Shown: in pieces, positions 1 through 59,088 of the stretch | Layout of the letters: each line of letters starts with the position of its first letter | Numbering within the stretch: the first letter of the stretch is position 1 | Virus record (IMG/VR): IMGVR_UViG_3300044953_000297 | From: an uncultured virus (IMG/VR IMGVR_UViG_3300044953_000297) | Lineage: Duplodnaviria; Heunggongvirae; Uroviricota; Caudoviricetes | Reading direction: 5' to 3' (one strand) | Length of the DNA: 59,088 nt | Made by a program: the position numbers and the translations under genes | The notes under the pieces: model-generated | The model's database searches: none | Told to the model about the DNA's origin: nothing | What the model saw: only the letters and a program-made list of their open reading frames with translations

Positions 1-2
1 TT

Positions 3-563
3 TTTGATATAAAAAGTGAAACGCCAATAATATTTGATTTAGGTGGACATAAGGGAGATTGGGTTCAGATAGCTTTAACTAAGTATCCGAAATCGATCAT
101 TTATGTATTTGAACCCATAAAACTATATTATGATTTAATTTGTGATCGATTTAAATCTATAAATAATGTTAAAGTTTTTAACTTTGCTATTTCGGACAAA
201 ACATATGAAACTGAGATTTCTATAGAAGGAGATCGATCATCTATTCATTTTGATTCAAAAACAATAGAGAAAGAGTGTATTAAAGTAAAGAATATCAGAG
301 AATTTTTATTTGAAGAACAAATATTTTTTGTGGATTTAATAAAAATTAACATAGAGGGTGAAGAGTATAATTTATTAGAATACTTGATGAACACCCCTGA
401 ATTATGCGTTTTTCAAAACTATGTAGTTCAGTTTCATAGAAACATTGAAAATCATATTTCTAGACGAAATTTTATATTAAACAACATTAAAAAATTCTAC
501 GATATAATATTTTCTGTAGATTTTGTTTGGGAAGGTTGGTCTATTAAAAAAATTAAAAAATAA
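3..563 (+). CDS. FkbM-family SAM-dependent methyltransferase (5' end outside window)
   Basis: Frame is open from the window edge: IFDLGGHKGDW..IYVFEP..DLIKINIEGEEY, the typical FkbM motifs. Same frame as track ORF 330..563. Confidence 0.85.
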   Translation, partial: FDIKSETPIIFDLGGHKGDWVQIALTKYPKSIIYVFEPIKLYYDLICDRFKSINNVKVFNFAISDKTYETEISIEGDRSSIHFDSKTIEKECIKVKNIREFLFEEQIFFVDLIKINIEGEEYNLLEYLMNTPELCVFQNYVVQFHRNIENHISRRNFILNNIKKFYDIIFSVDFVWEGWSIKKIKK

Positions 564-613
564 ATGCTAAGTCAACTAGAGAAAAATTAAAAAATGCAGC
601 AATAAATCAAGGA

Positions 614-1592
614 TTGGGAAAATATAAAATATATGAACGAGAAAATTATTGTGATACGGAAATTAAAAGTTTAGTAGAAAAGTATAAAAATTTGCCAAAA
701 TATACCGATATTTTTAATTCAACTATAACATATAAATCGGAACATATTTGGAGAAACTCTATAATAAGAAAAATGGATATTTCTTCGTGTAATTTATTTT
801 TCTATCTTTTAGAAGATAATATTCCCGATTGTAAGTATTGTAATATTAAATTATCAATTGATTCATATTCATATGGTGGGAAGGGTTTTTCATTTAAAGG
901 ATTTAAAAAATATTGTCTAATTTGTACAAATAATCAAAACTATAAAAGATATAAACATTCTAAAGAATCAGTTTTAAAATTTAAAATTTCAAAATTAAAA
1001 TGGACAAATTCAAAATCAGGAAAGTTATTTTATAAAAAACTCGGAAAACAAAATAGTATAGGTTTAAAAAAAATATTTTCAAACAGATCAGGGGCGTAAT
1101 CAAATTGAAAAAACATCATTAAAACAATCAAAAATTTTAAAAGAAAAAATATTAAAGGGAGAATTTCATCCAAATATAACAAACAGTTGGACAAATTGGA
1201 ATGCTATAATTACATTAGAAAATAAAATATATAAGTTTAGAAGTTCATGGGAAGCTTCATTTTTTGTTAGTAACACTCATTGTAAATATGAGTATATTAG
1301 GATACCATATATTGATAAACATGACAAAACTAAAACTTATATTGCGGATTTTTATGATGAAAAAAACAAAATTTTATATGAACTAAAACCTAGATCCGTA
1401 TTTAAAAAAGAAGTAGTAAAAATAAATCAAGTTATAGAATATTGCATAAAAAATGAAATAAAATTTATATGGTTGAATGAAAACAACATTCTAAATCATA
1501 TTGACAAAAAAGATTTCTCGGATGATAATCTAAATCAATACAATAAAATGTTAGAGGGTATTTATGGTAAAAATAAAAATAAAATCAATTAA
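614..1592 (+). CDS. Free-standing PD-(D/E)XK (TnsA-N-like) homing endonuclease, frameshifted at the A8 run near 1066-1073; start uncertain
   Basis: N-part has CKYC..YC motifs. After the frameshift it reads FRSSWEASFF..KYEYIRIPY..TYIADFYD..LYELKP, stop TAA at 1590-1592, overlapping the next gene. Confidence 0.7.
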
Positions 1593-1683
1593 AAAATTGG
1601 AAGAAAAAATGCATGTATATGATTTATCAGTGGATGGAAATCATAACTTTTTCATAGGAAACAAACCAACTTTAACATCAAAT
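1564..1683 (+). mobile_element. Split intein C-fragment (IntC), 40 aa
   Basis: MVKIKIKSIKKL..VYDLSVDGNHNFF..LTSN|C = blocks F and G with Cys+1. Own ATG with GAGGGT upstream and an in-frame TAG at 1552-1554. Confidence 0.85.
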
Positions 1684-2298
1684 TGTGATTTTTTAACGAC
1701 TGAAGCTCAGGCATCTCTTCGTAATTTGATGGAAACATATAGTCAAACTACGAGGTTTATTTTGACTTGTAATTATGTTGAGAAGATCATCAAGCCTCTT
1801 ATTAGTCGTTGTCAAGTGTTTGATATTGAACCGCCTACTCCAAAGAATGTAGCGATTCATATCAAGAATATCTTGGATAAAGAGAATATTAAGTACGAAT
1901 TGCCATCTCTTAAGAACGTATTGGATGATTTTTATCCAGATGTACGGAAGATTATCAACTTCGTACAACAGAATAGCACTAGTGGTACATTGAAGATTGT
2001 CAAAAATCAAAATGCAAGTTTTGATCTTAAAAACAAAATTATTGAACTTCTGAAGGGTTCAAAAACAAACTCAAGTGCGTTTAATGATATTCGACAACTT
2101 GTAAATGACGCGGGTGCAAAAGTATATGACGAACTGTATAGTGAATTGTATGTCAGAACAAAAGAATATGCTCCTAATAAAGAAACTTCAGTAATTATTG
2201 ATATAGCAGAACATACTTATCAAAGTAGCATGGTTGTGGATAAAGAAATTACGTTCATGGCTTGTATTGCTAAATTGATAAAAACAATCGGTAAATGA
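1564..2298 (+). CDS. Split-intein C-fragment fused to the C-terminal part of a clamp loader small subunit (T4 gp44/RFC-like)
   Basis: After residue 40: CDFLTTEAQASLRNLME..RFILTCNY..IIKPLISRC (post-Walker B, sensor 1, SRC motif). Walker A and the Walker B DE are missing. Confidence 0.9.
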   Translation: MVKIKIKSIKKLEEKMHVYDLSVDGNHNFFIGNKPTLTSNCDFLTTEAQASLRNLMETYSQTTRFILTCNYVEKIIKPLISRCQVFDIEPPTPKNVAIHIKNILDKENIKYELPSLKNVLDDFYPDVRKIINFVQQNSTSGTLKIVKNQNASFDLKNKIIELLKGSKTNSSAFNDIRQLVNDAGAKVYDELYSELYVRTKEYAPNKETSVIIDIAEHTYQSSMVVDKEITFMACIAKLIKTIGK

Positions 2299-3395
2299 TA
2301 AAGAAACTGGCAAGAATAGTTAATAGTAAACCAGTCATTCTTTCATCTGTCGAAATAAACGACATAGGTAATATTAAATATATTGGTCAAAGCGGCACTA
2401 GCGGTTATGCTAGTGCCGCTAAAGGATATTTAGCAGACTATGTATTACGTAATGTATCTGTTAGTTGGGTACCTTTAATATTTGACAATAGTAACAATGA
2501 CAAAAAGTATTATGTAGATGCTTTGGCTGAGAGCACGATAGGTATATCATACGATAGTTACGATACTTTAATATTACACAGTACGCCGGATATTTGGAAC
2601 GATTTACTGTTGACGCACAGAGATAGAACTAAAAATATAGTAGGATATTGTACTTGGGAAACAAACAAACTTCCTCCAAAGTGGATAAATTCTATTAATC
2701 TTGTATCGGAGGTGTGGGTACCATCTGTCTTTAATAAAGAATGTTTTATAAATTCAGGAGTAAAATCTGATATAAAAGTTGTACCTCATATATGGCATCC
2801 TCAAAAGTTAATAGACAAAGATAACATAACCATATATGATCATGTTAGAAATGTGGTATCAAAGAGTAAATATACATTTTATAGTATTGGAGAATTAAAT
2901 TTCAGAAAAGGTATAGAGGATTTGGTAAAAACATTTGATAAATTTAACGATGATTATCCAGATACTCAACTAATATTAAAAGTTCATTATAAAGAGTACT
3001 CTCAAGTTAATAAAAAATATTGTATAGATATTCTAAGTAAATTAACAAACAAACTAGGCAAATCAATTTATCTTATACTAGATAATATAAGTAATAAACA
3101 AATTTTAGCTTTACATAGTTTTGGTGATTGTTATGTTAGTCTAAACAAAGGTGAGGGATTTGGTTTAACTATATTTGACGCGTTTAATTATGGTAATAAA
3201 GTTATTACTACAGGTTATGGTGGTCAAGTAGATTATCTCGGTTTAGATTATGAGGGATTAGTAAAATATAAAATAGATAAAGTAAGTGGTATGGAGTCGT
3301 TTAGCACTAATTATTCTATAGATCAAGAATGGGCATATCCAAATCTAGATAGTGCTTATGAATTAATGAAAAAATGTTATGAAGCTAAATTTTAA
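2295..3395 (+). CDS. GT4-like (GT-B) glycosyltransferase
   Basis: SGYASAA, GYCTWETNKLP, RKGIEDL, KGEGFGLTIFDA..VITTGYGG motifs. Confidence 0.85.
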   Translation: MIKKLARIVNSKPVILSSVEINDIGNIKYIGQSGTSGYASAAKGYLADYVLRNVSVSWVPLIFDNSNNDKKYYVDALAESTIGISYDSYDTLILHSTPDIWNDLLLTHRDRTKNIVGYCTWETNKLPPKWINSINLVSEVWVPSVFNKECFINSGVKSDIKVVPHIWHPQKLIDKDNITIYDHVRNVVSKSKYTFYSIGELNFRKGIEDLVKTFDKFNDDYPDTQLILKVHYKEYSQVNKKYCIDILSKLTNKLGKSIYLILDNISNKQILALHSFGDCYVSLNKGEGFGLTIFDAFNYGNKVITTGYGGQVDYLGLDYEGLVKYKIDKVSGMESFSTNYSIDQEWAYPNLDSAYELMKKCYEAKF

Positions 3396-3741
3396 ACAGT
3401 TAGATAAAACCAAAAAACAAATACAATTTGTTGAAGGTATATACAACTTTGAGGAAAACAAAAATTCAAAGTGGATATGGACATCGGCAAAGTTTTCAGG
3501 CTATGCTAAAAATATAGAATACATCACATTAACAGTTGTTAGTGAAATGGAAAATGTTTTGACATGCGATGAAGAATCTGTGGATTTAAAACCCGCGTGT
3601 CTAAATATAGTTAAAATTAAAGTTAATGATGGTGGATTGTTTAGTCTAAAATTGAATAATTCATATTTTGCCGTTGGAGATAATCGTGAATTGGGTGTAA
3701 AGATAATTGGCATATCAGTTGACAATGATGTAATTTTTTAA
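3379..3741 (+). CDS. hypothetical protein (beta-rich accessory domain)
   Basis: ORF coupled to both neighbours; WIWTS..DNRELGV motif. Confidence 0.6.
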   Translation: MKLNFKQLDKTKKQIQFVEGIYNFEENKNSKWIWTSAKFSGYAKNIEYITLTVVSEMENVLTCDEESVDLKPACLNIVKIKVNDGGLFSLKLNNSYFAVGDNRELGVKIIGISVDNDVIF

Positions 3742-3745
3742 ATGT

Positions 3746-4669
3746 ATGAATAAAACTGATAAAATTTATATTGCGGGCCATAATGGACTAGTTGGATCTT
3801 CTATTGTGAGATTATTGAAAAAATTGGGATACAATAATCTATTAACCGCAGACTTTAGTGATCTTGATTTAAGGAATCAATTGCAAGTTAACAATTGGTT
3901 TGTTAAAAACAAACCTGATTATGTATTTCTTGCTGCTGCTAAAGTTGGAGGTATATCTTATAATAAAACATATCCAGCAGATTTTATATATGATAACTTA
4001 ATGATTCAAACCAATGTTATACATGCGAGTTATCTAAATAATGTAAAGAAGTTATTGTTTCTTGGTAGCAGTTGTATTTATCCAAAAGAAAATCCATTAC
4101 CTATCAATGAAAATAGATTATTAACCGGACCATTAGAACCAACTAATGAATCGTATGCATTGGCAAAAATAACAGGGTTGAAGATGACGCAATATTATAG
4201 GGACCAATATGGATGTAATTTTATATCTGTTATGCCTTGCAATTTATATGGTCCAAATGATTGTTTTGATGTGAATAAATGTCATGTCATACCCGCGTTA
4301 ATTACAAAGTTTCATAATGCCAAGATCAATAAATTGAATGATATTGTAATGTGGGGTACTGGTGCTGCAAAACGAGAATTTTTGTATGTAGACGATTTGG
4401 CAGAAGCTTTGTATTTTTTAATGAAAAACTATAATGACCGTAATCATATTAATGTCGGATCTGGATACGAAGTAGGAATGAAAGAATTGTTTACTATGAT
4501 ATCTGAATTGGTTGGATACACCGGTGAGTTAGTATTTGATACATCTAAACCAGACGGAACTATATCCAAGATGATTGATAATACCAAAATCAAAGATTTA
4601 GGGTGGTCGCCAAAAATTCAATTGAACGATGGATTGAGAGAAACTTACGATTGGTATATAAATAATTAA
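3746..4669 (+). CDS. fcl: GDP-L-fucose synthase (or ColC-type reductase)
   Basis: IYIAGHNGLVGS, FLAAAKVGGI, LGSSCIYP, LEPTNESYALAK, MPCNLYGPND, REFLYVDDLA. Confidence 0.93.
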   Translation: MNKTDKIYIAGHNGLVGSSIVRLLKKLGYNNLLTADFSDLDLRNQLQVNNWFVKNKPDYVFLAAAKVGGISYNKTYPADFIYDNLMIQTNVIHASYLNNVKKLLFLGSSCIYPKENPLPINENRLLTGPLEPTNESYALAKITGLKMTQYYRDQYGCNFISVMPCNLYGPNDCFDVNKCHVIPALITKFHNAKINKLNDIVMWGTGAAKREFLYVDDLAEALYFLMKNYNDRNHINVGSGYEVGMKELFTMISELVGYTGELVFDTSKPDGTISKMIDNTKIKDLGWSPKIQLNDGLRETYDWYINN

Positions 4670-4673
4670 ATTT

Positions 4674-5618
4674 ATGAAGTTTAAAACTGTCTTTATAGCA
4701 AGCAAAAGAATAAATTATTTTGAAATAACATTATTGTCTATTAAAGATCAAATAGATGAGTGTGAACTTTATATAGACGGAGACGAACATGATGTGGGGA
4801 TAATGCAAAACATTAATACTTTTAAAAAATATTTTCCAACTTCAATTATAAATAAAGTTTCTCATAAAAATCCAGATCTAACAATTAGTAAAATATTTAT
4901 CGATAATTTTAATAAAAATATTGAAAATTTGTTTTTGGTCGAGGACGATTTGTATTTTAGTCACAATTATGTAAAACAATCTAAGCAGTTATATGAATTT
5001 ATAAAAGATGACGATAGAATAGTGACATTCAGCTGTTTTAGTAGAGAAACATTAGGATGGTCACACGAAGAAATTGTTAAATATAAAAACTGTCTAGTAC
5101 CACAACACAATCACATAGGAACATTTATAAAATTTGATCTCTTTGAAAGATTGTACAAAAATTACATCGAAGAATATCATAATTTATTAGTAAGAGATAG
5201 AACTACACAATTAATTAAAAATTATTGCAGACGAGAGTTGCAAATTTACAACAATAGTTATCCTATTGACGCATTTTATTCGATGTTAATTCGACGAGAT
5301 GGCAAATATAGAGTATCAACTGTTTATAATAAATTGATCAATCGTGGAGAAATTGGTACCAATTGTAATCCAAAAGTTTATTTAGACGAAGGGTGGTATA
5401 AATGTAATTATATAGAAGATTTTATTAATAATTTTTCCTTTGAACCAGATAATCCAAATTGGCCAACGTGGTATTACTTTAAAGTTATAAGAAATCTTTT
5501 TGTGGGTAGAGATTGGATAGAAAAATTCGTTGGTGATCACGAAAATGCAACTGAAGAAGGTAAACTGGAAAAAATTGAGAGACTTAAGGTTGAGTACAAA
5601 GATTCATTTGATATGTGA
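4674..5618 (+). CDS. putative GT-A fold glycosyltransferase
   Basis: LYIDG, LFLVEDDLYFS motif; glycosylation cluster context. Confidence 0.6.
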   Translation: MKFKTVFIASKRINYFEITLLSIKDQIDECELYIDGDEHDVGIMQNINTFKKYFPTSIINKVSHKNPDLTISKIFIDNFNKNIENLFLVEDDLYFSHNYVKQSKQLYEFIKDDDRIVTFSCFSRETLGWSHEEIVKYKNCLVPQHNHIGTFIKFDLFERLYKNYIEEYHNLLVRDRTTQLIKNYCRRELQIYNNSYPIDAFYSMLIRRDGKYRVSTVYNKLINRGEIGTNCNPKVYLDEGWYKCNYIEDFINNFSFEPDNPNWPTWYYFKVIRNLFVGRDWIEKFVGDHENATEEGKLEKIERLKVEYKDSFDM

Positions 5619-6670
5619 AAGTTTTAGTTACCACAACTGCATTTAATTTATATCAGAGGCTGTCGCCATTTTACGACACACTTCGTAAAATATATGGGTA
5701 TGAAATTATATATCTTCCTATAGAAGAAGTTACATCGACTACACTCAACAATGTAGACATTTGTTTATATGATTATTTTGACATGTCACATAGTCGTGAT
5801 GCTCATAACTCAATGGTTATAGGTGCAAACTCAAAAAAAGAAATATTTTTTAATTTTAAAGGCAAGTTATATTTTTTTATAACCGACGATGGAAATGCAT
5901 CTTATATACAAGGGTTGGATGAAGAGATATTTGACAGATTAGATGGTTGGTTGTGTTTGATGAAAAGATCTGACACGGATGTATTTTATAATAAAAAATA
6001 CAATCATAAATATTGTTTGATGCCTAGATATGTGATTCGGGTTAATGAACCAAGACTGTCATATCTATCTAAACAAAATAATTTGTTTTTTTATGGAAGA
6101 ACTAGTGGCGCAAATTCTTTTAATGGTAAAAATAAAAGAGTGGAGAGTTTAAAAATAATTCAAAAAAATAAATGTTTATCCGAACATTTCTCAGGAGGCA
6201 CAATTGATGATACAATACTAGAATTAGGAAACAACCAGAATGAAGAGTATAATAAAACGATTCCATATGTGCATAAAGATCAATGGCTTACATTTGATGA
6301 ATTTTTAAAAAAAATAAATGAGAATAGATTGAGTCTTTGTATACCTGGAAATTCTAATCTTGGAATTCGAAATTATGCTACATTGGGTGTGGGATCTACA
6401 ATGATATCCACAAATTTATTGAAAGATCCAGTTGATTGGTTCTTTAGTGAAAAATTAAAAGATTGTTTTTATGAAATTAAAGACGACTTAAGTGATTTAG
6501 AATATATTTATGAATATGCTTTGACGCACGAAATTGAATCTGAAAAAATTGCTGATCGTGGATATCATATTTTTATGAAATATTTTCAACTTGAAATTGA
6601 CAATACATATAATTCCATAGTTTTAAATCACTTGAAAGAAGATCTTAAAAAAATTAATTTTCCTATATGA
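5615..6670 (+). CDS. putative glycosyltransferase-related protein
   Basis: LFFYGRTSG..LSLCIPGN..DDLSDL resembles the C-terminus of GT90/exostosin-like enzymes; context. Confidence 0.5.
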   Translation: MKVLVTTTAFNLYQRLSPFYDTLRKIYGYEIIYLPIEEVTSTTLNNVDICLYDYFDMSHSRDAHNSMVIGANSKKEIFFNFKGKLYFFITDDGNASYIQGLDEEIFDRLDGWLCLMKRSDTDVFYNKKYNHKYCLMPRYVIRVNEPRLSYLSKQNNLFFYGRTSGANSFNGKNKRVESLKIIQKNKCLSEHFSGGTIDDTILELGNNQNEEYNKTIPYVHKDQWLTFDEFLKKINENRLSLCIPGNSNLGIRNYATLGVGSTMISTNLLKDPVDWFFSEKLKDCFYEIKDDLSDLEYIYEYALTHEIESEKIADRGYHIFMKYFQLEIDNTYNSIVLNHLKEDLKKINFPI

Positions 6671-7347
6671 TCGATCAATTTGTAGATAAAATTTTTATTA
6701 TAAATTTAAATCATCGAATTGATAGATGGTCTCTTATTACTTCACAATTAGATCGGCTCAATATTAAAAATTATGAAAGATTTCCCGCATATATTTATAA
6801 GAATGATAACATTTCTAATTATATATGTGGAAATGTGGGGTGTATAATTTCACATTACTTGATAAATGAAGTATCAAGATCACACGGATATAAAAAAATT
6901 TTAATATTGGAAGATGATTGCGAGTTCTTAGAAGAAAATTATTATAATTACAATTTTAAAAAATCATTCATGTTTCTAGAAAATTGTGGGTACGATATGT
7001 TTTATTTAGGCGCTACATTTCATAAATATGATATCGAACCTATTAATGATTATGTTGATCAAATAAACCAATGTTGTGCAACGCATGCCATAATTACAGA
7101 TGTTAATATAATATATGACAGGTTTAAAACTAGATATGACAGTGTTGATGGAATAATAAATTATTCTGCCAAAAGTGATGTTGATACATCCATATTTACT
7201 ATCGATGGTACTTATGGATCATTTAATCTGAGGAGATTTGTAACAAACCCTATATTGGCTATTCAACGGCCATCTCACAGTGATATAACTGGTCATTTTG
7301 CTGCCACAAATCAATATAATATGTGGAAAGAAGCAAAAGTAATTTAA
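6667..7347 (+). CDS. GT25-family glycosyltransferase
   Basis: FIINLNHRIDRW, GCIISH, ILILEDD, MFYLG. Confidence 0.8.
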   Translation: MIDQFVDKIFIINLNHRIDRWSLITSQLDRLNIKNYERFPAYIYKNDNISNYICGNVGCIISHYLINEVSRSHGYKKILILEDDCEFLEENYYNYNFKKSFMFLENCGYDMFYLGATFHKYDIEPINDYVDQINQCCATHAIITDVNIIYDRFKTRYDSVDGIINYSAKSDVDTSIFTIDGTYGSFNLRRFVTNPILAIQRPSHSDITGHFAATNQYNMWKEAKVI

Positions 7348-7419
7348 TTTATATGACTTGGGACGATGTAAAATTAAAAGACATATCAGAATTAAATATC
7401 CGGAATTTGGAGATGTTAC

Positions 7420-8181
7420 TTAAATTTTAGCCCATCTATCTGGAAGTATGTCTTTACTATTAATTTGTTCAAACCACTTTGATGGACATATCACTTTATT
7501 ATTATTTTTATTCATCCAAGCTCCCCACCAACTGAATGTGCTATTTGATATGATATTATGATCACAAAATGACATCAGATACATGTCAATTAAATCGGAC
7601 TCATTTTCTACGAAGTAGAATTTATCACCGATAAACGATTGCTTACAGTAATCTATATCGTCGCTAAAAATTAAAAATTTACAATTTTTGAAATTAGTTA
7701 TAGCACTATAATAGTACTCTAAATTACATGGGGGATGTATATGTGATAAATTCATATAATTTCCCCGTCTAACATGAATAGATACCGTGTTGTTATGAAT
7801 AAACTCAGAATATTTGGTGTTAATATAAGATTTTATGTCGTCCGTTGGAGAAAATAAATCTAAAATTTCCTCTCTATACCGCATAAAATATTTTTCACAT
7901 TGAAAATATCCATTTAATTTTATATTAACGTCCAATGGAATTGATATTGGGGTGTATGTAAATGAAGGTTCATTATATAGATGAAAGTTTGATATATCGT
8001 TTATTAATTTAAATTTTCTAAATATGCTGCTTGTATAATTACTAGGGTGTGTATGTAAGTACCCTTTATGATCTAGATGTATACAAGGTGTTAGTTTTTT
8101 TTCAAGACCAACTGCATATGTTGTTGCTAGTCCAAACATCATATTTCCTAATCCGCCTAATAATTGACAAGTAATATCCAT
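7420..8181 (-). CDS. alpha-1,2-fucosyltransferase (GT11)
   Basis: GGLGNMMF, GYFQCEKYF, SIHVRRGNY, IISNSTFSWWGAW. Confidence 0.92.
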   Translation of the reverse strand: MDITCQLLGGLGNMMFGLATTYAVGLEKKLTPCIHLDHKGYLHTHPSNYTSSIFRKFKLINDISNFHLYNEPSFTYTPISIPLDVNIKLNGYFQCEKYFMRYREEILDLFSPTDDIKSYINTKYSEFIHNNTVSIHVRRGNYMNLSHIHPPCNLEYYYSAITNFKNCKFLIFSDDIDYCKQSFIGDKFYFVENESDLIDMYLMSFCDHNIISNSTFSWWGAWMNKNNNKVICPSKWFEQINSKDILPDRWAKI

Positions 8182-8204
8182 AATATAATTTAATAAACCT
8201 TAAA

Positions 8205-9131
8205 ATGCGTCAATATATATGTATGACAGTTGCAAATAAACCGATGATTTTCGATTTAAGACATTTAGATGTTGAAGTGTTTAAAAAGTTTGACGGTATA
8301 TGTAATTATTTTAATCCGTCACATTTTAACGGTAAAACTATATTTCGTCGTGAAAGTAAATTTGAAAATAAACTATTATTTAGTGACATAGTAGATGATC
8401 AAGATAATATCATATTACAACATCGTATAGACGAAAACTATTTATGGAGTTATGAAGATGCTAGATTTATTAATGAAAATGAAATAAGCGTATGTTGTTG
8501 TAAAAGAGATAAAAATCGCTTGGGTAAAATAATTAATGTAGAGTTTAAAAAATATAATTTAACTACAAAAGAATTCACACATTTTAAAACACAAAACTCA
8601 TATTTCGAAAAACACTGGCAGTTTTATAGTGATAAAATTATCTATCATGTTAATCCATACACAATATTAGATCTTAATGAAAATATTATTTATAAAAATC
8701 TGATTAATTGGCAACCGTGGATAGAGAAGTATGGTAATCCGGGGTTAAGTACAAATATATTTGAATTAAATAGTAAAAAATATCTATTGTTTCATAGTTA
8801 TATAGCATTAGAAAAATTATATTTTAAATATTATGTTGGTATAATGTCATTAGATAATGATTTGAAGCCTATTGGATATTCACAAGACGCATTGTTTGAA
8901 TCAAATAAATCATATAGCGATCCTACACTTCTTGAATCTTTGTGGCAATGGCGTAATACTGAACTAGCACCAGTTGTTAAATATGAAGTTATATTTCCAA
9001 TGAATGTAGTGGTGGATAATGAAAATATTAATATATATAGTGGATTAAATGATTGTAGTGCTGTAAATATAAAAATAGATAAACAAGTTTTTATAGATGA
9101 AATAAAAAATCAACCGTTTGTATTAGTATGA
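8205..9131 (+). CDS. putative beta-propeller glycosidase/phosphorylase-like protein
   Basis: FNPS, YEDARF, EKHW, VIFPM motifs resemble GH130/DUF377-like proteins. Confidence 0.5.
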   Translation: MRQYICMTVANKPMIFDLRHLDVEVFKKFDGICNYFNPSHFNGKTIFRRESKFENKLLFSDIVDDQDNIILQHRIDENYLWSYEDARFINENEISVCCCKRDKNRLGKIINVEFKKYNLTTKEFTHFKTQNSYFEKHWQFYSDKIIYHVNPYTILDLNENIIYKNLINWQPWIEKYGNPGLSTNIFELNSKKYLLFHSYIALEKLYFKYYVGIMSLDNDLKPIGYSQDALFESNKSYSDPTLLESLWQWRNTELAPVVKYEVIFPMNVVVDNENINIYSGLNDCSAVNIKIDKQVFIDEIKNQPFVLV

Positions 9132-9763
9132 ATAATTTTTTTAATAAGATATATATAATATCATCGTATGACACTAAAAATAGATTATCTGAATTAATTC
9201 CATTTTTAAAAAATGAAGGCATTGACGTAGAGATTGTTATAGCTCCTAAAAAAGAATATTTTATTCCGGATTTTTCTAAAACATGTAAGTCGAAAGGAGC
9301 ATTTAGTCATATTAGCGCAGCTGAGTCGATTTTCTTGAAAGAATCATTTTTAAAGTCTGATACTTTTTGTATCATGGAAGATGATATATTTTTTGCAGAT
9401 GATTATATTAACAAATTAAATTTATTTTTCTCGAAATTATCAGACGATTGGGAAATTTTAAATTTAGGATTTCATGAATATAATAATTTTAAATCTAAAA
9501 CATCAAATTTGTTTTATAAATTAAAAACCGAAGATCGAATATGTGGTGCGCATATCGTTGCATATAAAAATAAAACCGTTCCATTTTTAATAGATAAGTT
9601 GAACATATGTGAACATCCAATGGATTGGTTTTTGTGTGATCACATTTATCCAAATTTTAATACTTATTTGTGTTTAGATAATATATTTTATGGTTCTTCA
9701 TATAGAGAAAACGAAAACAATAAACATTTATATTATAAAAAATATGAATCGTCCTTGTTATGA
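9128..9763 (+). CDS. GT25-like glycosyltransferase
   Basis: FFNKIYII, IMEDDIFF, DWEILNLG, PMDW. Confidence 0.7.
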   Translation: MNNFFNKIYIISSYDTKNRLSELIPFLKNEGIDVEIVIAPKKEYFIPDFSKTCKSKGAFSHISAAESIFLKESFLKSDTFCIMEDDIFFADDYINKLNLFFSKLSDDWEILNLGFHEYNNFKSKTSNLFYKLKTEDRICGAHIVAYKNKTVPFLIDKLNICEHPMDWFLCDHIYPNFNTYLCLDNIFYGSSYRENENNKHLYYKKYESSLL

Positions 9764-10323
9764 AAAAATTAATAGTCGCGAGATATAATGAAAATTTAGA
9801 TTGGTTAAATAAAATTAATTTTGAATCCGTTATATATAATAAAGGTGATATTGATTCAAATTATATAAATTTACCAAATATAGGTCGTGAAGCTGATACT
9901 TATTTAAATTATATACTTTCTAATTATAATAATCTATCTGACATTACTGTTTTTACACAAGCTAATCCATTTGATCATTGTTATGATTTTGTTGAAAAAG
10001 TTAATACTACCACTGATTTTAATAATGTGGTTTGGTTAGGTACAAACTGGGGTCCTGTAACTAAAAATTTTGAAGGTGGGCCTGGTGAACGGCCGTTACC
10101 ATTATTAGATATATGTGAAGAATTATTTCAAATCAAATTTAGTAAAGATAAAACATTTATTTTTTCAGCAGGTGCTCAATATATGGTTCCTAAAAATTTT
10201 ATTTTAAAAAAATCGTTAAACTGGTGGAAAAACTGTTATATTGTTTTTAATAAGTATATTGAAACTTCGCCGTGGGCGTATGAAAGAATTTGGCCTTTAA
10301 TATGGAATTATGAAAATTTATAA
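9760..10323 (+). CDS. DUF3431-like protein
   Basis: LIVARYNENLDW, LPNIGREADTYL, VFTQANPFDH, GAQYMV, YERIW. Confidence 0.75.
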   Translation: MKKLIVARYNENLDWLNKINFESVIYNKGDIDSNYINLPNIGREADTYLNYILSNYNNLSDITVFTQANPFDHCYDFVEKVNTTTDFNNVVWLGTNWGPVTKNFEGGPGERPLPLLDICEELFQIKFSKDKTFIFSAGAQYMVPKNFILKKSLNWWKNCYIVFNKYIETSPWAYERIWPLIWNYENL

Positions 10324-10875
10324 AACAAGAATAGATCTTATAAAAGATTTGGTTAATGAATCGTCAATTTGTGTTGAATTGGGTGTTTTATACGGAGGAT
10401 TTGCACAGCATATTCACAATCAAAATCCTAAAAAATTGTATTTAGTTGATTTGTGAAATTGTTCAATGTTTTGTGGCGATGAGGATGGAAAAATTTACAA
10501 CTATATAATCATTTAAGTTGTTTAAATACAGTAAAAAATAAATTTGGCGATTCATATAATACGGAAATTATATAAAATGATTCTATTTCTTTTATGAAAT
10601 CGTGTGAAAATAATTATTTTGATTTCATTTATATTGATACTACGCATACCTACGAACAAACATTAAACGAATTGGAAATTTCTTTTTTAAAATGTAAAGT
10701 CGGTGGATATGTGCGTGGTCATGATTTAGATATAAATGTTGATAGATGCGTTAATCCGCCATATTCATTTCAAGTTGATAAAGCTGTATATGAATTTTGT
10801 ACAAAATATAGTCAAAAAATATATGCTATTTCTCTAGATGGATGCATTAGTTTTGCAATTAAAAAATGTGTATAA
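10310..10875 (+). pseudogene. Class I SAM methyltransferase (Methyltransf_24-like), disrupted
   Basis: MKIYKTR..VELGVLYGGF..LYLVDL then TGA at 10454, a frameshift near 10490 and TAA at 10573, then FDFIYIDTTHTYE..GGYVRGHD. Confidence 0.75.
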
Positions 10876-10899
10876 CTTCTTGATATTATATATAACTTA

Positions 10900-11619
10900 A
10901 TGATTACTATTGTTTCCCCCATATATTTAGGTCAACAACATAGAGTTGAATATTATCAAAAGTTTATTAATTCGTGTAAAAATCAAAACAATTTTAATAA
11001 AATACAATTTATTTTTTTCTATGAAAATACTATAGTAGATTATAATTTAATTTACGAATTAAAATCATACAATAACATTGATTTACATATAAATTCATAC
11101 GACTTTAAAACTTTCCTAAATCAGTATAATTGTTTGAATTATTGTTTTGAACATCTAAAATTAGATCATGTTATATATCTTGAAGACGATGTAGAAACAT
11201 CCAATGATTTATACGATATAACAAATTTTTATATAAATTCCGAACATTATCATGATAATAATATATTTTGTTATCTAAATAAAGATAATTTGATAGATGA
11301 TGTTTTGACTAAATCCGATCTAATCCAAGTCAAACCATTCATGCGTGGAAATATGGGTTACTTTACACCGTGGGGATTTTTAGCGACAAAATATATGTGG
11401 AATAATGCTTTAAAATATTGGAATAAGAAAAGATCATTTGATTTCGAAATTGTAGAAATATTTAAAAATACTCATCAAATTATATCACCTCAAGAGTCTA
11501 GAGTAAATCATATTGGAGAAATAGGTGCGAGTTATAACAAGGCGTTATTTGAATCACACAACTTTAATACTTATAAGGTAAAACAATATCAAAATCCAAT
11601 AATTTATACTTATGTATGA
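10900..11619 (+). CDS. putative GT-A fold glycosyltransferase
   Basis: VIYLEDDV, PWGF, SRVNHIGEIG. Confidence 0.65.
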   Translation: MITIVSPIYLGQQHRVEYYQKFINSCKNQNNFNKIQFIFFYENTIVDYNLIYELKSYNNIDLHINSYDFKTFLNQYNCLNYCFEHLKLDHVIYLEDDVETSNDLYDITNFYINSEHYHDNNIFCYLNKDNLIDDVLTKSDLIQVKPFMRGNMGYFTPWGFLATKYMWNNALKYWNKKRSFDFEIVEIFKNTHQIISPQESRVNHIGEIGASYNKALFESHNFNTYKVKQYQNPIIYTYV

Positions 11620-12712
11620 CTATATAATAGTAGGATCTGGGTTATTTGGATCTACATTTGCAAACTTAGTACATTCATGTGGAAAATCGTGTCTTGTTTT
11701 GGAAAAAAGAAATCACATAGGCGGTAACATTTATACTGAAAAAAAAGATGGTATTAATATACACATGTATGGTCCACATATATTTCATACATCAAATGAA
11801 AAAATTTGGAAATACATCAATAAATTTTCTAAATTTAATAATTTTTTAAATAGACCCAAAGTAAAATATAAGAATAATATATATTCATTTCCTATTAATT
11901 TATTAACTTTATATCAGTTATGGGGAGTTATCACTCCAGAACAAGCAAAGAATAAATTAAATAGTGTTAAACTTAAAATAAAAAATCCTAGTAATCTAGA
12001 AGAGTGGATTTTAAATCAAGTTGGAGAAGAAATATATGAGACATTCATATACGGTTATACTAAAAAACAATGGGGCAAAGAACCTTGTGAATTACCGAGT
12101 TCAATTGTTAAAAGATTGCCCATACGATTAGATTTTAATGATGGATATTATAATAATGAAGACATTTATCAAGGAATTCCAATAGATGGATATACCGTTA
12201 TTATAAATAATATGTTAAAAGATATTCAGGTGGAATTAAATGAAGATTTTAATAAAAACAAAGCTTATTGGCTTCCAAAAGCAAAACATATTGTCTATAC
12301 AGGAGCCATTGATCAATTATTTGATTATAAATTGGGAGTACTTGAATATAGAAGTCTTAAATTTGTACACGAAAAATTAAAAATTGGAGATTTTCAAGGA
12401 AATGCAATAGTTAATTATACGGAATATCAAGTTCCGTATACTAGAATTATAGAACATAAACATTTTGAAAATGTAAATGTAGAACATACAATAATAACAA
12501 AAGAATTTCCTGAAAAATGGACTATTGGTAAAGAAAGTTACTATCCTTTGAACAATAGTCAAAATGATGAATTGTATAAAAAATATATAGAATTGGCAAA
12601 AAAAGAATATCCTAATTTTATATTTGGTGGCAGATTAGCATCGTATAAATATTTTGACATGCATCAAGTTATAGGGCAAGCTATGCACAAAGCTCAAGAA
12701 CAATTTTGTTAA
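11612..12712 (+). CDS. glf: UDP-galactopyranose mutase
   Basis: YIIVGSGLFG, HIGGNIY, HMYGPHIFHT, YTKKQWG, YTRIIEHKHF, GRLASYKYFDMHQ. Confidence 0.95.
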   Translation: MYDYIIVGSGLFGSTFANLVHSCGKSCLVLEKRNHIGGNIYTEKKDGINIHMYGPHIFHTSNEKIWKYINKFSKFNNFLNRPKVKYKNNIYSFPINLLTLYQLWGVITPEQAKNKLNSVKLKIKNPSNLEEWILNQVGEEIYETFIYGYTKKQWGKEPCELPSSIVKRLPIRLDFNDGYYNNEDIYQGIPIDGYTVIINNMLKDIQVELNEDFNKNKAYWLPKAKHIVYTGAIDQLFDYKLGVLEYRSLKFVHEKLKIGDFQGNAIVNYTEYQVPYTRIIEHKHFENVNVEHTIITKEFPEKWTIGKESYYPLNNSQNDELYKKYIELAKKEYPNFIFGGRLASYKYFDMHQVIGQAMHKAQEQFC

Positions 12713-13340
12713 CTTGATTCATCAGTTCAAATTTTGAATTTGTAGTTAAAGCACAATTTGCATGATAAAGTAAAATATCTTTATTTATATGTTTGAAACC
12801 GACTGAAGTTTATAAAAATGTCGCTGGTAGTAAATCCCATTTTAAATTATAATTTTTGTTTTTATATAAAAATTCATTGATCACTTTTTGTTCCCAAGTA
12901 CCACTTTTACAAACTTCAAATATAACATCTTGGAAAAAATTAAGAGTTTTTTGATTAGATCGTATGATATTAAATCCAAAATTAATATTACCTCCTTGTA
13001 ATTCAAATATACCATCATAAAATTCTCGTAAAAATAAAACATCATTATTTTCTATTAAATTTAAAATTGTAGGAATGATTGGTTTATAAAATACAATATC
13101 AATATCCGAGAATACAAATACTTCATTTTCCGGTAACATTTTTATTATCTATACAATGTTATTCACACGTGATTTCCATATTTCGATTCCACCTCCGTAT
13201 TTGAGATGTTCCGGCAGATTTACATCAAAAACTGGAGAATTTATTTTTATTTCAATTTTATTAAAATTGTCTTTGACACTTTCAATAAAAGAGTTTTTAA
13301 GATCTAAAAATTTGTCATCATACATGTAATAAAGATTCAT
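12681..13340 (-). pseudogene. Nucleotide-diphospho-sugar transferase (GT77-like) with two in-frame stops
   Basis: One reading frame joins track ORFs 13149..13340 and 12810..13139 and continues to LLYHANC; FVFSDIDIVF motif; stops TAG 13149-13151 and TAA 12810-12812. Confidence 0.75.
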
Positions 13341-14278
13341 AAGTTTTTAAAGAAATATATCATTTTTCTACGATTATTATCGTTTATACTTTTAAATAAG
13401 TTACATCTCTGTTTATTTTTACCAATTAATTTAAAATTTTCTAAAACATCCTTAAATTTAGATTTATTTACGAAAAATGATTTTCTAAACGGATATAAAT
13501 TATTTGTATTGTCTGTACAATATATATAGTTTTGATCGATAAATTCTTCGACTGGTATAAAATGTACCAAGTCTGGGTCTAGTTGTTCTCTGAATACCGG
13601 TATATCACTGCAAATAATTTCAGCTCCTGTAGATAATCCTTCAAACAGATAATGTCCCCAACTTTCATATAAGCTACAACATATGTGAATATTGTGTGAA
13701 TTTAATAGATACGATATACTTTCTTCAGATTGATATGTGTTTATATGATTGAAATTTGAGGGTGGAATATATCTATTGTATGAATCGACCAAAGTAATCG
13801 GAATAGTCTGCGTCAGAATTAATTCTGTATTTTTTTGTATTGATCTGCCTACAAAATGTAAAAAAGAACTGGTACGTTCAACATTTATATTATATAAATT
13901 TTTTGAAATAAAAGGTAAACAAATTGCATTACAATAATTTTTAATTATATTGTATGCATAATTTGATTTGCATATTACATAATCAAATCTTTTAAGATCC
14001 TCGATGTTGTAATCAAACCATTCTTCATTTATATAAAAAATATTTATTTTAAAATTTTCCAGCAAATGACCATAATAATTTTGTATCCAAATTCCTATAT
14101 CAGATTTATACTTTTGATCAAATTTATCCAAAAAAATAATATGTGTATCTTGTAAAGAAATTTCTTCTAAAATATTTTTTAAAATTAGTGCGTCTGTCAC
14201 TAATCCAACATAATTATTAAAGGTCAATATATTATACCTCATATATGTTAAATAGTTGTGCATACAAGGTTTATTCAC
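13337..14278 (-). CDS. GT4-like glycosyltransferase
   Basis: FLHFVGRSIQKNT, SLYESWGHYLFEGLSTGAEIICSDIP. Confidence 0.8.
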   Translation of the reverse strand: MNKPCMHNYLTYMRYNILTFNNYVGLVTDALILKNILEEISLQDTHIIFLDKFDQKYKSDIGIWIQNYYGHLLENFKINIFYINEEWFDYNIEDLKRFDYVICKSNYAYNIIKNYCNAICLPFISKNLYNINVERTSSFLHFVGRSIQKNTELILTQTIPITLVDSYNRYIPPSNFNHINTYQSEESISYLLNSHNIHICCSLYESWGHYLFEGLSTGAEIICSDIPVFREQLDPDLVHFIPVEEFIDQNYIYCTDNTNNLYPFRKSFFVNKSKFKDVLENFKLIGKNKQRCNLFKSINDNNRRKMIYFFKNL

Positions 14279-14395
14279 AAAATGGTGAAGATGGAATAAT
14301 AGATATATCTCAGTGTTTTACTAATGATAAAGTAAAATTTAAAATGGAGCATAGATGGCCAAGAACAAAAAATATGGAATGGATATCGGTATAAT

Positions 14396-15070
14396 ATGAT
14401 AAATTCAATCGCAGATAAAGTATTTGTTATAACAACAGTTGATTCAAATCGGACAAATTATATAAAAAATCATTTAAATGAAAATAATATTAAATTTGAT
14501 TTTTTTGTAGCACCAGAGAAACTAATTGTAACTGACAATATTATTGTAAAAGACGGTGGGGATGTTAGTAGTAAAAATCACAAAGCGTCTATCAGTTTAA
14601 CATCTGCTTATACGTCTATAGTAGAAGTATCGAGGATAAACAATTTTACAAACATTTGTGTTATAGAGGACGACTGTTTTTTTACTAAAAACTGGATACA
14701 AAAAATTGATATATTTTTAAAAAATATACCCAATGATTGGGATGTATTAAATCTTGGTTATCATCCGTTACATGATACTGACACTATAAAACAAATGTAT
14801 AATGATTATGTAAATATTCCATTAAATTGGCATCACACGGCACACTGCATGATGTTAAAAAATACATGTTTTAATGAATTTTTGAATTTAATAAACATTT
14901 GGAAATATACAATACCTGTCGATTATATTTTCAATGAAATATATAAAAACAAACGATTTAAATGTTTTTTTCCAAGTGGAAAAATTATACACCAATTATC
15001 AGTTAGAGATCATAGATATGATATTGAAAATATAAATTTGAGATTTAAAAGTTTTGTTTATGATACCTAA
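14396..15070 (+). CDS. GT25-like glycosyltransferase
   Basis: VIEDDCFF, DWDVLNLG, PVDY; paralog of 9128..9763. Confidence 0.7.
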   Translation: MINSIADKVFVITTVDSNRTNYIKNHLNENNIKFDFFVAPEKLIVTDNIIVKDGGDVSSKNHKASISLTSAYTSIVEVSRINNFTNICVIEDDCFFTKNWIQKIDIFLKNIPNDWDVLNLGYHPLHDTDTIKQMYNDYVNIPLNWHHTAHCMMLKNTCFNEFLNLINIWKYTIPVDYIFNEIYKNKRFKCFFPSGKIIHQLSVRDHRYDIENINLRFKSFVYDT

Positions 15071-15250
15071 AAAAATACATCATATATGGGTAGGTAATAC
15101 TTCAATTCCTGATAGGTTTATGTCTTACATAGAAATGTGTTATCAATTATATACGGATTATCAATTTTTTTATGGGATGATAAATTAGTAGATGATGAAA
15201 ATATAATACCAAATGATTTAAAGCCATATTATAATAATAAATTATTATAG
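15060..15250 (+). pseudogene. Truncated GT32/OCH1-like glycosyltransferase N-terminus
   Basis: MIPKKIHHIWVG..YQFF(frameshift)LWDD, stopping after about 60 codons. Confidence 0.65.
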
Positions 15251-15286
15251 AATATTATTGAATAATTATATTTATATATTATATAT

Positions 15287-15820
15287 ATGTCTAAATTACA
15301 AGAATTGGGTGATACCGGTGATAGAATGATGCAAGGTTTACCTTATGGACAAGGAGGTGCTGTTACCGGAGCATCTAGTTTTGATACTTTCAGTAGTCCA
15401 GATGTATCACAAGATCCTAACAAATTCGGTACACTCACCGATAAAAGTAAGATTACAGCTACAGATAAGCAATCTATGCAAAAGATTGCTCCATTTGGAC
15501 CGTATACAGGCCAAGATCCAAAGTCCTTTGATACCGATGTCGCACAAATCAAATACAAAGTAACTCCGGATGAGGTTTTGACTGGTATTGATTACGAAAT
15601 GAAAAAGATGGTTCTTAAAGATAAACAAGTCGCTAAACAAAATGTAGTATCCAATCTCAAGAAAGATCCACAATACTATAGCAAATTAAGAATGTTAGTC
15701 ATTGAAGACGAAGACGGGGGTAAAAATCAGACTGACTATAGAACTCCACAAGAAAAAGCTATAGCAGAAGTTATGCAACAGTTACACAAAGATAAGTTAA
15801 ATCGTCGTAACTGGAGTTAA
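15287..15820 (+). CDS. hypothetical phage protein with DUF5661-like domain
   Basis: GIDYEM..AKQNVVSNLKKDPQYYSKL parallels GIQIEMEH..DHLYEDPAYYTKL in 16260..18080. Confidence 0.6.
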   Translation: MSKLQELGDTGDRMMQGLPYGQGGAVTGASSFDTFSSPDVSQDPNKFGTLTDKSKITATDKQSMQKIAPFGPYTGQDPKSFDTDVAQIKYKVTPDEVLTGIDYEMKKMVLKDKQVAKQNVVSNLKKDPQYYSKLRMLVIEDEDGGKNQTDYRTPQEKAIAEVMQQLHKDKLNRRNWS

Positions 15821-15832
15821 TATTTATTATAT

Positions 15833-16033
15833 ATGCGTAATTTTGCTAAAGATGGTCCTCAATATCGTAAGCCAGATCCGCTTAAAAAGAATTGGCATTA
15901 TATAGGAGACGGTAAACCTCATGATATTACCAAAGGACATCCTGAAATGCGTGGTAGAACCTGGATAATTGATCCCAGTTATCATAGTGGTAAAAGTTTT
16001 GAAAAATTTCAACAAGGTTTAAAAAATGATTGA
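15833..16033 (+). CDS. hypothetical protein
   Basis: ATG preceded by the TATTTAT motif. Confidence 0.55.
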   Translation: MRNFAKDGPQYRKPDPLKKNWHYIGDGKPHDITKGHPEMRGRTWIIDPSYHSGKSFEKFQQGLKND

Positions 16034-16035
16034 TA

Positions 16036-16244
16036 ATTTAATTAATAAAAGAATTGGGATATTTTGTTGATGGTAATGATAAAGAAAAAAATGTAGTATT
16101 TGAATTTGACGAAAAATGTCATTATGATATTAATAATAACTTAAAAGAAAAAGGCATCCTTAGATGCATTCTATCAAACAGCATTTAAATAATTGTAAAT
16201 TCATACGATATAATGAGAGATTAAATGAAATAAAAGAATATTAA
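16036..16244 (+). pseudogene. Remnant of a Vsr/EDxHD-like homing endonuclease C-terminus
   Basis: IKELGYFVDGNDKEKNVVFEFDEKCHY..(frameshift)..CKFIRYNE with no N-terminus. Confidence 0.55.
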
Positions 16245-16259
16245 GTAATATTTATATTT

Positions 16260-18080
16260 ATGTCGGATTTAAAAAATTTAGATAAATTACCGGGTGGTGT
16301 AGGCGATGGTGTAGATGCCTCAAAATTCAATCCTATACAACTTTCTTTAGGAATACAAATTGAAATGGAGCATACAAATGATCCTGAAATAGCACAAGAA
16401 ATCGCGTGCGATCATTTATATGAAGATCCCGCTTATTATACAAAATTGGTAAAAGCTGGTTTAGCCAAAGAATTTCAACCGTCACACAACAGCGGTCTCG
16501 GTGATCCTGATTATTCAGCTAACGATGCTTCTAGAGTAGGCATCGACGGTTTAAAGAAAGGAAATATGGGTGGTAAAATTGGTAATACATCTAATGGTCA
16601 AGTTGACGGAAGAAATAGTGAACCTATTGTAAATAAAACCGTTGATATTGAATTAGACGAAAAGAAAGGTAAAAAGAAACCAAAACCAACCAATCCAACT
16701 TTATGGGCAAGAGCTAAAGCTGCTGCAAGAGCCAAATTTGATGTATATCCGTGCGTACCACTTGATAGTAAAGCTCTTACAAAAAATGGATGGAAAACAT
16801 ATGAAGAATTAACTATAGGCGAATTGATATTGACTTATAATATTAATAAAGATGAATTGGAATGGAAACCAATATTAAATCTTAATTTTTTTGAAAATGC
16901 AGAGTTAGTAAGAATGTATAAACCTACAGGTTTTTCAATAAAGTGTACACCTAATCATAAGTGGGTTGTACAAAGAGGAAATGATTATTCTATTGTAGAA
17001 TTGATAGAAACAAAAGATTTACCTAAAAGAGCTAGAATAATAGTATGTGCAGAGTTAAAAAATAATGACAAAATATTATTAGAAAATTTTTCTAAAACCG
17101 ATAATTGGACTGAAAATATCATTAATATGAGTTCTGAACAAAGAAAGTCGTTTTTAGCAGCATCTATAATATATGATGGGTGGGATAAGGGATCTTCTTC
17201 AAAAATAGAAGGTCGTCATACTTTTGGATTTGTACAAAAAAATTCAGATCATTTGGATGCTGGTTTATTGGCAGCGTATTTAAGTGGATATTATGTATCT
17301 GTATGTGATAGAGAATCTATAACGTCTGCAAATTTTATAAGAAACAAAAAATTTCATTGTGTTCAAAATATAAAGTTTGAGAAAACAGAAAATGAGGATG
17401 TTTGGTGTCCGACTACCGAAAATAATACCTGGATAATGTACCAAAACGGATTAATTACAATTACAGGCAATTCGGCTTATGCTAATGGATGGGCCGCTAA
17501 GTGGTATAAAAAACACGGTGGTGGCTGGAGAATGAGTGAAGATGCCGAATCTAGTCCAGCCGCAGCTTATGATGGACCATTTCCATCACAAGTATCTCCA
17601 GATGGACAAGGCACTTATGGAAGTGGATATGATTTTGTAGGTTTTGCGGAAAATAAAGGTACAATTATGAAAAAAGAACAACTTAAAGAAGCTATCAAAA
17701 AATTAGTAAAACAAACATTGATTGAACAAGAACAAGACGATGTTGATGTAGCAGCCGAAGATGAAACTGTTACTATTACATTGGACAAACAACTTGCACA
17801 AAAATTGCATGATTTATTAATGACTCAACTTCAACCAGAAACTCCAGCAGGTCCAGAAGATGCAAACGATGTTGTGACTGCAGAAGATGACAAAGAAACA
17901 GTTGCTGCAAATATGAGTAGCGACCGACTACCACCAGGAGCTCTTCATAAACAACTTGGAGTTCCATCTGGAGAAAAAATACCAGCTGGTAAATTAGCAG
18001 ATGCTGCTAATAAAGGCGGTAAACTTGGTAAGAGAGACAGATTAGCTCAAACATTGAGTAAGATTGCCAAGAAAAAGTAA
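16260..18080 (+). CDS. Modular phage protein (DUF5661-like domain plus KFDVYPSAYANGW module) containing an intein
   Basis: GIQIEMEHTND..DHLYEDPAYY; spliced module PTNPTLWARAKAAARAKFDVYP|SAYANGWAAKWYKKHGGGW. Confidence 0.8.
   Translation: MSDLKNLDKLPGGVGDGVDASKFNPIQLSLGIQIEMEHTNDPEIAQEIACDHLYEDPAYYTKLVKAGLAKEFQPSHNSGLGDPDYSANDASRVGIDGLKKGNMGGKIGNTSNGQVDGRNSEPIVNKTVDIELDEKKGKKKPKPTNPTLWARAKAAARAKFDVYPCVPLDSKALTKNGWKTYEELTIGELILTYNINKDELEWKPILNLNFFENAELVRMYKPTGFSIKCTPNHKWVVQRGNDYSIVELIETKDLPKRARIIVCAELKNNDKILLENFSKTDNWTENIINMSSEQRKSFLAASIIYDGWDKGSSSKIEGRHTFGFVQKNSDHLDAGLLAAYLSGYYVSVCDRESITSANFIRNKKFHCVQNIKFEKTENEDVWCPTTENNTWIMYQNGLITITGNSAYANGWAAKWYKKHGGGWRMSEDAESSPAAAYDGPFPSQVSPDGQGTYGSGYDFVGFAENKGTIMKKEQLKEAIKKLVKQTLIEQEQDDVDVAAEDETVTITLDKQLAQKLHDLLMTQLQPETPAGPEDANDVVTAEDDKETVAANMSSDRLPPGALHKQLGVPSGEKIPAGKLADAANKGGKLGKRDRLAQTLSKIAKKK
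16752..17471 (+). mobile_element. Intein, 240 aa, with degenerate LAGLIDADG-like region
   Basis: CVPLDSKALTKNGWK (block A), CTPNHKW (block B), FLAASIIYDG, VWCPTTENNTW..ITGN|S (blocks F and G). Confidence 0.92.
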
Positions 18081-18101
18081 ATAATAAATTAAAGGATATA
18101 T

Positions 18102-19961
18102 ATGTCTTTATTTAAAATTAAAAAAACTGGGGAAATAGGATTCTTTTCAGATAAGTTACGACCATCGTATGACATCTATCATAGTAAAGTTTATTATTTT
18201 TTAGACATTGTTGATCCTACAACTGATTGGGAAGCAGCTACGGAACCTGGATACTATAAGTTCACAGGAGACCACAAAAGAGTGTCGTCTGTTGAATTGG
18301 TACCATTATCTAAGAAAGATTTAAAAAAAGCTCAAAAAAATAATACAATGGATGTTTTATTAAAACCGGAATTATTGGAAGAAAATGCGGAAATGTCGCA
18401 AAGCGATGTAAATAAGATAATCAAATACAGTGAAGAATTGCAGAACATGTTCTCTATAAATGATAATCTTGAGGATTGGGTTAAGGCTAAATTGAATCAT
18501 GCTTGTGATTACGTAGCTACTGTAAGAGATTATTTAAAGTTTTATAGAGATGAAAAAGAATCTTTACAAAAACTTTTTAAAGAAGCGAGAGAATTAGAGT
18601 CTAAATATAAAAATTTTAATGATGTAATTGATGGTATTCAATACGCATTGGATATTGCTGGTTTAGAACCTACTTTCGGTACAGCAGCTGATGCAACGAA
18701 TGTTGTAATTAGTCTTTTAAGAGCAGCTTTAGCTAAAGAAAAAAATGAATCCAAAAAACATTTATTAAATTCCGCTATAAGTGCTGTTTCTATAATACCA
18801 TTTGGGGATTTAGCAAAATTAATAAAAATAAGACTAATTAGAAAACCCGCAGTAAAACTTTTAAAATTTGCTAAAAAATATTTAAACTCCAAAACCCCAT
18901 CATATTCCGAAAAATTATTTGAAAAGTGGACCAAAAAATATAAGAAAAGTATAAATTGTGACGCTCCAAAAGGTTTCAGTCAGAAAGCACATTGTAGAGC
19001 CAGAAAGTTGAGACAATCTGGTCAGCCTACAAGTAGTAAACCTGTGAGAGAAGTTTATAAAGAGGTTACGAATCAACTCCTTAAAGAGTTTAATAGTAGT
19101 ATGGCTATGGGCGCATTGAAACAAATACACAATGACGCAAAAGAATTAGAAAGTATGCTACAGCCTAATACACAATTGGAAGATTGGGTAAAAGCTAAGT
19201 TAAACTTGGCCGGTGAATACTTGGACGATGTGTATCATCACCTAGATCACTTCGGTCCAGAGGGTAGAACCCTTGATGAAGTACGTGTGTCAAGAGAACT
19301 TGAAGAAGGTTGGAAAGATTGGGTCGTCGCCGGAGCTTTGGGTTTGGGGACATTAACTGGAAAAGTTGATGCTGCAAATGTAAAACAACCATCACGTTCG
19401 GTTGTACAAACAGCTACAAAGAATAGTGAATCGTCGTTATTAGATAAAAAGACTAGTGATTATATTGGACAGTGGGAAGGAAAACGAAATGGTGTATATT
19501 TGGATACCGAAAAGAACCCTACAATTGGCATTGGTCATTATCTAAACAATACTAAACAAGATCGTGATTTGTTCAACGCTCTATTTGGTAATTCTGTAAA
19601 TTATGATGCGATTTTAAACGGTAAACAAAAATTGACAGACGATCAAATTGAGAAGTTGTTCAATGTAGATGTAAAAGTAAAGGAAAGACTGGCAAGTAAC
19701 AAGATTAGCGATTTTGAATCACTTCCGCAATATGTAAAGAACGGAGTCGTTAATGGTTTTTATCGTGGTGATATTGGACCAAAAACTATTAAGTTGATGA
19801 ATAGTGGTAACTGGGGAGCTGTTGCTAAAGAATATTTGAATCATCAAAATGCTCGTAGTGGTCCGGAGCAAATTCAAAGAAGAATGAAAACAAATGCTTT
19901 AGCTTTTGCTAAATATGCCAAGGCTAAGAACGAATATTTTGGTTTTAATTATTATTTTTAA
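18102..19961 (+). CDS. Modular, probably virion-associated protein with C-terminal T4-type lysozyme (GH24-like)
   Basis: WEGKRNGVYLDTEKNPTIGIGH (E-x8-D-x5-T triad), two LEDWVKAKLN repeats, pre-toxin TG-like segment, KWTKKYKKSINC..PKGFSQKAHC module. Confidence 0.8.
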   Translation: MSLFKIKKTGEIGFFSDKLRPSYDIYHSKVYYFLDIVDPTTDWEAATEPGYYKFTGDHKRVSSVELVPLSKKDLKKAQKNNTMDVLLKPELLEENAEMSQSDVNKIIKYSEELQNMFSINDNLEDWVKAKLNHACDYVATVRDYLKFYRDEKESLQKLFKEARELESKYKNFNDVIDGIQYALDIAGLEPTFGTAADATNVVISLLRAALAKEKNESKKHLLNSAISAVSIIPFGDLAKLIKIRLIRKPAVKLLKFAKKYLNSKTPSYSEKLFEKWTKKYKKSINCDAPKGFSQKAHCRARKLRQSGQPTSSKPVREVYKEVTNQLLKEFNSSMAMGALKQIHNDAKELESMLQPNTQLEDWVKAKLNLAGEYLDDVYHHLDHFGPEGRTLDEVRVSRELEEGWKDWVVAGALGLGTLTGKVDAANVKQPSRSVVQTATKNSESSLLDKKTSDYIGQWEGKRNGVYLDTEKNPTIGIGHYLNNTKQDRDLFNALFGNSVNYDAILNGKQKLTDDQIEKLFNVDVKVKERLASNKISDFESLPQYVKNGVVNGFYRGDIGPKTIKLMNSGNWGAVAKEYLNHQNARSGPEQIQRRMKTNALAFAKYAKAKNEYFGFNYYF

Positions 19962-19964
19962 ATT

Positions 19965-20300
19965 ATGGACGATTGGCCTACAATGGGCATGGATCATCTT
20001 TCCTCTAGAATGATTCAGTCTAAATTGACGCAAACCAACTCTGTAAATGGTTTCGATCCATATCAAGTAATGTTGAAACGAAATCGTTCTACTGTTGAAA
20101 ATGATTGTGGGTATATTAATACACCAGTACAACAATATGATCCCAAAGATATACAAGAGTTGGAAGAGTTTTGTCAACAGTATGGTATAGTAGGATTTAA
20201 CTTTGGCAAAATGCATCCTAAGTCGGCGTTGCAAATGCTCAGGAACAAAATGGGGATTGTTAAAGAAAATACCATCAATAAAAAAATGTTGTGTGGGTAA
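19965..20300 (+). CDS. hypothetical protein
   Basis: ORF coupled to neighbours. Confidence 0.6.
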   Translation: MDDWPTMGMDHLSSRMIQSKLTQTNSVNGFDPYQVMLKRNRSTVENDCGYINTPVQQYDPKDIQELEEFCQQYGIVGFNFGKMHPKSALQMLRNKMGIVKENTINKKMLCG

Positions 20301-20303
20301 AAT

Positions 20304-21710
20304 TTGTTATTTATAACAAATAACATTGTTATGATAAAATTTGTAGAAAAAAATGACGACCCACTTTTAGTACGATTTGAAGTTAACTATAATTGCGTCA
20401 ATGAAAAGGTTCTTATATTATGGGAGGACGAAAAAACTTTAATTCCACAATATTCTGACTTTTTATCCATATCACAGAATGGTATATACTATTGTACATT
20501 AAATAAGTCTCTCAATTTTTTTAAGAATGATTTAAATTTTAAAATAATAAGCTTAAAAACATATGAAGTTTTATTTTGTTATAAATTTATAAATCTGTCA
20601 TTCTTAAGAGAAAAAAATATATTATACATTTCTCAAAATAACCATACTGGATATAGTTACGCTGCCAAAAATTATATATATCAATTATTACAACAGGGGT
20701 ATAATATAACGTGGGATGTTTCAAAATTTGGAAATTCTTCATATAAGGCTTGTAATGATTATGAAAAACTAGTTGCCGATTGTATAAATAAAAATATTAA
20801 TTATGATGCGGTTATAATACATCATGTACCAGACATATGGGCAGATATTGCAAAAACTATACCCAGAGGTAAAAAAATATATGGATTAACCGTTTGGGAA
20901 ACTAATAAATTACATGAAGATTGGGTTAATTTTATAAATAATAGCGGAGTAGATGAGTTGATCGTTCCTTCATTTTTCAATCAAAAAATTTTTAAAAACA
21001 GCAAGGTAAACAAAAAAATAAATGTTTGGCGTCACGATATATTTCCGTTCACAACAAATAACAATTTAGATTCGGAAAAAATATTTTCTAGATTTTATTA
21101 TTATGATAATAACAAGTTTACAAACAAAGATGTGGATGTTAAATCTATTATAAAAAATAGAACGGTGTACTATAATATAAGTCAGTATAATGAACGAAAA
21201 AATATAGATCAAGTATTAAAAACTTTTTGCAAAAAATTTAAAAAATCTGATAATGTTTGTTTGTTTATTAAAACATTTTTCAAAGAATTTTCAGAATGTC
21301 AAACAGAAATGTTAAAATATAAATTTATGAACATACTTCGTGAATATAAAGATATTCCTCCCATAATTTTTTGTTTTGACAATTTAAACAACGATGAGAT
21401 TAATTTCATACATGAATTTGGAGATGTATATTTTACATTAAATCGTGGAGAAGGATTTGGTCTTTGTACATATACCGCAAAAAAAATTGGAAATAAGGTT
21501 ATATGTGGTAAATTCGGTGCGGAAAAAGAATTTTTAGGAGAGAATGATATAGTGTTGGACTATACATTAGTAGACACATTTAATATGGAGGTATACCACA
21601 ATTGGTACGAAAACCAACAGTGGGCATCATATGATTTTGATTTGGTATTGTCTAAGTTGAGATATTTTCCAAAAACAAATAAAAAATTATATAATTATAC
21701 ACATGATTAA
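20304..21710 (+). CDS. GT4-like glycosyltransferase with N-terminal extension
   Basis: TGYSYAA, GLTVWETNKL, ERKNID, RGEGFGL; paralog of 2295..3395. Confidence 0.82.
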   Translation: MLFITNNIVMIKFVEKNDDPLLVRFEVNYNCVNEKVLILWEDEKTLIPQYSDFLSISQNGIYYCTLNKSLNFFKNDLNFKIISLKTYEVLFCYKFINLSFLREKNILYISQNNHTGYSYAAKNYIYQLLQQGYNITWDVSKFGNSSYKACNDYEKLVADCINKNINYDAVIIHHVPDIWADIAKTIPRGKKIYGLTVWETNKLHEDWVNFINNSGVDELIVPSFFNQKIFKNSKVNKKINVWRHDIFPFTTNNNLDSEKIFSRFYYYDNNKFTNKDVDVKSIIKNRTVYYNISQYNERKNIDQVLKTFCKKFKKSDNVCLFIKTFFKEFSECQTEMLKYKFMNILREYKDIPPIIFCFDNLNNDEINFIHEFGDVYFTLNRGEGFGLCTYTAKKIGNKVICGKFGAEKEFLGENDIVLDYTLVDTFNMEVYHNWYENQQWASYDFDLVLSKLRYFPKTNKKLYNYTHD

Positions 21711-22109
21711 AAAATAAGCACAGCCGATATTATTGTGTGTAGAATTATAGATGGAAATACAGAAATACTATTAACATTGATATCTCCACATAGTTTTTGT
21801 GGTAACAAATGGTGTATTCCTGGTGGGCATTTAAATGAAAATGAAAATCCGATTGATGGAGGTATTAGAGAGTTATGTGAAGAAACTGGTATAGATTTAC
21901 GAAGTATTAGAAATAAAGTAAAAAAATTATTTGTACACAAATTAAACGAACACAGAGCTAAATTTGGAGCGACTTATGTGTGCATACTGCCTAAGAATTT
22001 CAAATATACTGTGAGTGTTCAACCATCGGAAGTTTCGGAGGCTCGCTGGTTTGATATACAAAAATTCCCCATGATAATATTGCATTTGATTATGGGGATA
22101 TTCTATTAA
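21703..22109 (+). CDS. NUDIX hydrolase (probable homopolymer frameshifts near both ends)
   Basis: WCIPGGHLNENENPIDGGIRELCEETG Nudix box; an alternative frame at the 3' end gives IAFDY. Confidence 0.85.
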
Positions 22110-22125
22110 AATTTAAGAAAAAAAA

Positions 22126-22377
22126 TTACAAAGTAAATTTTGGCTTCTTCAGATCTTCTGGTAATAAATCTTGTAGAGGTGCTTGACATTTTGTGCAAAC
22201 TGGTACTGCAATAGGTACTAATGCATCTTTAGTTGTGCCTGTTAGTAGTCTACTGACTTTACGAAACATATTACCTTGTACAAATACTTCATTTCCACAC
22301 TCACACGCAACTGGTGTAGTATCTTTAATACCAAAAGGAAGTGTTTGTGGAGGTTCTGGTTGTTCAAATCTATTCAT
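22126..22377 (-). CDS. small zinc-ribbon protein
   Basis: CECG..CTKC. Confidence 0.7.
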   Translation of the reverse strand: MNRFEQPEPPQTLPFGIKDTTPVACECGNEVFVQGNMFRKVSRLLTGTTKDALVPIAVPVCTKCQAPLQDLLPEDLKKPKFTL

Positions 22378-22380
22378 ATT

Positions 22381-24819
22381 TTATCTTATTCCTTTTCTTT
22401 TTTTGTAATCGTCTAACGCGGCATTAAGTGCTTCCTGTGCTAACACACTACAGTGAATTTTAACTGGTGGAAGTCCACCCAATGCTTCTACTATGTTATC
22501 ATTGCTAAAATTTTTTTCAAGATCTTCTATTGTTCTACCCTTAATAAGTTCGGTTGCCACACTAGAAGCAGCTATAGCACTGCCACAGTTATGTGACATT
22601 GCTCTTAATACAAAGAAACAGTTTGAACCTTCATTTAATTCTAAATCATAAACAATATAATTGTCATTAGATTTTTCCAATCCTCTTAATTCATTAACAT
22701 GTGTAATTTCTTTTTTTGATTTTAATGCAATTCCATTATGAATAAATCTTTGAATATCATTAATGCAAGTATCCAATTCATTTTTTTCAACAAACATCAC
22801 ATCAAAACCAGCAGATGAATAATCTTTTCTTTTTTGTATCATCCATCCTTGATTTTCACGATTTTGCATAAAATGAGGTAAATTTTTAGTATAAACTTCA
22901 ATTACTTTTTTTTGACCATTTACTTTAAAATCAGGATTAAATCTTTTTCCATCTGGTGTGTTTATCCAAAACTTATAATCTCCTACGTATCTTAAATCTA
23001 GATTTTCATTTACAAATTTATTAATAAACTTTTTTTCTAATAAAGTTGGTCTTTTCCACTGATCTTTTTTAATTCCCTCTTGCCAGTTTTTAACATATTC
23101 TGGATTTTTCCACATTTTTTTACAAGAAATGCTTGTTTTAAAACTAGAAATTTCAAGATTTTTTCTTTTGTATTTTTTTTGATTCTGAGGCAATTCTTTT
23201 TGTTTCATCAATCCAAGATTATTTCTTTTTGAAATTTTTTTTGAATTGATATCTTTTAACCATTGTTGTTTTCTAACATTATTAATTGAACGGAGTTCTC
23301 GTTCTGTCATTTCCAATACTTCCATTCCAATTTCAAAATTTTCTGTTACTAATGGTCTATTATCTGCGCCCCACCAAACATGGTCTTTAGTGCAAATTAT
23401 TTTTTTCCTTAATCCAAAATCTAATACACATAAATCATCGGAAGATACTTCTTTTTTAACAATATTTTTAACAGTATTTTTAACTACAGAGCTTCCATTC
23501 CATGTCCAAATTTGATCACCTATTTTTAAGTTTTTAATGGATGTATATCCGTTTGGAGTAGCAATTGGACTATTACCACCTAAGCATCCAAATGTCTTGA
23601 ATCGAGCATCAATAACTTTATTGGTTTGTTCATCGATTCTGAGACTAATCTTCATTATATCACCACAATTTTTAACGACTATTCCTTCTTCAACATTCAG
23701 GGTGATACGTGATAAAACAATATAATTATTATTTTCCTCAACTTGTAATGTATATGTTTGAATTTCTCCAATATATTCTCGTTTGATTATATTGTGATTA
23801 TAATGTTTGCATTCATCAAAAAACTCAGTCCATGATGGAAATCTTGTTGATAAAGACTGTGGAATTTTATTTTGTTTGGCATAAGATCGCCAAAGATTAG
23901 CGGTCAACTTACCGTGTTGTTTATATAAATTATTTCCTATTTTGAATAAATCTTCATCCGAATATCCTAACCACTTCGGATTTTTATTTCTCGGCTTAGA
24001 AGCGAATTTATATTTCCATTCATCGGACGTTTTATGATAACAATTATTATTTCCTTTTTGTCTTAGAGATATTAACTTCCTCTGTTCTTCGGTGGCCAAT
24101 TTTGAAAAATGATTTGCCAATTCACTTTTGTCATCAAACTTGTTAATGTTTTCCAATAAAATGTCTTTATTAATACATACATCAAATGTTTTTGGTCTAT
24201 CCCAATTTGGGTTTGTCAACTTAGTATGATCTGATTTTGGTAATCCTTGCAAATTACTAATACAGTTATTTTGTTTGTTTTCATCTATGTGATGTATATC
24301 ATATCCTATAGTATTATGGTCAGGATTGTGAAATTTATAAATTTCAATGTGTTCTTTCCTATGTTTGGTTTTTCTAATTTCCCAATATCCATTTTTGATT
24401 ATTTTTCGTTTGAATGGATAAATAGAATCATCACTTGTTAATAATTTATTTTCAACATATTGTTTTTTAGGACGAGTGAGAAATTTATGATCTTCCGTAC
24501 ATGTTATTGTACCGCCATCATTTAATGTCAATTTATATACTTTTTTGACACCAGATACAACTCCTATAGCATTTTTTATTTCAAATAAATTTGTTTTAGT
24601 ATTAAAGCTCCAAACAGGGGTTATTTTGTTTACTAAATTTTTAATAGGAGTATGTAAATTACCATCCGCTGTTGCTATTAAAGTATCACCATCAAAACAT
24701 GCTGCAGCCCCTACTTCACCTATAGCGTTTGCTTCTTTTATGTCACCCATATTTCTGGGATTCATAAAATGATCCATTACAGTTTGATTATATAGAGTAT
24801 AAGATTCATTCATACCCAT
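22381..24819 (-). CDS. iscU: IscU/NifU-N Fe-S cluster scaffold containing two inteins (135 aa after splicing)
   Basis: Exteins: YNQTVMDHFMNPRNMG..GEVGAAA|CGDIMKISL..DARFKTFG|CGSAIAASS..LPPVKIHCSVLA. Confidence 0.95.
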   Translation of the reverse strand: MGMNESYTLYNQTVMDHFMNPRNMGDIKEANAIGEVGAAACFDGDTLIATADGNLHTPIKNLVNKITPVWSFNTKTNLFEIKNAIGVVSGVKKVYKLTLNDGGTITCTEDHKFLTRPKKQYVENKLLTSDDSIYPFKRKIIKNGYWEIRKTKHRKEHIEIYKFHNPDHNTIGYDIHHIDENKQNNCISNLQGLPKSDHTKLTNPNWDRPKTFDVCINKDILLENINKFDDKSELANHFSKLATEEQRKLISLRQKGNNNCYHKTSDEWKYKFASKPRNKNPKWLGYSDEDLFKIGNNLYKQHGKLTANLWRSYAKQNKIPQSLSTRFPSWTEFFDECKHYNHNIIKREYIGEIQTYTLQVEENNNYIVLSRITLNVEEGIVVKNCGDIMKISLRIDEQTNKVIDARFKTFGCLGGNSPIATPNGYTSIKNLKIGDQIWTWNGSSVVKNTVKNIVKKEVSSDDLCVLDFGLRKKIICTKDHVWWGADNRPLVTENFEIGMEVLEMTERELRSINNVRKQQWLKDINSKKISKRNNLGLMKQKELPQNQKKYKRKNLEISSFKTSISCKKMWKNPEYVKNWQEGIKKDQWKRPTLLEKKFINKFVNENLDLRYVGDYKFWINTPDGKRFNPDFKVNGQKKVIEVYTKNLPHFMQNRENQGWMIQKRKDYSSAGFDVMFVEKNELDTCINDIQRFIHNGIALKSKKEITHVNELRGLEKSNDNYIVYDLELNEGSNCFFVLRAMSHNCGSAIAASSVATELIKGRTIEDLEKNFSNDNIVEALGGLPPVKIHCSVLAQEALNAALDDYKKRKGIR
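22588..23586 (-). mobile_element. IscU intein 2, 333 aa, with Vsr/PD-(D/E)XK-like endonuclease
   Basis: CLGGNSPIATPNG, CTKDHVW, RPTLLEKKF..NPDFKVNGQKKVIEVY, VYDLEL..MSHN|C. Confidence 0.92.
23668..24699 (-). mobile_element. IscU intein 1, 344 aa, with HNH endonuclease
   Basis: CFDGDTLIATADG, CTEDHKF, DIHHIDENKQNNCISNL, TYTLQVEENNNY..VVKN|C. Confidence 0.92.
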
Positions 24820-24821
24820 AA

Positions 24822-25928
24822 TTATATTCCTATTTGCTGTAAATCGTGAATTACCATTTTTTCTACAAGTTGTTTAAAATATGTCTTTGGAATCCAGTTT
24901 AATTCATTTCGTGCTTTTGTACTATCTCCGAGTAATAAATCTACTTCTGCGGGCCTGTAGAACTTGTGATTTATTTTAACTAATACACTATTTGATGGAT
25001 CGTATCTATTTGCATCTTTTACGCTAATACTAAATTCTGCATTTTCGGCTTCTCCGTGCCATATTCCATCAATGTCGGCAGCTTTAAAAGCTTCAAATAC
25101 AAATTCTTCAATAGTATGAGTTTCATTGCTGGATAGTACATATTCTTTTGGTTCATTTTGATTTAACATTTTCCAAATACCGTCAACAAAATCTTCGGCA
25201 TCACTCCAATCTCTGCTAGCTTTAACATTTCCCAGTTCAATACTGTCAAACGGTTTACCTTCTAAAAGCGCTTTTTTAATTCTAGCTACGCCCTTAGTGA
25301 TTTTACGAGTTACAAACTCTTCACCTCTTCTAGTTCCTTCGTGATTGAATAATAAACCTTGTATTGCAAACAGATTGTAAGATTCACGATATACTTTGAC
25401 CAACTGTCGTGCTGCCGATTTGCTTGCGCCATATGGACTACGAGGTTTATATGGATGTTTTTCATCTTGCGGAACATATTCTACGTCGCCGTACTCTTCA
25501 CTACTTCCAGCATTATAAAATCTACAAGATGGCTTGTATTGTTTAATAGCCTGCAATATATGAATTATACCGCACGTATTACATTCCCAGGTTTGTGATG
25601 GAAAATCCCAGGAAGATCCAACAAATGATTGCGCTGCTAAGTTTATAAAATAATCTGGCTTTAAATTTTCAACAATATTGTATATACTATGTGCATCGCT
25701 TAAATCAAAATTTACAAGATGAAATCTTGGATTGTTTTCTAAATGTACGATGTTGTCGTGGTTTTTGATGCTCAATCTTCTTGTTCCGCCAAAAATTATG
25801 TAATCGGTATTTTTTAGCAAATAATCAACCATGAAGCTACCATCTTGACCAGTCACTCCTGTAACGAATACTGTTTTTTTATCTTTGTTTAAAAACGAAA
25901 CTGCATCTTTCACATTATATGTTTGCAT
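24822..25928 (-). CDS. gmd: GDP-mannose 4,6-dehydratase
   Basis: VTGVTGQDGS, NLAAQSFVGSS, PRSPYGASK, LFNHEGTRRGEEFVTRKIT, FYRPAEVDLLLGD. Confidence 0.95.
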   Translation of the reverse strand: MQTYNVKDAVSFLNKDKKTVFVTGVTGQDGSFMVDYLLKNTDYIIFGGTRRLSIKNHDNIVHLENNPRFHLVNFDLSDAHSIYNIVENLKPDYFINLAAQSFVGSSWDFPSQTWECNTCGIIHILQAIKQYKPSCRFYNAGSSEEYGDVEYVPQDEKHPYKPRSPYGASKSAARQLVKVYRESYNLFAIQGLLFNHEGTRRGEEFVTRKITKGVARIKKALLEGKPFDSIELGNVKASRDWSDAEDFVDGIWKMLNQNEPKEYVLSSNETHTIEEFVFEAFKAADIDGIWHGEAENAEFSISVKDANRYDPSNSVLVKINHKFYRPAEVDLLLGDSTKARNELNWIPKTYFKQLVEKMVIHDLQQIGI

Positions 25929-25942
25929 AAATTATTTGTTTA

Positions 25943-26398
25943 TTATTCATTATCTAAATAGTCTTCACCGTCGTCGTTATCAATATTATATTTTTGTTTA
26001 AAACGAATCATATCTTCATTTGTTATTTTCATATAATGTAAAATTATTTGTATCAAAAATATAATGCTATCTTTGGAGAAATTATATTTTTTACAATATT
26101 CTGAGATTTTGTTCGCTATAAATAATATTTTTTTTCGGGTATTATCGGCTATGCCTAACTCTAATTTATGTGGTTGACGGGTGGGATATAATCCCGGTAT
26201 GTCATTTTTATTAATAAATTTTTGTGTATTTATAATAATTTTTTTGTTGATTTCTTCTTCAATTTCGATGTCATTTTTTCCCGCATCTTTTAACTTTTTC
26301 TCCAACGATCTTATATAAGAAGGCTTTATTTTTTTAGCAATATTAAAATTGCTTAATACTCCGTGTTTTGTTAACAAATGTTGAAATTTACTGTTCAT
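25943..26398 (-). CDS. hypothetical protein
   Basis: 151-aa ORF co-oriented with neighbours. Confidence 0.6.
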   Translation of the reverse strand: MNSKFQHLLTKHGVLSNFNIAKKIKPSYIRSLEKKLKDAGKNDIEIEEEINKKIIINTQKFINKNDIPGLYPTRQPHKLELGIADNTRKKILFIANKISEYCKKYNFSKDSIIFLIQIILHYMKITNEDMIRFKQKYNIDNDDGEDYLDNE

Positions 26399-26582
26399 CT
26401 AGATATATTAAATATATATATAATTATGAACAAAGTAGCTTTATTTATTGATGCGTTTATAACATCCGATGAAAAATTTCATGTATTTACAAATAATATT
26501 CATAAATTTGCAAAGTGTGATTGGGATATATTCGTTATAAACAATAAAAAATATAACAATGCAACATTAAGAAAAATTTAGA

Positions 26583-27317
26583 TTAAAATCTTTGTTTTAA
26601 TATCTTCTTTCCATCTTGTAGAATATCTGGATCAAATACCTTTGGACCTTTACTTATATAACCTTTACCACATGTAAATGTGCAGTTATAACAAAGTAAC
26701 CTAATGTTTTCCAATTTATGGTTTTTGTTATTGCCATCTTCAAAATTTAATAATAATGGTATTTTACCATCCGTGAGTCTTCGTTCGTGATAACCACATT
26801 GTTCACACTCTGATTTTTTAATACCACTTCTTATGAGTTTATCCTTTAATCTGTGTATTGGGAAATCTGGATGTTTACCATCTAATATATCTTGTATTGG
26901 AAATTTACCTTTATTAGGATCTATAGGCCCCCTACAACATACACCTTTCGTAACAGGCCATCCTTTGGTTTTGTGTATGCCGTATAGTTTTGCATATTTC
27001 TTGAATGTGATATAACTTATACCAAGTAGTTTTGCAGCTTTTTTTGCGGTAGGTGCTCTATCAATTGCTTCTTGAACTTCCGATTGTAATATTGGTTTTT
27101 GGTTTCTACTGTGAGTTTTTCTTTTTGGATATAATTGTTCGGAAAATTGTTTTTCCAAATGAGGTATGGTGACTCCTTTTGATTGAAGTATTTTAAATTC
27201 TTCTATCTCATTTCTTACATCTTGACCCAACTGACTTAAACTAAGTAATTCTTCAACTTTGCTTTTAAGCTGGTCAAGTTCTTGTAACTTTTTTTCTATC
27301 TGTGATTGATCCATCAT
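26583..27317 (-). CDS. HTH plus degenerate HNH/zinc-finger protein
   Basis: KKAAKLLGISYITFKKY (HTH); CEQCG..LNFEDGNNKNHKLENIRLLCYNC. Confidence 0.7.
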   Translation of the reverse strand: MMDQSQIEKKLQELDQLKSKVEELLSLSQLGQDVRNEIEEFKILQSKGVTIPHLEKQFSEQLYPKRKTHSRNQKPILQSEVQEAIDRAPTAKKAAKLLGISYITFKKYAKLYGIHKTKGWPVTKGVCCRGPIDPNKGKFPIQDILDGKHPDFPIHRLKDKLIRSGIKKSECEQCGYHERRLTDGKIPLLLNFEDGNNKNHKLENIRLLCYNCTFTCGKGYISKGPKVFDPDILQDGKKILKQRF

Positions 27318-27649
27318 GTTTTTGAAGCCGATAACGGTTCTTTAGCTAAATCTATCGAGGTATTCATATAAAACACTTTCCTCAACACTTCGGCTCTAGA
27401 TGGTGATCCGGCATTTAATAAAACTTTATATGTATTTATAATTTTTTTCTTTGCGTTTTTTCTTTTGAGTGATTTGACAAACATCACAGGATTTACTAAA
27501 AAATCGGAATCCCCCTCAATTGTTTTTTTAATTTTAAATTCAACACCTCTTGTACATGCCTCGACATGTGGATCTGCAAATATAGATTCGTCAACATATA
27601 CTTCTAACGACCAATCTGCTGTACTAACTGAATAATTATTTTTATACAT
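27314..27649 (-). CDS. hypothetical protein
   Basis: ORF overlapping both neighbours in operon fashion. Confidence 0.6.
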   Translation of the reverse strand: MYKNNYSVSTADWSLEVYVDESIFADPHVEACTRGVEFKIKKTIEGDSDFLVNPVMFVKSLKRKNAKKKIINTYKVLLNAGSPSRAEVLRKVFYMNTSIDLAKEPLSASKT

Positions 27650-29246
27650 AGTTCATATCCCCGTCGTTAAGTAAATCCAAGTTGGTTAGTTTTTGATTAA
27701 CACTATCACAAACTTTTTCTTCAACGGTATTAGCAACAAATACAATTTTCTGTATACTCTTGCTTTTTGCACCATCACGCCAGACTCTACCAGTGGCTTG
27801 ACGCATGTTTACAGCTGAATATGATGGGCTAATTAATGCCAATCTTGGATGTTTACCGGTTATATCGTGTAAGCTTAACCCAGCACCACCCGCTGCTAGA
27901 TTTAGTAGTATCACGCGTTGTTTATCACTTTGAAAATCATCAATGCTTTGTTGACGAGTTTTTGCGTACTTAGCTTCACCATTCACAATACATTTGGTAT
28001 TTAGTCTTTGTGATAAAGCTTCTATAGTTTCTGAAAAGTTCAAAAATACAGCAATACTCATATTATTTTCTAAAGCATCTTCAACCATTTCAACAAATAG
28101 GGGAACTTTTGTCATTTCTACCTTTTGCCTGGATCTCAGAATAGCTGTAAGTTCGCTGCTCTTTTTATCTTTCTTTAGTAACTTTTCAATCTTAAGCAAT
28201 TCAAGTCGCATTTCATCATACGCGGCATTAATTTTATCCTGATCTTCTTTATCCATTTCATAACAGTTTGCGATGATTTGACTTTCTGGAAAGTTTGGAA
28301 TTGTATCTCTACTCAATCTTACGCCTCTGTTTGTAAATATATCGGTGCTTAATTTAGTTAATGATTTGCGATCACCTGTGAATTCCATTCCGAATCTACC
28401 TCTTACCACACCATGTGCATAAGCCCAATCATAATATTGTTTGTTGTTATTAAACAACTTTATACACTGTCCTACAGTACGAAGTTCAAGTGGATTTGTT
28501 GCCATAGTAGCGCTACAAAATAACATCTTATATCCAGATTTAAGCGCGGCCATACAAGTTTCACTGTTCTTGGTTTTTGCGTTCTTTAATTTTTGAGCTT
28601 CATCCCAAACAATCAAAGTATTCTTAGGAAGCTTCCAAACAAATTCTTTACGACGAGTGTCTCTTCGTTTAACTATAGATACATAGATGCTATCTGATTT
28701 ACCTATACGAAGAGTTTCATAATTAACAATGCCAATACAATTGCCCCAATACTTAAAGTGATTTTTTATAACTCTTTTCCAACTTTCCATGACTGCTTTT
28801 GGACATACAACCATAATATCCACATTTAATTCTCTAGCAACGGCGGTGGCTGTATATGTTTTGCCAACGCCGACATCGCTTCCGTCTACCGCAGCCCCCC
28901 ACTTTTTAATTGAGGCTACTATTTTGCTTACCGCATCAACTTGCCACGGTCTTAGACCCGTTGTATTTTTAACCTCATATAAAGGCAAAGATTCATCTTG
29001 TTTTTCATTGGCTTTTTTGGGTTCTTTAAACAGTGTTGGATTATCTTTAATCTCGGTTAGAATCCAATTATCTCCCAATTTTGTTACGCCATATCCACGA
29101 TCCTTTAATATGAGTCTATTTACCTTCCAGTAGGTAAAAAATTGGTTTAAATATGCTTGAGGTATAACCCAACTTCTTTGAAACAGAACATCGCCGTTTT
29201 TCTCAATTTGAACTGGATCAGACCATTGTATGTTCAAATTAATCAT
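27642..29246 (-). CDS. SF2 (SNF2-like) DNA helicase
   Basis: LRPWQ, DVGVGKT, IVWDEAQ, CSAT, AGGAGLSL, QATGRVWR. Confidence 0.88.
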   Translation of the reverse strand: MINLNIQWSDPVQIEKNGDVLFQRSWVIPQAYLNQFFTYWKVNRLILKDRGYGVTKLGDNWILTEIKDNPTLFKEPKKANEKQDESLPLYEVKNTTGLRPWQVDAVSKIVASIKKWGAAVDGSDVGVGKTYTATAVARELNVDIMVVCPKAVMESWKRVIKNHFKYWGNCIGIVNYETLRIGKSDSIYVSIVKRRDTRRKEFVWKLPKNTLIVWDEAQKLKNAKTKNSETCMAALKSGYKMLFCSATMATNPLELRTVGQCIKLFNNNKQYYDWAYAHGVVRGRFGMEFTGDRKSLTKLSTDIFTNRGVRLSRDTIPNFPESQIIANCYEMDKEDQDKINAAYDEMRLELLKIEKLLKKDKKSSELTAILRSRQKVEMTKVPLFVEMVEDALENNMSIAVFLNFSETIEALSQRLNTKCIVNGEAKYAKTRQQSIDDFQSDKQRVILLNLAAGGAGLSLHDITGKHPRLALISPSYSAVNMRQATGRVWRDGAKSKSIQKIVFVANTVEEKVCDSVNQKLTNLDLLNDGDMNYV

Positions 29247-29249
29247 AGA

Positions 29250-29549
29250 TTAGTCACCCATTTCGTTTCTATACTTTAGATTTCTTTGTAATTCATGAAT
29301 ATTTGTTTTTACATGACGACCATCATCTCTAAGTACTCCAATATCAAAATGGCCACTCATTAATTCTGTGAAATAAATTCCCTGCACATCGTCAAATCCA
29401 TGACCCAGAGTTTGCATCTCAAACATCCAGTTTTTACGGTTTTGATTAAATTTCTTTTTACAAAGTTGTTCCAAATAACCTACAATGTCGTTAACATCTT
29501 CAAAATAAACAACCTTGTTGATAGTGGTATCTCTTATATAGTATTTCAT
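29250..29549 (-). CDS. hypothetical protein
   Basis: ORF directly downstream of a sigma70-like promoter. Confidence 0.6.
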   Translation of the reverse strand: MKYYIRDTTINKVVYFEDVNDIVGYLEQLCKKKFNQNRKNWMFEMQTLGHGFDDVQGIYFTELMSGHFDIGVLRDDGRHVKTNIHELQRNLKYRNEMGD

Positions 29550-29556
29550 AAAAATT

Positions 29557-29585
29557 ATTCTACTATATGACTATTACTTAGTCAA
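29557..29585 (-). promoter_or_regulatory. sigma70-like promoter
   Basis: TTGACT-17nt-TAGAAT on the minus strand, ahead of the helicase operon. Confidence 0.6.
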
Positions 29586-29602
29586 CTACTTTTAGTGTTA
29601 TA

Positions 29603-30175
29603 TTATTCGTTATTTCTTTCGGTTTGACTTCTTATAGTTTCAAAATACTGAATTATATGATTTATAACCACGTCCGTTATATCTTCTAACCAATCGTCCG
29701 GTTTAAATTCGGTCGCACTTAAACCAGCATGTATTGGCTTTAAATGTCCATCTTGAAATTCTTGTCTTAAAAAGTCAATTAAATCTCTTTTTAGACCTTC
29801 TTTGTGGGCTATCACAAATATCTCACTTAGCGATTCTTTATAACCTACTCTCACCGGATTCTTACCCTTACCACCACTACCTTTTTCTCCTCTACCCGCG
29901 GCTCTTTGAGCAGCTTTCTTTCTTTTTACCCAATTAGCTATAGCCTTCTTGCCACCTTTTGCTCTTAATCTAGCAGCGTATTTTTTACCTAAACATGCGC
30001 TATAACTACTACCTTTCTTTGCATCTCCACACTTGCCAGCCTTTTTGCCCGTACTATCGTATCTATCCCAACCACCTCCACTGGAGCTACCAACTGGTCC
30101 CTTACCAAACCAAGCTCTTAACCCACCACGGTATGCTTCGTCTAACTTTGTAAAATATAAATCGTTTGTATCCAT
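29603..30175 (-). CDS. basic Gly/Lys-rich phage protein, probably virion-associated
   Basis: LDEAYRGGLRAWFGKG..GGWDRY..KCG module; TATTTAT upstream. Confidence 0.65.
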   Translation of the reverse strand: MDTNDLYFTKLDEAYRGGLRAWFGKGPVGSSSGGGWDRYDSTGKKAGKCGDAKKGSSYSACLGKKYAARLRAKGGKKAIANWVKRKKAAQRAAGRGEKGSGGKGKNPVRVGYKESLSEIFVIAHKEGLKRDLIDFLRQEFQDGHLKPIHAGLSATEFKPDDWLEDITDVVINHIIQYFETIRSQTERNNE

Positions 30176-30367
30176 TTACAATAAATATCACAAAACATTA
30201 TTAAACCTGTCTACTAAATTATTAAAGAATTTCTCAACCCTATTCTTTTCAACTTTTTTCTTTTGGGTTTCGTTTAAGTAAAAATTAATTTCAGATTCTC
30301 CCAACTCAATGTCTGAGTCTTTTAACTTGATGGTGATTTTTTTTTGTTTTTTCATAGTGGAATCAAT

Positions 30368-30405
30368 AAAAAAAAAAGATATGTAATCTAAGATTACATA
30401 TCTTT
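30368..30405 (-). terminator. Rho-independent terminator-like palindrome
   Basis: AAAGATATGTAATCT-A-AGATTACATATCTTT (30375-30405), with a T run on the minus strand, after the HNH gene. Confidence 0.6.
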
Positions 30406-30430
30406 GCGATTAGAAAAAATTCTAAATAAT

Positions 30431-31078
30431 TTATTTGTTCACCAAAAAATGTTTCCAATCTTGGTGTTTCGCTTCTTTGATTAGAGCATATACTGGAATA
30501 GGCTGAGGCGCCGCTGGATTTTTCAATAGTTTCAAACCAGCTTCACTGTTTAGTCTATTACCCTTTTTGGAGTTAATATCTTTTGAACACAATACCAGAT
30601 TGGTCCAAGAATCTTCTCCACCCTTACTACGAGGAATAACATGGTCAACTGTGGCCCGATGTTTTTCAATTTTTTCACCGGTGTATTGACAAACACCATT
30701 GTCACGGTTAAAAATTGCGTCCTTACTAGGTTTACCCCTAAAATGCTTTACAGGCATCTTGTTGAAGTTAACAGAAATTAATACTGTTGGAACACGAATA
30801 ATTCTGTTTGGAGAATTTATGGTCAAATCCCAACTACGAATCGGTAGAGTCATCCATTCAGTCCAAGATACCGGAGTCATGCTTTTAGGATCATCCAATA
30901 TTGGATCCCCATTTTCGTCGGTCTCGTAATCAATATCCAATGCTGAACTAGTTGGCTTGCCATCAGATTCAGCGCCGCATAAATCAATAATTGCATCTTT
31001 TACGGTTTTAAATCCAACTGGTTGCCAGTTGGCATTCAAATTTAGACATATTAACTTATTTGCTATTGTAGTATTCAT
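30431..31078 (-). CDS. HNH endonuclease (McrA-like)
   Basis: FNRDNGVCQYTG, TVDHVIPRSKGGEDSWTNLVLC, NSKKGN. Confidence 0.9.
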   Translation of the reverse strand: MNTTIANKLICLNLNANWQPVGFKTVKDAIIDLCGAESDGKPTSSALDIDYETDENGDPILDDPKSMTPVSWTEWMTLPIRSWDLTINSPNRIIRVPTVLISVNFNKMPVKHFRGKPSKDAIFNRDNGVCQYTGEKIEKHRATVDHVIPRSKGGEDSWTNLVLCSKDINSKKGNRLNSEAGLKLLKNPAAPQPIPVYALIKEAKHQDWKHFLVNK

Positions 31079-31092
31079 AACTCACAATATAA

Positions 31093-31437
31093 CTATACCA
31101 CACTTTTTATAAATGTCAAGGGATTTTCTTCTCGTTCAAGACTTTCGTCAAGTCTATTCTTAATCATATGTAATGGGCACCGAAACCATTCCTTTTTTCT
31201 GTCGGTTGCAAAATATTTCATATTTTCTTGAATTTTCTTTTCTGCTGAATAACAATCCGGGTGTTTTACATAGTGCTCTATCTTATAATCCCGAAATGGA
31301 GACGAAGTTTGATAGGTTCTTAATCTGGAGTTTATATCGTGTGTAACTCCAATTTTGTAATATTCTGGAAAATGAATATTACTGATTATATATATGTATC
31401 CTTCTTTTTTTCTAGATAATTTCGTCTGCGAGTCCAT
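31093..31437 (-). CDS. GIY-YIG (T5orf172-like) domain protein
   Basis: GYIYII..YYKIGVT..RLRTYQTSSP..AEKKI..EWF. Confidence 0.8.
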   Translation of the reverse strand: MDSQTKLSRKKEGYIYIISNIHFPEYYKIGVTHDINSRLRTYQTSSPFRDYKIEHYVKHPDCYSAEKKIQENMKYFATDRKKEWFRCPLHMIKNRLDESLEREENPLTFIKSVV

Positions 31438-32014
31438 ATTTTACAGCATCTTCTGCGTTCAAATATATATCACGTTTTAATACCTCATTTAACTCAGACT
31501 CACCAAATTTAGTATGTTTTAAGTAAATAGACTTAATTATATCTGATAACATATCCAAATTGTGAGTTTCGTCTTTAAAGTTTTCATGAGTTCCTTGAAA
31601 CCAACTACGAACTTGATGAATCAACATTACTGAATTTTTATTGATATATCTTTTATGACAGCTTACGCTGATGAGTGTTGCAGCGCTGGCAACCAAACCT
31701 TCTACATAACTGTGTACAGGCACTTTACTGGTTCGTATTCTGTCTACAGTGGACAAGGCTCCAAATACCTGACCCCCATCGCTATTTATGTATAATTTTA
31801 TTGGAGCCGGATTTGGTAAATCAAAGGTTATTTGGTGTATTAACAGTTGTTTGGAAAGATCGGTTATCGATTTGTTTATTGTGAATATAGACTCATTATT
31901 TACATCCGAATAAAAATATATATCATTACTTGTTATAACCGATGAATATTTTGTTTTATCGTGTTGAATATCTTGGTCATCTAAATCAGCAGTTAGCATT
32001 AATTTTTTAGACAT
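31412..32014 (-). CDS. clpP: ClpP-like protease subunit
   Basis: IKLYINSDGG, GLVASAATLI, MLIHQ, RDIYLNAEDAVKYGLADEI. Confidence 0.85.
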   Translation of the reverse strand: MSKKLMLTADLDDQDIQHDKTKYSSVITSNDIYFYSDVNNESIFTINKSITDLSKQLLIHQITFDLPNPAPIKLYINSDGGQVFGALSTVDRIRTSKVPVHSYVEGLVASAATLISVSCHKRYINKNSVMLIHQVRSWFQGTHENFKDETHNLDMLSDIIKSIYLKHTKFGESELNEVLKRDIYLNAEDAVKYGLADEII

Positions 32015-32085
32015 GTTACTTTATAAATAGAAATCGTGTAAATTATAAAATTATTTTTATTGATCTAATCAATACATATGGAAGT

Positions 32086-33216
32086 ATGAATACTTGGAAA
32101 CTTAACGAAAACCACTTCACTTGGTTAGATAGGTTAAAAATTTGCAAGTTTTTTTTAAATACTAAAAATTTTTGGACATATGGTAAATATGTTAAAAAGT
32201 TTGAAGAAGAGATGACAAAATATGTAGGCGTCAAACATGCGTTATTTGTTTCAAGTGGGTCAACGGCCAATACAGTATTAGCATATTATTTAGGAACCGT
32301 GACGACCAAAAAGAAGATTATATTTCCATCTGTGACTTGGGCAACATCAATTACACCATTTGTTAAGTGCGGATTTGAACCAATATTTGTAGATGTGTCA
32401 TTAAATGATTTATCGGCAAATTTAGATGAAATTGAAACTATACTTCAAAATGACAAAGATATCGCTTTGATATTTGTCACATCCCTATTGGGTGTATCTC
32501 CCGATATTGGTAGATTAAAACAAATAGAAGCTAAGTATGGTGTTAGGGTTATGTTGGATAATTGCGAAAGTACACTTAGTAGTTATAATGGAAAAAATTT
32601 AAGCAGTTATTTCACATCTACTACTAGTACATATTTTGGACATTTGTTACAAAGTGTAGAAGGCGGATTTGTGTTCACCAACGATGATTCAGAATACGAA
32701 ATGTTCAATATGATTCGAAATCATGGTATGTACAGACATTTGGAGCCAAACAGAACCGAAAAGTATAGAAATAAAGATGTAGATTCTAGGTTTGATTTTT
32801 ATACCATTGGAAATAATTTTAGAAATAGTGACATTCACGCATTCATAGGATTATTAGACTTTTCTAGAACCAATAAATATATAAGTCATAGAAAAGATTG
32901 TTATCAACACTTTGTTAAGTGTCTTAATAAAGATAGATACTACACCATTGATTTTAATGATGAAAATATTATGTTTTCGTTGCCTATAATCTGCAAATCA
33001 TCGTCTGACCTACAATCAATTAAAGATTATTGTGACAAAAACAATATAGAGTATAGACCGATTGTAGGTGGTAATATTTTGAAACAAACCGCATTTAAAA
33101 AATATTCGTATAAATCATATGAAAACGTTGACACCATACATCAATGTGGAATTTATATTGGGTTACATTATGGTGTCAACAAATCTCAAATAGAAGAGTT
33201 TTGTTCTTCTATTTAA
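32086..33216 (+). CDS. DegT/DnrJ-family PLP enzyme, ColD-like dehydratase
   Basis: FVSSGSTAN, DNCES, STYFGHLLQSVEGG (His at the usual PLP-Lys position), RPIVGGN. Confidence 0.85.
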   Translation: MNTWKLNENHFTWLDRLKICKFFLNTKNFWTYGKYVKKFEEEMTKYVGVKHALFVSSGSTANTVLAYYLGTVTTKKKIIFPSVTWATSITPFVKCGFEPIFVDVSLNDLSANLDEIETILQNDKDIALIFVTSLLGVSPDIGRLKQIEAKYGVRVMLDNCESTLSSYNGKNLSSYFTSTTSTYFGHLLQSVEGGFVFTNDDSEYEMFNMIRNHGMYRHLEPNRTEKYRNKDVDSRFDFYTIGNNFRNSDIHAFIGLLDFSRTNKYISHRKDCYQHFVKCLNKDRYYTIDFNDENIMFSLPIICKSSSDLQSIKDYCDKNNIEYRPIVGGNILKQTAFKKYSYKSYENVDTIHQCGIYIGLHYGVNKSQIEEFCSSI

Positions 33217-33221
33217 TTACT

Positions 33222-34220
33222 TTATATACGAGTTATACATAATATTTTATCGTCGGTATCATACACTATTGTGTTGACAACCGAAGTATTGTTTTTATCA
33301 GTCAGTTGTATTGAAACTTTAGTGTTCGAATCTATATTTCGGGTCTGATACCAGCTTCTTGACCCCCTATATTCATCGTACACTAAATTTTCGTTTATAT
33401 ACACTTTTACCTTATACACTTCGGTTGATGTGGTGTTATAATACATTGCATGCACCGACCCGGTTACACTTTTTGTCAAAAAAAATGACTGCGTAGCTTG
33501 AAAATTTATGTTATTGTGTCTAATATTAAATTCTTCATTTCCATTTAAATACGGAAAGTCTTCAAGTTTTATTTCATAAATATCATCGTTTTTATGTCTG
33601 AAACAATTGTAGAACGCGACCTCTTATATTTTGTGAGTGCCAATATTGTGGGAGTTTTGTGGTAAATTACAATCGTGGTAGTTATCAGGATATTGTAAAT
33701 TTTCAATTACAAACTTTATGTTTGCAAAAAAGTTTGTGGTGTGTAACATTTTTTCATATGAAAATTCTCCTACTACAGCACACATTTTTTTAACATTTAG
33801 AATATCAAAGAAATATTGCAATTGATTTACATTGACTAAAATATCATCTTCTGTGTAATACGCATTATCGAATCCAAGAAAGTTTGCGGTATTAAATAAA
33901 AATTTGATGTTTCTATTGATTATCAAATCTGTTGAATCTTGAAACAAAATGTAGTCAATATTTGATATATTAAATGTAAAACATGCGACACCTCCGAGAC
34001 CGGAACAATATGCATTTCTATAAAATGATGCTGGTTTTATTTCTTTTTCTTTATTTATAATGATATAATCGACCATCGAATAAATTGATTGTGGAACTTC
34101 ACATCCAGAACACAAAATTATTGGAATGTTTAATGTTTTAAAACTTAAAATTTGTTTTTCCAATACTTTTATTTTTTTCTCATTTATTGGATACGAATTT
34201 ATAAGTATGCATTTTTTCAT
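33222..34220 (-). pseudogene. hypothetical glycosylation-island protein with one in-frame TAA
   Basis: Track ORFs 33624..34220 and 33222..33479 share one frame, broken only by TAA at 33624-33626; related to 35821..36856. Confidence 0.6.
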
Positions 34221-35029
34221 ATATGTGAGTATATATATCCTTCATTAGAGTGTCTCATATGGAATAAGTCTATGGTTTTTCTCTTATAGTATATTTCTCC
34301 ATCAAAGTACGGTGCATTTTGCAATCTTTCTATTAAATTTTGTTGGAATAAAAATCCTAATTTTGGATTGTCTAATGTGAGACGACCGTGAATTTCGACG
34401 CTGATATTTTTTATTTTGGATAAATTTTCGTCACTTATTCCCTCAAATACATTATATTCGTGTCCTTCAACATCCACCTTTAGAAAATCAACAGTATCTA
34501 AAAGTTTTTGGTCAAATAAATAATTTAGAGTTACACAGTATGTGAGAGAATCGTCTTTTTTACGATATTTATCATCTTGCAAATTATTTTCTTTGCTCCA
34601 AACGGTGTTTAAATTTTTGAACCCAACTTCATCGCTTATTGCAAATTGATATAACGATGAATTTGGAATATTGTTCATTAAGAATGCTTTGCTTTCTTTT
34701 GAAGACGGCTCAAATGCTATAATCTTTTTTGCTCCTCTCTGATAAGCAAAATAAGAAGTTAATCCACAGCTTGCACCTATATCTACAAACACATTGCACG
34801 AATTATCTATAATACAACCCCCAGCTTCTATTAATGAGTTTCCAGATGTTAAGAATTGTGAATCGTGATATTTCGAAAAGTCAAATGCTTCCAAATAAGT
34901 GTAACATGCTTTTGGATATTGTCCACATCTAATATTATCATAATTATATACATTTGGCTCAAAATGATACAATGTGGGATCATTGTGATAGCCGTCTACA
35001 TAACAATAAAATGGAAATTTTTGTGTCAA
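34217..35029 (-). CDS. FkbM-family methyltransferase
   Basis: FVDIGASCG, IAFEPS, VDFLKVDVEGHEY, ISVEIH. Confidence 0.85.
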   Translation of the reverse strand: MTQKFPFYCYVDGYHNDPTLYHFEPNVYNYDNIRCGQYPKACYTYLEAFDFSKYHDSQFLTSGNSLIEAGGCIIDNSCNVFVDIGASCGLTSYFAYQRGAKKIIAFEPSSKESKAFLMNNIPNSSLYQFAISDEVGFKNLNTVWSKENNLQDDKYRKKDDSLTYCVTLNYLFDQKLLDTVDFLKVDVEGHEYNVFEGISDENLSKIKNISVEIHGRLTLDNPKLGFLFQQNLIERLQNAPYFDGEIYYKRKTIDLFHMRHSNEGYIYSHI

Positions 35030-35532
35030 AAGTCTAAATATAGTTGGTTTGTATTTTCCGTTTTGGTATTTGATAATAATTTTCTAAGTTCGTCGTCATC
35101 AACAAAATTATAATTTTTTGAATTTTTTGCACCATCAATATGCTGTGTCTTTAACCATCCTTTTTTATTGACAACTATATTATCAGTTTTGCCTGTGGAT
35201 TCACAAATAAACCCAGATATATATTCGGCAAAACTAATTATGGCGTTAGTTCGTTCGTTACCACCTTCAATATAGAATCTGAGTATAGCAAACTTTTCTT
35301 TAACTTGTTTTACTTTGATTTGCTTAACAGGCAAATATTTATCCGGATATTTTTCCGACCATTTATTTTGTTGGTCAATGTAGTCTTGTAGATAACGACT
35401 CAACCAAAGTATAAGTCTGAACCATCCGTCATTACATTCAAATCCAAAAAGTGTAAATGGTTCGTTTTGACCACAGCCTTTATACATCTTTGGAAATTTT
35501 TTTATCAGATAATTTTGTAAATTTTCGTTCAT
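35026..35532 (-). CDS. conserved hypothetical phage protein
   Basis: GFECNDGWF..QVKEKFAILRFY..ICESTG motif common in phage proteins. Confidence 0.7.
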   Translation of the reverse strand: MNENLQNYLIKKFPKMYKGCGQNEPFTLFGFECNDGWFRLILWLSRYLQDYIDQQNKWSEKYPDKYLPVKQIKVKQVKEKFAILRFYIEGGNERTNAIISFAEYISGFICESTGKTDNIVVNKKGWLKTQHIDGAKNSKNYNFVDDDELRKLLSNTKTENTNQLYLDF

Positions 35533-35619
35533 AACACTCTGTATACTACACTATGCAATTTTTGTTTATAAATCAAGTTAAATTAAATAGATGCCAAAAA
35601 ATATTTTCTATTTATAAAT

Positions 35620-35817
35620 ATGAGTCACATTATACCAAAACATGGAATGGTATACGGAATAAAATTTCAAATTAAGGATACAAATACAATCCGAATTTGG
35701 AAGCCAACAGATATTACATTTTCAGCTTTCAAATATAAATGTGATTTTATAATAAAATATTTAATAGATGAGGGTTTTTTTAATAAAACTAAATGTAAGG
35801 TTGAAGTGGTTACATAA
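35620..35817 (+). CDS. hypothetical protein
   Basis: ATG after TATTTATA. Confidence 0.5.
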   Translation: MSHIIPKHGMVYGIKFQIKDTNTIRIWKPTDITFSAFKYKCDFIIKYLIDEGFFNKTKCKVEVVT

Positions 35818-35820
35818 TTT

Positions 35821-36856
35821 ATGAGTAATAATGTTATTTTGTTTTTAACCTCGCCAACATCGTGGGATAGGAGTGAGATGTGTTTATCCAATTTTAAACA
35901 GTTGGAAAAACTTGGATATGATATAATTACACTTACAACATCCGATGGACTTCCAAAGTATATTTATGAAAAATCTAGATTGGTTATTCATGATTATGCA
36001 GAACATAAATGTGAAAAAAAACATTATTACAAACATTTTAAAAACGCCGGGGTTTGGTTATTTTTCCTGGCAATCATTGTCTAACGATTCTTATGCCGAA
36101 GCAAGGTTCTTTCATGAAACTCACTTTCCATCACTATTAAGAAATACACGAACTTTAATAGAAGTTAGTAAATCGTTTGGATATGAAAAGTATTTCTATA
36201 CAGAAGACGATCATTATATAAACGATGATGATTTTCATCTGGTTGAGTCAAATTTTAAACTATTAGATTCAAATGATTTGGTCATATACAAATTTGACCC
36301 ACGCTCACAGAATTCATCTGGAGAATATGTATACTGTTCATATTTACATTTTGGAAAATGTAATTCTATGCAAAACATTGTGAAAAACTTTCCGTATACA
36401 TCATATCAATTTATAAAATCTGATCCTTCTATTTTTATGCATTTTTATGAACGTTTAATAACTACTCTGATCAACGTGCATAAATACGAAGGGTTTAAAG
36501 TTTTTGAACACTCGGAGTTAATCACGAATATGTTCAAAAACTCCAAACTAAACATGGTGTACTCTTACTGTAACTTACTGGACGATTCTAGATGTAATAT
36601 TATTTACGATAAAAATAACAATAAAAATGTTTTTTACTACAATTCGACTGGCATACCTCAGAGTCTTAATTTAAAAATTCGCATTAATGATTCTATTATT
36701 ACAGACAAAATCATGCATCCTGGATGCTGGTTTTGTCTGGAGATTGGTGATCAAGACTTAAATAATACGGACATTATAATTAATGATAAACTAATTAAGT
36801 CGTTCAAAAGTTTAAACATTAATGATGTTGTTTATAACGGAGAAATTAGTTATTAA
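35821..36856 (+). CDS. hypothetical glycosylation-island protein, frameshifted near 36040-36050
   Basis: Track ORFs 35821..36084 and 35945..36856 overlap and join at an A/G run; FGYEKYFYTEDD shared with the 33222..34220 paralog. Confidence 0.6.
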
Positions 36857-37153
36857 CTCATCAACATTTTTAATATCTGTCAAATTAAATTCGTCATTGC
36901 AATTATTGATAATAATTTCGGTATAACCAAATTGTTTCAAAAATTTTAATATTGATGTCAAACTGGCAGTCAAACTAGTTTCTTCCTTTATATGAAAAAT
37001 TTGTTCAAAATCTTTATATATTGTTTTTTTTAAGTCACATTCGTTTGTTACCAAAAAATGTTTGTATATATACTCACATAAATTTTTATGTTTGAACAAA
37101 TTGTTTTTATTTGCATCTTTATCTTTGTAGAGTATATGTACAACTGCTTTCAT
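36812..37153 (-). CDS. hypothetical protein
   Basis: ORF abutting 37154..37903. Confidence 0.5.
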   Translation of the reverse strand: MKAVVHILYKDKDANKNNLFKHKNLCEYIYKHFLVTNECDLKKTIYKDFEQIFHIKEETSLTASLTSILKFLKQFGYTEIIINNCNDEFNLTDIKNVDELITNFSVINNIINV

Positions 37154-37903
37154 TTATTTTATTTTATATATAAATTCATTTGACTCTGGTTCAACACCTT
37201 TTTGCAAAAAGTTATAACTGTATTCATATCTTCCAATATGCGCTAGTCTAATTGTGGTGTCACAATATATATCTGTTCCACTGTCTCTAGCACGCTTACA
37301 GAACGAAAAGTCTTCGCCAACATAATTATCTTCTATAATCATTGGTAAAAACCAAGGATGAGCTTTATATTGACCACCCCAAATATTTACTGGTTTAAGA
37401 TCGAAAGTTTTTGCAATTTTTTCGTATACATTTACACGCGTATACATAAATCCGGTTGCAGCATACTCAGCTTCATATAAACCGCCTTTGTTGCCGAATA
37501 TAATTTCTTTAAAATCACTTTTAAATTTTGTGGTGAGAGTAGGCCACCCTTTAACACTATATGCTCCTGTAACGAATGGGAGATTGTAATTTAAAATTTT
37601 GTAAACATCTGGAACATAAAAACTAATGTCGCTGTCTATCCAAAACAAATGTTCATATCCATTGTCAATTGCTTGTTGTGCCATTACACATCTTCCCTGA
37701 TCGATAGCGCTAAATCCAAATTTTCTATACACTTTTACACCATCTTTTTCCAGTTGACGAAGCGACTCATCACATGCTGGCTCTATGTGTGATGCCACAG
37801 GAACTAGAATTATTAATTTAGAAAGTTGATCTTTAGTGGGGATGAAATTAATTTCTTTACGAAAAACGGACGTCGAGTCTGATTTTTTTATAAAATTAAA
37901 CAT
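37154..37903 (-). CDS. GT2-like glycosyltransferase
   Basis: HLFWIDSDISF, ATGFMY, GEDFSFC, LAHIG. Confidence 0.75.
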   Translation of the reverse strand: MFNFIKKSDSTSVFRKEINFIPTKDQLSKLIILVPVASHIEPACDESLRQLEKDGVKVYRKFGFSAIDQGRCVMAQQAIDNGYEHLFWIDSDISFYVPDVYKILNYNLPFVTGAYSVKGWPTLTTKFKSDFKEIIFGNKGGLYEAEYAATGFMYTRVNVYEKIAKTFDLKPVNIWGGQYKAHPWFLPMIIEDNYVGEDFSFCKRARDSGTDIYCDTTIRLAHIGRYEYSYNFLQKGVEPESNEFIYKIK

Positions 37904-37959
37904 AACATATCTTATATATATTTATTGTCGTATCTATATATTATTATATTTAAAGTTTT

Positions 37960-38493
37960 ATGCAGCAAAATTTAGTTAATATTCCACAACCAGCATTGTT
38001 TCCACTCAACGTACATACTATCGTAGAAATACCAAAGGATACAAATGCAAAGTATGAATATGATGCTAAATTAAATGTTTTGAGGTTGGATAGATGTCTG
38101 ATTAGTTCTCTTCAATATCCCGCGAGTTATGGTTTTCTGCCACAAACATTGTCCGAAGATGGTGACCCAACTGACATTTTAATTTATAATACTGTTCCAC
38201 TTGTGCCACTTTCACTCGTAACAGTCAAAATTGTTGGAGGGTTAGTTACATATGATCGTGGTAAAAGGGATTATAAAATGTTAGGTGTGCCTACCTATAA
38301 CCCAAATAATTATGAGGATATAGATGATTTAGATCCTATGTTTCTGACTGTGTGTGAGGACTTTTTCAGACTATACAAAAAAGTTAATAAAAAGCCGAAT
38401 CCTATCAAAGTAAAAGGGTGGATTCACCATAAGGAAGCTCAAAAGTATATTATTGACTGTCATAACAATTTTAAAGTCAATTTTAACAAGTAA
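37960..38493 (+). CDS. ppa: Inorganic pyrophosphatase (family I)
   Basis: VEIPKDTNAKYEYD, LDR, YPASYGFLPQTLSEDGDPTD, DYK. Confidence 0.93.
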   Translation: MQQNLVNIPQPALFPLNVHTIVEIPKDTNAKYEYDAKLNVLRLDRCLISSLQYPASYGFLPQTLSEDGDPTDILIYNTVPLVPLSLVTVKIVGGLVTYDRGKRDYKMLGVPTYNPNNYEDIDDLDPMFLTVCEDFFRLYKKVNKKPNPIKVKGWIHHKEAQKYIIDCHNNFKVNFNK

Positions 38494-38510
38494 TTATATA
38501 TTTATATCAT

Positions 38511-38873
38511 ATGTTAGTCACCAATTTACTTACATTACACAACCAGCTTAAAATACATCACTGGCAAACAAAAAGTTATGCCGAACATCAAGCACTTGGA
38601 TCCGCATATGACGAATTCACCGACTTGATAGATGAATTTATTGAAGTCTTGATGGGTAAGTATGGCAGAGTAAAAAGTGAAAGTGGGTTCAAAATTGAAC
38701 TGTCTAATTATGAAGATTTATCAACCGTGGACTTTGTAGATAAATATATTGATTATTTAATTACCGAAGTACCAAAGGGATTGGAAGTTGAAAAAGATAC
38801 TGATCTATTAAACATTCGTGACGAAATGTTAGGCACGCTTAATAAACTCAAGTACCTATTAACCCTACAATAA
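38511..38873 (+). CDS. Ferritin/Dps-like four-helix protein
   Basis: HHWQTKSYAEHQAL..DLIDEFIE..GKYGR..NIRDEML..KYLLTL. Confidence 0.8.
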   Translation: MLVTNLLTLHNQLKIHHWQTKSYAEHQALGSAYDEFTDLIDEFIEVLMGKYGRVKSESGFKIELSNYEDLSTVDFVDKYIDYLITEVPKGLEVEKDTDLLNIRDEMLGTLNKLKYLLTLQ

Positions 38874-38874
38874 C

Positions 38875-39243
38875 ATGGATAAGCTTGACAAGTATGCAAT
38901 AGTTAAATTCATCAAGTTCATACACGATGAATTAAATTTGAATTCCCCATTTAAAGTAAAATTAGTGACTAATCATGATGTGGATTTAAAAACATATGCA
39001 TATTATGATCCGAACAGTGGTTTTGTAAAAGTTTATTGTAAAAACCGAGGTTTAGCCGATGTTTTAAGAAGTATAGCTCACGAATTGATTCATCATTTGC
39101 AAAATCAACGTGGTGAGTTGAATCAACCTGTACCTGATATTGGTGGTAAAATTGAAGACGAAGCTAATAGTGTGGCTGGACAACTTGTGAAAATGTTTGG
39201 ATATCAAAATCCAAATCTTACAATTTATAATAAAAATTTATAA
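38875..39243 (+). CDS. putative zinc metallopeptidase-like protein
   Basis: DVLRSIAHELIHHLQ..IEDEANS (HExxH plus downstream E). Confidence 0.65.
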   Translation: MDKLDKYAIVKFIKFIHDELNLNSPFKVKLVTNHDVDLKTYAYYDPNSGFVKVYCKNRGLADVLRSIAHELIHHLQNQRGELNQPVPDIGGKIEDEANSVAGQLVKMFGYQNPNLTIYNKNL

Positions 39244-39609
39244 ATTGCGGACACTTTTAAAAAATTTTAAGTTGATATTGTCTGTGTCGTATACTTTTAT
39301 ATCGGAGTCTTTTAATCCAAAAAACCTTTTTGATTTTGTATATAATCTAGTTCCAATCTTTTTTCTACGGTATAATTTCTTGACATATACCATAAATTGA
39401 TAGTTTTTATTGGTTTTTTGAATTATACTCCACCCAACACATTTTGATCCACATTTTGCAATAAAAACTCTATTCTTTATTGATTTTTCTGGATTGCAAC
39501 ATTCAACATACACGTTGTATATTGCTCCCGTACTGACCATTTTAGCGCACGCTTTTTCTTCAAATGGCGTTAAGTCTTTAGCTTGTTTGGAATATATTCT
39601 AATCCTCAC
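39238..39609 (-). CDS. GNAT-family acetyltransferase
   Basis: VGWS..VYVKKLYRRKKIGTRL..KFF. Confidence 0.7.
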   Translation of the reverse strand: MRIRIYSKQAKDLTPFEEKACAKMVSTGAIYNVYVECCNPEKSIKNRVFIAKCGSKCVGWSIIQKTNKNYQFMVYVKKLYRRKKIGTRLYTKSKRFFGLKDSDIKVYDTDNINLKFFKSVRNL

Positions 39610-39612
39610 ATA

Positions 39613-39750
39613 TTATAAATATGATTTAACTGTTTGATACAATTCATCGTTGAATTGAGTTAATTTAAAAGTGGGAAATTCCATTTCAAAATCTTTAACA
39701 TCAATTGCATATCTGTACTCGGGCCCTTTACGACCAGTTACATATTCATA
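39613..39750 (-). pseudogene. rfbB: C-terminal remnant of dTDP-glucose 4,6-dehydratase
   Basis: YEYVTGRKGPEYRYAID..LYQTVKSYL matches the RmlB tail (V-DR-GHD-RYAID..L-TV-WY); lies directly after rfbA and the rmlD-like gene. Confidence 0.65.
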
Positions 39751-40612
39751 CGGTCCAATTTTTGATACAATAATCTACAGCTTCATACGACGTTTTCATT
39801 TTTATCCCAGTTGATAGTAACTTCTCATTACTCATAACGCAATTTGAACGAGAAGTTTTGACTACATTTTTATAGAACTCATCTTCGTCTACAAATTGGA
39901 AATTTTTATCTTTAGCAATGGTATTTTTTAACTTCTCTACAATACCTTTTGTAGTGATATACCCCCCATTGGTCACATTATATGTACCATATGGTACTTT
40001 TTTGGTTAGTGTTTGAATACAAGCACTTACAAACTCTTGTTTATTGCTCACACTGTTTTCGGCATCTAACAATCGTTCATACTTTAATATTTTGCTTATA
40101 TAATTTCTAGAATTATCATTTTCTTCAAATGGAATTCTTAATCTCCAAATATAATTCTTTTCCCACTTGGATATGATTTGTTCAGCAATTGCTTTTGTAC
40201 CGCTATAAAAACTGCTGTTGTTATACTTAAAATTTAAATTTGGTTCGTCCTCTTCAGTGAATGGTTTGCCGTCTAATCTTCTTCCATCATATATACAACC
40301 ACTTGATACATGACCTAATGGAATATCGTTCAACATACACCAATCGGTTAGTATTTGTGGCCAAATAATATTACCGTGTATTGTATCTTCTTTATTAAGT
40401 TCACACGCATCAACATTTGGTTTTCCAGTATAACCCGCCGCGTTTATTACACCACCGATTAGTGGATAACCGGCTTCTTCGTACCATTTTTCTAAATCAA
40501 CGAATGTGGTGGTTTTAGCGTTTGGCCATAAAAAAACAGGAAGTTTAAGTTCGTCGAGTTGTTTTTTAAATTCTCCGCCAATATAACCTGTTGAGCCAAA
40601 TAATATTATCAT
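39746..40612 (-). CDS. dTDP-4-dehydrorhamnose reductase / 3,5-epimerase-reductase-like SDR
   Basis: GSTGYIG, NAAGYTGKPNVDACE, SSGCIY, FYSGTK, RLRIP, RSNCVM. Confidence 0.85.
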   Translation of the reverse strand: MIILFGSTGYIGGEFKKQLDELKLPVFLWPNAKTTTFVDLEKWYEEAGYPLIGGVINAAGYTGKPNVDACELNKEDTIHGNIIWPQILTDWCMLNDIPLGHVSSGCIYDGRRLDGKPFTEEDEPNLNFKYNNSSFYSGTKAIAEQIISKWEKNYIWRLRIPFEENDNSRNYISKILKYERLLDAENSVSNKQEFVSACIQTLTKKVPYGTYNVTNGGYITTKGIVEKLKNTIAKDKNFQFVDEDEFYKNVVKTSRSNCVMSNEKLLSTGIKMKTSYEAVDYCIKNWTV

Positions 40613-41451
40613 AGTAGTTTAGTTAAATATTGTTTATATTCGCAATTTGGCAATTTGTCAATTAAATTTTCGAATTGCGCTTTATTTATTAATTTTCTTT
40701 TCAAGCACTCTTCTTCTATACATCCTATTTTTATACCCTGTCTGGATTGTAGTGTGTAAACATAAGCACTGCTTTGAAACAATGTTTCCGCGCTACCGGC
40801 GTCTAACCACGCTGTGCCTCTTGCAAATTTTATAGCAGTTAGATCACCTTTATCAAGATATATTAAGTTTAAATCAGTTATTTCAAGTTCTCCTCTCGCA
40901 GAGGGTTTGAGCGTTTTTGCGTAATTAATAACATTATTATCATAAAAGTATAAACCAGGCACCGCATAATTGCTTTTGGGTTGTTTTGGTTTTTCTTCTA
41001 TACTTAGTACTTTGTTATCTTCACCAAACTCGATAACGCCATATGATGTGGGATTATTTACTTCATATCCAAAAATAACTGCGCCTTTAAGGGTCGGTTT
41101 GACTCTAGGCGTTCCGTGGAAAATATTATCACCCAATATTAATGCCACATTATCTTCACCAATAAAATCTTCGGCGATAATAAAACTTTCAGCAATTCCT
41201 CTTGGCTTGTACTGAACTTTATAAGTGATTTTCAATCCTAATTGACTGCCGTCTCCGAATAATTTTTCATATAAAGGTAAATAATTCGGCGAAGAAATTA
41301 TGCAAAATTCCGTTATTCCACATTTTAGTAAAGTGTAAAGTGGATAATAAATCATTGGCTTATCGTAGACAGGCAATAATTGTTTATTTATAGTTGAAGT
41401 TAATGGGTAAAGTCGGCTACCAACCCCCCCAGACAAAATTATACCTTTCAT
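40609..41451 (-). CDS. rfbA: Glucose-1-phosphate thymidylyltransferase
   Basis: KGIILSGGVGSRLYPLT..KQLLPVYDKPMIYYPL, LGDNIF, EEKP, SARGELEITD. Confidence 0.95.
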   Translation of the reverse strand: MKGIILSGGVGSRLYPLTSTINKQLLPVYDKPMIYYPLYTLLKCGITEFCIISSPNYLPLYEKLFGDGSQLGLKITYKVQYKPRGIAESFIIAEDFIGEDNVALILGDNIFHGTPRVKPTLKGAVIFGYEVNNPTSYGVIEFGEDNKVLSIEEKPKQPKSNYAVPGLYFYDNNVINYAKTLKPSARGELEITDLNLIYLDKGDLTAIKFARGTAWLDAGSAETLFQSSAYVYTLQSRQGIKIGCIEEECLKRKLINKAQFENLIDKLPNCEYKQYLTKLL

Positions 41452-41495
41452 GTATTTATATGTATTTTACGAACATATTTAAAATTTTTTATATA

Positions 41496-41523
41496 TTGAC
41501 TGAGTGTAAAAATGCGTTACGAT
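41496..41523 (+). promoter_or_regulatory. sigma70-like promoter
   Basis: TTGACT-16nt-TACGAT at the start of the plus-strand gene run. Confidence 0.5.
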
Positions 41524-41529
41524 GTGATA

Positions 41530-41763
41530 ATGGAAACAGAGCTAACTATTAAAAATAAAGTAAAAAACCCAATCTTAATTCAACATGATGATTTAAAGTT
41601 TGACGGTAAAAATATTACCATTCCAAGTTATTATGTTGACACTGTGTTGGAGTATTTAAAAGATTGGAAACTGGATGGAGTTCCACAGGTTGATATTGAG
41701 GACTATCAATCATTTCGTAATTTTTTATATGATATCCAGGAATATAAAAATCGAGGAAACTAA
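41530..41763 (+). CDS. hypothetical protein
   Basis: Second Met (METEL) of track ORF 41512..41763 lies downstream of the promoter. Confidence 0.55.
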   Translation: METELTIKNKVKNPILIQHDDLKFDGKNITIPSYYVDTVLEYLKDWKLDGVPQVDIEDYQSFRNFLYDIQEYKNRGN

Positions 41764-42467
41764 TGACAATGAAAGAAATACTGATATTCAGCCACAATTA
41801 TCTAATAAATAACTGGTACGATGTTGTAAGTGAGCAGCTAATATTGTTAGTAAAAAGTGAGTTGTATGAAAATTCCACGACAATATATTATTGTGGATAT
41901 GGGGATGATGAACTTCAGATTCATAAATTTGTGAGTCTCTTAAAAAAGACTGACATTAAGAAAAAAATTTACATTTTAATTTTTCCCTATAACGACCGGG
42001 AAAAAAGTACAATTTCATTTCTGCAACGGATTTGCAAATCTCATAACAATGCTTATGTCTTATATTATCATACAAAAGGAGTTTACTCCGCATGTGTAGA
42101 AAATTCAAAAAATGCTAAAACTGTAAATTCTTGGCGGGATGTTTTAAATTATTTTAATATTGAAAACTGGAAAAAATCTATAAGCGCTTTAGATAGTCAC
42201 GATATTTGTGGAGTATTATATGCAAATTGGCACATAAGTGGTGTAAATGGAGATCCTGATAGGTTCTCACATTTTTACGCTGGAAATTTTTGGTGGACAA
42301 CTTCAAATTACATCAATAAATTGCCAGATGCCAATTTGATGAATAATTATAATGACATGGAAACGTTTATAACATCAATACCTCATCGTTGGGCCAATGG
42401 GGAAGTGCAATGCGCTGGCAATATATATAATATTTATTTCGACCCAAAAGAATATAGAAAGAATTAA
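41763..42467 (+). CDS. glycosyltransferase-associated hypothetical protein
   Basis: VLYYHTKG, SWR, HFYAGNFWW..YI..LP motif. Confidence 0.6.
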   Translation: MTMKEILIFSHNYLINNWYDVVSEQLILLVKSELYENSTTIYYCGYGDDELQIHKFVSLLKKTDIKKKIYILIFPYNDREKSTISFLQRICKSHNNAYVLYYHTKGVYSACVENSKNAKTVNSWRDVLNYFNIENWKKSISALDSHDICGVLYANWHISGVNGDPDRFSHFYAGNFWWTTSNYINKLPDANLMNNYNDMETFITSIPHRWANGEVQCAGNIYNIYFDPKEYRKN

Positions 42468-42470
42468 TTT

Positions 42471-43052
42471 ATGGGAATGTTTGATGACATAACGTGTAAA
42501 TATCCCCTTCCTTTACCCGCAGATACCAAAGGATATTTTCCAGAAAACTTTCAAACCAAAGATTTTGACTGTGCCTTGGATTTTTATGAAATCCGTGAAG
42601 ACGGTACACTCTGGCTTCGTGAATGTGAACGAGAATACATTGGGGGCGACCCCAAAGGTAAAACTTGGTCAGAAAAGCGTGGTGTTGTAAAAGAAACCAA
42701 AGTTTGGTGGACTCAAGTAAATGCGACAAAAACGATTAGTATGTATAATTCCCAACGAGGTGACGGTGAATATGATTATTGGATTGAATTTTTAATTGTG
42801 TTTGTTAACGGCGTTGTTGATAAGATTGATCTTGTAGAGTTTGACGCAACTGATAATGGTGAAAGAAAAGAATCATACAAGAAATTTGCAGAGGAAATGA
42901 AACTTAGGATGGAGTTTGAAAAAACACTACGATATAAAATGTTTTACGGACCATACAATAAAATCTTAAGGTTTGTTTTTAAATTAGCGTCTAAAGTCAA
43001 CGGATACATTTGTAATAACTTATGGAAGTGGGAAAGAAAATTGAGCATATGA
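42471..43052 (+). CDS. conserved hypothetical phage protein
   Basis: MGMFDDITC..FQTKDFDCAL..YEI..DGTL..WIEF. Confidence 0.7.
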   Translation: MGMFDDITCKYPLPLPADTKGYFPENFQTKDFDCALDFYEIREDGTLWLRECEREYIGGDPKGKTWSEKRGVVKETKVWWTQVNATKTISMYNSQRGDGEYDYWIEFLIVFVNGVVDKIDLVEFDATDNGERKESYKKFAEEMKLRMEFEKTLRYKMFYGPYNKILRFVFKLASKVNGYICNNLWKWERKLSI

Positions 43053-43306
43053 AGGATCAAGATTCAAAATTTTTGATATGCGACTGTTTCAGTCACGGAC
43101 TCCTTGTTGAAAAATTTAAAGATGAAGAGGAAATCAGCATCAGCGTGTTTGAACGAGGCTTAGAAGGGCGAATCTTGTCTTGGAAAGAAAGACTAAGATG
43201 GTGCTGGCAAATCATTAGACATGGAAGACCGTGGTCAGATTTTGTGATATTAAACATTGAGAATCAAAAAAAATTAAAAGAGTTTTTACGTGCATCTACT
43301 AAATAA
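43049..43306 (+). CDS. hypothetical protein
   Basis: ATGA overlap with the previous stop codon. Confidence 0.55.
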   Translation: MKDQDSKFLICDCFSHGLLVEKFKDEEEISISVFERGLEGRILSWKERLRWCWQIIRHGRPWSDFVILNIENQKKLKEFLRASTK

Positions 43307-43826
43307 AACAAAAACCTACCTTGTAGGACATATGCAATATGCGGATGGATCTAGTTGGAGACGATATGTTAGACAACAATTGTCCCCAATGGGTATTACG
43401 GTATTCGATCCATATGACAAACCTTTTATTAAAGATGTGGCTGAAGGATATGAAATCAGAAAGTCGTTGTCAGAACTGATATCTAACAACAAATATGATG
43501 ATGTGCAAGAAAGAATGAAAGAAATTCGCATTTACGATTTAAATTTGGTAGATAGAAGTGATTTTATTATTGCACATATTCTTCCAGAAGTTGCTAGTTG
43601 GGGAAGTGCGGAAGAATTAGTAACCGCTAATAGATCAAAGAAACCCATATTCTTAAGCGTAGAAGGTGGAAAAAATAAATGTCCATTATGGATATTGGGA
43701 ATGTTGCCTCACAGATATGTATATAATAGCTTATCGGAGATAATATCAACAATAATCGGAATAAACAGTGGATTTGTTGAGATCGATAGTGCTAGATGGA
43801 GACTACTAAGGGAGGAATATAGATAA
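43290..43826 (+). CDS. nucleoside 2-deoxyribosyltransferase-like protein
   Basis: TYLVGHM..WR..FDP..DLNLVDRSDFII..SWGSAEEL..KKPI. Confidence 0.72.
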   Translation: MHLLNKTKTYLVGHMQYADGSSWRRYVRQQLSPMGITVFDPYDKPFIKDVAEGYEIRKSLSELISNNKYDDVQERMKEIRIYDLNLVDRSDFIIAHILPEVASWGSAEELVTANRSKKPIFLSVEGGKNKCPLWILGMLPHRYVYNSLSEIISTIIGINSGFVEIDSARWRLLREEYR

Positions 43827-44018
43827 CATGAATCCAAACGAATTTGAAAGAACAAAACCTACAATAACTATGAAAAAAATCAATGACCCAATAAAACTCA
43901 TTGATGAAGAACGAGTCAAAACCGAAATTTTATATATAGAGATAGAATTAGAAGTCTTGAGGACATCAGCTTACTAATTAAAGATATGAAAACTAGTTTT
44001 AAAAAAGGAGAATAATTT

Positions 44019-44384
44019 ATGAATAAAAATGGACAAAAAATTTTAATGTATGCCGAGGTTGGTAGAAAACTATCGGAAGTTCAAGATACATATGTTACTA
44101 ATATTGTTGATGAACTATTAAAAATTCATCCGGACATCAACGAAATTAATCCAGAGGATTCGGCGGAAAATTGGGCATATGATATTATAAATGCTAGTGA
44201 TAATCACGAAGTTATTGAAACTTTAAATAGATTAAACGATATCTTACAAGAAAAAAGAAGCACAAATAAAGAATTGTCAAAAGAAGAAAGATTAAATATT
44301 AAAAATAAGGAGTTAATGGAGTATATTGGTAAACTTGAAAGAGAGTTGTCAATAGTAAAATCCGTTCATGAAAGTAATTATTAA
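44019..44384 (+). CDS. hypothetical protein
   Basis: AGGAG Shine-Dalgarno upstream. Confidence 0.65.
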   Translation: MNKNGQKILMYAEVGRKLSEVQDTYVTNIVDELLKIHPDINEINPEDSAENWAYDIINASDNHEVIETLNRLNDILQEKRSTNKELSKEERLNIKNKELMEYIGKLERELSIVKSVHESNY

Positions 44385-44388
44385 TTTC

Positions 44389-44411
44389 AATCCGCTTCGG
44401 CGGGTTTTTTT
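44389..44411 (+). terminator. Rho-independent terminator
   Basis: ATCCGC-TTCG-GCGGGT followed by a T run. Confidence 0.8.
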
Positions 44412-44417
44412 ATTTCT

Positions 44418-44445
44418 TTGACTTCCATGAAATTTGTGGTATGAT
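44418..44445 (+). promoter_or_regulatory. sigma70-like promoter
   Basis: TTGACT-16nt-TATGAT with TG extension. Confidence 0.65.
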
Positions 44446-44451
44446 GACTAT

Positions 44452-44703
44452 ATGATTAACTGTGGATGTGGAAAAGAAATTCATTCTGAGCGTCATGCTT
44501 TGGGATACAAGGTGTGTCTTGACTGTGGAGACAAACATGCTATTAAAAATAAAAAATATGGTTATGTCAGTTATGGACACAAAACTGCTGGTGCTATTGT
44601 AGTGACCAGTAAAAAAGCGTTTGATAACTATACTAAAGTGAGTTATCGAATGGGTAAATCGAGTAATATGGGATATGCAAGTCGTTTGACCACATCATTT
44701 TAA
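44452..44703 (+). CDS. small zinc-finger protein (DksA/TraR-finger-like)
   Basis: CGCGKEIHSERHALGYKVCLDCG. Confidence 0.6.
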   Translation: MINCGCGKEIHSERHALGYKVCLDCGDKHAIKNKKYGYVSYGHKTAGAIVVTSKKAFDNYTKVSYRMGKSSNMGYASRLTTSF

Positions 44704-44715
44704 TATTTATTATAC

Positions 44716-44970
44716 ATGACATCTAAACAATATAAAATTGCATACGATAAGTTGTTTAATCAATTGCCTAAGCGGAAACAATTGGCGGTCAAAGAGGATA
44801 GTAAAAAAAACAACTGGAGTGGTATTTTAACAGATTTTGTGAGGGGTGTTATTTATAACGCTGAAAAAGAATTTGATCAGAATCAACTGACAATGGTTGA
44901 TGAAGTTTCACCTTCTAATGCAGAAAAAGGAACAAAACCTTCAAAAAAATTGAAAAATAAAAAGATTTGA
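44716..44970 (+). CDS. hypothetical protein
   Basis: ATG after TATTTAT. Confidence 0.55.
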   Translation: MTSKQYKIAYDKLFNQLPKRKQLAVKEDSKKNNWSGILTDFVRGVIYNAEKEFDQNQLTMVDEVSPSNAEKGTKPSKKLKNKKI

Positions 44971-44995
44971 CATTCTATAAAATCTTTACTACAGT
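44967..44995 (+). promoter_or_regulatory. sigma70-like promoter
   Basis: TTGACA-17nt-TACAGT. Confidence 0.6.
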
Positions 44996-45004
44996 AAAGG
45001 TACT

Positions 45005-45544
45005 ATGAATGTTTTGGATCATCTTAAGTCTAGTTCTGTAGACGAAATCAAGAGTTACTGTAAGAATACATGTATTGATGCAGGGGCTGCAATGATGCAC
45101 GTTGGTGGAGATTTTAATCTATCCACCTTGGTTCGTAATGCCAATTTTTTTGGATTCAAGGAAGCATTTTATGTAGGGGGATCCAAGAAGTGGGACCGTC
45201 GTGGTACGGTTGGAACGCATCATTACACCGATCTTAAGCATATTAAGACCGAAGAAGACTTCATTACTTATTGTAAGTTGAATTCTTACACCATTATTTC
45301 TGTCGAGAATAACATCCCAGAGCACAGTGATAAGACCGTATCTATTTTCAATCAATGGGTGTTTTCTGGAGTTGACAAGCCAATGTTCGTATTTGGAGAA
45401 GAAAAGATGGGATTGAGCAATTATATTCTTGAAAACAGTGAATTTATTATTACCGTCCCAGCTTTTGGTAGTGTACGTTCGTTGAATGTTGGAACAACTA
45501 GCGGAATCGTGATGTCTTTTTATAGAAACTGTAACAATATTTAA
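45005..45544 (+). CDS. SpoU/TrmH-family RNA methyltransferase
   Basis: FNLSTLVRNANFFG, FVFGEEKMGLS, VPAFGSVRSLNVGTTSGI (SPOUT motifs). Confidence 0.88.
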   Translation: MNVLDHLKSSSVDEIKSYCKNTCIDAGAAMMHVGGDFNLSTLVRNANFFGFKEAFYVGGSKKWDRRGTVGTHHYTDLKHIKTEEDFITYCKLNSYTIISVENNIPEHSDKTVSIFNQWVFSGVDKPMFVFGEEKMGLSNYILENSEFIITVPAFGSVRSLNVGTTSGIVMSFYRNCNNI

Positions 45545-45558
45545 CAATAAATAAAAAT

Positions 45559-45771
45559 ATGAGTACACAAACTGTATATGATGGTAATGGTCGTAGGGCC
45601 GGATATTACAACGAAATGAGCAATGTCATTTATGCACACGACTCTAATGGTCGTAATGTAGGATATTATAATAAAAGTACAAATACTACATTTGATAAAA
45701 ATGGCAGACGATATGGTTTTGGAAATCTAGTTACTTCACTAATTATGGAGTCACATCAAAATGGTCGTTGA
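45559..45771 (+). CDS. small beta-repeat protein
   Basis: Three D-x-N-G-R repeats. Confidence 0.6.
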   Translation: MSTQTVYDGNGRRAGYYNEMSNVIYAHDSNGRNVGYYNKSTNTTFDKNGRRYGFGNLVTSLIMESHQNGR

Positions 45772-45796
45772 CAAAAAGATAATTGTGTGGTAATAT
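45768..45796 (+). promoter_or_regulatory. sigma70-like promoter
   Basis: TTGACA-17nt-TAATAT with TG extension. Confidence 0.65.
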
Positions 45797-45837
45797 GAAG
45801 TTGTAGTCGGTAAACAAAATAAAAAAATATAAATAAA

Positions 45838-46098
45838 ATGAGCAATACAAATAAGACTGGGCGTAAGCCTACTCAACTAAACGAAATCACTGACCGTGCT
45901 TTTACGGTTGTTGATTTGATCAACCTAAACACCAATGTTAAGGCTCTTACTGTTAGGATGTATGTTAAACGAAATGTTGAACAGGGGCGATATGTAATCA
46001 CTGGTACATTTAAGAGTGGTAAGCGTGGTAAGCCTAGTACTACTTATACCTTCGTGCAGTCACAGACTGCAAATGTAACTGAAAAGATTGCTTCTTAA
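45838..46098 (+). CDS. small basic, possibly winged-helix DNA-binding protein
   Basis: FTVVDL..LTVRMYV..GKRGKPSTTY. Confidence 0.5.
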   Translation: MSNTNKTGRKPTQLNEITDRAFTVVDLINLNTNVKALTVRMYVKRNVEQGRYVITGTFKSGKRGKPSTTYTFVQSQTANVTEKIAS

Positions 46099-46182
46099 AA
46101 AATTATTTGGGGGTTATATACAAATAAAAATATATGACCTTTTAAATTTAAAATATATTTATTATTAAAGATAAATACTAAC

Positions 46183-46338
46183 ATGGGAAAGAGTTGGAAA
46201 GATAAGAATCGTAGGGATAAGTGGGACAACTACGGTAAGGGTGGAGCCAAAAAGTCTAAGAAGTTTGGCCACAATCAAAGGTCAGTTAAACAAAATAATA
46301 AGTGGGACAATTATGAAGACTACTCAGAAGGTTATTGA
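46183..46338 (+). CDS. small basic protein (not in ORF track)
   Basis: MGKSWKDKNRRDKWDNY..KWDNYEDYSEGY, 51 aa, after TATTTAT. Confidence 0.5.
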   Translation: MGKSWKDKNRRDKWDNYGKGGAKKSKKFGHNQRSVKQNNKWDNYEDYSEGY

Positions 46339-46495
46339 TAATCTAAAAAGTAAGATTGTGGATCGTAAATTGCAAATGAATGACTCGTACAGTGAGTACA
46401 TTTATAAGTCGGCAATTAAGTCAACTGTAAATGAAATGATTGGTCTCGAACCAGAGTATCTGGACACCAAAAATCTACCGCATGTAGGTCAATAA
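46313..46495 (+). CDS. hypothetical protein
   Basis: MKTTQKVIDNLK.. part of track ORF 46241..46495. Confidence 0.45.
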   Translation: MKTTQKVIDNLKSKIVDRKLQMNDSYSEYIYKSAIKSTVNEMIGLEPEYLDTKNLPHVGQ

Positions 46496-46535
46496 TAAAT
46501 AAATTTAAAGGTGGGTAAAACCACTTTTTTTGTTA

Positions 46536-46564
46536 TTGACTTTTTATATTGATTGTGTTATGAT
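46536..46564 (+). promoter_or_regulatory. sigma70-like promoter
   Basis: TTGACT-17nt-TATGAT with TG extension, just after a terminator-like hairpin. Confidence 0.65.
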
Positions 46565-46570
46565 TTAATA

Positions 46571-46783
46571 ATGATTAACAATCAAGAATTATATTCTAAG
46601 AGCCTAAAGGATTGTCCGCCACAATATCGTATCGGTGATAAGGTAAAGACCAGTCAAGGTATCAGTTATATTAACGGACACGTTTTCAAGGAAAGAGAAA
46701 AAGTTTGGAAATATACAATGTATCCACATGGATTGAAAAATTTTTTAATTGATGTTGACACTGTATATGTAAAGGTAGAATAA
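46571..46783 (+). CDS. hypothetical protein
   Basis: MINNQELY.. downstream of the promoter. Confidence 0.55.
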   Translation: MINNQELYSKSLKDCPPQYRIGDKVKTSQGISYINGHVFKEREKVWKYTMYPHGLKNFLIDVDTVYVKVE

Positions 46784-47307
46784 GTTATGGAACCAGATTC
46801 AAATGAGCAAATTTTAGCGAATCTAATGGATAATATCAGAAATTTACATGAAGAAAACGCTAAGCTATCTCAAGAGGTTGAACGATTGCGAGAAGAAAAT
46901 AAAGAATTAAATCGTAAATTAAAAAGTATACAAGCATTGTTCTTATGAAGAATATTTTTTGGGAAAAATGTTCCTCCATCAATTATTGGTATGATGTTGA
47001 TTTTGATTTATGTTGGAGTTGCATCACTGTTTGATAAAGGCGAAGAATGATTATACATGTTCCAGACAACATAAAACAAAAATATCCAAACTTTGAGTTT
47101 AGAGGTAGACAAAAAGAAGTTAAGGGTAGAATTGTTATTGATGCGTTTAATCGTGCAACCGATCAAAGTTTTCAATATAGCTTTGACGAGGACTTTTTTT
47201 TGGTTTGCTGAACAATGTGAGGGTATGATAAACAATAGAACCCATTATTAATTTGATGGGTTTTATTTTTTGTATATATTTATACTTTATAGGAATATTT
47301 TAAACTT

Positions 47308-47979
47308 ATGAGCGATAAACTAAACGAAACATTTGCAAAACATTCAGGTTTGTTAAAGAACAAACTAAATGAAGGATGGAATGACAATGAAGATAAGATG
47401 TTGGACTATCTTCAACGATTAGCAGACAATGATAGTGATAATTTTTATGATGCAATGCGTGATTTCAAAGGATCATTTGGATACACACCAAGTATTCGTA
47501 AACGTACTTCTTCACACAGTTCTCGTCAATCATTGACTGGTAAAACATTGTATTTTTATAATGTACCATCTGACAAACAAAATGATGCGTATCGTTTGCT
47601 TAAGAAGACCAAGAGTGGAAAGTGGTATAGTCTTGTTCCAAATCCAGAAGCCGATAAACTATTTGGAAAAGGTAGACCTTGGACCGCAAAACGATTGACA
47701 CAGATTATCGAAGATTTAGCTAAACCACAAGTTAAAGAAGCTGTGGATCCATCTTTATTAAAATTAATAGATGAAGTTATACGCGACACAAATGTTTTGG
47801 TTGTAAATAACTTAAAAATAATAAAAAATATAATATCTAAAGAACCAATTGATAAAGCTAAATTGGATGTAGCTTTAAGTAATTATAAACGTTATTTTAA
47901 TAGAGACAATGGTGGTACACCTGAAGTAATTCGTGGCACAACCATGCAAAGCAAACTAGACAAATTATCAAACGGTTAA
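47308..47979 (+). CDS. modular hypothetical protein, possibly virion-associated
   Basis: TATTTATA upstream; LNE and VKE module boundaries. Confidence 0.65.
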   Translation: MSDKLNETFAKHSGLLKNKLNEGWNDNEDKMLDYLQRLADNDSDNFYDAMRDFKGSFGYTPSIRKRTSSHSSRQSLTGKTLYFYNVPSDKQNDAYRLLKKTKSGKWYSLVPNPEADKLFGKGRPWTAKRLTQIIEDLAKPQVKEAVDPSLLKLIDEVIRDTNVLVVNNLKIIKNIISKEPIDKAKLDVALSNYKRYFNRDNGGTPEVIRGTTMQSKLDKLSNG

Positions 47980-48095
47980 CTTGGATTGAAAACAGACATT
48001 CTACTATGGGTGAATCCAACATCGTTAAAGATATTGATGCAGGGTTTATTGCTGTAGGACAAAATTGGAACGGTAAACATGTGGTACAAACACAA

Positions 48096-48234
48096 AAGAG
48101 TGTACTGGACTTTTTTGGAAACCTATTACCCCGAAATATTTGAAAATAAAATAAATCGGTAGGGTTTTTATTACTATGTATATGCTGATAGTCAATAACG
48201 GCTATCATAACACACACAAACACAAAAGGAAATA
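48096..48234 (+). repeat. Direct repeat R1, copy 1 (139 bp, structured leader plus RBS)
   Basis: Nearly identical to 49572..49710 (2 mismatches seen). Confidence 0.92.
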
Positions 48235-48235
48235 T

Positions 48236-48451
48236 ATGTCAGATAATAATAAAACTCCCTACGAACTACGTTGGGATATATTGAGAGAAATGATCACCGT
48301 CACTCAAAATGAGTGGTTCACAAAGAAAGATATTGCTGAACGTAATGCAGAAAAGAGTGGAAAACAAATAGAATATTTGGGCGACTTTCCTCTACAAACT
48401 GCGGTTGAAAGAGCGGAGAATGTATATAATCAATTCATCTGTAAGAAATAA
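48236..48451 (+). CDS. conserved small phage protein (KTPYELR type)
   Basis: MSDNNKTPYELRWDIL..AENVYNQFI; AAGGA SD upstream of ATG 48236. Confidence 0.7.
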   Translation: MSDNNKTPYELRWDILREMITVTQNEWFTKKDIAERNAEKSGKQIEYLGDFPLQTAVERAENVYNQFICKK

Positions 48452-48483
48452 TAAATAAATAAAAAGTTAATGTTCCGTGTATT

Positions 48484-48555
48484 AAAACACTTGACCACTG
48501 TGACCACCCGTGTTATAGTGGTCTTGTTATTGGTACACACAAGTAAATCAAAAAA
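48484..48555 (+). promoter_or_regulatory. Repeated promoter cassette P1, copy 1
   Basis: TTGACC-17nt-TATAGT (48491-48519) with TG extension; repeated at 51583..51650. Confidence 0.8.
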
Positions 48556-48557
48556 CT

Positions 48558-49550
48558 ATGATTGAAAAATTGACTCAACTGCAACAAGATAATTTGCCCG
48601 GATACGTTAAAAAATGGGTTGATATTGGAATCAATACCGATGAGATTGACTTTTTGGAATGCGTAAATCAAATCAAGAAAGCGTACGAAGTGGTTGGCCT
48701 TGCTTCTCCTACTTATTTTATCGGTCCAGTAAATAATCCGTATGAAGCCGCAGTAGCAGAATACATTATTGGCCAATTTAGCAAAGAAAAAAAACAGTTC
48801 AACAATCCGGCGCATTTGAATCAAATGGTCTTGGAAGAAATACAAAATCAAATTAAGAGTAGTAATACTGGGAATACAAAGAGTAAATTGTCCATTTCTA
48901 ATCAGGCGTATGGGTTTCAAGAGTATTGGTTGAGTTACTATGATTTTTTTATAAATGAATGCAACCTTGCAATTAATCTCGTTAAACCGCTTATTGATCT
49001 TAGCAAAGTTTGCGGTTGGTGGACTCCGTTGAAGGACGTGGCTATCATTCAGCACCGGCCTCTTGAAATTCATCGTGACAACGCCGGTCGTTTACACAAT
49101 GCTGATGGTGCTGCCGTCAGATATCTAGGTATTGGTGCTGATGTCTTTTTTATTCACGGTGTTCGCGTGACCAAAAAGATAATTGACCGTGATTTCACTG
49201 CTGATGACATCGAAAAAGAATCTAATGCTGAAGTTCGGCGTGTGATGATTGAGATATATGGACAAGCCAACTTCTTGATTGAAAGTTGTGCAGTTAAAAT
49301 TCATGAGGACGATTTTGGTGTATTATATCGAAAAGACTTACGCAATGACGAGCCATTGATGATGGTAAAAGTTGTTAATTCTACTATTGAATCCGATGGA
49401 ACATTCAAGGATTATTTTATTCGTGTTGACCCTAACGCTTATGGTGGAATCAAAACTGCACACGCTGCTGTAGCTTCGACATGGAGAAATAAGGATGGAA
49501 GCATGCTCTTTAATAAACCAGAAGACTATAATTGTGATATTCAAACTTAA
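48558..49550 (+). CDS. DUF6745-like protein
   Basis: WLSYYDFF, CGWWTP, RPLEIHRDNAGRLHNADGAAVRY, HGVRV, NAEVRRVMIE, VVNST..DGTFKDYFIRV..AVASTW. Confidence 0.8.
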   Translation: MIEKLTQLQQDNLPGYVKKWVDIGINTDEIDFLECVNQIKKAYEVVGLASPTYFIGPVNNPYEAAVAEYIIGQFSKEKKQFNNPAHLNQMVLEEIQNQIKSSNTGNTKSKLSISNQAYGFQEYWLSYYDFFINECNLAINLVKPLIDLSKVCGWWTPLKDVAIIQHRPLEIHRDNAGRLHNADGAAVRYLGIGADVFFIHGVRVTKKIIDRDFTADDIEKESNAEVRRVMIEIYGQANFLIESCAVKIHEDDFGVLYRKDLRNDEPLMMVKVVNSTIESDGTFKDYFIRVDPNAYGGIKTAHAAVASTWRNKDGSMLFNKPEDYNCDIQT

Positions 49551-49571
49551 TCAATAACTAACAAATCATAC

Positions 49572-49710
49572 AAGAGTGTACTGGACTTTTTTGGAAACCT
49601 ACTACTCCGAAATATTTGAAAATAAAATAAATCGGTAGGGTTTTTATTACTATGTATATGCTGATAGTCAATAACGGCTATCATAACACACACAAACACA
49701 AAAGGAAATA
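49572..49710 (+). repeat. Direct repeat R1, copy 2
   Basis: Nearly identical to 48096..48234. Confidence 0.92.
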
Positions 49711-49712
49711 AT

Positions 49713-50039
49713 ATGTGCAAAAAATCAAATAAAAAATCGGTATATCGTCAAGGTGATGTCTTGATTCTGCCAATCAATGAAATTCCTAACAATTTGAACC
49801 GAACAAAACGTGTGACTCTTGCTCTTGGAGAAGTCACCGGACATCATCATAGCATTTCAGATGGTGCTGTTGGATACGCGGATGACTCAGATGCCTTGGC
49901 AGATTATTTTGAGGTGAATGATGAATCTGCCGATTTAACTCATCAAGAACACGATACTATCACTCTTCCAAAGGGTAAATACCGTAAAGTCATTCAAGTA
50001 GAATACACTCCAGAAGCTATCAGAAATGTTGCTGATTGA
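49713..50039 (+). CDS. His-rich conserved protein, usual genomic partner of DUF6745
   Basis: YRQGDVLI..LALGEVTGHHH..LTHQEHDTITLPKGKYRKVIQVEY. Confidence 0.8.
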   Translation: MCKKSNKKSVYRQGDVLILPINEIPNNLNRTKRVTLALGEVTGHHHSISDGAVGYADDSDALADYFEVNDESADLTHQEHDTITLPKGKYRKVIQVEYTPEAIRNVAD

Positions 50040-50076
50040 GTATGTATAAGTAATCAAAATAATGACAGACAGTTTT

Positions 50077-50102
50077 AAGGGATTATATAAAAATCCCTTT
50101 TT
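50077..50102 (+). terminator. terminator-like hairpin directly before the mini-gene array
   Basis: AAGGGATT-ATATAAA-AATCCCTT then TTT and ATG 50103. Confidence 0.55.
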
Positions 50103-51550
50103 ATGACATTATCCGAAGAACAAATTCAACCAGTTCGGAACCAAGTTTGTGACCAAGTTCGGATCCAAGTTCGGAACCAAGTTTGTGACCAAGTTTGTGA
50201 CCAAGTTCGGACCCAAGTTCGGAACCACGTTTGGCCAAACTTGGTACCAAGTTTTGGACGAAGTTTGGGACCAAGTTTGGAACCGAACCAAGTTCGGAAC
50301 CAAATTTGGAACCAAGTTCAAGAATGAACTTATGACATTATCCGAAGAACAAATTCAACCAGTTCGGAACCAAGTTTTGGACGAAGTTTGGGACCAAGTT
50401 GGGAACCAAGTTCGGATCCAAGTTGGGAACCAAGTTTGGGACGAAGTTTTGGACGAAGTTTGGAACCAAGTTGGGAACCAAGATCGGATCCAAGTTGGGA
50501 ACCAAGTTTTGGACGAAGTTTGGTTCCAAATTTGGAACCAAATTTGGAACCAAGTTCAAGAATGAACTTATGACATTATCCGAAGAACAAATTCAACCAG
50601 TTCGGAACCAAGTTTTGGACGAAGTTTGTGACCAAGTTTGTGACCAAGTTCGGAACCAAGTTGGGGACCAAGTTGGGGACCAAGTTCGGAGCCAAGTTCG
50701 GAACCAAGTTCGGGGCCAAGTTCGGGGCCAAGTTCGGGGCCAAGTTCGGGGCCAAGTTCGGAACCAAGTTGAGAGCCAAGTTTGGAACCAAGTTTGGAGC
50801 CAAGTTCGGGGTCAAGTTCGGGGTCAAGTTCGGAACCACGTTGGGAACCAAGTTCAAGAATGAACTTATGACATTATCCGAAGAACAAATTCAACCAGTT
50901 CGGAACCAAGTTTTGGACGAAGTTTGGAACCAAGTTTTGGACGAAGTTCGGAACCAAGTTGGGAACCAAGTTGGGAACCAAGTTCGGGACCAAGTTTGGA
51001 GCCAAGTTTGGAGCCCAGTTCGGGACCAAGTTCGGAACCAAGTTCAAGAATGAACTTATGACATTATCCGAAGAACAAATTCAACCAGTTCGGAACCAAG
51101 TTTTGGACGAAGTTTGGGACCAAGTTTGGAACCGAACCAAGTTCGGAACCAAATTTAGAACCAAGTTCAAGAATGAACTTATGACATTATCCGAAGAACA
51201 AATTCAACCAGTTCGGAACCAAGTTTGGAGCCAAGTTCGGAACCAAGTTTGGAGCCAAGTTCGGGACCAAGTTTGGAACCAAGTTTGGAGCCAAGTTCAA
51301 GAATGAACTTATGACATTATCCGAAGAACAAATTCAACCAGTTCGGAACCAAGTTTTGGACGAAGTTTGGAACCAAGTTGGGAACCAAGTTTGGAACCAA
51401 GTTGGGAACCAAGTTCGGAACCAAGTTGGGGACCAAGTTGGGAACCAAGTTCGGAACCAAGTTCGGAGCCAAGTTGAGAGCCAAGTTGGGAACCAAGTTG
51501 AGAGCCAAGTTGGGAACCAAGTTTGGAATGTAAAATCAATATTTTTATAA
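50103..51550 (+). repeat. Nested tandem array: seven mini-gene units (ATGs at 50103, 50332, 50570, 50868, 51058, 51181, 51311) built from variable 12-nt NNNNNCCAAGTT repeats
   Basis: Each unit starts ATGACATTATCCGAAGAACAAATTCAACCAGTTCGGAACCAAGTTT ([15 protein letters not shown]). Six end in CAAGTTCAAGAATGAACTT. Confidence 0.95.
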
Positions 51551-51582
51551 AAATCATACTAAACAAGATAAACATCATTAAA

Positions 51583-51650
51583 AAAACACTTGACCACTGT
51601 GACCACCCGTGTTATAGTGGTTTTGTTGTTGGCACACAAGTAAATCAAAA
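51583..51650 (+). promoter_or_regulatory. Repeated promoter cassette P1, copy 2
   Basis: TTGACC-17nt-TATAGT (51590-51618), core identical to 48491-48519. Confidence 0.8.
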
Positions 51651-51667
51651 ATAAAAAACTAAAACAT

Positions 51668-52003
51668 ATGAAGAATAATTCACTGGTTCAATTCGTTCGG
51701 GATCGTAAGGGTCAACCCCGTGGTATGGTAATTGCTACTGTGATTGATAATACTATCCGAGTTGGTTGGAGTTATACTAATACAAAGGCTGGGGACCGAT
51801 TCAATAAGAGTCGTGCATACCAAATTGCACTTGGTCGTGCTGATACTGGTCAGGGTAACAAGGTTATGACCCCTCGTTCGGTTTACAAGGTTATGAACAA
51901 ACTTGCTGTTAGGGCTGAACGATATTATAAGAATGTGCCAATGGAGTCTGGTCATACGAGCTATGTTCCTGCTGACTTTTCTGAAGATATTCGTGGCGAA
52001 TAA
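51668..52003 (+). CDS. hypothetical phage protein
   Basis: VGWSY..GDRFNKSRAYQIALGRA motif; follows P1 copy 2. Confidence 0.65.
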   Translation: MKNNSLVQFVRDRKGQPRGMVIATVIDNTIRVGWSYTNTKAGDRFNKSRAYQIALGRADTGQGNKVMTPRSVYKVMNKLAVRAERYYKNVPMESGHTSYVPADFSEDIRGE

Positions 52004-52028
52004 TTTAAATAATTAATAATTATATATC

Positions 52029-52355
52029 ATGGATCGTTCTAAACAAAAGGGTACATTTACTGGTTCAATTGATGAGCTATTGAAGCGTTGTGCGAGTATT
52101 GATGTAGATAAACTTTATGCTGACTGTGAAAAGAGAGAATGCATTGATGCATTGATGCGAGAGATGGAGTGTACTGAAGAAGAAGCGGACATTCTTTATA
52201 AAGAGATTGCTTTGACTGAAGTAAAAAACACCGTAGACGATCTTGTCAAGGAAGGTCTTGTTGAAATAATTGGGTTTACCGAAGATGGTGAACCGCTGTT
52301 TGATCTGACTGAACTTGGGAAAAAAGCTCAGAATCAAATTAAAAAGGGTAAGTAA
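52029..52355 (+). CDS. hypothetical protein (C-terminal winged-helix-like)
   Basis: DLVKEGLVE..GEPLFDLTELGK. Confidence 0.6.
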   Translation: MDRSKQKGTFTGSIDELLKRCASIDVDKLYADCEKRECIDALMREMECTEEEADILYKEIALTEVKNTVDDLVKEGLVEIIGFTEDGEPLFDLTELGKKAQNQIKKGK

Positions 52356-52370
52356 TAATTATTTTAAGTT

Positions 52371-52447
52371 GGCCTCGTAGCTCAATTGTATAGAGTACTC
52401 GGTTTCTACCCGAAGGGTTGCAGGTTAGAGTCCTGCCGGGGCTACCA
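52371..52447 (+). tRNA. tRNA-Arg(UCU)
   Basis: Cloverleaf: GGCCTCG/CGGGGCT acceptor, GCTC/GAGT D stem, anticodon loop TTTCTAC, GCAGG/CCTGC T stem, encoded CCA. Confidence 0.88.
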
Positions 52448-52649
52448 CTTTTTTGGTAATTTTTCAAATACTAATAATATTTATAAGTTACCTCAAGAAC
52501 TTTTTAAAAGTTCTTGATCTTTGAAAATTGAATGTTAAGATAGTTAAGTAGTAAGCGATTGTTCTTTACCGCATGGTGGGAGAAGCACTCCTCTGGAACA
52601 TCTATGAATGGCGGAACTGCCTCGGCCTTTAACCGAAGGGGGTCACCAA

Positions 52650-52842
52650 ACAAAGAATACAGAAACAGTATATATAAATATGATTTTGCTTGGTTAAAAG
52701 AAAAGATTGATGTAGAAATAGATGGTGGTACACATAAAACAGAAAAAGTTAAAAAAAAATAGATAGTAGAAAAGACGAATTTAGTAGACAAGATGGTTGG
52801 CTTGTAGTAAGATTTGATGCTGACCAAGACAGAAAAATAAAG
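52650..52842 (+). pseudogene. Remnant of a DUF559/Vsr-like endonuclease
   Basis: YKYDFAWLKEKIDVEIDGGTH..(frameshift in A run)..DSRKDEFSRQDGWLVVRF. Confidence 0.65.
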
Positions 52843-52866
52843 TATAATTAATTTAAAATTTGTAAT

Positions 52867-52944
52867 GCGCTTGAAGCCACAGTAGACCGGCAGCAGACTT
52901 TTAATCTGTCAATGGTGAGGTTGCAACTACCTCCGGGCGCACCA
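52867..52944 (+). tRNA. tRNA-Lys(UUU), atypical
   Basis: GCGCTTG/CGGGCGC acceptor, GCC/GGC D stem, GCAGA-CTTTTAA-TCTGT anticodon arm, GAGGT/ACCTC T stem, encoded CCA. Confidence 0.78.
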
Positions 52945-53024
52945 ATTTAAACTGGTAACAACAATAAACAATGAAATCATTTGGACCTACGAAAATGTCT
53001 TTGCCGGATAGTAGCATCATCTGA

Positions 53025-55358
53025 ATGAAAACTATTGCTTCAAAGAACACGGTAGTCAACAGTCCGAACCTCACTTCGTCTGGCTTCACGATTCGTCAAA
53101 AGAATCTTGCCAAGATCATCAATATTGTTGAGAATGACATCTATTCCGACAAGATTCTTGCAGTTATTCGTGAGTATAGCTGTAACGCCTATGATGCCAA
53201 CGTGGAAGCTGGCAAGCGTGATGTGCCCATCGTGGTGAATATGCCTAGTCGGCTCAGTCCCGAGTTCAAAGTGCGTGACAACGGAAATGGATTGACCGAG
53301 CAGGAAATCCATGAGGTCTACACGTCCTATGGTGAATCTACCAAGGAAAACAGCGACGACTATATCGGTCAGCTTGGTATCGGCAGCAAAAGCGGTTTTG
53401 CTTATGGTGACAATTTTGTTGTAACCAGTTGGAAGAACGGCACCAAGACGGTTTACAACGCCGTCAAGGGCAGCGACGTGCGTGAAATGGTGAAGCTCTA
53501 CAGCGAGCCTAGCAACGATCCGTCTGGTATCGAGGTCAGCATTCCCGTCAAGACTGGCGACGAAGCTGTTTTCAAGAGCAAGAGCATAAATTTCTTCAAG
53601 TATTGGCAGACCCAGCCTCACATTGTTGGTGTTTCCGAGCAGGAAACCAAGACCACCGATGTTGTGATCATTGACGGTGGTGACTGGAAGGTGGTGGATA
53701 CTGAGAACAGTTATGCCAGAAACCATCGGGCTATTGCCATCATGGGCAACATTTCGTATCCTATTCAGTGGGATTTGGTTATGGAAACGCTGAACAAGAA
53801 CAATCGTTGCGACTTTCGCACCAACAGCATTGTGCGATTTATCACCAACAACAGCGTGGTGATTCGTTTCAAGATTGGTGAAATTCAGATGGCTCCCAGC
53901 CGTGAGGCTTTGCAGTACACCGAGCATACTGTTAGCAATATCGTCAAGAAACTGGAGCAGATTTGCGGCGAGCTTGAAAACATTTTGATTGCGCAGATAA
54001 ATTCTGCCAAGACGTTGTGGGAATATAAGTGCAATATCAATTGTGTGTTCAGCCGTCAGGTCAAAGGAGACCGGTATCTGAGCAATTATGGCTTGCTGGA
54101 AAACCTTGAGCTTATCTTTGAGCTTGTGAAGCCCAAGCTGACGTTCAACGGTGTCAACGTGTTGAATCCAAATTATGATGGTATGAACGAGTGGGATCGC
54201 AATCTAGGCAAGGTTAACATCGAAGAACGAGTCAAGAATTTCACCAAGGCGTTTGATCCGCTCGTTTATGCCTACAGCTTGACCGTCCGCAACAAGCTCA
54301 ACATTGAGACTGCCTCTCATACCAATCATCTTTTCAGGTTTACTGCGAGTGATCGTAACCAGATCATGATTATGGATATGGACCGCAAAACGCACGTCAA
54401 GCAGTGCCTCAAGTGGTACATTGGCACCAACAACATTGGACGTTTGTATGTTCTGTACTTCGGCAATGATGCTGTCAAGACTTCGTTCTTTGCCAAGAAT
54501 GATATGTCTGGTGCTACAATCGTGAAGTTCAGCGACGTGTTTGCCAAGTTCAAGCCGCTCATTCCTAAGCGTAAAAGCACTGGAAAGCTGGAGGATAATA
54601 CCGTCAAGTGCGGTATTCTCAATCCCACCAACCGCTTTAGCTATTACAGTCGCAATACTCTTGACAAACTCTGGGAATATCGTTCCGAGGTGAACCTCAA
54701 GACTGAATCTGGATACTATTTGGATTACAGCAACAACGAGTCTGTTACCATCAATGGCGAGAAGATGGGTGTGTGTATGTTTATGGGAGTTGTGAATGAA
54801 CTGCATTACGAGCGTATTTTGAATCTGACGCACATCAACAAAGTGCATGGTTTTGGTACGACGATTATCAACGGCAAAAAGTTTGCCCAAAACAAGTCGA
54901 ACTGGACCAACATTGTTGATTATATTGAGACTGAATTGAAGAATCTCAACAAGGATGAGTATGTATTTTCTGCACTTATGAATGAGCGCATCGAGAAGTT
55001 CGATCTGAATCTGTTCTACATCCATAAGGGTGTGCTCAATCAGTTTGTGACTCGTCTGACTCATGACAATATGTTTTCTGATCTGTATAAGATAATGCCC
55101 GAGATTAGTGAGAGCACCAATGAAAAGATGAAACTTCTGGAGCGTATCAAGGTGTCGTGTGTTCAAACCTATCACCAAAAGGCTCTCAAGCAAAAAATTG
55201 AGAACGGTTTCAATTTGATTGCTGCCAAGTATCCCATGCTCAAGACTCTGATTATGTCGTTCAATTGGAACAATATCGACACCATGCTTCAGGCGTCAGT
55301 CGTTGATGAGATTGTCAACTATATTAATTTTGTTGACAGCACCACCAAGAAGGTGTAA
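53025..55358 (+). CDS. rIIA: rIIA-like protein (N-terminal GHKL ATPase)
   Basis: IYSDKILAVIREYSCNAYDA, VRDNGNGL, YGESTK, IGQLGIGSKSGFAY, PSREALQY; adjacent to rIIB. Confidence 0.88.
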   Translation: MKTIASKNTVVNSPNLTSSGFTIRQKNLAKIINIVENDIYSDKILAVIREYSCNAYDANVEAGKRDVPIVVNMPSRLSPEFKVRDNGNGLTEQEIHEVYTSYGESTKENSDDYIGQLGIGSKSGFAYGDNFVVTSWKNGTKTVYNAVKGSDVREMVKLYSEPSNDPSGIEVSIPVKTGDEAVFKSKSINFFKYWQTQPHIVGVSEQETKTTDVVIIDGGDWKVVDTENSYARNHRAIAIMGNISYPIQWDLVMETLNKNNRCDFRTNSIVRFITNNSVVIRFKIGEIQMAPSREALQYTEHTVSNIVKKLEQICGELENILIAQINSAKTLWEYKCNINCVFSRQVKGDRYLSNYGLLENLELIFELVKPKLTFNGVNVLNPNYDGMNEWDRNLGKVNIEERVKNFTKAFDPLVYAYSLTVRNKLNIETASHTNHLFRFTASDRNQIMIMDMDRKTHVKQCLKWYIGTNNIGRLYVLYFGNDAVKTSFFAKNDMSGATIVKFSDVFAKFKPLIPKRKSTGKLEDNTVKCGILNPTNRFSYYSRNTLDKLWEYRSEVNLKTESGYYLDYSNNESVTINGEKMGVCMFMGVVNELHYERILNLTHINKVHGFGTTIINGKKFAQNKSNWTNIVDYIETELKNLNKDEYVFSALMNERIEKFDLNLFYIHKGVLNQFVTRLTHDNMFSDLYKIMPEISESTNEKMKLLERIKVSCVQTYHQKALKQKIENGFNLIAAKYPMLKTLIMSFNWNNIDTMLQASVVDEIVNYINFVDSTTKKV

Positions 55359-55414
55359 GATTATAACAAGACGAATAAAGTAGGTCGGCTAAACAAAAAA
55401 ACAAAAATAAACAT

Positions 55415-56515
55415 ATGATTAGTACCAGTATCAGCACCAACAGTATCACCGTGGTTGTTATTGACGACTCCGGCAACAAGGTTTACACGCTCGCTCGCAG
55501 CCATCCCAATTACGATGCTGTGCTTGAGGCGGTTCGCAACAACGACGAAGCCAGCATTCACAGTTTGTGCAACGTCGCCAAGTCGATTGAGAATTTTGCC
55601 GAGGGCAAGGTCCGAGTCGAGAACGGTCACGTTTATTATGGCAATCTGCTGCTTGAGGGAATTATTGTTGAGCGCATCCTTGGTTTCATCAAGGAAAAGC
55701 TTCCGGTCATTCCGTTGCTCAAGTTCATCAACAAGCTCTACGAGAATCCGTCGAGTCGTGCCACCAGCGAGCTTTACAAGTTCCTTGAGCACAAGAACAT
55801 GCCTATCACTCCCGACGGTAACTTCCTTGCCTACAAGGGTGTGCAGAGCGATTACTTCAGCAAAACTGCTGGCAACATCGAAGTGCTTCAAGGCAAGGTG
55901 GTTGACGGCAAGATTTTCAACGGTGTCGGCGAGACCATCATTGTGAAGCGCAATCAGGTCTGTGACAACAAGGAAGTGGGTTGCAGCAAGGGTCTTCACG
56001 CCGGTAGCGTCGAGTATGCCACCGGTTTTGGTGCTGGTGGCAAGGTTGTGATTGTTGAAATCAACCCCGCCAATGTGGTCAGCATTCCTACGGATTGTGA
56101 GTGTCAGAAGCTTCGTGCTTGCGCCTACAAGGTTGTGGGTGAATTTGAGGTTCCGCTCAACGACAATTATTGCGATGCTTATTGCGATGATGAAATCGAC
56201 CGCGACGGTGAAGTGGACGGTGAAGTGGACGGTGAAGTGAACGGTGAAGTGAACGGTGAAGTGAACGGTGAAGTGAACGGTGAAGTGGACGGTGAAGTGG
56301 ACGGTGAAGTCACTGTTGAGGGCGTGCTGGACTCAGCATATGCCGACGGATTTGACTCTGGTTATGACGACAGTATGAACCACAATCGTTTCTGCAACCA
56401 AGAGGTTGATCTGGAGTCTTTTGTTGAAGGTGTTGTCACCAAAGACGAGTATACCGATGCCTGGAAGAAAGGTTATCAGGCCGGCTACGATGACGGTGTG
56501 GTTGATCGAGACTAA
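55415..56515 (+). CDS. rIIB: rIIB-like protein
   Basis: LYENPSSRA..ELYKFL..PITPDGNFLAYKGV..CSKGLHAG..INPANVVSIPTD..KLRACAYKVV. Confidence 0.88.
   Translation: MISTSISTNSITVVVIDDSGNKVYTLARSHPNYDAVLEAVRNNDEASIHSLCNVAKSIENFAEGKVRVENGHVYYGNLLLEGIIVERILGFIKEKLPVIPLLKFINKLYENPSSRATSELYKFLEHKNMPITPDGNFLAYKGVQSDYFSKTAGNIEVLQGKVVDGKIFNGVGETIIVKRNQVCDNKEVGCSKGLHAGSVEYATGFGAGGKVVIVEINPANVVSIPTDCECQKLRACAYKVVGEFEVPLNDNYCDAYCDDEIDRDGEVDGEVDGEVNGEVNGEVNGEVNGEVDGEVDGEVTVEGVLDSAYADGFDSGYDDSMNHNRFCNQEVDLESFVEGVVTKDEYTDAWKKGYQAGYDDGVVDRD
56204..56311 (+). repeat. 9 x 12-nt in-frame tandem repeat, (D/N)GEV, within rIIB
   Basis: (G/A)ACGGTGAAGTG units: DGEV x3, NGEV x4, DGEV x2. Confidence 0.95.
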
Positions 56516-56536
56516 CCCATAAAATATAAAATATAA

Positions 56537-56578
56537 CAAATCACAAAGCGAAGCAGCAATGCTTCGCTTTGTGATTTG
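56537..56578. other. Perfect 19-bp inverted repeat with GCAA loop
   Basis: CAAATCACAAAGCGAAGCA-GCAA-TGCTTCGCTTTGTGATTTG. Confidence 0.85.
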
Positions 56579-56588
56579 AAGTAGCCAT

Positions 56589-56777
56589 ATGAAATACAGA
56601 CATATTATAAAAATACACACGGTGCTTGATTACGGCGAACTTGAGAATGTAATGAATGACTATGGAAAAGAAGGTATACGTGTCATAAAGGCAGAATTTA
56701 TGTGCGATTCATTTGAAAAAGGTAGACCCATGAAAAAATTTGTATTATACTTGGAGAAGAAGTTAAAATCTAAATAA
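56589..56777 (+). CDS. hypothetical protein
   Basis: ATG-initiated ORF in the gene run. Confidence 0.55.
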   Translation: MKYRHIIKIHTVLDYGELENVMNDYGKEGIRVIKAEFMCDSFEKGRPMKKFVLYLEKKLKSK

Positions 56778-56969
56778 TAGTTAAGTTATGAAACAAAAGT
56801 ATTTAAGAACACAATTCCGTGGTTAATTATTGTATTTTTTTATATCTATCGTTGGCTTGTGCTATATTTGCTATAAAACATCCGTGGCCAACTGATATGG
56901 AACGATTTATCCATATAGGAGATGCTTTAACATTTAAAAAGATATCATACAAAGAAATGCGTGGCGATT

Positions 56970-57221
56970 ATGAAAAATAATATAATGGAAATTATTGAAG
57001 ACAACGAATTACTTACAATTGATGGTTATGATGATTGTATTGTAGGTATTGGTTATAGAGCCGGCACTCAGTCAACATATGTTGTATATAATACTCAGAA
57101 GATTATCAATAAACTGATGAAAGATGGTATGTCATATCACGAAGCTGTGGATTTTCATGAATTCAATCAAGCTTGTGCTTGGGTAGGTGACAAAACTCCT
57201 GGGTTTGTAGACACACATTAA
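56970..57221 (+). CDS. conserved small phage protein
   Basis: DGYDDCIVG..VVY..DGMSYHEAVDFHEFN..AWVGDKTP motif. Confidence 0.7.
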   Translation: MKNNIMEIIEDNELLTIDGYDDCIVGIGYRAGTQSTYVVYNTQKIINKLMKDGMSYHEAVDFHEFNQACAWVGDKTPGFVDTH

Positions 57222-57559
57222 TGAAATTATTCTACGGAATATCACTTTTAATCATTGTTTATATAATTGCTTGGCACCAATTGTACGGTCAATTTATCAA
57301 CGATTTTTTTAAAAAGCATCAAACTATACTGATACTGTTAAGCGTTCCTTGCACATGGGCATCTATACATGCTATTCGGTTTATAACTGAACATTTTAAA
57401 GGCGAAATATGGCCAAATAGAATACTAACATTCAGTATAGGAATTGTTATGTTCACACTACTGACTACTATTTATTTTAATGAACGAATAACAACAAAAA
57501 CATTAACATTAATTGCACTAAGCGCTTTAATTGTTATACTACAAGTTTTTTGGAAATGA
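57221..57559 (+). CDS. small multi-pass membrane protein (SMR/DMT-like)
   Basis: Four hydrophobic segments in 112 aa. Confidence 0.65.
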   Translation: MKLFYGISLLIIVYIIAWHQLYGQFINDFFKKHQTILILLSVPCTWASIHAIRFITEHFKGEIWPNRILTFSIGIVMFTLLTTIYFNERITTKTLTLIALSALIVILQVFWK

Positions 57560-57747
57560 ATGCTATAATAAAAAAAGATATTAATTGTATTACGACACAA
57601 TTTGAAAAATGTGTTATTTGTAATATTGAAACCGATGTTCCTGTTAACGAACATATTGATTTTAGAAAAAATTATATAGAAGGCGGCGGACAATTTTGTG
57701 AACAATGTTACATCGATTTAGATACTAAAAAATATATAAAATTATGA
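57556..57747 (+). CDS. small zinc-finger protein
   Basis: CVIC..HIDFRKNYIEGGGQFCEQCY. Confidence 0.65.
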   Translation: MNAIIKKDINCITTQFEKCVICNIETDVPVNEHIDFRKNYIEGGGQFCEQCYIDLDTKKYIKL

Positions 57748-58139
57748 ACAAATCAACCAAACCAAACGCTTTTATATTTAAAGCTTTAATTGAAAATGAA
57801 TACAAACTTTGTGTATGTCCAAGAATAGACGGACAGTGGAGTGAAAAAGATATTGTATATATAAAAGACAACCCCTATACCACATTTGATGATGTATTAG
57901 ATAATGTTTTATTTAGCGTATTATTTGTGGGATATGAAGAAGATCCAACTGTTGTAGGTGGACTTAAAATTAGCCATGTAAATAGTAAATTTATGCGTAG
58001 TGATAAGGATACATCTCAAGATCTTTATCAACGAGATTTATTCTTTAGTACCGTAGAGAAAGGATATCAACAATTTTATGAACAACCAGAACAAACAAGC
58101 TGGGAAAGGATCGAAACCCAGACCGGTGAAAAAAAGTGA
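57744..58139 (+). CDS. hypothetical protein
   Basis: ATGA overlap with the previous gene. Confidence 0.6.
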   Translation: MNKSTKPNAFIFKALIENEYKLCVCPRIDGQWSEKDIVYIKDNPYTTFDDVLDNVLFSVLFVGYEEDPTVVGGLKISHVNSKFMRSDKDTSQDLYQRDLFFSTVEKGYQQFYEQPEQTSWERIETQTGEKK

Positions 58140-58199
58140 ATATGATTCTAATTATGATGCAATAAATTGGAATCGTAAAGATAAAAAAAAAATAAACAC

Positions 58200-58226
58200 C
58201 CGCCAATAATAAATTGGCGGTTTTTT
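58200..58226 (+). terminator. Rho-independent terminator
   Basis: CCGCCAAT-AATAA-ATTGGCGG followed by T6. Confidence 0.75.
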
Positions 58227-58230
58227 AATA

Positions 58231-58258
58231 TTGACAATATACAAAAAATTTGTAGAAT
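58231..58258 (+). promoter_or_regulatory. sigma70-like promoter
   Basis: TTGACA-16nt-TAGAAT. Confidence 0.6.
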
Positions 58259-58472
58259 TATGTGTTATGAAGTTTGACCCAAAAGATTGAATGTCATAAG
58301 TCAGAAGGCTTTATGAATCCACTTGATGCAAACAATCTCTGTATTGATACAAATCTAGAAGAATATCTAGTATTTACTGACGGTAAGAAAGAGATTTAGT
58401 GATTTGTGACAATTCAGTGAACAACACTATAGTATCTTTACTTTATGATAAGTTTATGATACTATATAGTGT

Positions 58473-58661
58473 ATGATTGATATACGCTGTAATTATTGTG
58501 ACGAACTGGCTGTTTTAAAAAATAACTATATTCATATGAATTGTCATTGTTGTGATGATAATCGTATTATACCTCTAGAAGATCACTTGGATTATGATCG
58601 TCATAAAGATTATTTATATAGTATGATAAGTGATAATTTTTTGTTCAATGAAGAAAAGTAA
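58473..58661 (+). CDS. small Cys-rich hypothetical protein
   Basis: CNYC..CHCC. Confidence 0.45.
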   Translation: MIDIRCNYCDELAVLKNNYIHMNCHCCDDNRIIPLEDHLDYDRHKDYLYSMISDNFLFNEEK

Positions 58662-58690
58662 AACTATTTATAGTTAAAGAAAGGTTTATT

Positions 58691-58930
58691 ATGCCAGGTC
58701 CAATTTATTTAGGTATCAAAACACAAAATCCAGTACTAGGCGTCCCTAGCACAAATCCAGGCACAGCCAACGCTATGGCAGCAGCCCAACAAATGGCACA
58801 ATCACAACAACCACCACAACCTCAAGCTCAAGCTCAACAACAAGCTGGCAGATGGAATCAAGGTCAAGGTGTGCCTGTAATTGAAGTGCCATGGCACAAA
58901 GCTACACCGGCCATGAAGAATATTAAATAA
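58691..58930 (+). CDS. Gln/Pro-rich small protein
   Basis: TATTTATA and AAGG upstream. Confidence 0.6.
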   Translation: MPGPIYLGIKTQNPVLGVPSTNPGTANAMAAAQQMAQSQQPPQPQAQAQQQAGRWNQGQGVPVIEVPWHKATPAMKNIK

Positions 58931-59088
58931 TTTCTTTTGTTCGTTTGTATTAATATAACCCCCCCCCCCCCCCCACACATTTTTGTGGGGTTTTTTATTT
59001 GACATTTTGTTATTATAACTTACAATCGTGATATGGATAATACTGTGAAAAAAATAAACGACAAATTAATAGAATCTGAAAATACGCC

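Follow-up and report, generated by a model that had tools for sequence, protein, structure and literature searches.

The locus described here raises the question of why the IscU gene of a phage is interrupted by two inteins, each placed directly before a cysteine that serves as a ligand of the iron-sulfur (Fe-S) cluster, and whether such a gene can still provide a scaffold protein. The window, i.e., the whole stretch of DNA that was analyzed, comprises 59,088 nucleotides of an uncultured phage from lake water (IMG/VR record IMGVR_UViG_3300044953_000297). A sequence-only reading had proposed that a 135-aa IscU is enlarged to 812 aa by two inteins lying 27 residues apart, and our analysis confirms this anatomy (Table 1). 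We consider it highly probable that two canonical class-1 selfish inteins entered a working phage IscU in separate events.

Table 1. Features of the IscU locus in window coordinates; amino acid numbers are those of the 812-aa precursor unless indicated otherwise.
Feature	Coordinates	Strand	Remarks
IscU precursor ORF, 812 aa	22381..24819	(-)	ATG start; stop codon 22381-22383; frame open throughout
N-extein, aa 1-40, end ...EVGAAA	24700..24819	(-)	matches IscU profile positions 1-41
Intein 1, aa 41-384, 344 aa, CFDGDT ... TEDH ... GIVVKN	23668..24699	(-)	splice junction predicted before Cys385 of CGD
HNH homing-endonuclease motif in intein 1, aa 157-199	24223..24351	(-)	Pfam HNH_3
Middle extein, aa 385-411, 27 aa, CGDIMK...RFKTFG	23587..23667	(-)	IscU profile positions 36-71
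Intein 2, aa 412-744, 333 aa, CLGGNS ... TKDH ... RAMSHN	22588..23586	(-)	splice junction predicted before Cys745 of CGS
Vsr-like nuclease domain, intein 2 residues 181-286	22729..23046	(-)	fold match
C-extein, aa 745-812, start CGSAIA	22384..22587	(-)	best NifU_N stretch aa 743-809
GDP-mannose 4,6-dehydratase gene	24822..25928	(-)	directly upstream of iscU, 2-nt spacer; syntenic marker
Cys-rich ORF, 83 aa (CxC...CxxC)	22126..22377	(-)	directly downstream of iscU; conserved

The identity of the host protein is well supported. The exteins (40, 27 and 68 aa) sum to an IscU of 135 aa, and the Pfam family NifU_N (PF01592) matches the precursor in three separate pieces with 132 bits (cut-off 22). 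Searches of NCBIfam return NifU/IscU models together with intein N- and C-terminal regions, and the precursor is assigned to PHROG 8429, a NifU-like Fe-S cluster assembly protein. The IscU equivalog model TIGR01999 gives 119.8 bits against a cut-off of 192.4, the full score being out of reach because the query is the interrupted precursor. When joined in silico, the exteins are identical to an intein-free relative (P0121) at 127 of 133 positions, gap-free at both junctions, and intein-free close relatives match solved ISCU/IscU chains with E-values of 1e-34 to 1e-38. All features of the scaffold are present: the NifU_N domain, three ligand cysteines, the aspartate of the CGD motif and a histidine before the third cysteine. 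An alignment of 52 sequences shows no variation at C385, D387, C745, H789 and C790, with H789-C790 in the C-extein forming the third ligand pair. The exteins have a dN/dS of 0.05-0.12 relative to five intein-free alleles at a dS of about 0.8 or higher (for a sixth, dS is saturated); together with the values for intein 1 given below, this demonstrates that strong purifying selection acts on both the extein and intein 1.

The first two cluster ligands are at the same time the +1 residues of the two inteins, Cys385 in the CGD motif and Cys745 in the GCGS motif, as the earlier reading had it. We take the three ligands to be those numbered Cys37/Cys63/Cys106 in IscU; when a profile that contains site-b inteins is compared with the IscU chain 2kqk_A (128 residues), its C-side stretch aligns from residue 63 onward. 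Here, the insertion positions before the CGD cysteine and the CGS cysteine are referred to as site a and site b. At the third ligand, no intein precedes the cysteine of HC(S) in any of the relatives listed, and the residue before this cysteine is a histidine wherever a pattern search located the motif. An AF2 model of the whole precursor is poor (pLDDT 79, pTM 0.46), and in a Foldseek search with this model IscU chains match over only 71-118 columns with an rmsd of 6-15 A; therefore, it offers nothing reliable on the assembly of the exteins before splicing.

The gene had also been read as a phage gene, and this is borne out by the presence of T4-type genes (rIIA/rIIB, clamp loader) and a head protease on the same DNA, and by the IMG/VR virus record. 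Compared with known phages, its rIIA shows at best 31% identity, to KVP40-like phages, its SNF2 helicase finds no match among GenBank phages, and isolated phages contain no close IscU (best 59.5%). Further inteins were noted in the same phage, in a clamp-loader gene that is in pieces and in a DUF5661 protein. The suggestion that iscU is conserved within the phage lineage agrees with our collection of 68 related viral loci, of which 55 carry a homolog of the upstream GDP-mannose dehydratase (GDP_Man_Dehyd, 355 bits in the window). A homolog of the downstream Cys-rich ORF, for which no Pfam family scores above its cut-off, is found in 36 of the 68 and lies right after IscU in the loci displayed.

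Intein 1 (junctions A|C...KN|CGD) is recognized by sequence models, with 37.5 bits for Pfam Intein_splicing (cut-off 35.8) and 52 bits for the intein N-terminal region TIGR01445 (cut-off 24.5). Across 33 aligned sequences, its C1, the block B residues T68 and H71, and N344 do not vary, and Cys385 follows as the +1 residue. The penultimate position is occupied by K343 and not by histidine. Lysine is nearly invariant here within the lineage, and as a KN terminus is common to 36 of the 65 site-a inteins among the relatives listed, it is a lineage trait. Inteins without a penultimate histidine can splice, and we count this histidine as usual in an intein but not essential to its definition; the near-invariance of K343 argues for a functional variant. 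An HNH homing endonuclease is predicted within intein 1 on the basis of the HNH_3 motif (29.9 bits, cut-off 24.8) and conserved His/Asn residues, H158 being invariant and H137 and N149 nearly so in the same 33 sequences. Compared with two related loci (L074/L075), dN/dS is 0.08-0.09 for the intein as a whole, 0.07 for the Hint part and 0.08-0.09 for the HNH-bearing middle. Identity to these loci is 78-81% in the intein and 70-78% in the flanks, a step too small to show that intein 1 moved recently.

For intein 2 (junctions FG|C...HN|CGS) the Pfam intein families score below their cut-offs, and its identification derives from conserved residues and fold. None of 40 aligned sequences departs from C1, the block B residue H69, H332 and N333, and Cys745 follows at +1. 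The AF2 model (mean pLDDT 86) corresponds to a Hint fold, with Z 18.8 to 2lwy and 16.5 to the gp41-1 intein (model range 1..333); overall, intein and BIL structures are matched with Z 18.8-14 (VIA-align) and with Foldseek E-values down to 7e-6. A helical region at about residues 95-193 precedes a domain that, in the model, resembles Vsr-like nucleases: the catalytic domain of I-Bth0305I (3r3p_B) aligns over 93 of 98 residues with Z 10.3 and an rmsd of 2.9 A, followed by 3hrl (Z 8.6) and Vsr (1cw0, Z 8.2), and Foldseek matches intein 2 to 3r3p_B with an E-value of 4e-3. Sequence searches of solved structures, using the whole intein, a profile or the domain alone, returned no nuclease; HaeIII methylase alone came up (E 0.04), a match attributed to chance, and the domain was recognized only by its fold. 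P218, D219, F220, K227, E230 and R243 of the nuclease domain are invariant in the 40 sequences, and free-standing relatives carry NUMOD3 together with sub-threshold Vsr/DUF559 matches. For a putative EDxHD motif, D219 and E230 would be available as invariant residues. The stretch in which the histidine of the motif was sought was placed by an estimate from structure-aligned ranges rather than by a residue-level alignment to 3r3p; its single histidine, H238, is not conserved in the consensus. For the middle of intein 2, dN/dS is 0.32, a value resting on only 23 substitutions, and the nuclease may be decaying. Intein 2 is not similar to the upstream nuclease-like ORF (1068-1592).

Similarity between the two inteins is limited to the generic level of N-terminal Hint regions (34% over 73 aa, E 0.007). 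Since their nuclease domains differ, it is fair to call them unrelated, as the earlier reading did, if this is taken to mean that they belong to different intein lineages.

Interrupted IscU genes are widespread, and many metagenomic and bacterial ones have these sites filled. IscU accounts for 117 of 120 relatives of comparable length listed, and among these 117 an intein is present at site a only in 45 (and 4 probable), at site b only in 47 (and 1 probable) and at both sites in 16, with 4 unresolved. Inteins at both sites are found in 15 other protein clusters listed, from other lineages, and eight bacterial genome loci have a site-b intein within IscU. The sequence-only reading knew of no described IscU with two inteins. 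This stands for the literature, as no publication on inteins in IscU/NifU came up in our searches and NifU/IscU is absent from the main text and two supplementary files of a 2016 intein survey (PMC4760082); it does not extend to sequence data, in which the arrangement is not rare.

Among the sister phages, the intein-free allele predominates: of the 68 viral loci, which were collected with an intein-free query, 64 are intein-free at both sites, one has an intein at site a, one at site b, and two are cut. Further single-intein alleles are present in L072 and L074, and a contig from run X7 carries a site-b-only allele in which intein 1 is skipped. Compared to L072, the flanking genes show 72-77% nucleotide identity, whereas the middle extein and intein 2 reach 92.9% over 862 nt, with the switch in identity located at site a. 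This local increase points to recent homing of intein 2. In 63 intein-free alleles, the 36 nt around site a differ from the flanks in the window at 2-9 positions, and the 36 nt around site b at 3-10.

Taken together, we favor a model in which the gene product is an auxiliary Fe-S scaffold of the phage, in which the inteins were presumably acquired one after the other. After translation, each intein would fold by itself and its Cys1 would attack the preceding peptide bond; trans-thioesterification would then transfer the N-extein to the +1 residue, Cys385 or Cys745, the terminal asparagine would cyclize and an S-to-N shift would leave a normal peptide bond. We infer from the retained residues that both inteins splice. 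The claim that both reactions are needed holds as a matter of logic, because only the doubly spliced 135-aa product unites the three ligand cysteines in one fold. Nothing in the sequence indicates that either reaction is conditional. Two reasons would account for the placement of the inteins: the codons at these sites are the gene's most invariant ones, good homing targets that the host is unable to change, and a cysteine at the site supplies the required nucleophile. The inteins would persist and spread as selfish DNA by means of their putative nucleases, of the HNH type for intein 1 and with a Vsr-like fold for intein 2. The occurrence of alleles with zero, one and two inteins, the jump in identity and the purifying selection on the nuclease are explicable by homing without a regulatory role.

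The sequence-only reading had gone further, suggesting a conditional AND switch. In such a scenario splicing would pause when the Cys1/+1 Cys pairs become oxidized or bind Zn, Cu or Fe, and the inteins would have been co-opted as sensors that release active IscU only once both have been spliced out under permissive conditions. Several observations are compatible with this: both inteins have Cys1 and Cys+1, in the mature protein the +1 residues serve as metal ligands, and purifying selection on intein 1 is strong. Topilina et al. reportedly proposed in 2015 that the SufB intein acts as a stress sensor. The Cys1/Cys+1 pair also provides the chemistry by which oxidation reversibly inhibits the mycobacterial intein DnaBi1, as reported in PMC6195587. 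However, no sequence feature sets these inteins apart from ordinary selfish ones. Because neither intein occurs in most sister phages and alleles with just one of them are frequent, the two do not form a conserved module. The identity jump of intein 2 and the selection acting on the nuclease region are signatures of homing rather than of benefit to the host, and a lytic phage would have little time for slow conditional maturation. We therefore regard a conditional switch as unlikely. A more specific version, in which the Fe-S ligand cysteines are the sensing residues and Fe, Zn or oxidants at Cys385 and Cys745 of the precursor delay one or both splicing reactions, is in our view quite improbable. 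If true, IscU would be released only in a reducing, metal-balanced infected cell, and the locus would represent a two-input switch of natural origin, working at the protein level, in an auxiliary metabolic gene.

It is very unlikely that one or both inteins are splice-incompetent and that iscU survives as a remnant in decay. Lysine in place of the penultimate histidine of intein 1, the scores of intein 2 below the Pfam cut-offs and the relaxed dN/dS in its middle could be taken in this direction. Against this, the frame of 812 codons is open, the exteins have remained under purifying selection over considerable synonymous divergence, every ligand residue and splicing residue has been kept, and the KN ending is shared across the lineage.

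The double-intein arrangement is not a one-off assembly chimera, because the identical 812-aa protein is recorded from 5 contigs and two contigs from further runs agree with it: a separately built contig from run X1 covers 21800-25400 and one from run X4 covers 22583-25400, spanning both inteins, each with 0 differences, where runs X1-X5 (including X1 and X4) may be source samples of this DNA. Run X6 yielded only low-depth fragments of both inteins and was left out of this support. Despite single-intein alleles in related samples (the X7 contig, L072 and L074) and the shortness of the shared stretch, the joining of a site-a-only and a site-b-only allele from one sample across the 81-nt middle extein is thus extremely unlikely, also in view of the 15 other clusters in which both sites are occupied.

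Several known systems resemble this locus in part. The intein of Mycobacterium tuberculosis SufB (Pps1) is the standard example of a proposed stress-sensor intein (PMC8891592). As in the phage gene, a protein for Fe-S cluster assembly is interrupted and splicing precedes the working machinery. In contrast to SufB, a protein of the SUF system with a single intein on a bacterial chromosome, it is the IscU scaffold that is interrupted here, by two inteins and in a phage. Each of the phage inteins immediately precedes a cysteine ligand. Mycobacterium smegmatis DnaB contains two different inteins, DnaBi1 and DnaBi2, and oxidants reversibly inhibit one of them by way of a cysteine disulfide (PMC6195587). 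Similar to the phage IscU, both splicing events are needed; the host is a replicative helicase, DnaBi1 belongs to class 3 and the condition-dependence was measured, whereas the phage inteins are known from sequence.

For the haloarchaeal MCM-a/MCM-d inteins, double-intein alleles arise mainly via invasion of single-intein alleles (PMC10643990). Like in the phage, two homing inteins occupy nearby sites and alleles with zero, one and two inteins coexist, and this route agrees with the breakpoint at site a; we infer that the phage inteins followed a similar order of invasion. The MCM inteins are archaeal and chromosomal, with nucleases that we read as LAGLIDADG because the methods of that study search for LAGLIDADG blocks, unlike the combination of HNH and Vsr-like nucleases at phage sites 81 nt apart.

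The Vsr-like/EDxHD homing endonucleases form a family described from phage-type loci with links to inteins (PMC2677866; PMC3239194). The modeled nuclease of intein 2 appears to share the catalytic-domain fold of its member I-Bth0305I, in the absence of a match to 3r3p at the sequence level, and, as in the family, its free-standing relatives carry NUMOD DNA-binding motifs. The published examples considered here are free-standing ORFs between the halves of split inteins or inside group I introns, in contrast to intein 2, where the nuclease lies in frame within a contiguous intein. This state is drawn in the model of Dassa et al. for the "fractured genes" of ocean metagenomes (PMC2677866).

IscU and A-type carriers of phages have been reported from complete viral genomes of environmental origin as well as from ocean viromes (PMC5332604). 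The word "intein" does not occur in the main text of that paper, and the IscU described here differs in coming from a lake-water phage and in carrying two inteins.

While the general understanding of how inteins work is unchanged by these findings, IscU emerges as an apparently undescribed yet widespread intein host, in which both occupied sites are cysteines that bind the cluster. In intein 2, the Vsr-like nuclease predicted from its fold would be fused in frame within a contiguous intein, a state foreseen by the fractured-genes model. The host protein is small (135 aa) and well understood, and the splicing nucleophile doubles as a metal ligand. It therefore offers a clean system for studying metal and oxidant gating of splicing and the independence of neighboring inteins. 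Natural alleles with zero, one and two inteins in one gene neighborhood, together with a visible breakpoint, make the locus useful for understanding intein invasion at sites only 81 nt apart.

The IscU precursor is a single open frame of 812 residues on the minus strand (22381..24819). The Pfam match to NifU_N is spread over three regions of this frame (132 bits; cut-off 22), which also contains an intein splicing domain, HNH_3 and weak Hint matches, and NCBIfam finds NifU/IscU models and intein N- and C-terminal regions. The parts were mapped with a profile of 115 intein-free relatives, by reading of the junctions and by translation of each piece.

Parts of the interrupted IscU gene and their ends
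Part	Residues	Position (strand)	Sequence at ends
N-extein	1-40	24700-24819 (-)	ends EVGAAA
Intein 1	41-384 (344 aa)	23668-24699 (-)	CFDGDT...GIVVKN
Middle extein	385-411 (27 aa)	23587-23667 (-)	CGDIMK...RFKTFG
Intein 2	412-744 (333 aa)	22588-23586 (-)	CLGGNS...RAMSHN
C-extein	745-812	22384-22587 (-)	starts CGSAIA

The summed exteins give the 135-residue IscU that the sequence-only reading had proposed, and when joined in silico they align with P0121, an intein-free relative, without gaps at either junction (127 of 133 residues identical). The +1 residues of the inteins are the cysteines of the CGD motif (site a, intein 1) and the GCGS motif (site b, intein 2); these, and the third ligand pair H789-C790 in the C-extein, are invariant in an alignment of 52 sequences. 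We take the E. coli ligands to be Cys37, Cys63 and Cys106, and the alignment of a profile with site-b inteins, in which the C-side part begins at residue 63 of the 128-residue IscU chain 2kqk_A, fits this numbering. The inteins (GC 0.28 and 0.26) are more AT-rich than the exteins (0.36).

Intein 1 scores above the curated Pfam cut-offs (Intein_splicing 37.5 against 35.8 bits, HNH_3 29.9 against 24.8) and reaches 52 bits with TIGR01445. Alignment with 32 relatives leaves C1, T68, H71 (block B) and N344 invariant, K343 nearly so, and the HNH residues H137, N149 and H158 conserved. A penultimate His is missing, but since K343 is nearly invariant and KN terminates 36 of the 65 site-a inteins among the relatives listed (best 120 of 169 matches), this is a lineage trait. 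Against two close single-intein alleles, L074 and L075, with 86% amino acid identity in intein 1, the Hint part has a dN/dS of 0.07 and the HNH-bearing middle 0.08-0.09, and the nuclease is being maintained.

Intein 2 scores under the Pfam intein cut-offs, but across 40 sequences no variation occurs at C1, H69, H332 or N333. In an AlphaFold2 model (mean pLDDT 86) the N- and C-terminal parts together make up a Hint fold (range 1..333), with VIA-align Z of 18.8 (2lwy), 16.5 (gp41-1 intein) and 17.3 (RecA intein) and Foldseek E-values down to 7e-6. Residues 181-286 form a separate domain, for which the top VIA-align match is the I-Bth0305I catalytic domain (3r3p_B, Z 10.3, rmsd 2.9 A, 93 residues; also found by Foldseek, E 4e-3), followed by the putative endonuclease 3hrl (Z 8.6) and Vsr (1cw0, Z 8.2). 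All 40 sequences retain D219 and E230; H238, the sole His in the stretch inspected for the EDxHD His (placed by estimation from the structurally aligned ranges), is not conserved. As modelled, the nuclease belongs to the Vsr-like homing-endonuclease group, known from 'fractured genes' (PMC2677866) and I-Bth0305I (PMC3239194) in the available text of these sources; in contrast to those cases, the Vsr-like domain here lies in frame within a contiguous intein.

A full-library search with intein 2 returned 470 representatives at E<=0.001, and Pfam was run on 35 of 150 listed relatives (19 long, 16 short and free-standing). Hint or intein matches were present in all 19 long relatives scanned, which comprised eight radical-SAM proteins, two DNA polymerases B, two DegT aminotransferases, one NrdD, one QueC, one PD-(D/E)XK nuclease, one protein with weak transglutaminase-like matches only and three with Hint/intein-type matches only. 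Among the short relatives scanned, 10 of 16 carry NUMOD3 motifs, and Vsr or DUF559 matches below threshold occur in five. Between intein 1 and intein 2, similarity is confined to a generic N-terminal Hint stretch (34% over 73 aa, E 0.007), and they represent different lineages.

We infer splicing and cleavage, and consider it very probable that this is a functional phage IscU gene with two splicing-competent selfish inteins. Each intein would fold and excise itself via the standard four-step class-1 pathway, with Cys385 (intein 1) or Cys745 (intein 2) as +1 nucleophile, and cluster binding would be possible only for the doubly spliced 135-residue product. The inteins would lie where they do because such elements need a nucleophile and an unchangeable target sequence.

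The relatives search was limited to 446-1421 aa, which excludes intein-free IscU, and the counts are therefore uninformative on frequency among all IscU. The best 120 of 169 matches comprised 117 IscU and three ribonucleotide reductases, the latter sharing a relative of intein 1. Within the 117 listed IscU, site a only is occupied in 45 (plus four probable), site b only in 47 (plus one probable) and both sites in 16, this protein included; the remaining four include two ThiF fusions without an intein. Among the matches listed, at least two intein lineages occur at site a (KN/HNH-type and HN/LAGLIDADG-type) and at least two at site b (SHN/THN-type and VHN/LAGLIDADG-type). The site-b lineage was also found in seven further viral contigs and, within IscU, at eight loci of bacterial species genomes, mostly MAGs (Polyangiaceae, Thiotrichaceae, Rhizobium, Candidatus Achromatium palustre, an alphaproteobacterium, Myxococcales, Crocinitomicaceae and, as a mini-intein, Fischerella). 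The initial interpretation is partly supported: intein lineages of different kinds do precede the ligand cysteines, and the arrangement is not rare in sequence data.

In the phage's own lineage, 64 of 68 loci are intein-free at both sites, one has an intein at site a, one at site b, and two are cut by contig ends; this sample, retrieved with an intein-free query in six search patterns, is slightly biased towards intein-free alleles, since one pattern crosses site a. Intein 2 is 93% identical in the close single-intein allele L072, and the locus L073 holds its first 72 residues (86% identity). The proposal that the two splicing events, both required for active IscU, form a redox- or metal-gated AND switch is chemically plausible, since oxidation or zinc binding can occur at Cys1/Cys+1 pairs, with DnaBi1 as an example in the available part of PMC6195587. 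Nevertheless, the sporadic intein distribution speaks against a conserved regulatory module, and we regard such a switch as unlikely.

Compared with five intein-free alleles, the exteins have a dN/dS of 0.05-0.12 (dS 0.8-1.8; saturated against a sixth), and the IscU host gene is strongly constrained. These values and the invariant ligand and splicing residues make a dead gene very unlikely.

As the middle extein is just 81 nt, an assembly chimera joining two single-intein alleles was considered, but this is a very unlikely explanation, given that the identical 812-aa protein is recorded from five contigs, that separately built contigs from two metagenome runs span 21800-25400 (X1, 25,045 nt) and 22583-25400 including both inteins (X4) with 0 differences, and that inteins fill both sites in 15 further clusters among those listed. 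X1 and X4 may be the source samples, so this support is good but not independent. The double interruption claimed from the sequence alone is confirmed. A third run, X7, contains a site-b-only allele: the stretch from 23611 to 24697 is missing from its contig, and over 1105 nt its intein 2 shows 56 differences. The X4 contigs break at the intein 2/C-extein junction with a 30-nt overlap (22583-22612), and this sample may contain another allele with the same C-extein.

Compared with L072, flanking genes and N-extein are 72-77% identical in nucleotides, whereas middle extein and intein 2 reach 92.9% over 862 nt, with the step at site a; intein 2 dN/dS is 0.10 in the Hint N-part and 0.32 in the middle, on few changes. 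The 92.9% stretch may be the footprint of a recent intein 2 transfer with co-conversion of the upstream flank; alternatively, intein 1 may have invaded an allele already carrying intein 2. Under either alternative the two inteins would have been acquired sequentially, as likewise reported for neighbouring MCM inteins in the available text of PMC10643990. The intein 1 step against L074/L075 is small (78-81% versus 70-78%).

The window belongs to an IMG/VR virus record of 74 kb (estimated completeness 21%) and encodes rIIA, rIIB, a T4-type clamp loader, a ClpP-type head protease and an endolysin-like protein. Its rIIA is up to 31% identical to that of KVP40-like phages, its SNF2 helicase has no match among isolated phages and the best IscU match there is 59.5%; by these comparisons the phage appears to have no close isolated relative. 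The runs holding the gene are lake-water metagenomes. IscU, assigned here to PHROG 8429, is already known as a phage auxiliary gene (PMC5332604, available text). Related viral contigs conserve the neighbourhood of SNF2 helicase, two small ORFs, HNH protein, GDP-mannose dehydratase, IscU and an 83-aa Cys-rich ORF (dehydratase in 55, helicase in 45 of 68 related loci). The last (CxC...CxxC; 22126-22377 (-)) begins 3 nt past the iscU stop codon, has homologues in 36 of the 68 loci, directly after IscU in the loci listed, and matches no Pfam family; it could be a partner of phage IscU.

Sugar-nucleotide and glycosyltransferase genes are unusually numerous in 1-15000 and 32000-41500 (GDP-mannose dehydratase, epimerases, UDP-galactopyranose mutase, DegT aminotransferase, RmlA- and RmlD-like genes, FkbM methyltransferases and several GT families), and synthesis or modification of a glycan by the phage is probable. 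GC climbs from about 0.30 to 0.41-0.45 across 50000-56000, a region containing small ORFs, tRNA-Arg(TCT) (52371-52447) and rIIA/rIIB.

At least three pieces make up the T4-type clamp-loader gene, in the 557-2298 (+) region and upstream of the window (G000:C1:13128-13283 and 14788-15057), covering PHROG 168 positions 4-55, 56-141 and 55-307. The last piece (1564-2298 (+)) opens with a split-intein C-fragment (MVKIKIK...TLTSN|CDF) and follows two free-standing ORFs, one at 557-1099 and one at 1068-1592 that weakly matches a TnsA-like nuclease; the locus looks like the 'fractured gene' type of Dassa et al. 2009 (PMC2677866, available text). A 606-aa protein with N-terminal DUF5661 (16260-18080 (+)) holds a further intein (…VYP|CVPLDS … ITGN|SAYANGW) with +1 Ser, no penultimate His and, by eye, two LAGLIDADG-like mid-stretches. 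The SNF2-type helicase ORF has 875-892 aa in the related loci L012, L020, L035 and L072 versus 534 aa in the window (27642-29246), which suggests an intein or other insertion in the longer alleles, another polymorphic mobile element in the lineage. Three free-standing genes at 26583-27317, 30431-31078 and 31093-31437 (-) comprise two for HNH endonucleases and one that is T5orf172/GIY-YIG-like. These free-standing nuclease genes and at least four inteins show a genome rich in homing elements.

No paper on an intein in IscU or NifU was found in the openly accessible literature that was searched. The 2016 survey of intein hosts (PMC4760082) has SufB as the Fe-S-related host, and IscU/NifU are absent from its main text and two supplementary files. 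The inteins themselves are canonical, whereas their insertion sites and the host protein appear to be new to the literature. The double-intein IscU is mechanistically ordinary and recurs in databases; this case combines a phage host, both sites filled, non-LAGLIDADG nucleases, allele polymorphism in one lineage and a homing footprint, and is well suited to tests of conditional splicing and of how inteins at nearby sites interact.

Follow-up and report, generated by a model that had tools for sequence, protein, structure and literature searches.

The genome of an uncultured lake-water phage carries an array of seven tandem mini-genes at positions 50103 to 51550 of the window (the whole stretch of 59,088 nucleotides analyzed here), next to a gene for a DUF6745 protein. 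We hold with moderate confidence that these mini-genes are translated, that they are detached homologues of the tract linking the two domains of other DUF6745 proteins, and that their products bind DUF6745 in the way our models predict. Each would encode a short helical protein with a conserved head of ~11 amino acids (aa) followed by 5 to 21 x-x-Q-V repeats.

All seven units open with the same 33-nt head, ATGACATTATCCGAAGAACAAATTCAACCAGTT, which had seven exact matches on the plus strand (starts at 50103, 50332, 50570, 50868, 51058, 51181, and 51311) and none on the minus strand. After the head comes a 12-bp repeat, read as x-x-Q-V and present in 5 to 21 copies, and Tandem Repeats Finder reported a 12-bp period over 50128-51528 with 117 copies and the consensus AACCAAGTTTGG. 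The first-pass annotation of this DNA had described seven tandem units with an invariant start, variable xxQV tetrapeptides, and mostly QVQE-stop endings; the description was accurate, and the ending is in frame in five of the seven (units 1, 2, 3, 4, and 6). All six junctions read ...CAAGAATGAACTT-ATG, i.e., a TGA stop, 4 nt, and ATG, and each following unit is in the +1 frame relative to the preceding one. The products measure 74, 77, 97, 61, 82, 41, and 79 aa. Units 2 (50332-50565, 77 aa), 3 (50570-50863, 97 aa, 21 repeats), 4 (50868-51053, 61 aa, the unit used for co-folding), and 6 (51181-51306, 41 aa) are intact; unit 7 (51311-51550, 79 aa) has 15 repeats and a unique tail, WNVKSIFL-stop. 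While the head is in frame in all seven units, units 1 and 5 are frame-disrupted, leaving five uninterrupted. In unit 5 (51058-51176), a 5-nt insert (GGAACCGAACC) after the head and 3 repeats changes the reading frame, so that the stop of the unit is no longer read and the open reading frame (ORF) continues into unit 6 up to 51306 (82 aa). Unit 1 (50103-50327, 74 aa) has the head, 8 xxQV repeats, and a 17-aa out-of-frame patch, produced by a -2 shift and then the same +5 shift as in unit 5, before its QVQE-stop. Gene callers rarely call such units, which counts against our reading: a search of 5.8 billion clusters found just 12 matches, of 42 to 135 aa, and did not recover the query. Searches of the units against NCBIfam and PADLOC gave subthreshold, low-complexity matches only (GvpQ, GerPC, and REase_II).

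The DUF6745 gene (48558-49550, plus strand, 330 aa) matched the Pfam family PF20530 over residues 141 to 310 (E = 2.5e-44; 151.5 bits, with a cutoff of 27). Its product consists of an N-domain (aa 1 to ~80), a helical nonrepeat linker (aa 84 to 102), and a C-domain from about aa 117, and the AF2 model reached a pLDDT of 89. Alignment A1 (32 sequences, 26 invariant columns) spanned the full length, including both domains. At an E value of ≤0.001, 514 proteins matched DUF6745, and most among the 120 matches listed covered 100% of the query; the relatives comprised 259 in IMG/VR, 449 in JGI metagenomes, and 514 protein clusters, those in IMG/VR having been retrieved with A1 as the query, since a single-protein scan found none. 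An internal tetrapeptide tract of the xxQV, xxSV, or xxQL type was detected by script between the N- and C-domains in at least 58 of 79 viral loci, and it was also present in protein P0114. Alignment to these homologues showed that the window copy has no tract between its domains: where P0114 has about 100 aa of xxQV, it has a nonrepeat linker of ~40 aa, and the tract lies outside the gene instead. The same annotation had placed the xxQV/xxSV tracts of DUF6745 proteins between an N-terminal region and a YG..WL.FYDFF region, had given an LT.EQ-like motif as the start of these proteins, and had noted the missing tract. These points stood, the A1 consensus starting with MIxxLTxEQxAKFPxYVKKW.

Examples of the repeat-bearing form are Mycobacterium phage prophiGD102-1 gp38 (together with gp37), loci L014 and L039, and P0114. 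They share with the window module the N- and C-domains, the partner gene, and the plan of the tetrapeptide, in which the second half is fixed ([Q/S][V/L]) and the first half varies ([R/W/G][D/A/N/S]); the tract of P0114 is xxQV, as in the window units. In the repeat-bearing form, the tract is internal to one polypeptide, whereas the window has seven separate genes, each with its own start, head, and stop. The partner gene is mostly upstream in repeat-bearing loci but downstream of DUF6745 in the window. A Foldseek search of the PDB with the DUF6745 model gave no match at E ≤ 0.001, and the best result of VIA-align in wide mode was a Z score of 4.7 over 47 residues, to which no fold was assigned. 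Searches of NCBIfam and PADLOC gave no family for DUF6745 or its partner, and a literature search on DUF6745 found no paper.

The His-rich partner (49713-50039, plus strand, 108 aa) is predicted to be all-beta (model pLDDT, 89). It had no Pfam family and matched phrog_27831 (E = 5.8e-16). Residues Q13, G14, D15, H44, H46, H77, H80, Q95, and D108 are invariant over 41 homologues (alignment A2), four of them histidines (H44, H46, H77, and H80). The gene, with the pattern RQGDV...GE.TGH.H...H.EH, directly adjoins DUF6745 and completes a two-gene module. A partner homologue was found in 108 of 159 loci with a DUF6745 match and in 68 of the 76 with a complete gene; of the 8 complete-gene loci without it, 7 have a flank shorter than 800 nt on at least one side; the exception, L012, has 6 kb of flanking sequence on each side. 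Foldseek returned nothing at E ≤ 0.001 for the partner model, and the ESM Atlas returned unnamed clusters only. A VIA-align comparison addressing a Beta-tent/Yippee-CULT zinc-binding fold produced weak matches with Z scores of at most 3.0 (Mis18a yippee domain, Z = 3.0, rmsd 4.1, 58 aligned; cereblon, Z = 2.7).

The window array consists of tandem short ORFs with a Met head in the x-x-[Q/S]-[V/L] frame beside a repeat-less DUF6745 gene, and this arrangement recurs. The three-part synteny of repeat-less DUF6745, partner (65 to 67% identity), and xxQV mini-ORFs was also present in viral contigs L008 and L010, where the stop lies inside the next head, also with a +1 offset. Like synteny was seen in many metagenome contigs, e.g., L085-L093 (L088 having no array within its flanks in the clade tally), L096-L101, L104, L106, L113-L118, L122, and L127. 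The unit heads are homologous across phages as peptides but are encoded by different codons, which speaks for translated genes. Arrays lay near 27 of 45 complete repeat-less genes versus 4 of 31 repeat-bearing genes in the raw script output and near about 26 of 43 versus 0 or 1 of 33 after manual checks. A Fisher test of this association gave a P value of 4e-5, on which we do not lean because the split forms constitute one clade with near-duplicates in the C-domain tree. In this clade (SH-aLRT, 95), 25 members were split forms, 7 were repeat-less with no array seen, and 0 were repeat-bearing. Since path lengths inside it exceed 1 change per site and the array-bearing contigs form essentially one clade, the tree indicates that the split arrays have one or a few origins and have been retained over deep divergence. 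The proposed co-occurrence of repeat-less DUF6745 with free arrays was borne out, though not as many independent events. The clade members without an array in their flanks (L004, L006, L007, L088, L103, L108, and L142) count against our reading; the C-domain rows of L004, L006, and L007 are identical in the tree. No match to 48400-51700 was found by blastn in 50,697 phage records. Literature searches found no paper on a detached tetrapeptide mini-gene array and, for tetrapeptide or tandem repeats and small proteins in phages, nothing relevant among the matches listed.

The module is placed between two identical sigma-70-like promoter stem-loops in a variable region beside rIIA, which speaks for our reading (the window rIIA has at most 31% identity to known phages). 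Copy 1 (48491-48521, plus strand) has TTGACC, 17 nt, and TATAGT, with a TG before the -10 element, within a 12-pair stem-loop; copy 2 (51590-51620, plus strand) starts the next transcription unit (gene at 51668). The bracketing 31-mers had 2 exact matches in the window versus 0 expected in shuffles. In form, and for the flanks only, this resembles the PeSL (promoter-early stem-loop) cassettes of T4-type phages, which have been described as a promoter within a stem-loop (PMC2839356, PMC4122927). A repeated intergenic cassette of 147 nt (49564-49710, plus strand), 97% identical to 48088-48234, directly precedes the partner ATG. A hairpin followed by a U-run (50077-50102, plus strand; stem AGGGAUUA, loop of 7, UAAUCCCU-like; -9.4 kcal/mol, z = -2.96) ends directly at the ATG of unit 1, and hairpins occur at the equivalent place in L008 and L010. 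It could serve to end transcription of the preceding genes or form a structure at the 5′ end of the array transcript; a possible transcription end before the first ATG counts against translated mini-genes, and the hairpin was not among the terminators listed by a scan of the window. The search for an array promoter yielded a weak site at 50036-50063 (score, 9/12), and the number of such sites equaled the shuffle expectation. As judged by eye, few of the 52 listed ORF starts are preceded by a Shine-Dalgarno motif, and the units, which have none, are not unusual in this respect. In a phage mostly lacking such sites, translation would probably pass from unit to unit by termination-reinitiation across the stop, 4 nt, and ATG. 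No RNA runs were among the runs listed as holding phage sequence.

Co-folding of DUF6745 (A1) with unit 4 (A3) gave a score of 0.67 (runs, 0.67, 0.67, and 0.71), compared to 0.01 for the best of 3 controls; in calibration, 116 of 157 solved complexes scored at least this high, compared to 2 of 215 mismatched pairs. The model contacts DUF6745 through Q and V of the repeat in 12 of 12 cases each, through x1 in 9 of 12, and through x2 in 2 of 12, the tightest DUF6745 contacts being L13, Y16, V17, W20, V21, G24, I25, S126, F130, and F131. The invariant Q-V face is thus modeled to rest on DUF6745: together with x1, it would occupy a groove between N-domain helix 1 and the WLSYYDFF helix, and the variable x2 side would remain exposed, so one scaffold could take several different surfaces. 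Action of the units in trans, which the first-pass annotation had suggested, is predicted by this model of unit 4 on DUF6745. Points against it are the pLDDT of the co-fold partner, which ranged from 48 to 77 and fell to 48 in one run, and runs that share as little as 5% of contacts. In addition, conserved residues are not enriched at the DUF6745 interface (9 of 60 [near-]invariant versus 81 of 330 overall; hypergeometric P = 0.98). This missing enrichment and the low agreement in register would suit mini-proteins that are made but act independently, e.g., as decoys or inhibitors of host proteins, and lie near DUF6745 only by descent. We consider independent action unlikely, though the strongest of the alternatives; against it stand the adjacency to DUF6745 and partner, which is maintained across the clade, and a co-fold that scores well over the controls and places the conserved Q-V face against DUF6745.

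The repeat sequences themselves bear on whether the array is functional at all. The 79 canonical 12-mers encode 17 different tetrapeptides, most often RNQV (16), GNQV (11), LDEV (8), and WNQV (7). Variation is almost wholly nonsynonymous, with silent sites frozen: third codon positions are G in 74 and T in 5, C in 77 and T in 2, A in 77 and C in 2, and T in all 79. Repeat shuffling fits this pattern as well as selection does, and the 79 12-mers gave no signal of purifying selection inside the array, which counts against the preferred reading. Since none of the six frames of the repeat is closed by a stop, open frames alone prove nothing. ORFs that come free in this way, frozen silent sites that point to recent amplification, and frame shifts in two of seven units would all be expected of a nonfunctional by-product, in which a start codon and a tract fragment of an ancestral repeat-bearing DUF6745 gene amplify by repeat recombination and decay. 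We regard such an origin as improbable. All seven heads set the ATG in the sole frame that gives the family-typical [R/W/G][D/N/S/A][Q][V], a point for translated tract homologues. Heads, start codons, frame, and nearby stops have been retained across phages whose C-domains in DUF6745 are separated by more than 1 change per site, and the heads are conserved as peptides rather than codons. Moreover, phage genomes rarely retain 1.4 kb of junk.

Still less probable is an element acting at the DNA or RNA level, which could supply donor cassettes to a repeat-bearing gene, offer a row of protein-binding sites, or fold as a structured RNA. In its favor, the 12-bp units differ little from one another and are prone to recombination, and some segments of the array have matches on its own minus strand. 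Against it, the window DUF6745 gene has no acceptor tract, and the 74-kb contig (about 21% of the genome) contains no second 12-bp xxQV region that could form a template/variable repeat pair with the array; apart from the array, a period of 12 occurs only in an unrelated ORF with a GEV[D/N] repeat. The Pfam scan of the 59 window ORFs found no reverse transcriptase family, and thus the hallmarks of a diversity-generating retroelement were absent from the sequence covered. Rfam showed no family at threshold and nothing above chance for the array, and the unit 4 RNA folded no better than shuffles (z = -1.89). Nor would a DNA-level role explain why the head is conserved as a peptide in the Q-V frame. 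The donor cassette reservoir proposed at first pass is thus not supported, and the decoys, anti-defense factors, or specificity modules proposed with it are possible roles only; the tract in other DUF6745 proteins, the LT.EQ start, the absence of the tract here, and the co-occurrence remain from that interpretation.

Unit order and number rest on one assembly, and no contig spanned the array in four runs. We deem it very unlikely that the array, or its unit count and order, stems from short-read misassembly: Logan contigs break inside it and DUF6745 contigs often end within such repeats, but unique pieces (49681-50130, from the partner to the unit 1 head; 50453-50563; 50776-50873, the junction of units 3 and 4; 50907-51063; and 51494-51612) were recovered with 0 differences in 3 or 4 runs of four studies (one run may be the source sample), and like arrays occur in many other assemblies. 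One variant end was seen behind 51249 in run X2.

Translated, detached tract homologues remain our preferred explanation. In one clade of aquatic phages, DUF6745 has a short fixed linker, and the tract persists as tandem free-standing genes adjoining DUF6745 and its constant His-rich partner, with units probably arising, shuffling, and disappearing via recombination or slippage among the 12-bp repeats. Homology, synteny, retention across the clade, and the reading frame are seen in the sequences, binding comes from models, and translation, coupling between units, and role are inferred. A known parallel is gp54 of mycobacteriophage Tweety, described as a tunable counter-defense protein with 40 to 48 Ala-Ala-x-x repeats (PMC2884959, PMC9262239). 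Third codon positions of its repeats are reported to be invariant while first and second positions vary (PMC2884959), and changes in repeat number led to escape from the Phrann gp29/gp30 defense (PMC9262239). As described, gp54 resembles the tract-bearing DUF6745 proteins: it is encoded in the early region of the phage, and unique N- and C-terminal parts enclose its tetrapeptide tract. It also shares the codon pattern with the window array. It differs in its repeat (AAxx, compared to xxQV) and in that its tract is internal, whereas that of the window is detached. A Pfam scan of gp54 (L083:1145-2266) found no family at E ≤ 0.01, including DUF6745, and the annotation shows no partner-like gene beside it; by sequence, gp54 is an analogue and not a member of the DUF6745 family. 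A variable-number repeat in a nonessential phage gene is also on record for Bordetella phage BMP-1 (bbp36 VR2), named as a like case by Pham et al. 2007 (PMC2884959) and by description a 24-bp element (19-bp repeat plus 5-bp spacers) inside one gene, compared to the 12-bp unit of the window. From its position and the analogy to Tweety gp54, we infer that the module may be an early-expressed host-interaction or counter-defense system.

DUF6745 and its partner form a widespread gene pair of phages and prophages. The split form is a natural dissection, in which the variable tract is set apart from the two domains it normally links and is present in several versions at once; it allows a direct test of whether tract and scaffold bind, which face is used, and what the exposed face targets. 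A more ambitious reading, which we offer only tentatively, is that the array is a coexpressed repertoire of interchangeable specificity helices on the DUF6745-partner scaffold, renewed by recombination among the 12-bp repeats. Each mini-protein would then present the same Q-V plug with a different variable face, with no need for a dedicated mutator, and one early phage machine could be aimed at many variants of a host target, most plausibly a polymorphic defense protein. This would amount to a "library" strategy at the protein level, germline-encoded and of a kind not described for phages. If the analogy to Tweety gp54 holds, the family would be a common tunable counter-defense device of environmental phages, and phages with the split form would carry a whole repertoire instead of one tuned copy.

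The ORF at 48558-49550 is a member of DUF6745 (Pfam), a family to which the first-pass annotation had ascribed an internal tetrapeptide tract; the tract was confirmed to be missing from the copy in the window, and the description of the family also held. Among 5.8 billion protein clusters searched, 514 were relatives, and most of those among the 120 matches listed were ~330 aa long; P0114 (420 aa), one of nine longer relatives that were read, carries ~100 aa of xxQV repeats, placed precisely between its N-domain and the YG..WL.FYD region. Scanning IMG/VR with a profile gave 259 relatives, and a script detected a tetrapeptide tract at this inter-domain site in at least 58 of the 79 loci kept, which is a lower bound because the tract appears in another frame in four of the rows scored as negative. 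The tract types were xxSV, xxQV, xxQL, xxNL, xxNI and xxAV. No paper naming DUF6745 was found in the literature searched.

Downstream, at 50103-51550, the tetrapeptides stand in an array of seven mini-genes (units), of which the first-pass description proved accurate. An identical 33-nt head occurs seven times in the window, on the plus strand only; the 12-bp periodicity spans 50128-51528, and all six junctions consist of a TGA stop, 4 nt and an ATG. Among the 79 canonical 12-mers, which comprise 17 tetrapeptide types, the variable positions are 1, 2, 4, 5 and 7, and hardly any change is seen at third codon positions (G74/T5, C77/T2, A77/C2 and T79). A 5-nt insert common to units 1 and 5 disrupts the frame; unit 1 additionally carries a -2 shift, and unit 5, its frame broken by the insert, reads through into unit 6. 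Contigs of four metagenome runs showed zero differences over the unique pieces 49681-50130, 50453-50563, 50776-50873, 50907-51063 and 51494-51612, with a different end beyond 51249 in one run (X2). The array exists; none of the contigs of these four runs spanned all of it, so unit order and number are given as assembled.

The window is not alone in this arrangement. Two further loci (L008 and L010) share its order of a repeat-less DUF6745 gene (306 aa), a partner of 65-67% identity and tandem xxQV mini-ORFs. A metagenome scan (449 relatives, 80 loci kept) added many more arrays, some of them in the closest relatives of the window (49-57% identity). Their heads, among them MKLTKEHLKPV, MKTLKQSDLNRV, MKSLTEKIY, MKNLRNKIF and MLKSV, align with the 11-residue head of the window, and by eye array heads look like the LT.EQ start of DUF6745. 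The free mini-genes of one sub-clade have x-x-A-T units in place of x-x-Q-V, e.g., MTSKTLNKVEVATVDATVDAT... (L096, 2700-3320, 4700-4890 and 6160-6740; L012, 5468-5551 and 8353-8448); the fixed dipeptide itself has thus changed while the architecture was kept. In raw script counts, a free period-12/tetrapeptide region accompanied 27 of 45 complete repeat-less genes versus 4 of 31 repeat-bearing ones. Inspected by hand, the latter four cases comprised a minus-strand AAxx ORF, period-6 simple repeats and four RVQV; L032 and L036 were reclassed as repeat-bearing and L103 was doubtful, which gave corrected values of ~26/43 versus 0-1/33. The proposed pairing of repeat-less DUF6745 with free arrays was therefore borne out as a co-occurrence but not as a series of independent events. 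In a quick IQ-TREE analysis of the C-domain (77 rows, 67 different), one clade (SH-aLRT 95) held 25 split forms (repeat-less gene plus free array), 7 repeat-less genes without a seen array and 0 repeat-bearing genes, with L127 and L119 lying outside it. Because the split forms fall essentially in one clade, one or a few origins lie behind the association, and its Fisher p-value carries no weight. Arrays with a start, head, Q-V frame and nearby stop persist in this clade, whose members are >1 change per site apart, and the array sequences themselves have diverged across it; retention of the array is what the tree does show.

The second gene of the module, the His-rich partner (49713-50039), matches phrog_27831 and no Pfam family. 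It is predicted to be all-beta (pLDDT 89), and Q13, G14, D15, H44, H46, H77, H80, Q95 and D108 are kept across 41 homologues. With the window partner as the tblastn query, a homologue was found in 108 of 159 loci matching DUF6745, and 68 of the 76 loci with a complete gene had one; judged by these sequence matches, the partner belongs to the family's build. It mostly lies directly upstream of DUF6745 in repeat-bearing forms and downstream in the window, L004, L006, L007, L008 and L010. The sole match among cultured-phage records, Mycobacterium phage prophiGD102-1, has the same pair (gp37 and gp38). The module is flanked on its two sides by identical promoter-like stem-loops (48491-48521 and 51590-51620). 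Ahead of the partner gene lies a 147-nt cassette (49564-49710) that is 97% identical to 48088-48234, the copies preceding two different small genes. Both features resemble PeSLs, the mobile regulatory cassettes reported from T4-type phages. A tRNA gene (52371-52444, plus strand; Rfam RF00005, 57.6 bits) lies ~800 nt 3′ of the array, and L010 likewise has a tRNA-like sequence 3′ of its array.

The window represents positions 15346-74428 of a 74,428-base IMG/VR virus record with an estimated completeness of ~21%. It is AT-rich (GC, 25-45%) and includes an rIIA-like gene (53025-55358; phrog_612, E 1e-107), a ClpP gene and candidate intein-bearing genes. No close relative was found among 50,697 phage records, and 83-89% of sampled words of 49000-52600 were present in five lake-water metagenome runs. 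We take it to be a segment of the genome of a large freshwater phage, uncultured and showing T4-like traits. Intein-splicing domains matched a NifU-like gene with an HNH endonuclease (22384-24819, minus strand; 35.1 bits, near the 35.8-bit family cut-off), a DUF5661 protein (16260-18077, plus strand) and a clamp-loader-like ORF (1564-2295, plus strand), the latter two at 23.5 and 24.6 bits. The sugar-nucleotide/glycosyltransferase gene set (2295-15000, 24825-25928, 32086-33213 and 39749-41451) is large for a phage and comprises GDP-mannose dehydratase, UDP-galactopyranose mutase, epimerases, GT families 1/11/25, a DegT aminotransferase and a nucleotidyl transferase. Just past rIIA, a 366-aa ORF (55415-56515) that matched neither a Pfam nor an NCBIfam family contains nine tandem G-E-V-[D/N] at a 12-bp period (~56195-56310), a second internal tetrapeptide tract, unrelated to the array, in a locally GC-richer region.

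All six reading frames are open across the repeat tract, so an open frame cannot count as evidence of coding. Other observations favor coding: the ATG and head invariably fall in the single frame that yields family-typical residues, and heads are conserved at the peptide level with different codons across phages. Moreover, in three divergent phages (the window, L008 and L010) each unit is shifted by +1 from the one before it, and the stop falls at the following head or within it. These junctions lie, e.g., at 50325-50334 in the window, 7513-7532 in L008 and 7540-7556 in L010. Against it stand the two broken units and a hairpin with a U-run immediately 5′ of the first unit ATG; L008 and L010 have similar hairpins at the corresponding position, and the terminator scan does not list the one before unit 1. 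The lack of Shine-Dalgarno sites before units was not counted against translation, because by eye this phage seldom uses them. In the same three phages the repeat, read in its +1 frame, meets no stop and leads in register into the following head; any slip by +1, or any small indel, therefore joins neighboring units, as has happened with units 5-6. Such fusion may be used or may be incidental.

The DUF6745 model (pLDDT 89) had no fold match in structure comparison. Co-folded with unit 4 (61 aa), it scored 0.67, compared to 0.01 for the best of three controls, a level attained by 116 of 157 solved complexes versus 2 of 215 mismatched pairs for the score of 0.67. Unit pLDDT was 48-77, and contact agreement between runs was at least 5%. 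In the best run, Q and V touched DUF6745 in 12 of 12 repeats, the first variable residue in 9 and the second in 2; the closest modelled DUF6745 contacts were L13, Y16, V17, W20, V21, G24, I25, S126, F130 and F131, and no enrichment of conserved residues was seen over the whole modelled interface. The co-fold supports predicted binding of unit 4 by DUF6745, and it is likely that the units are translated and would bind in trans. Among studied cases, Tweety gp54 comes closest: its tetrapeptide tract is set between unique ends and has frozen third codon positions (PMC2884959), the latter much as in the array, and changes in its repeat number tune escape from a prophage defence (PMC9262239). However, gp54 has no DUF6745 match and is thus an analogue only. 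The locus is thus a real and conserved phage module of three parts, in which a variable tract that is usually internal stands as a tandem set of mini-genes; our confidence in the core reading is modest, slightly better than even.
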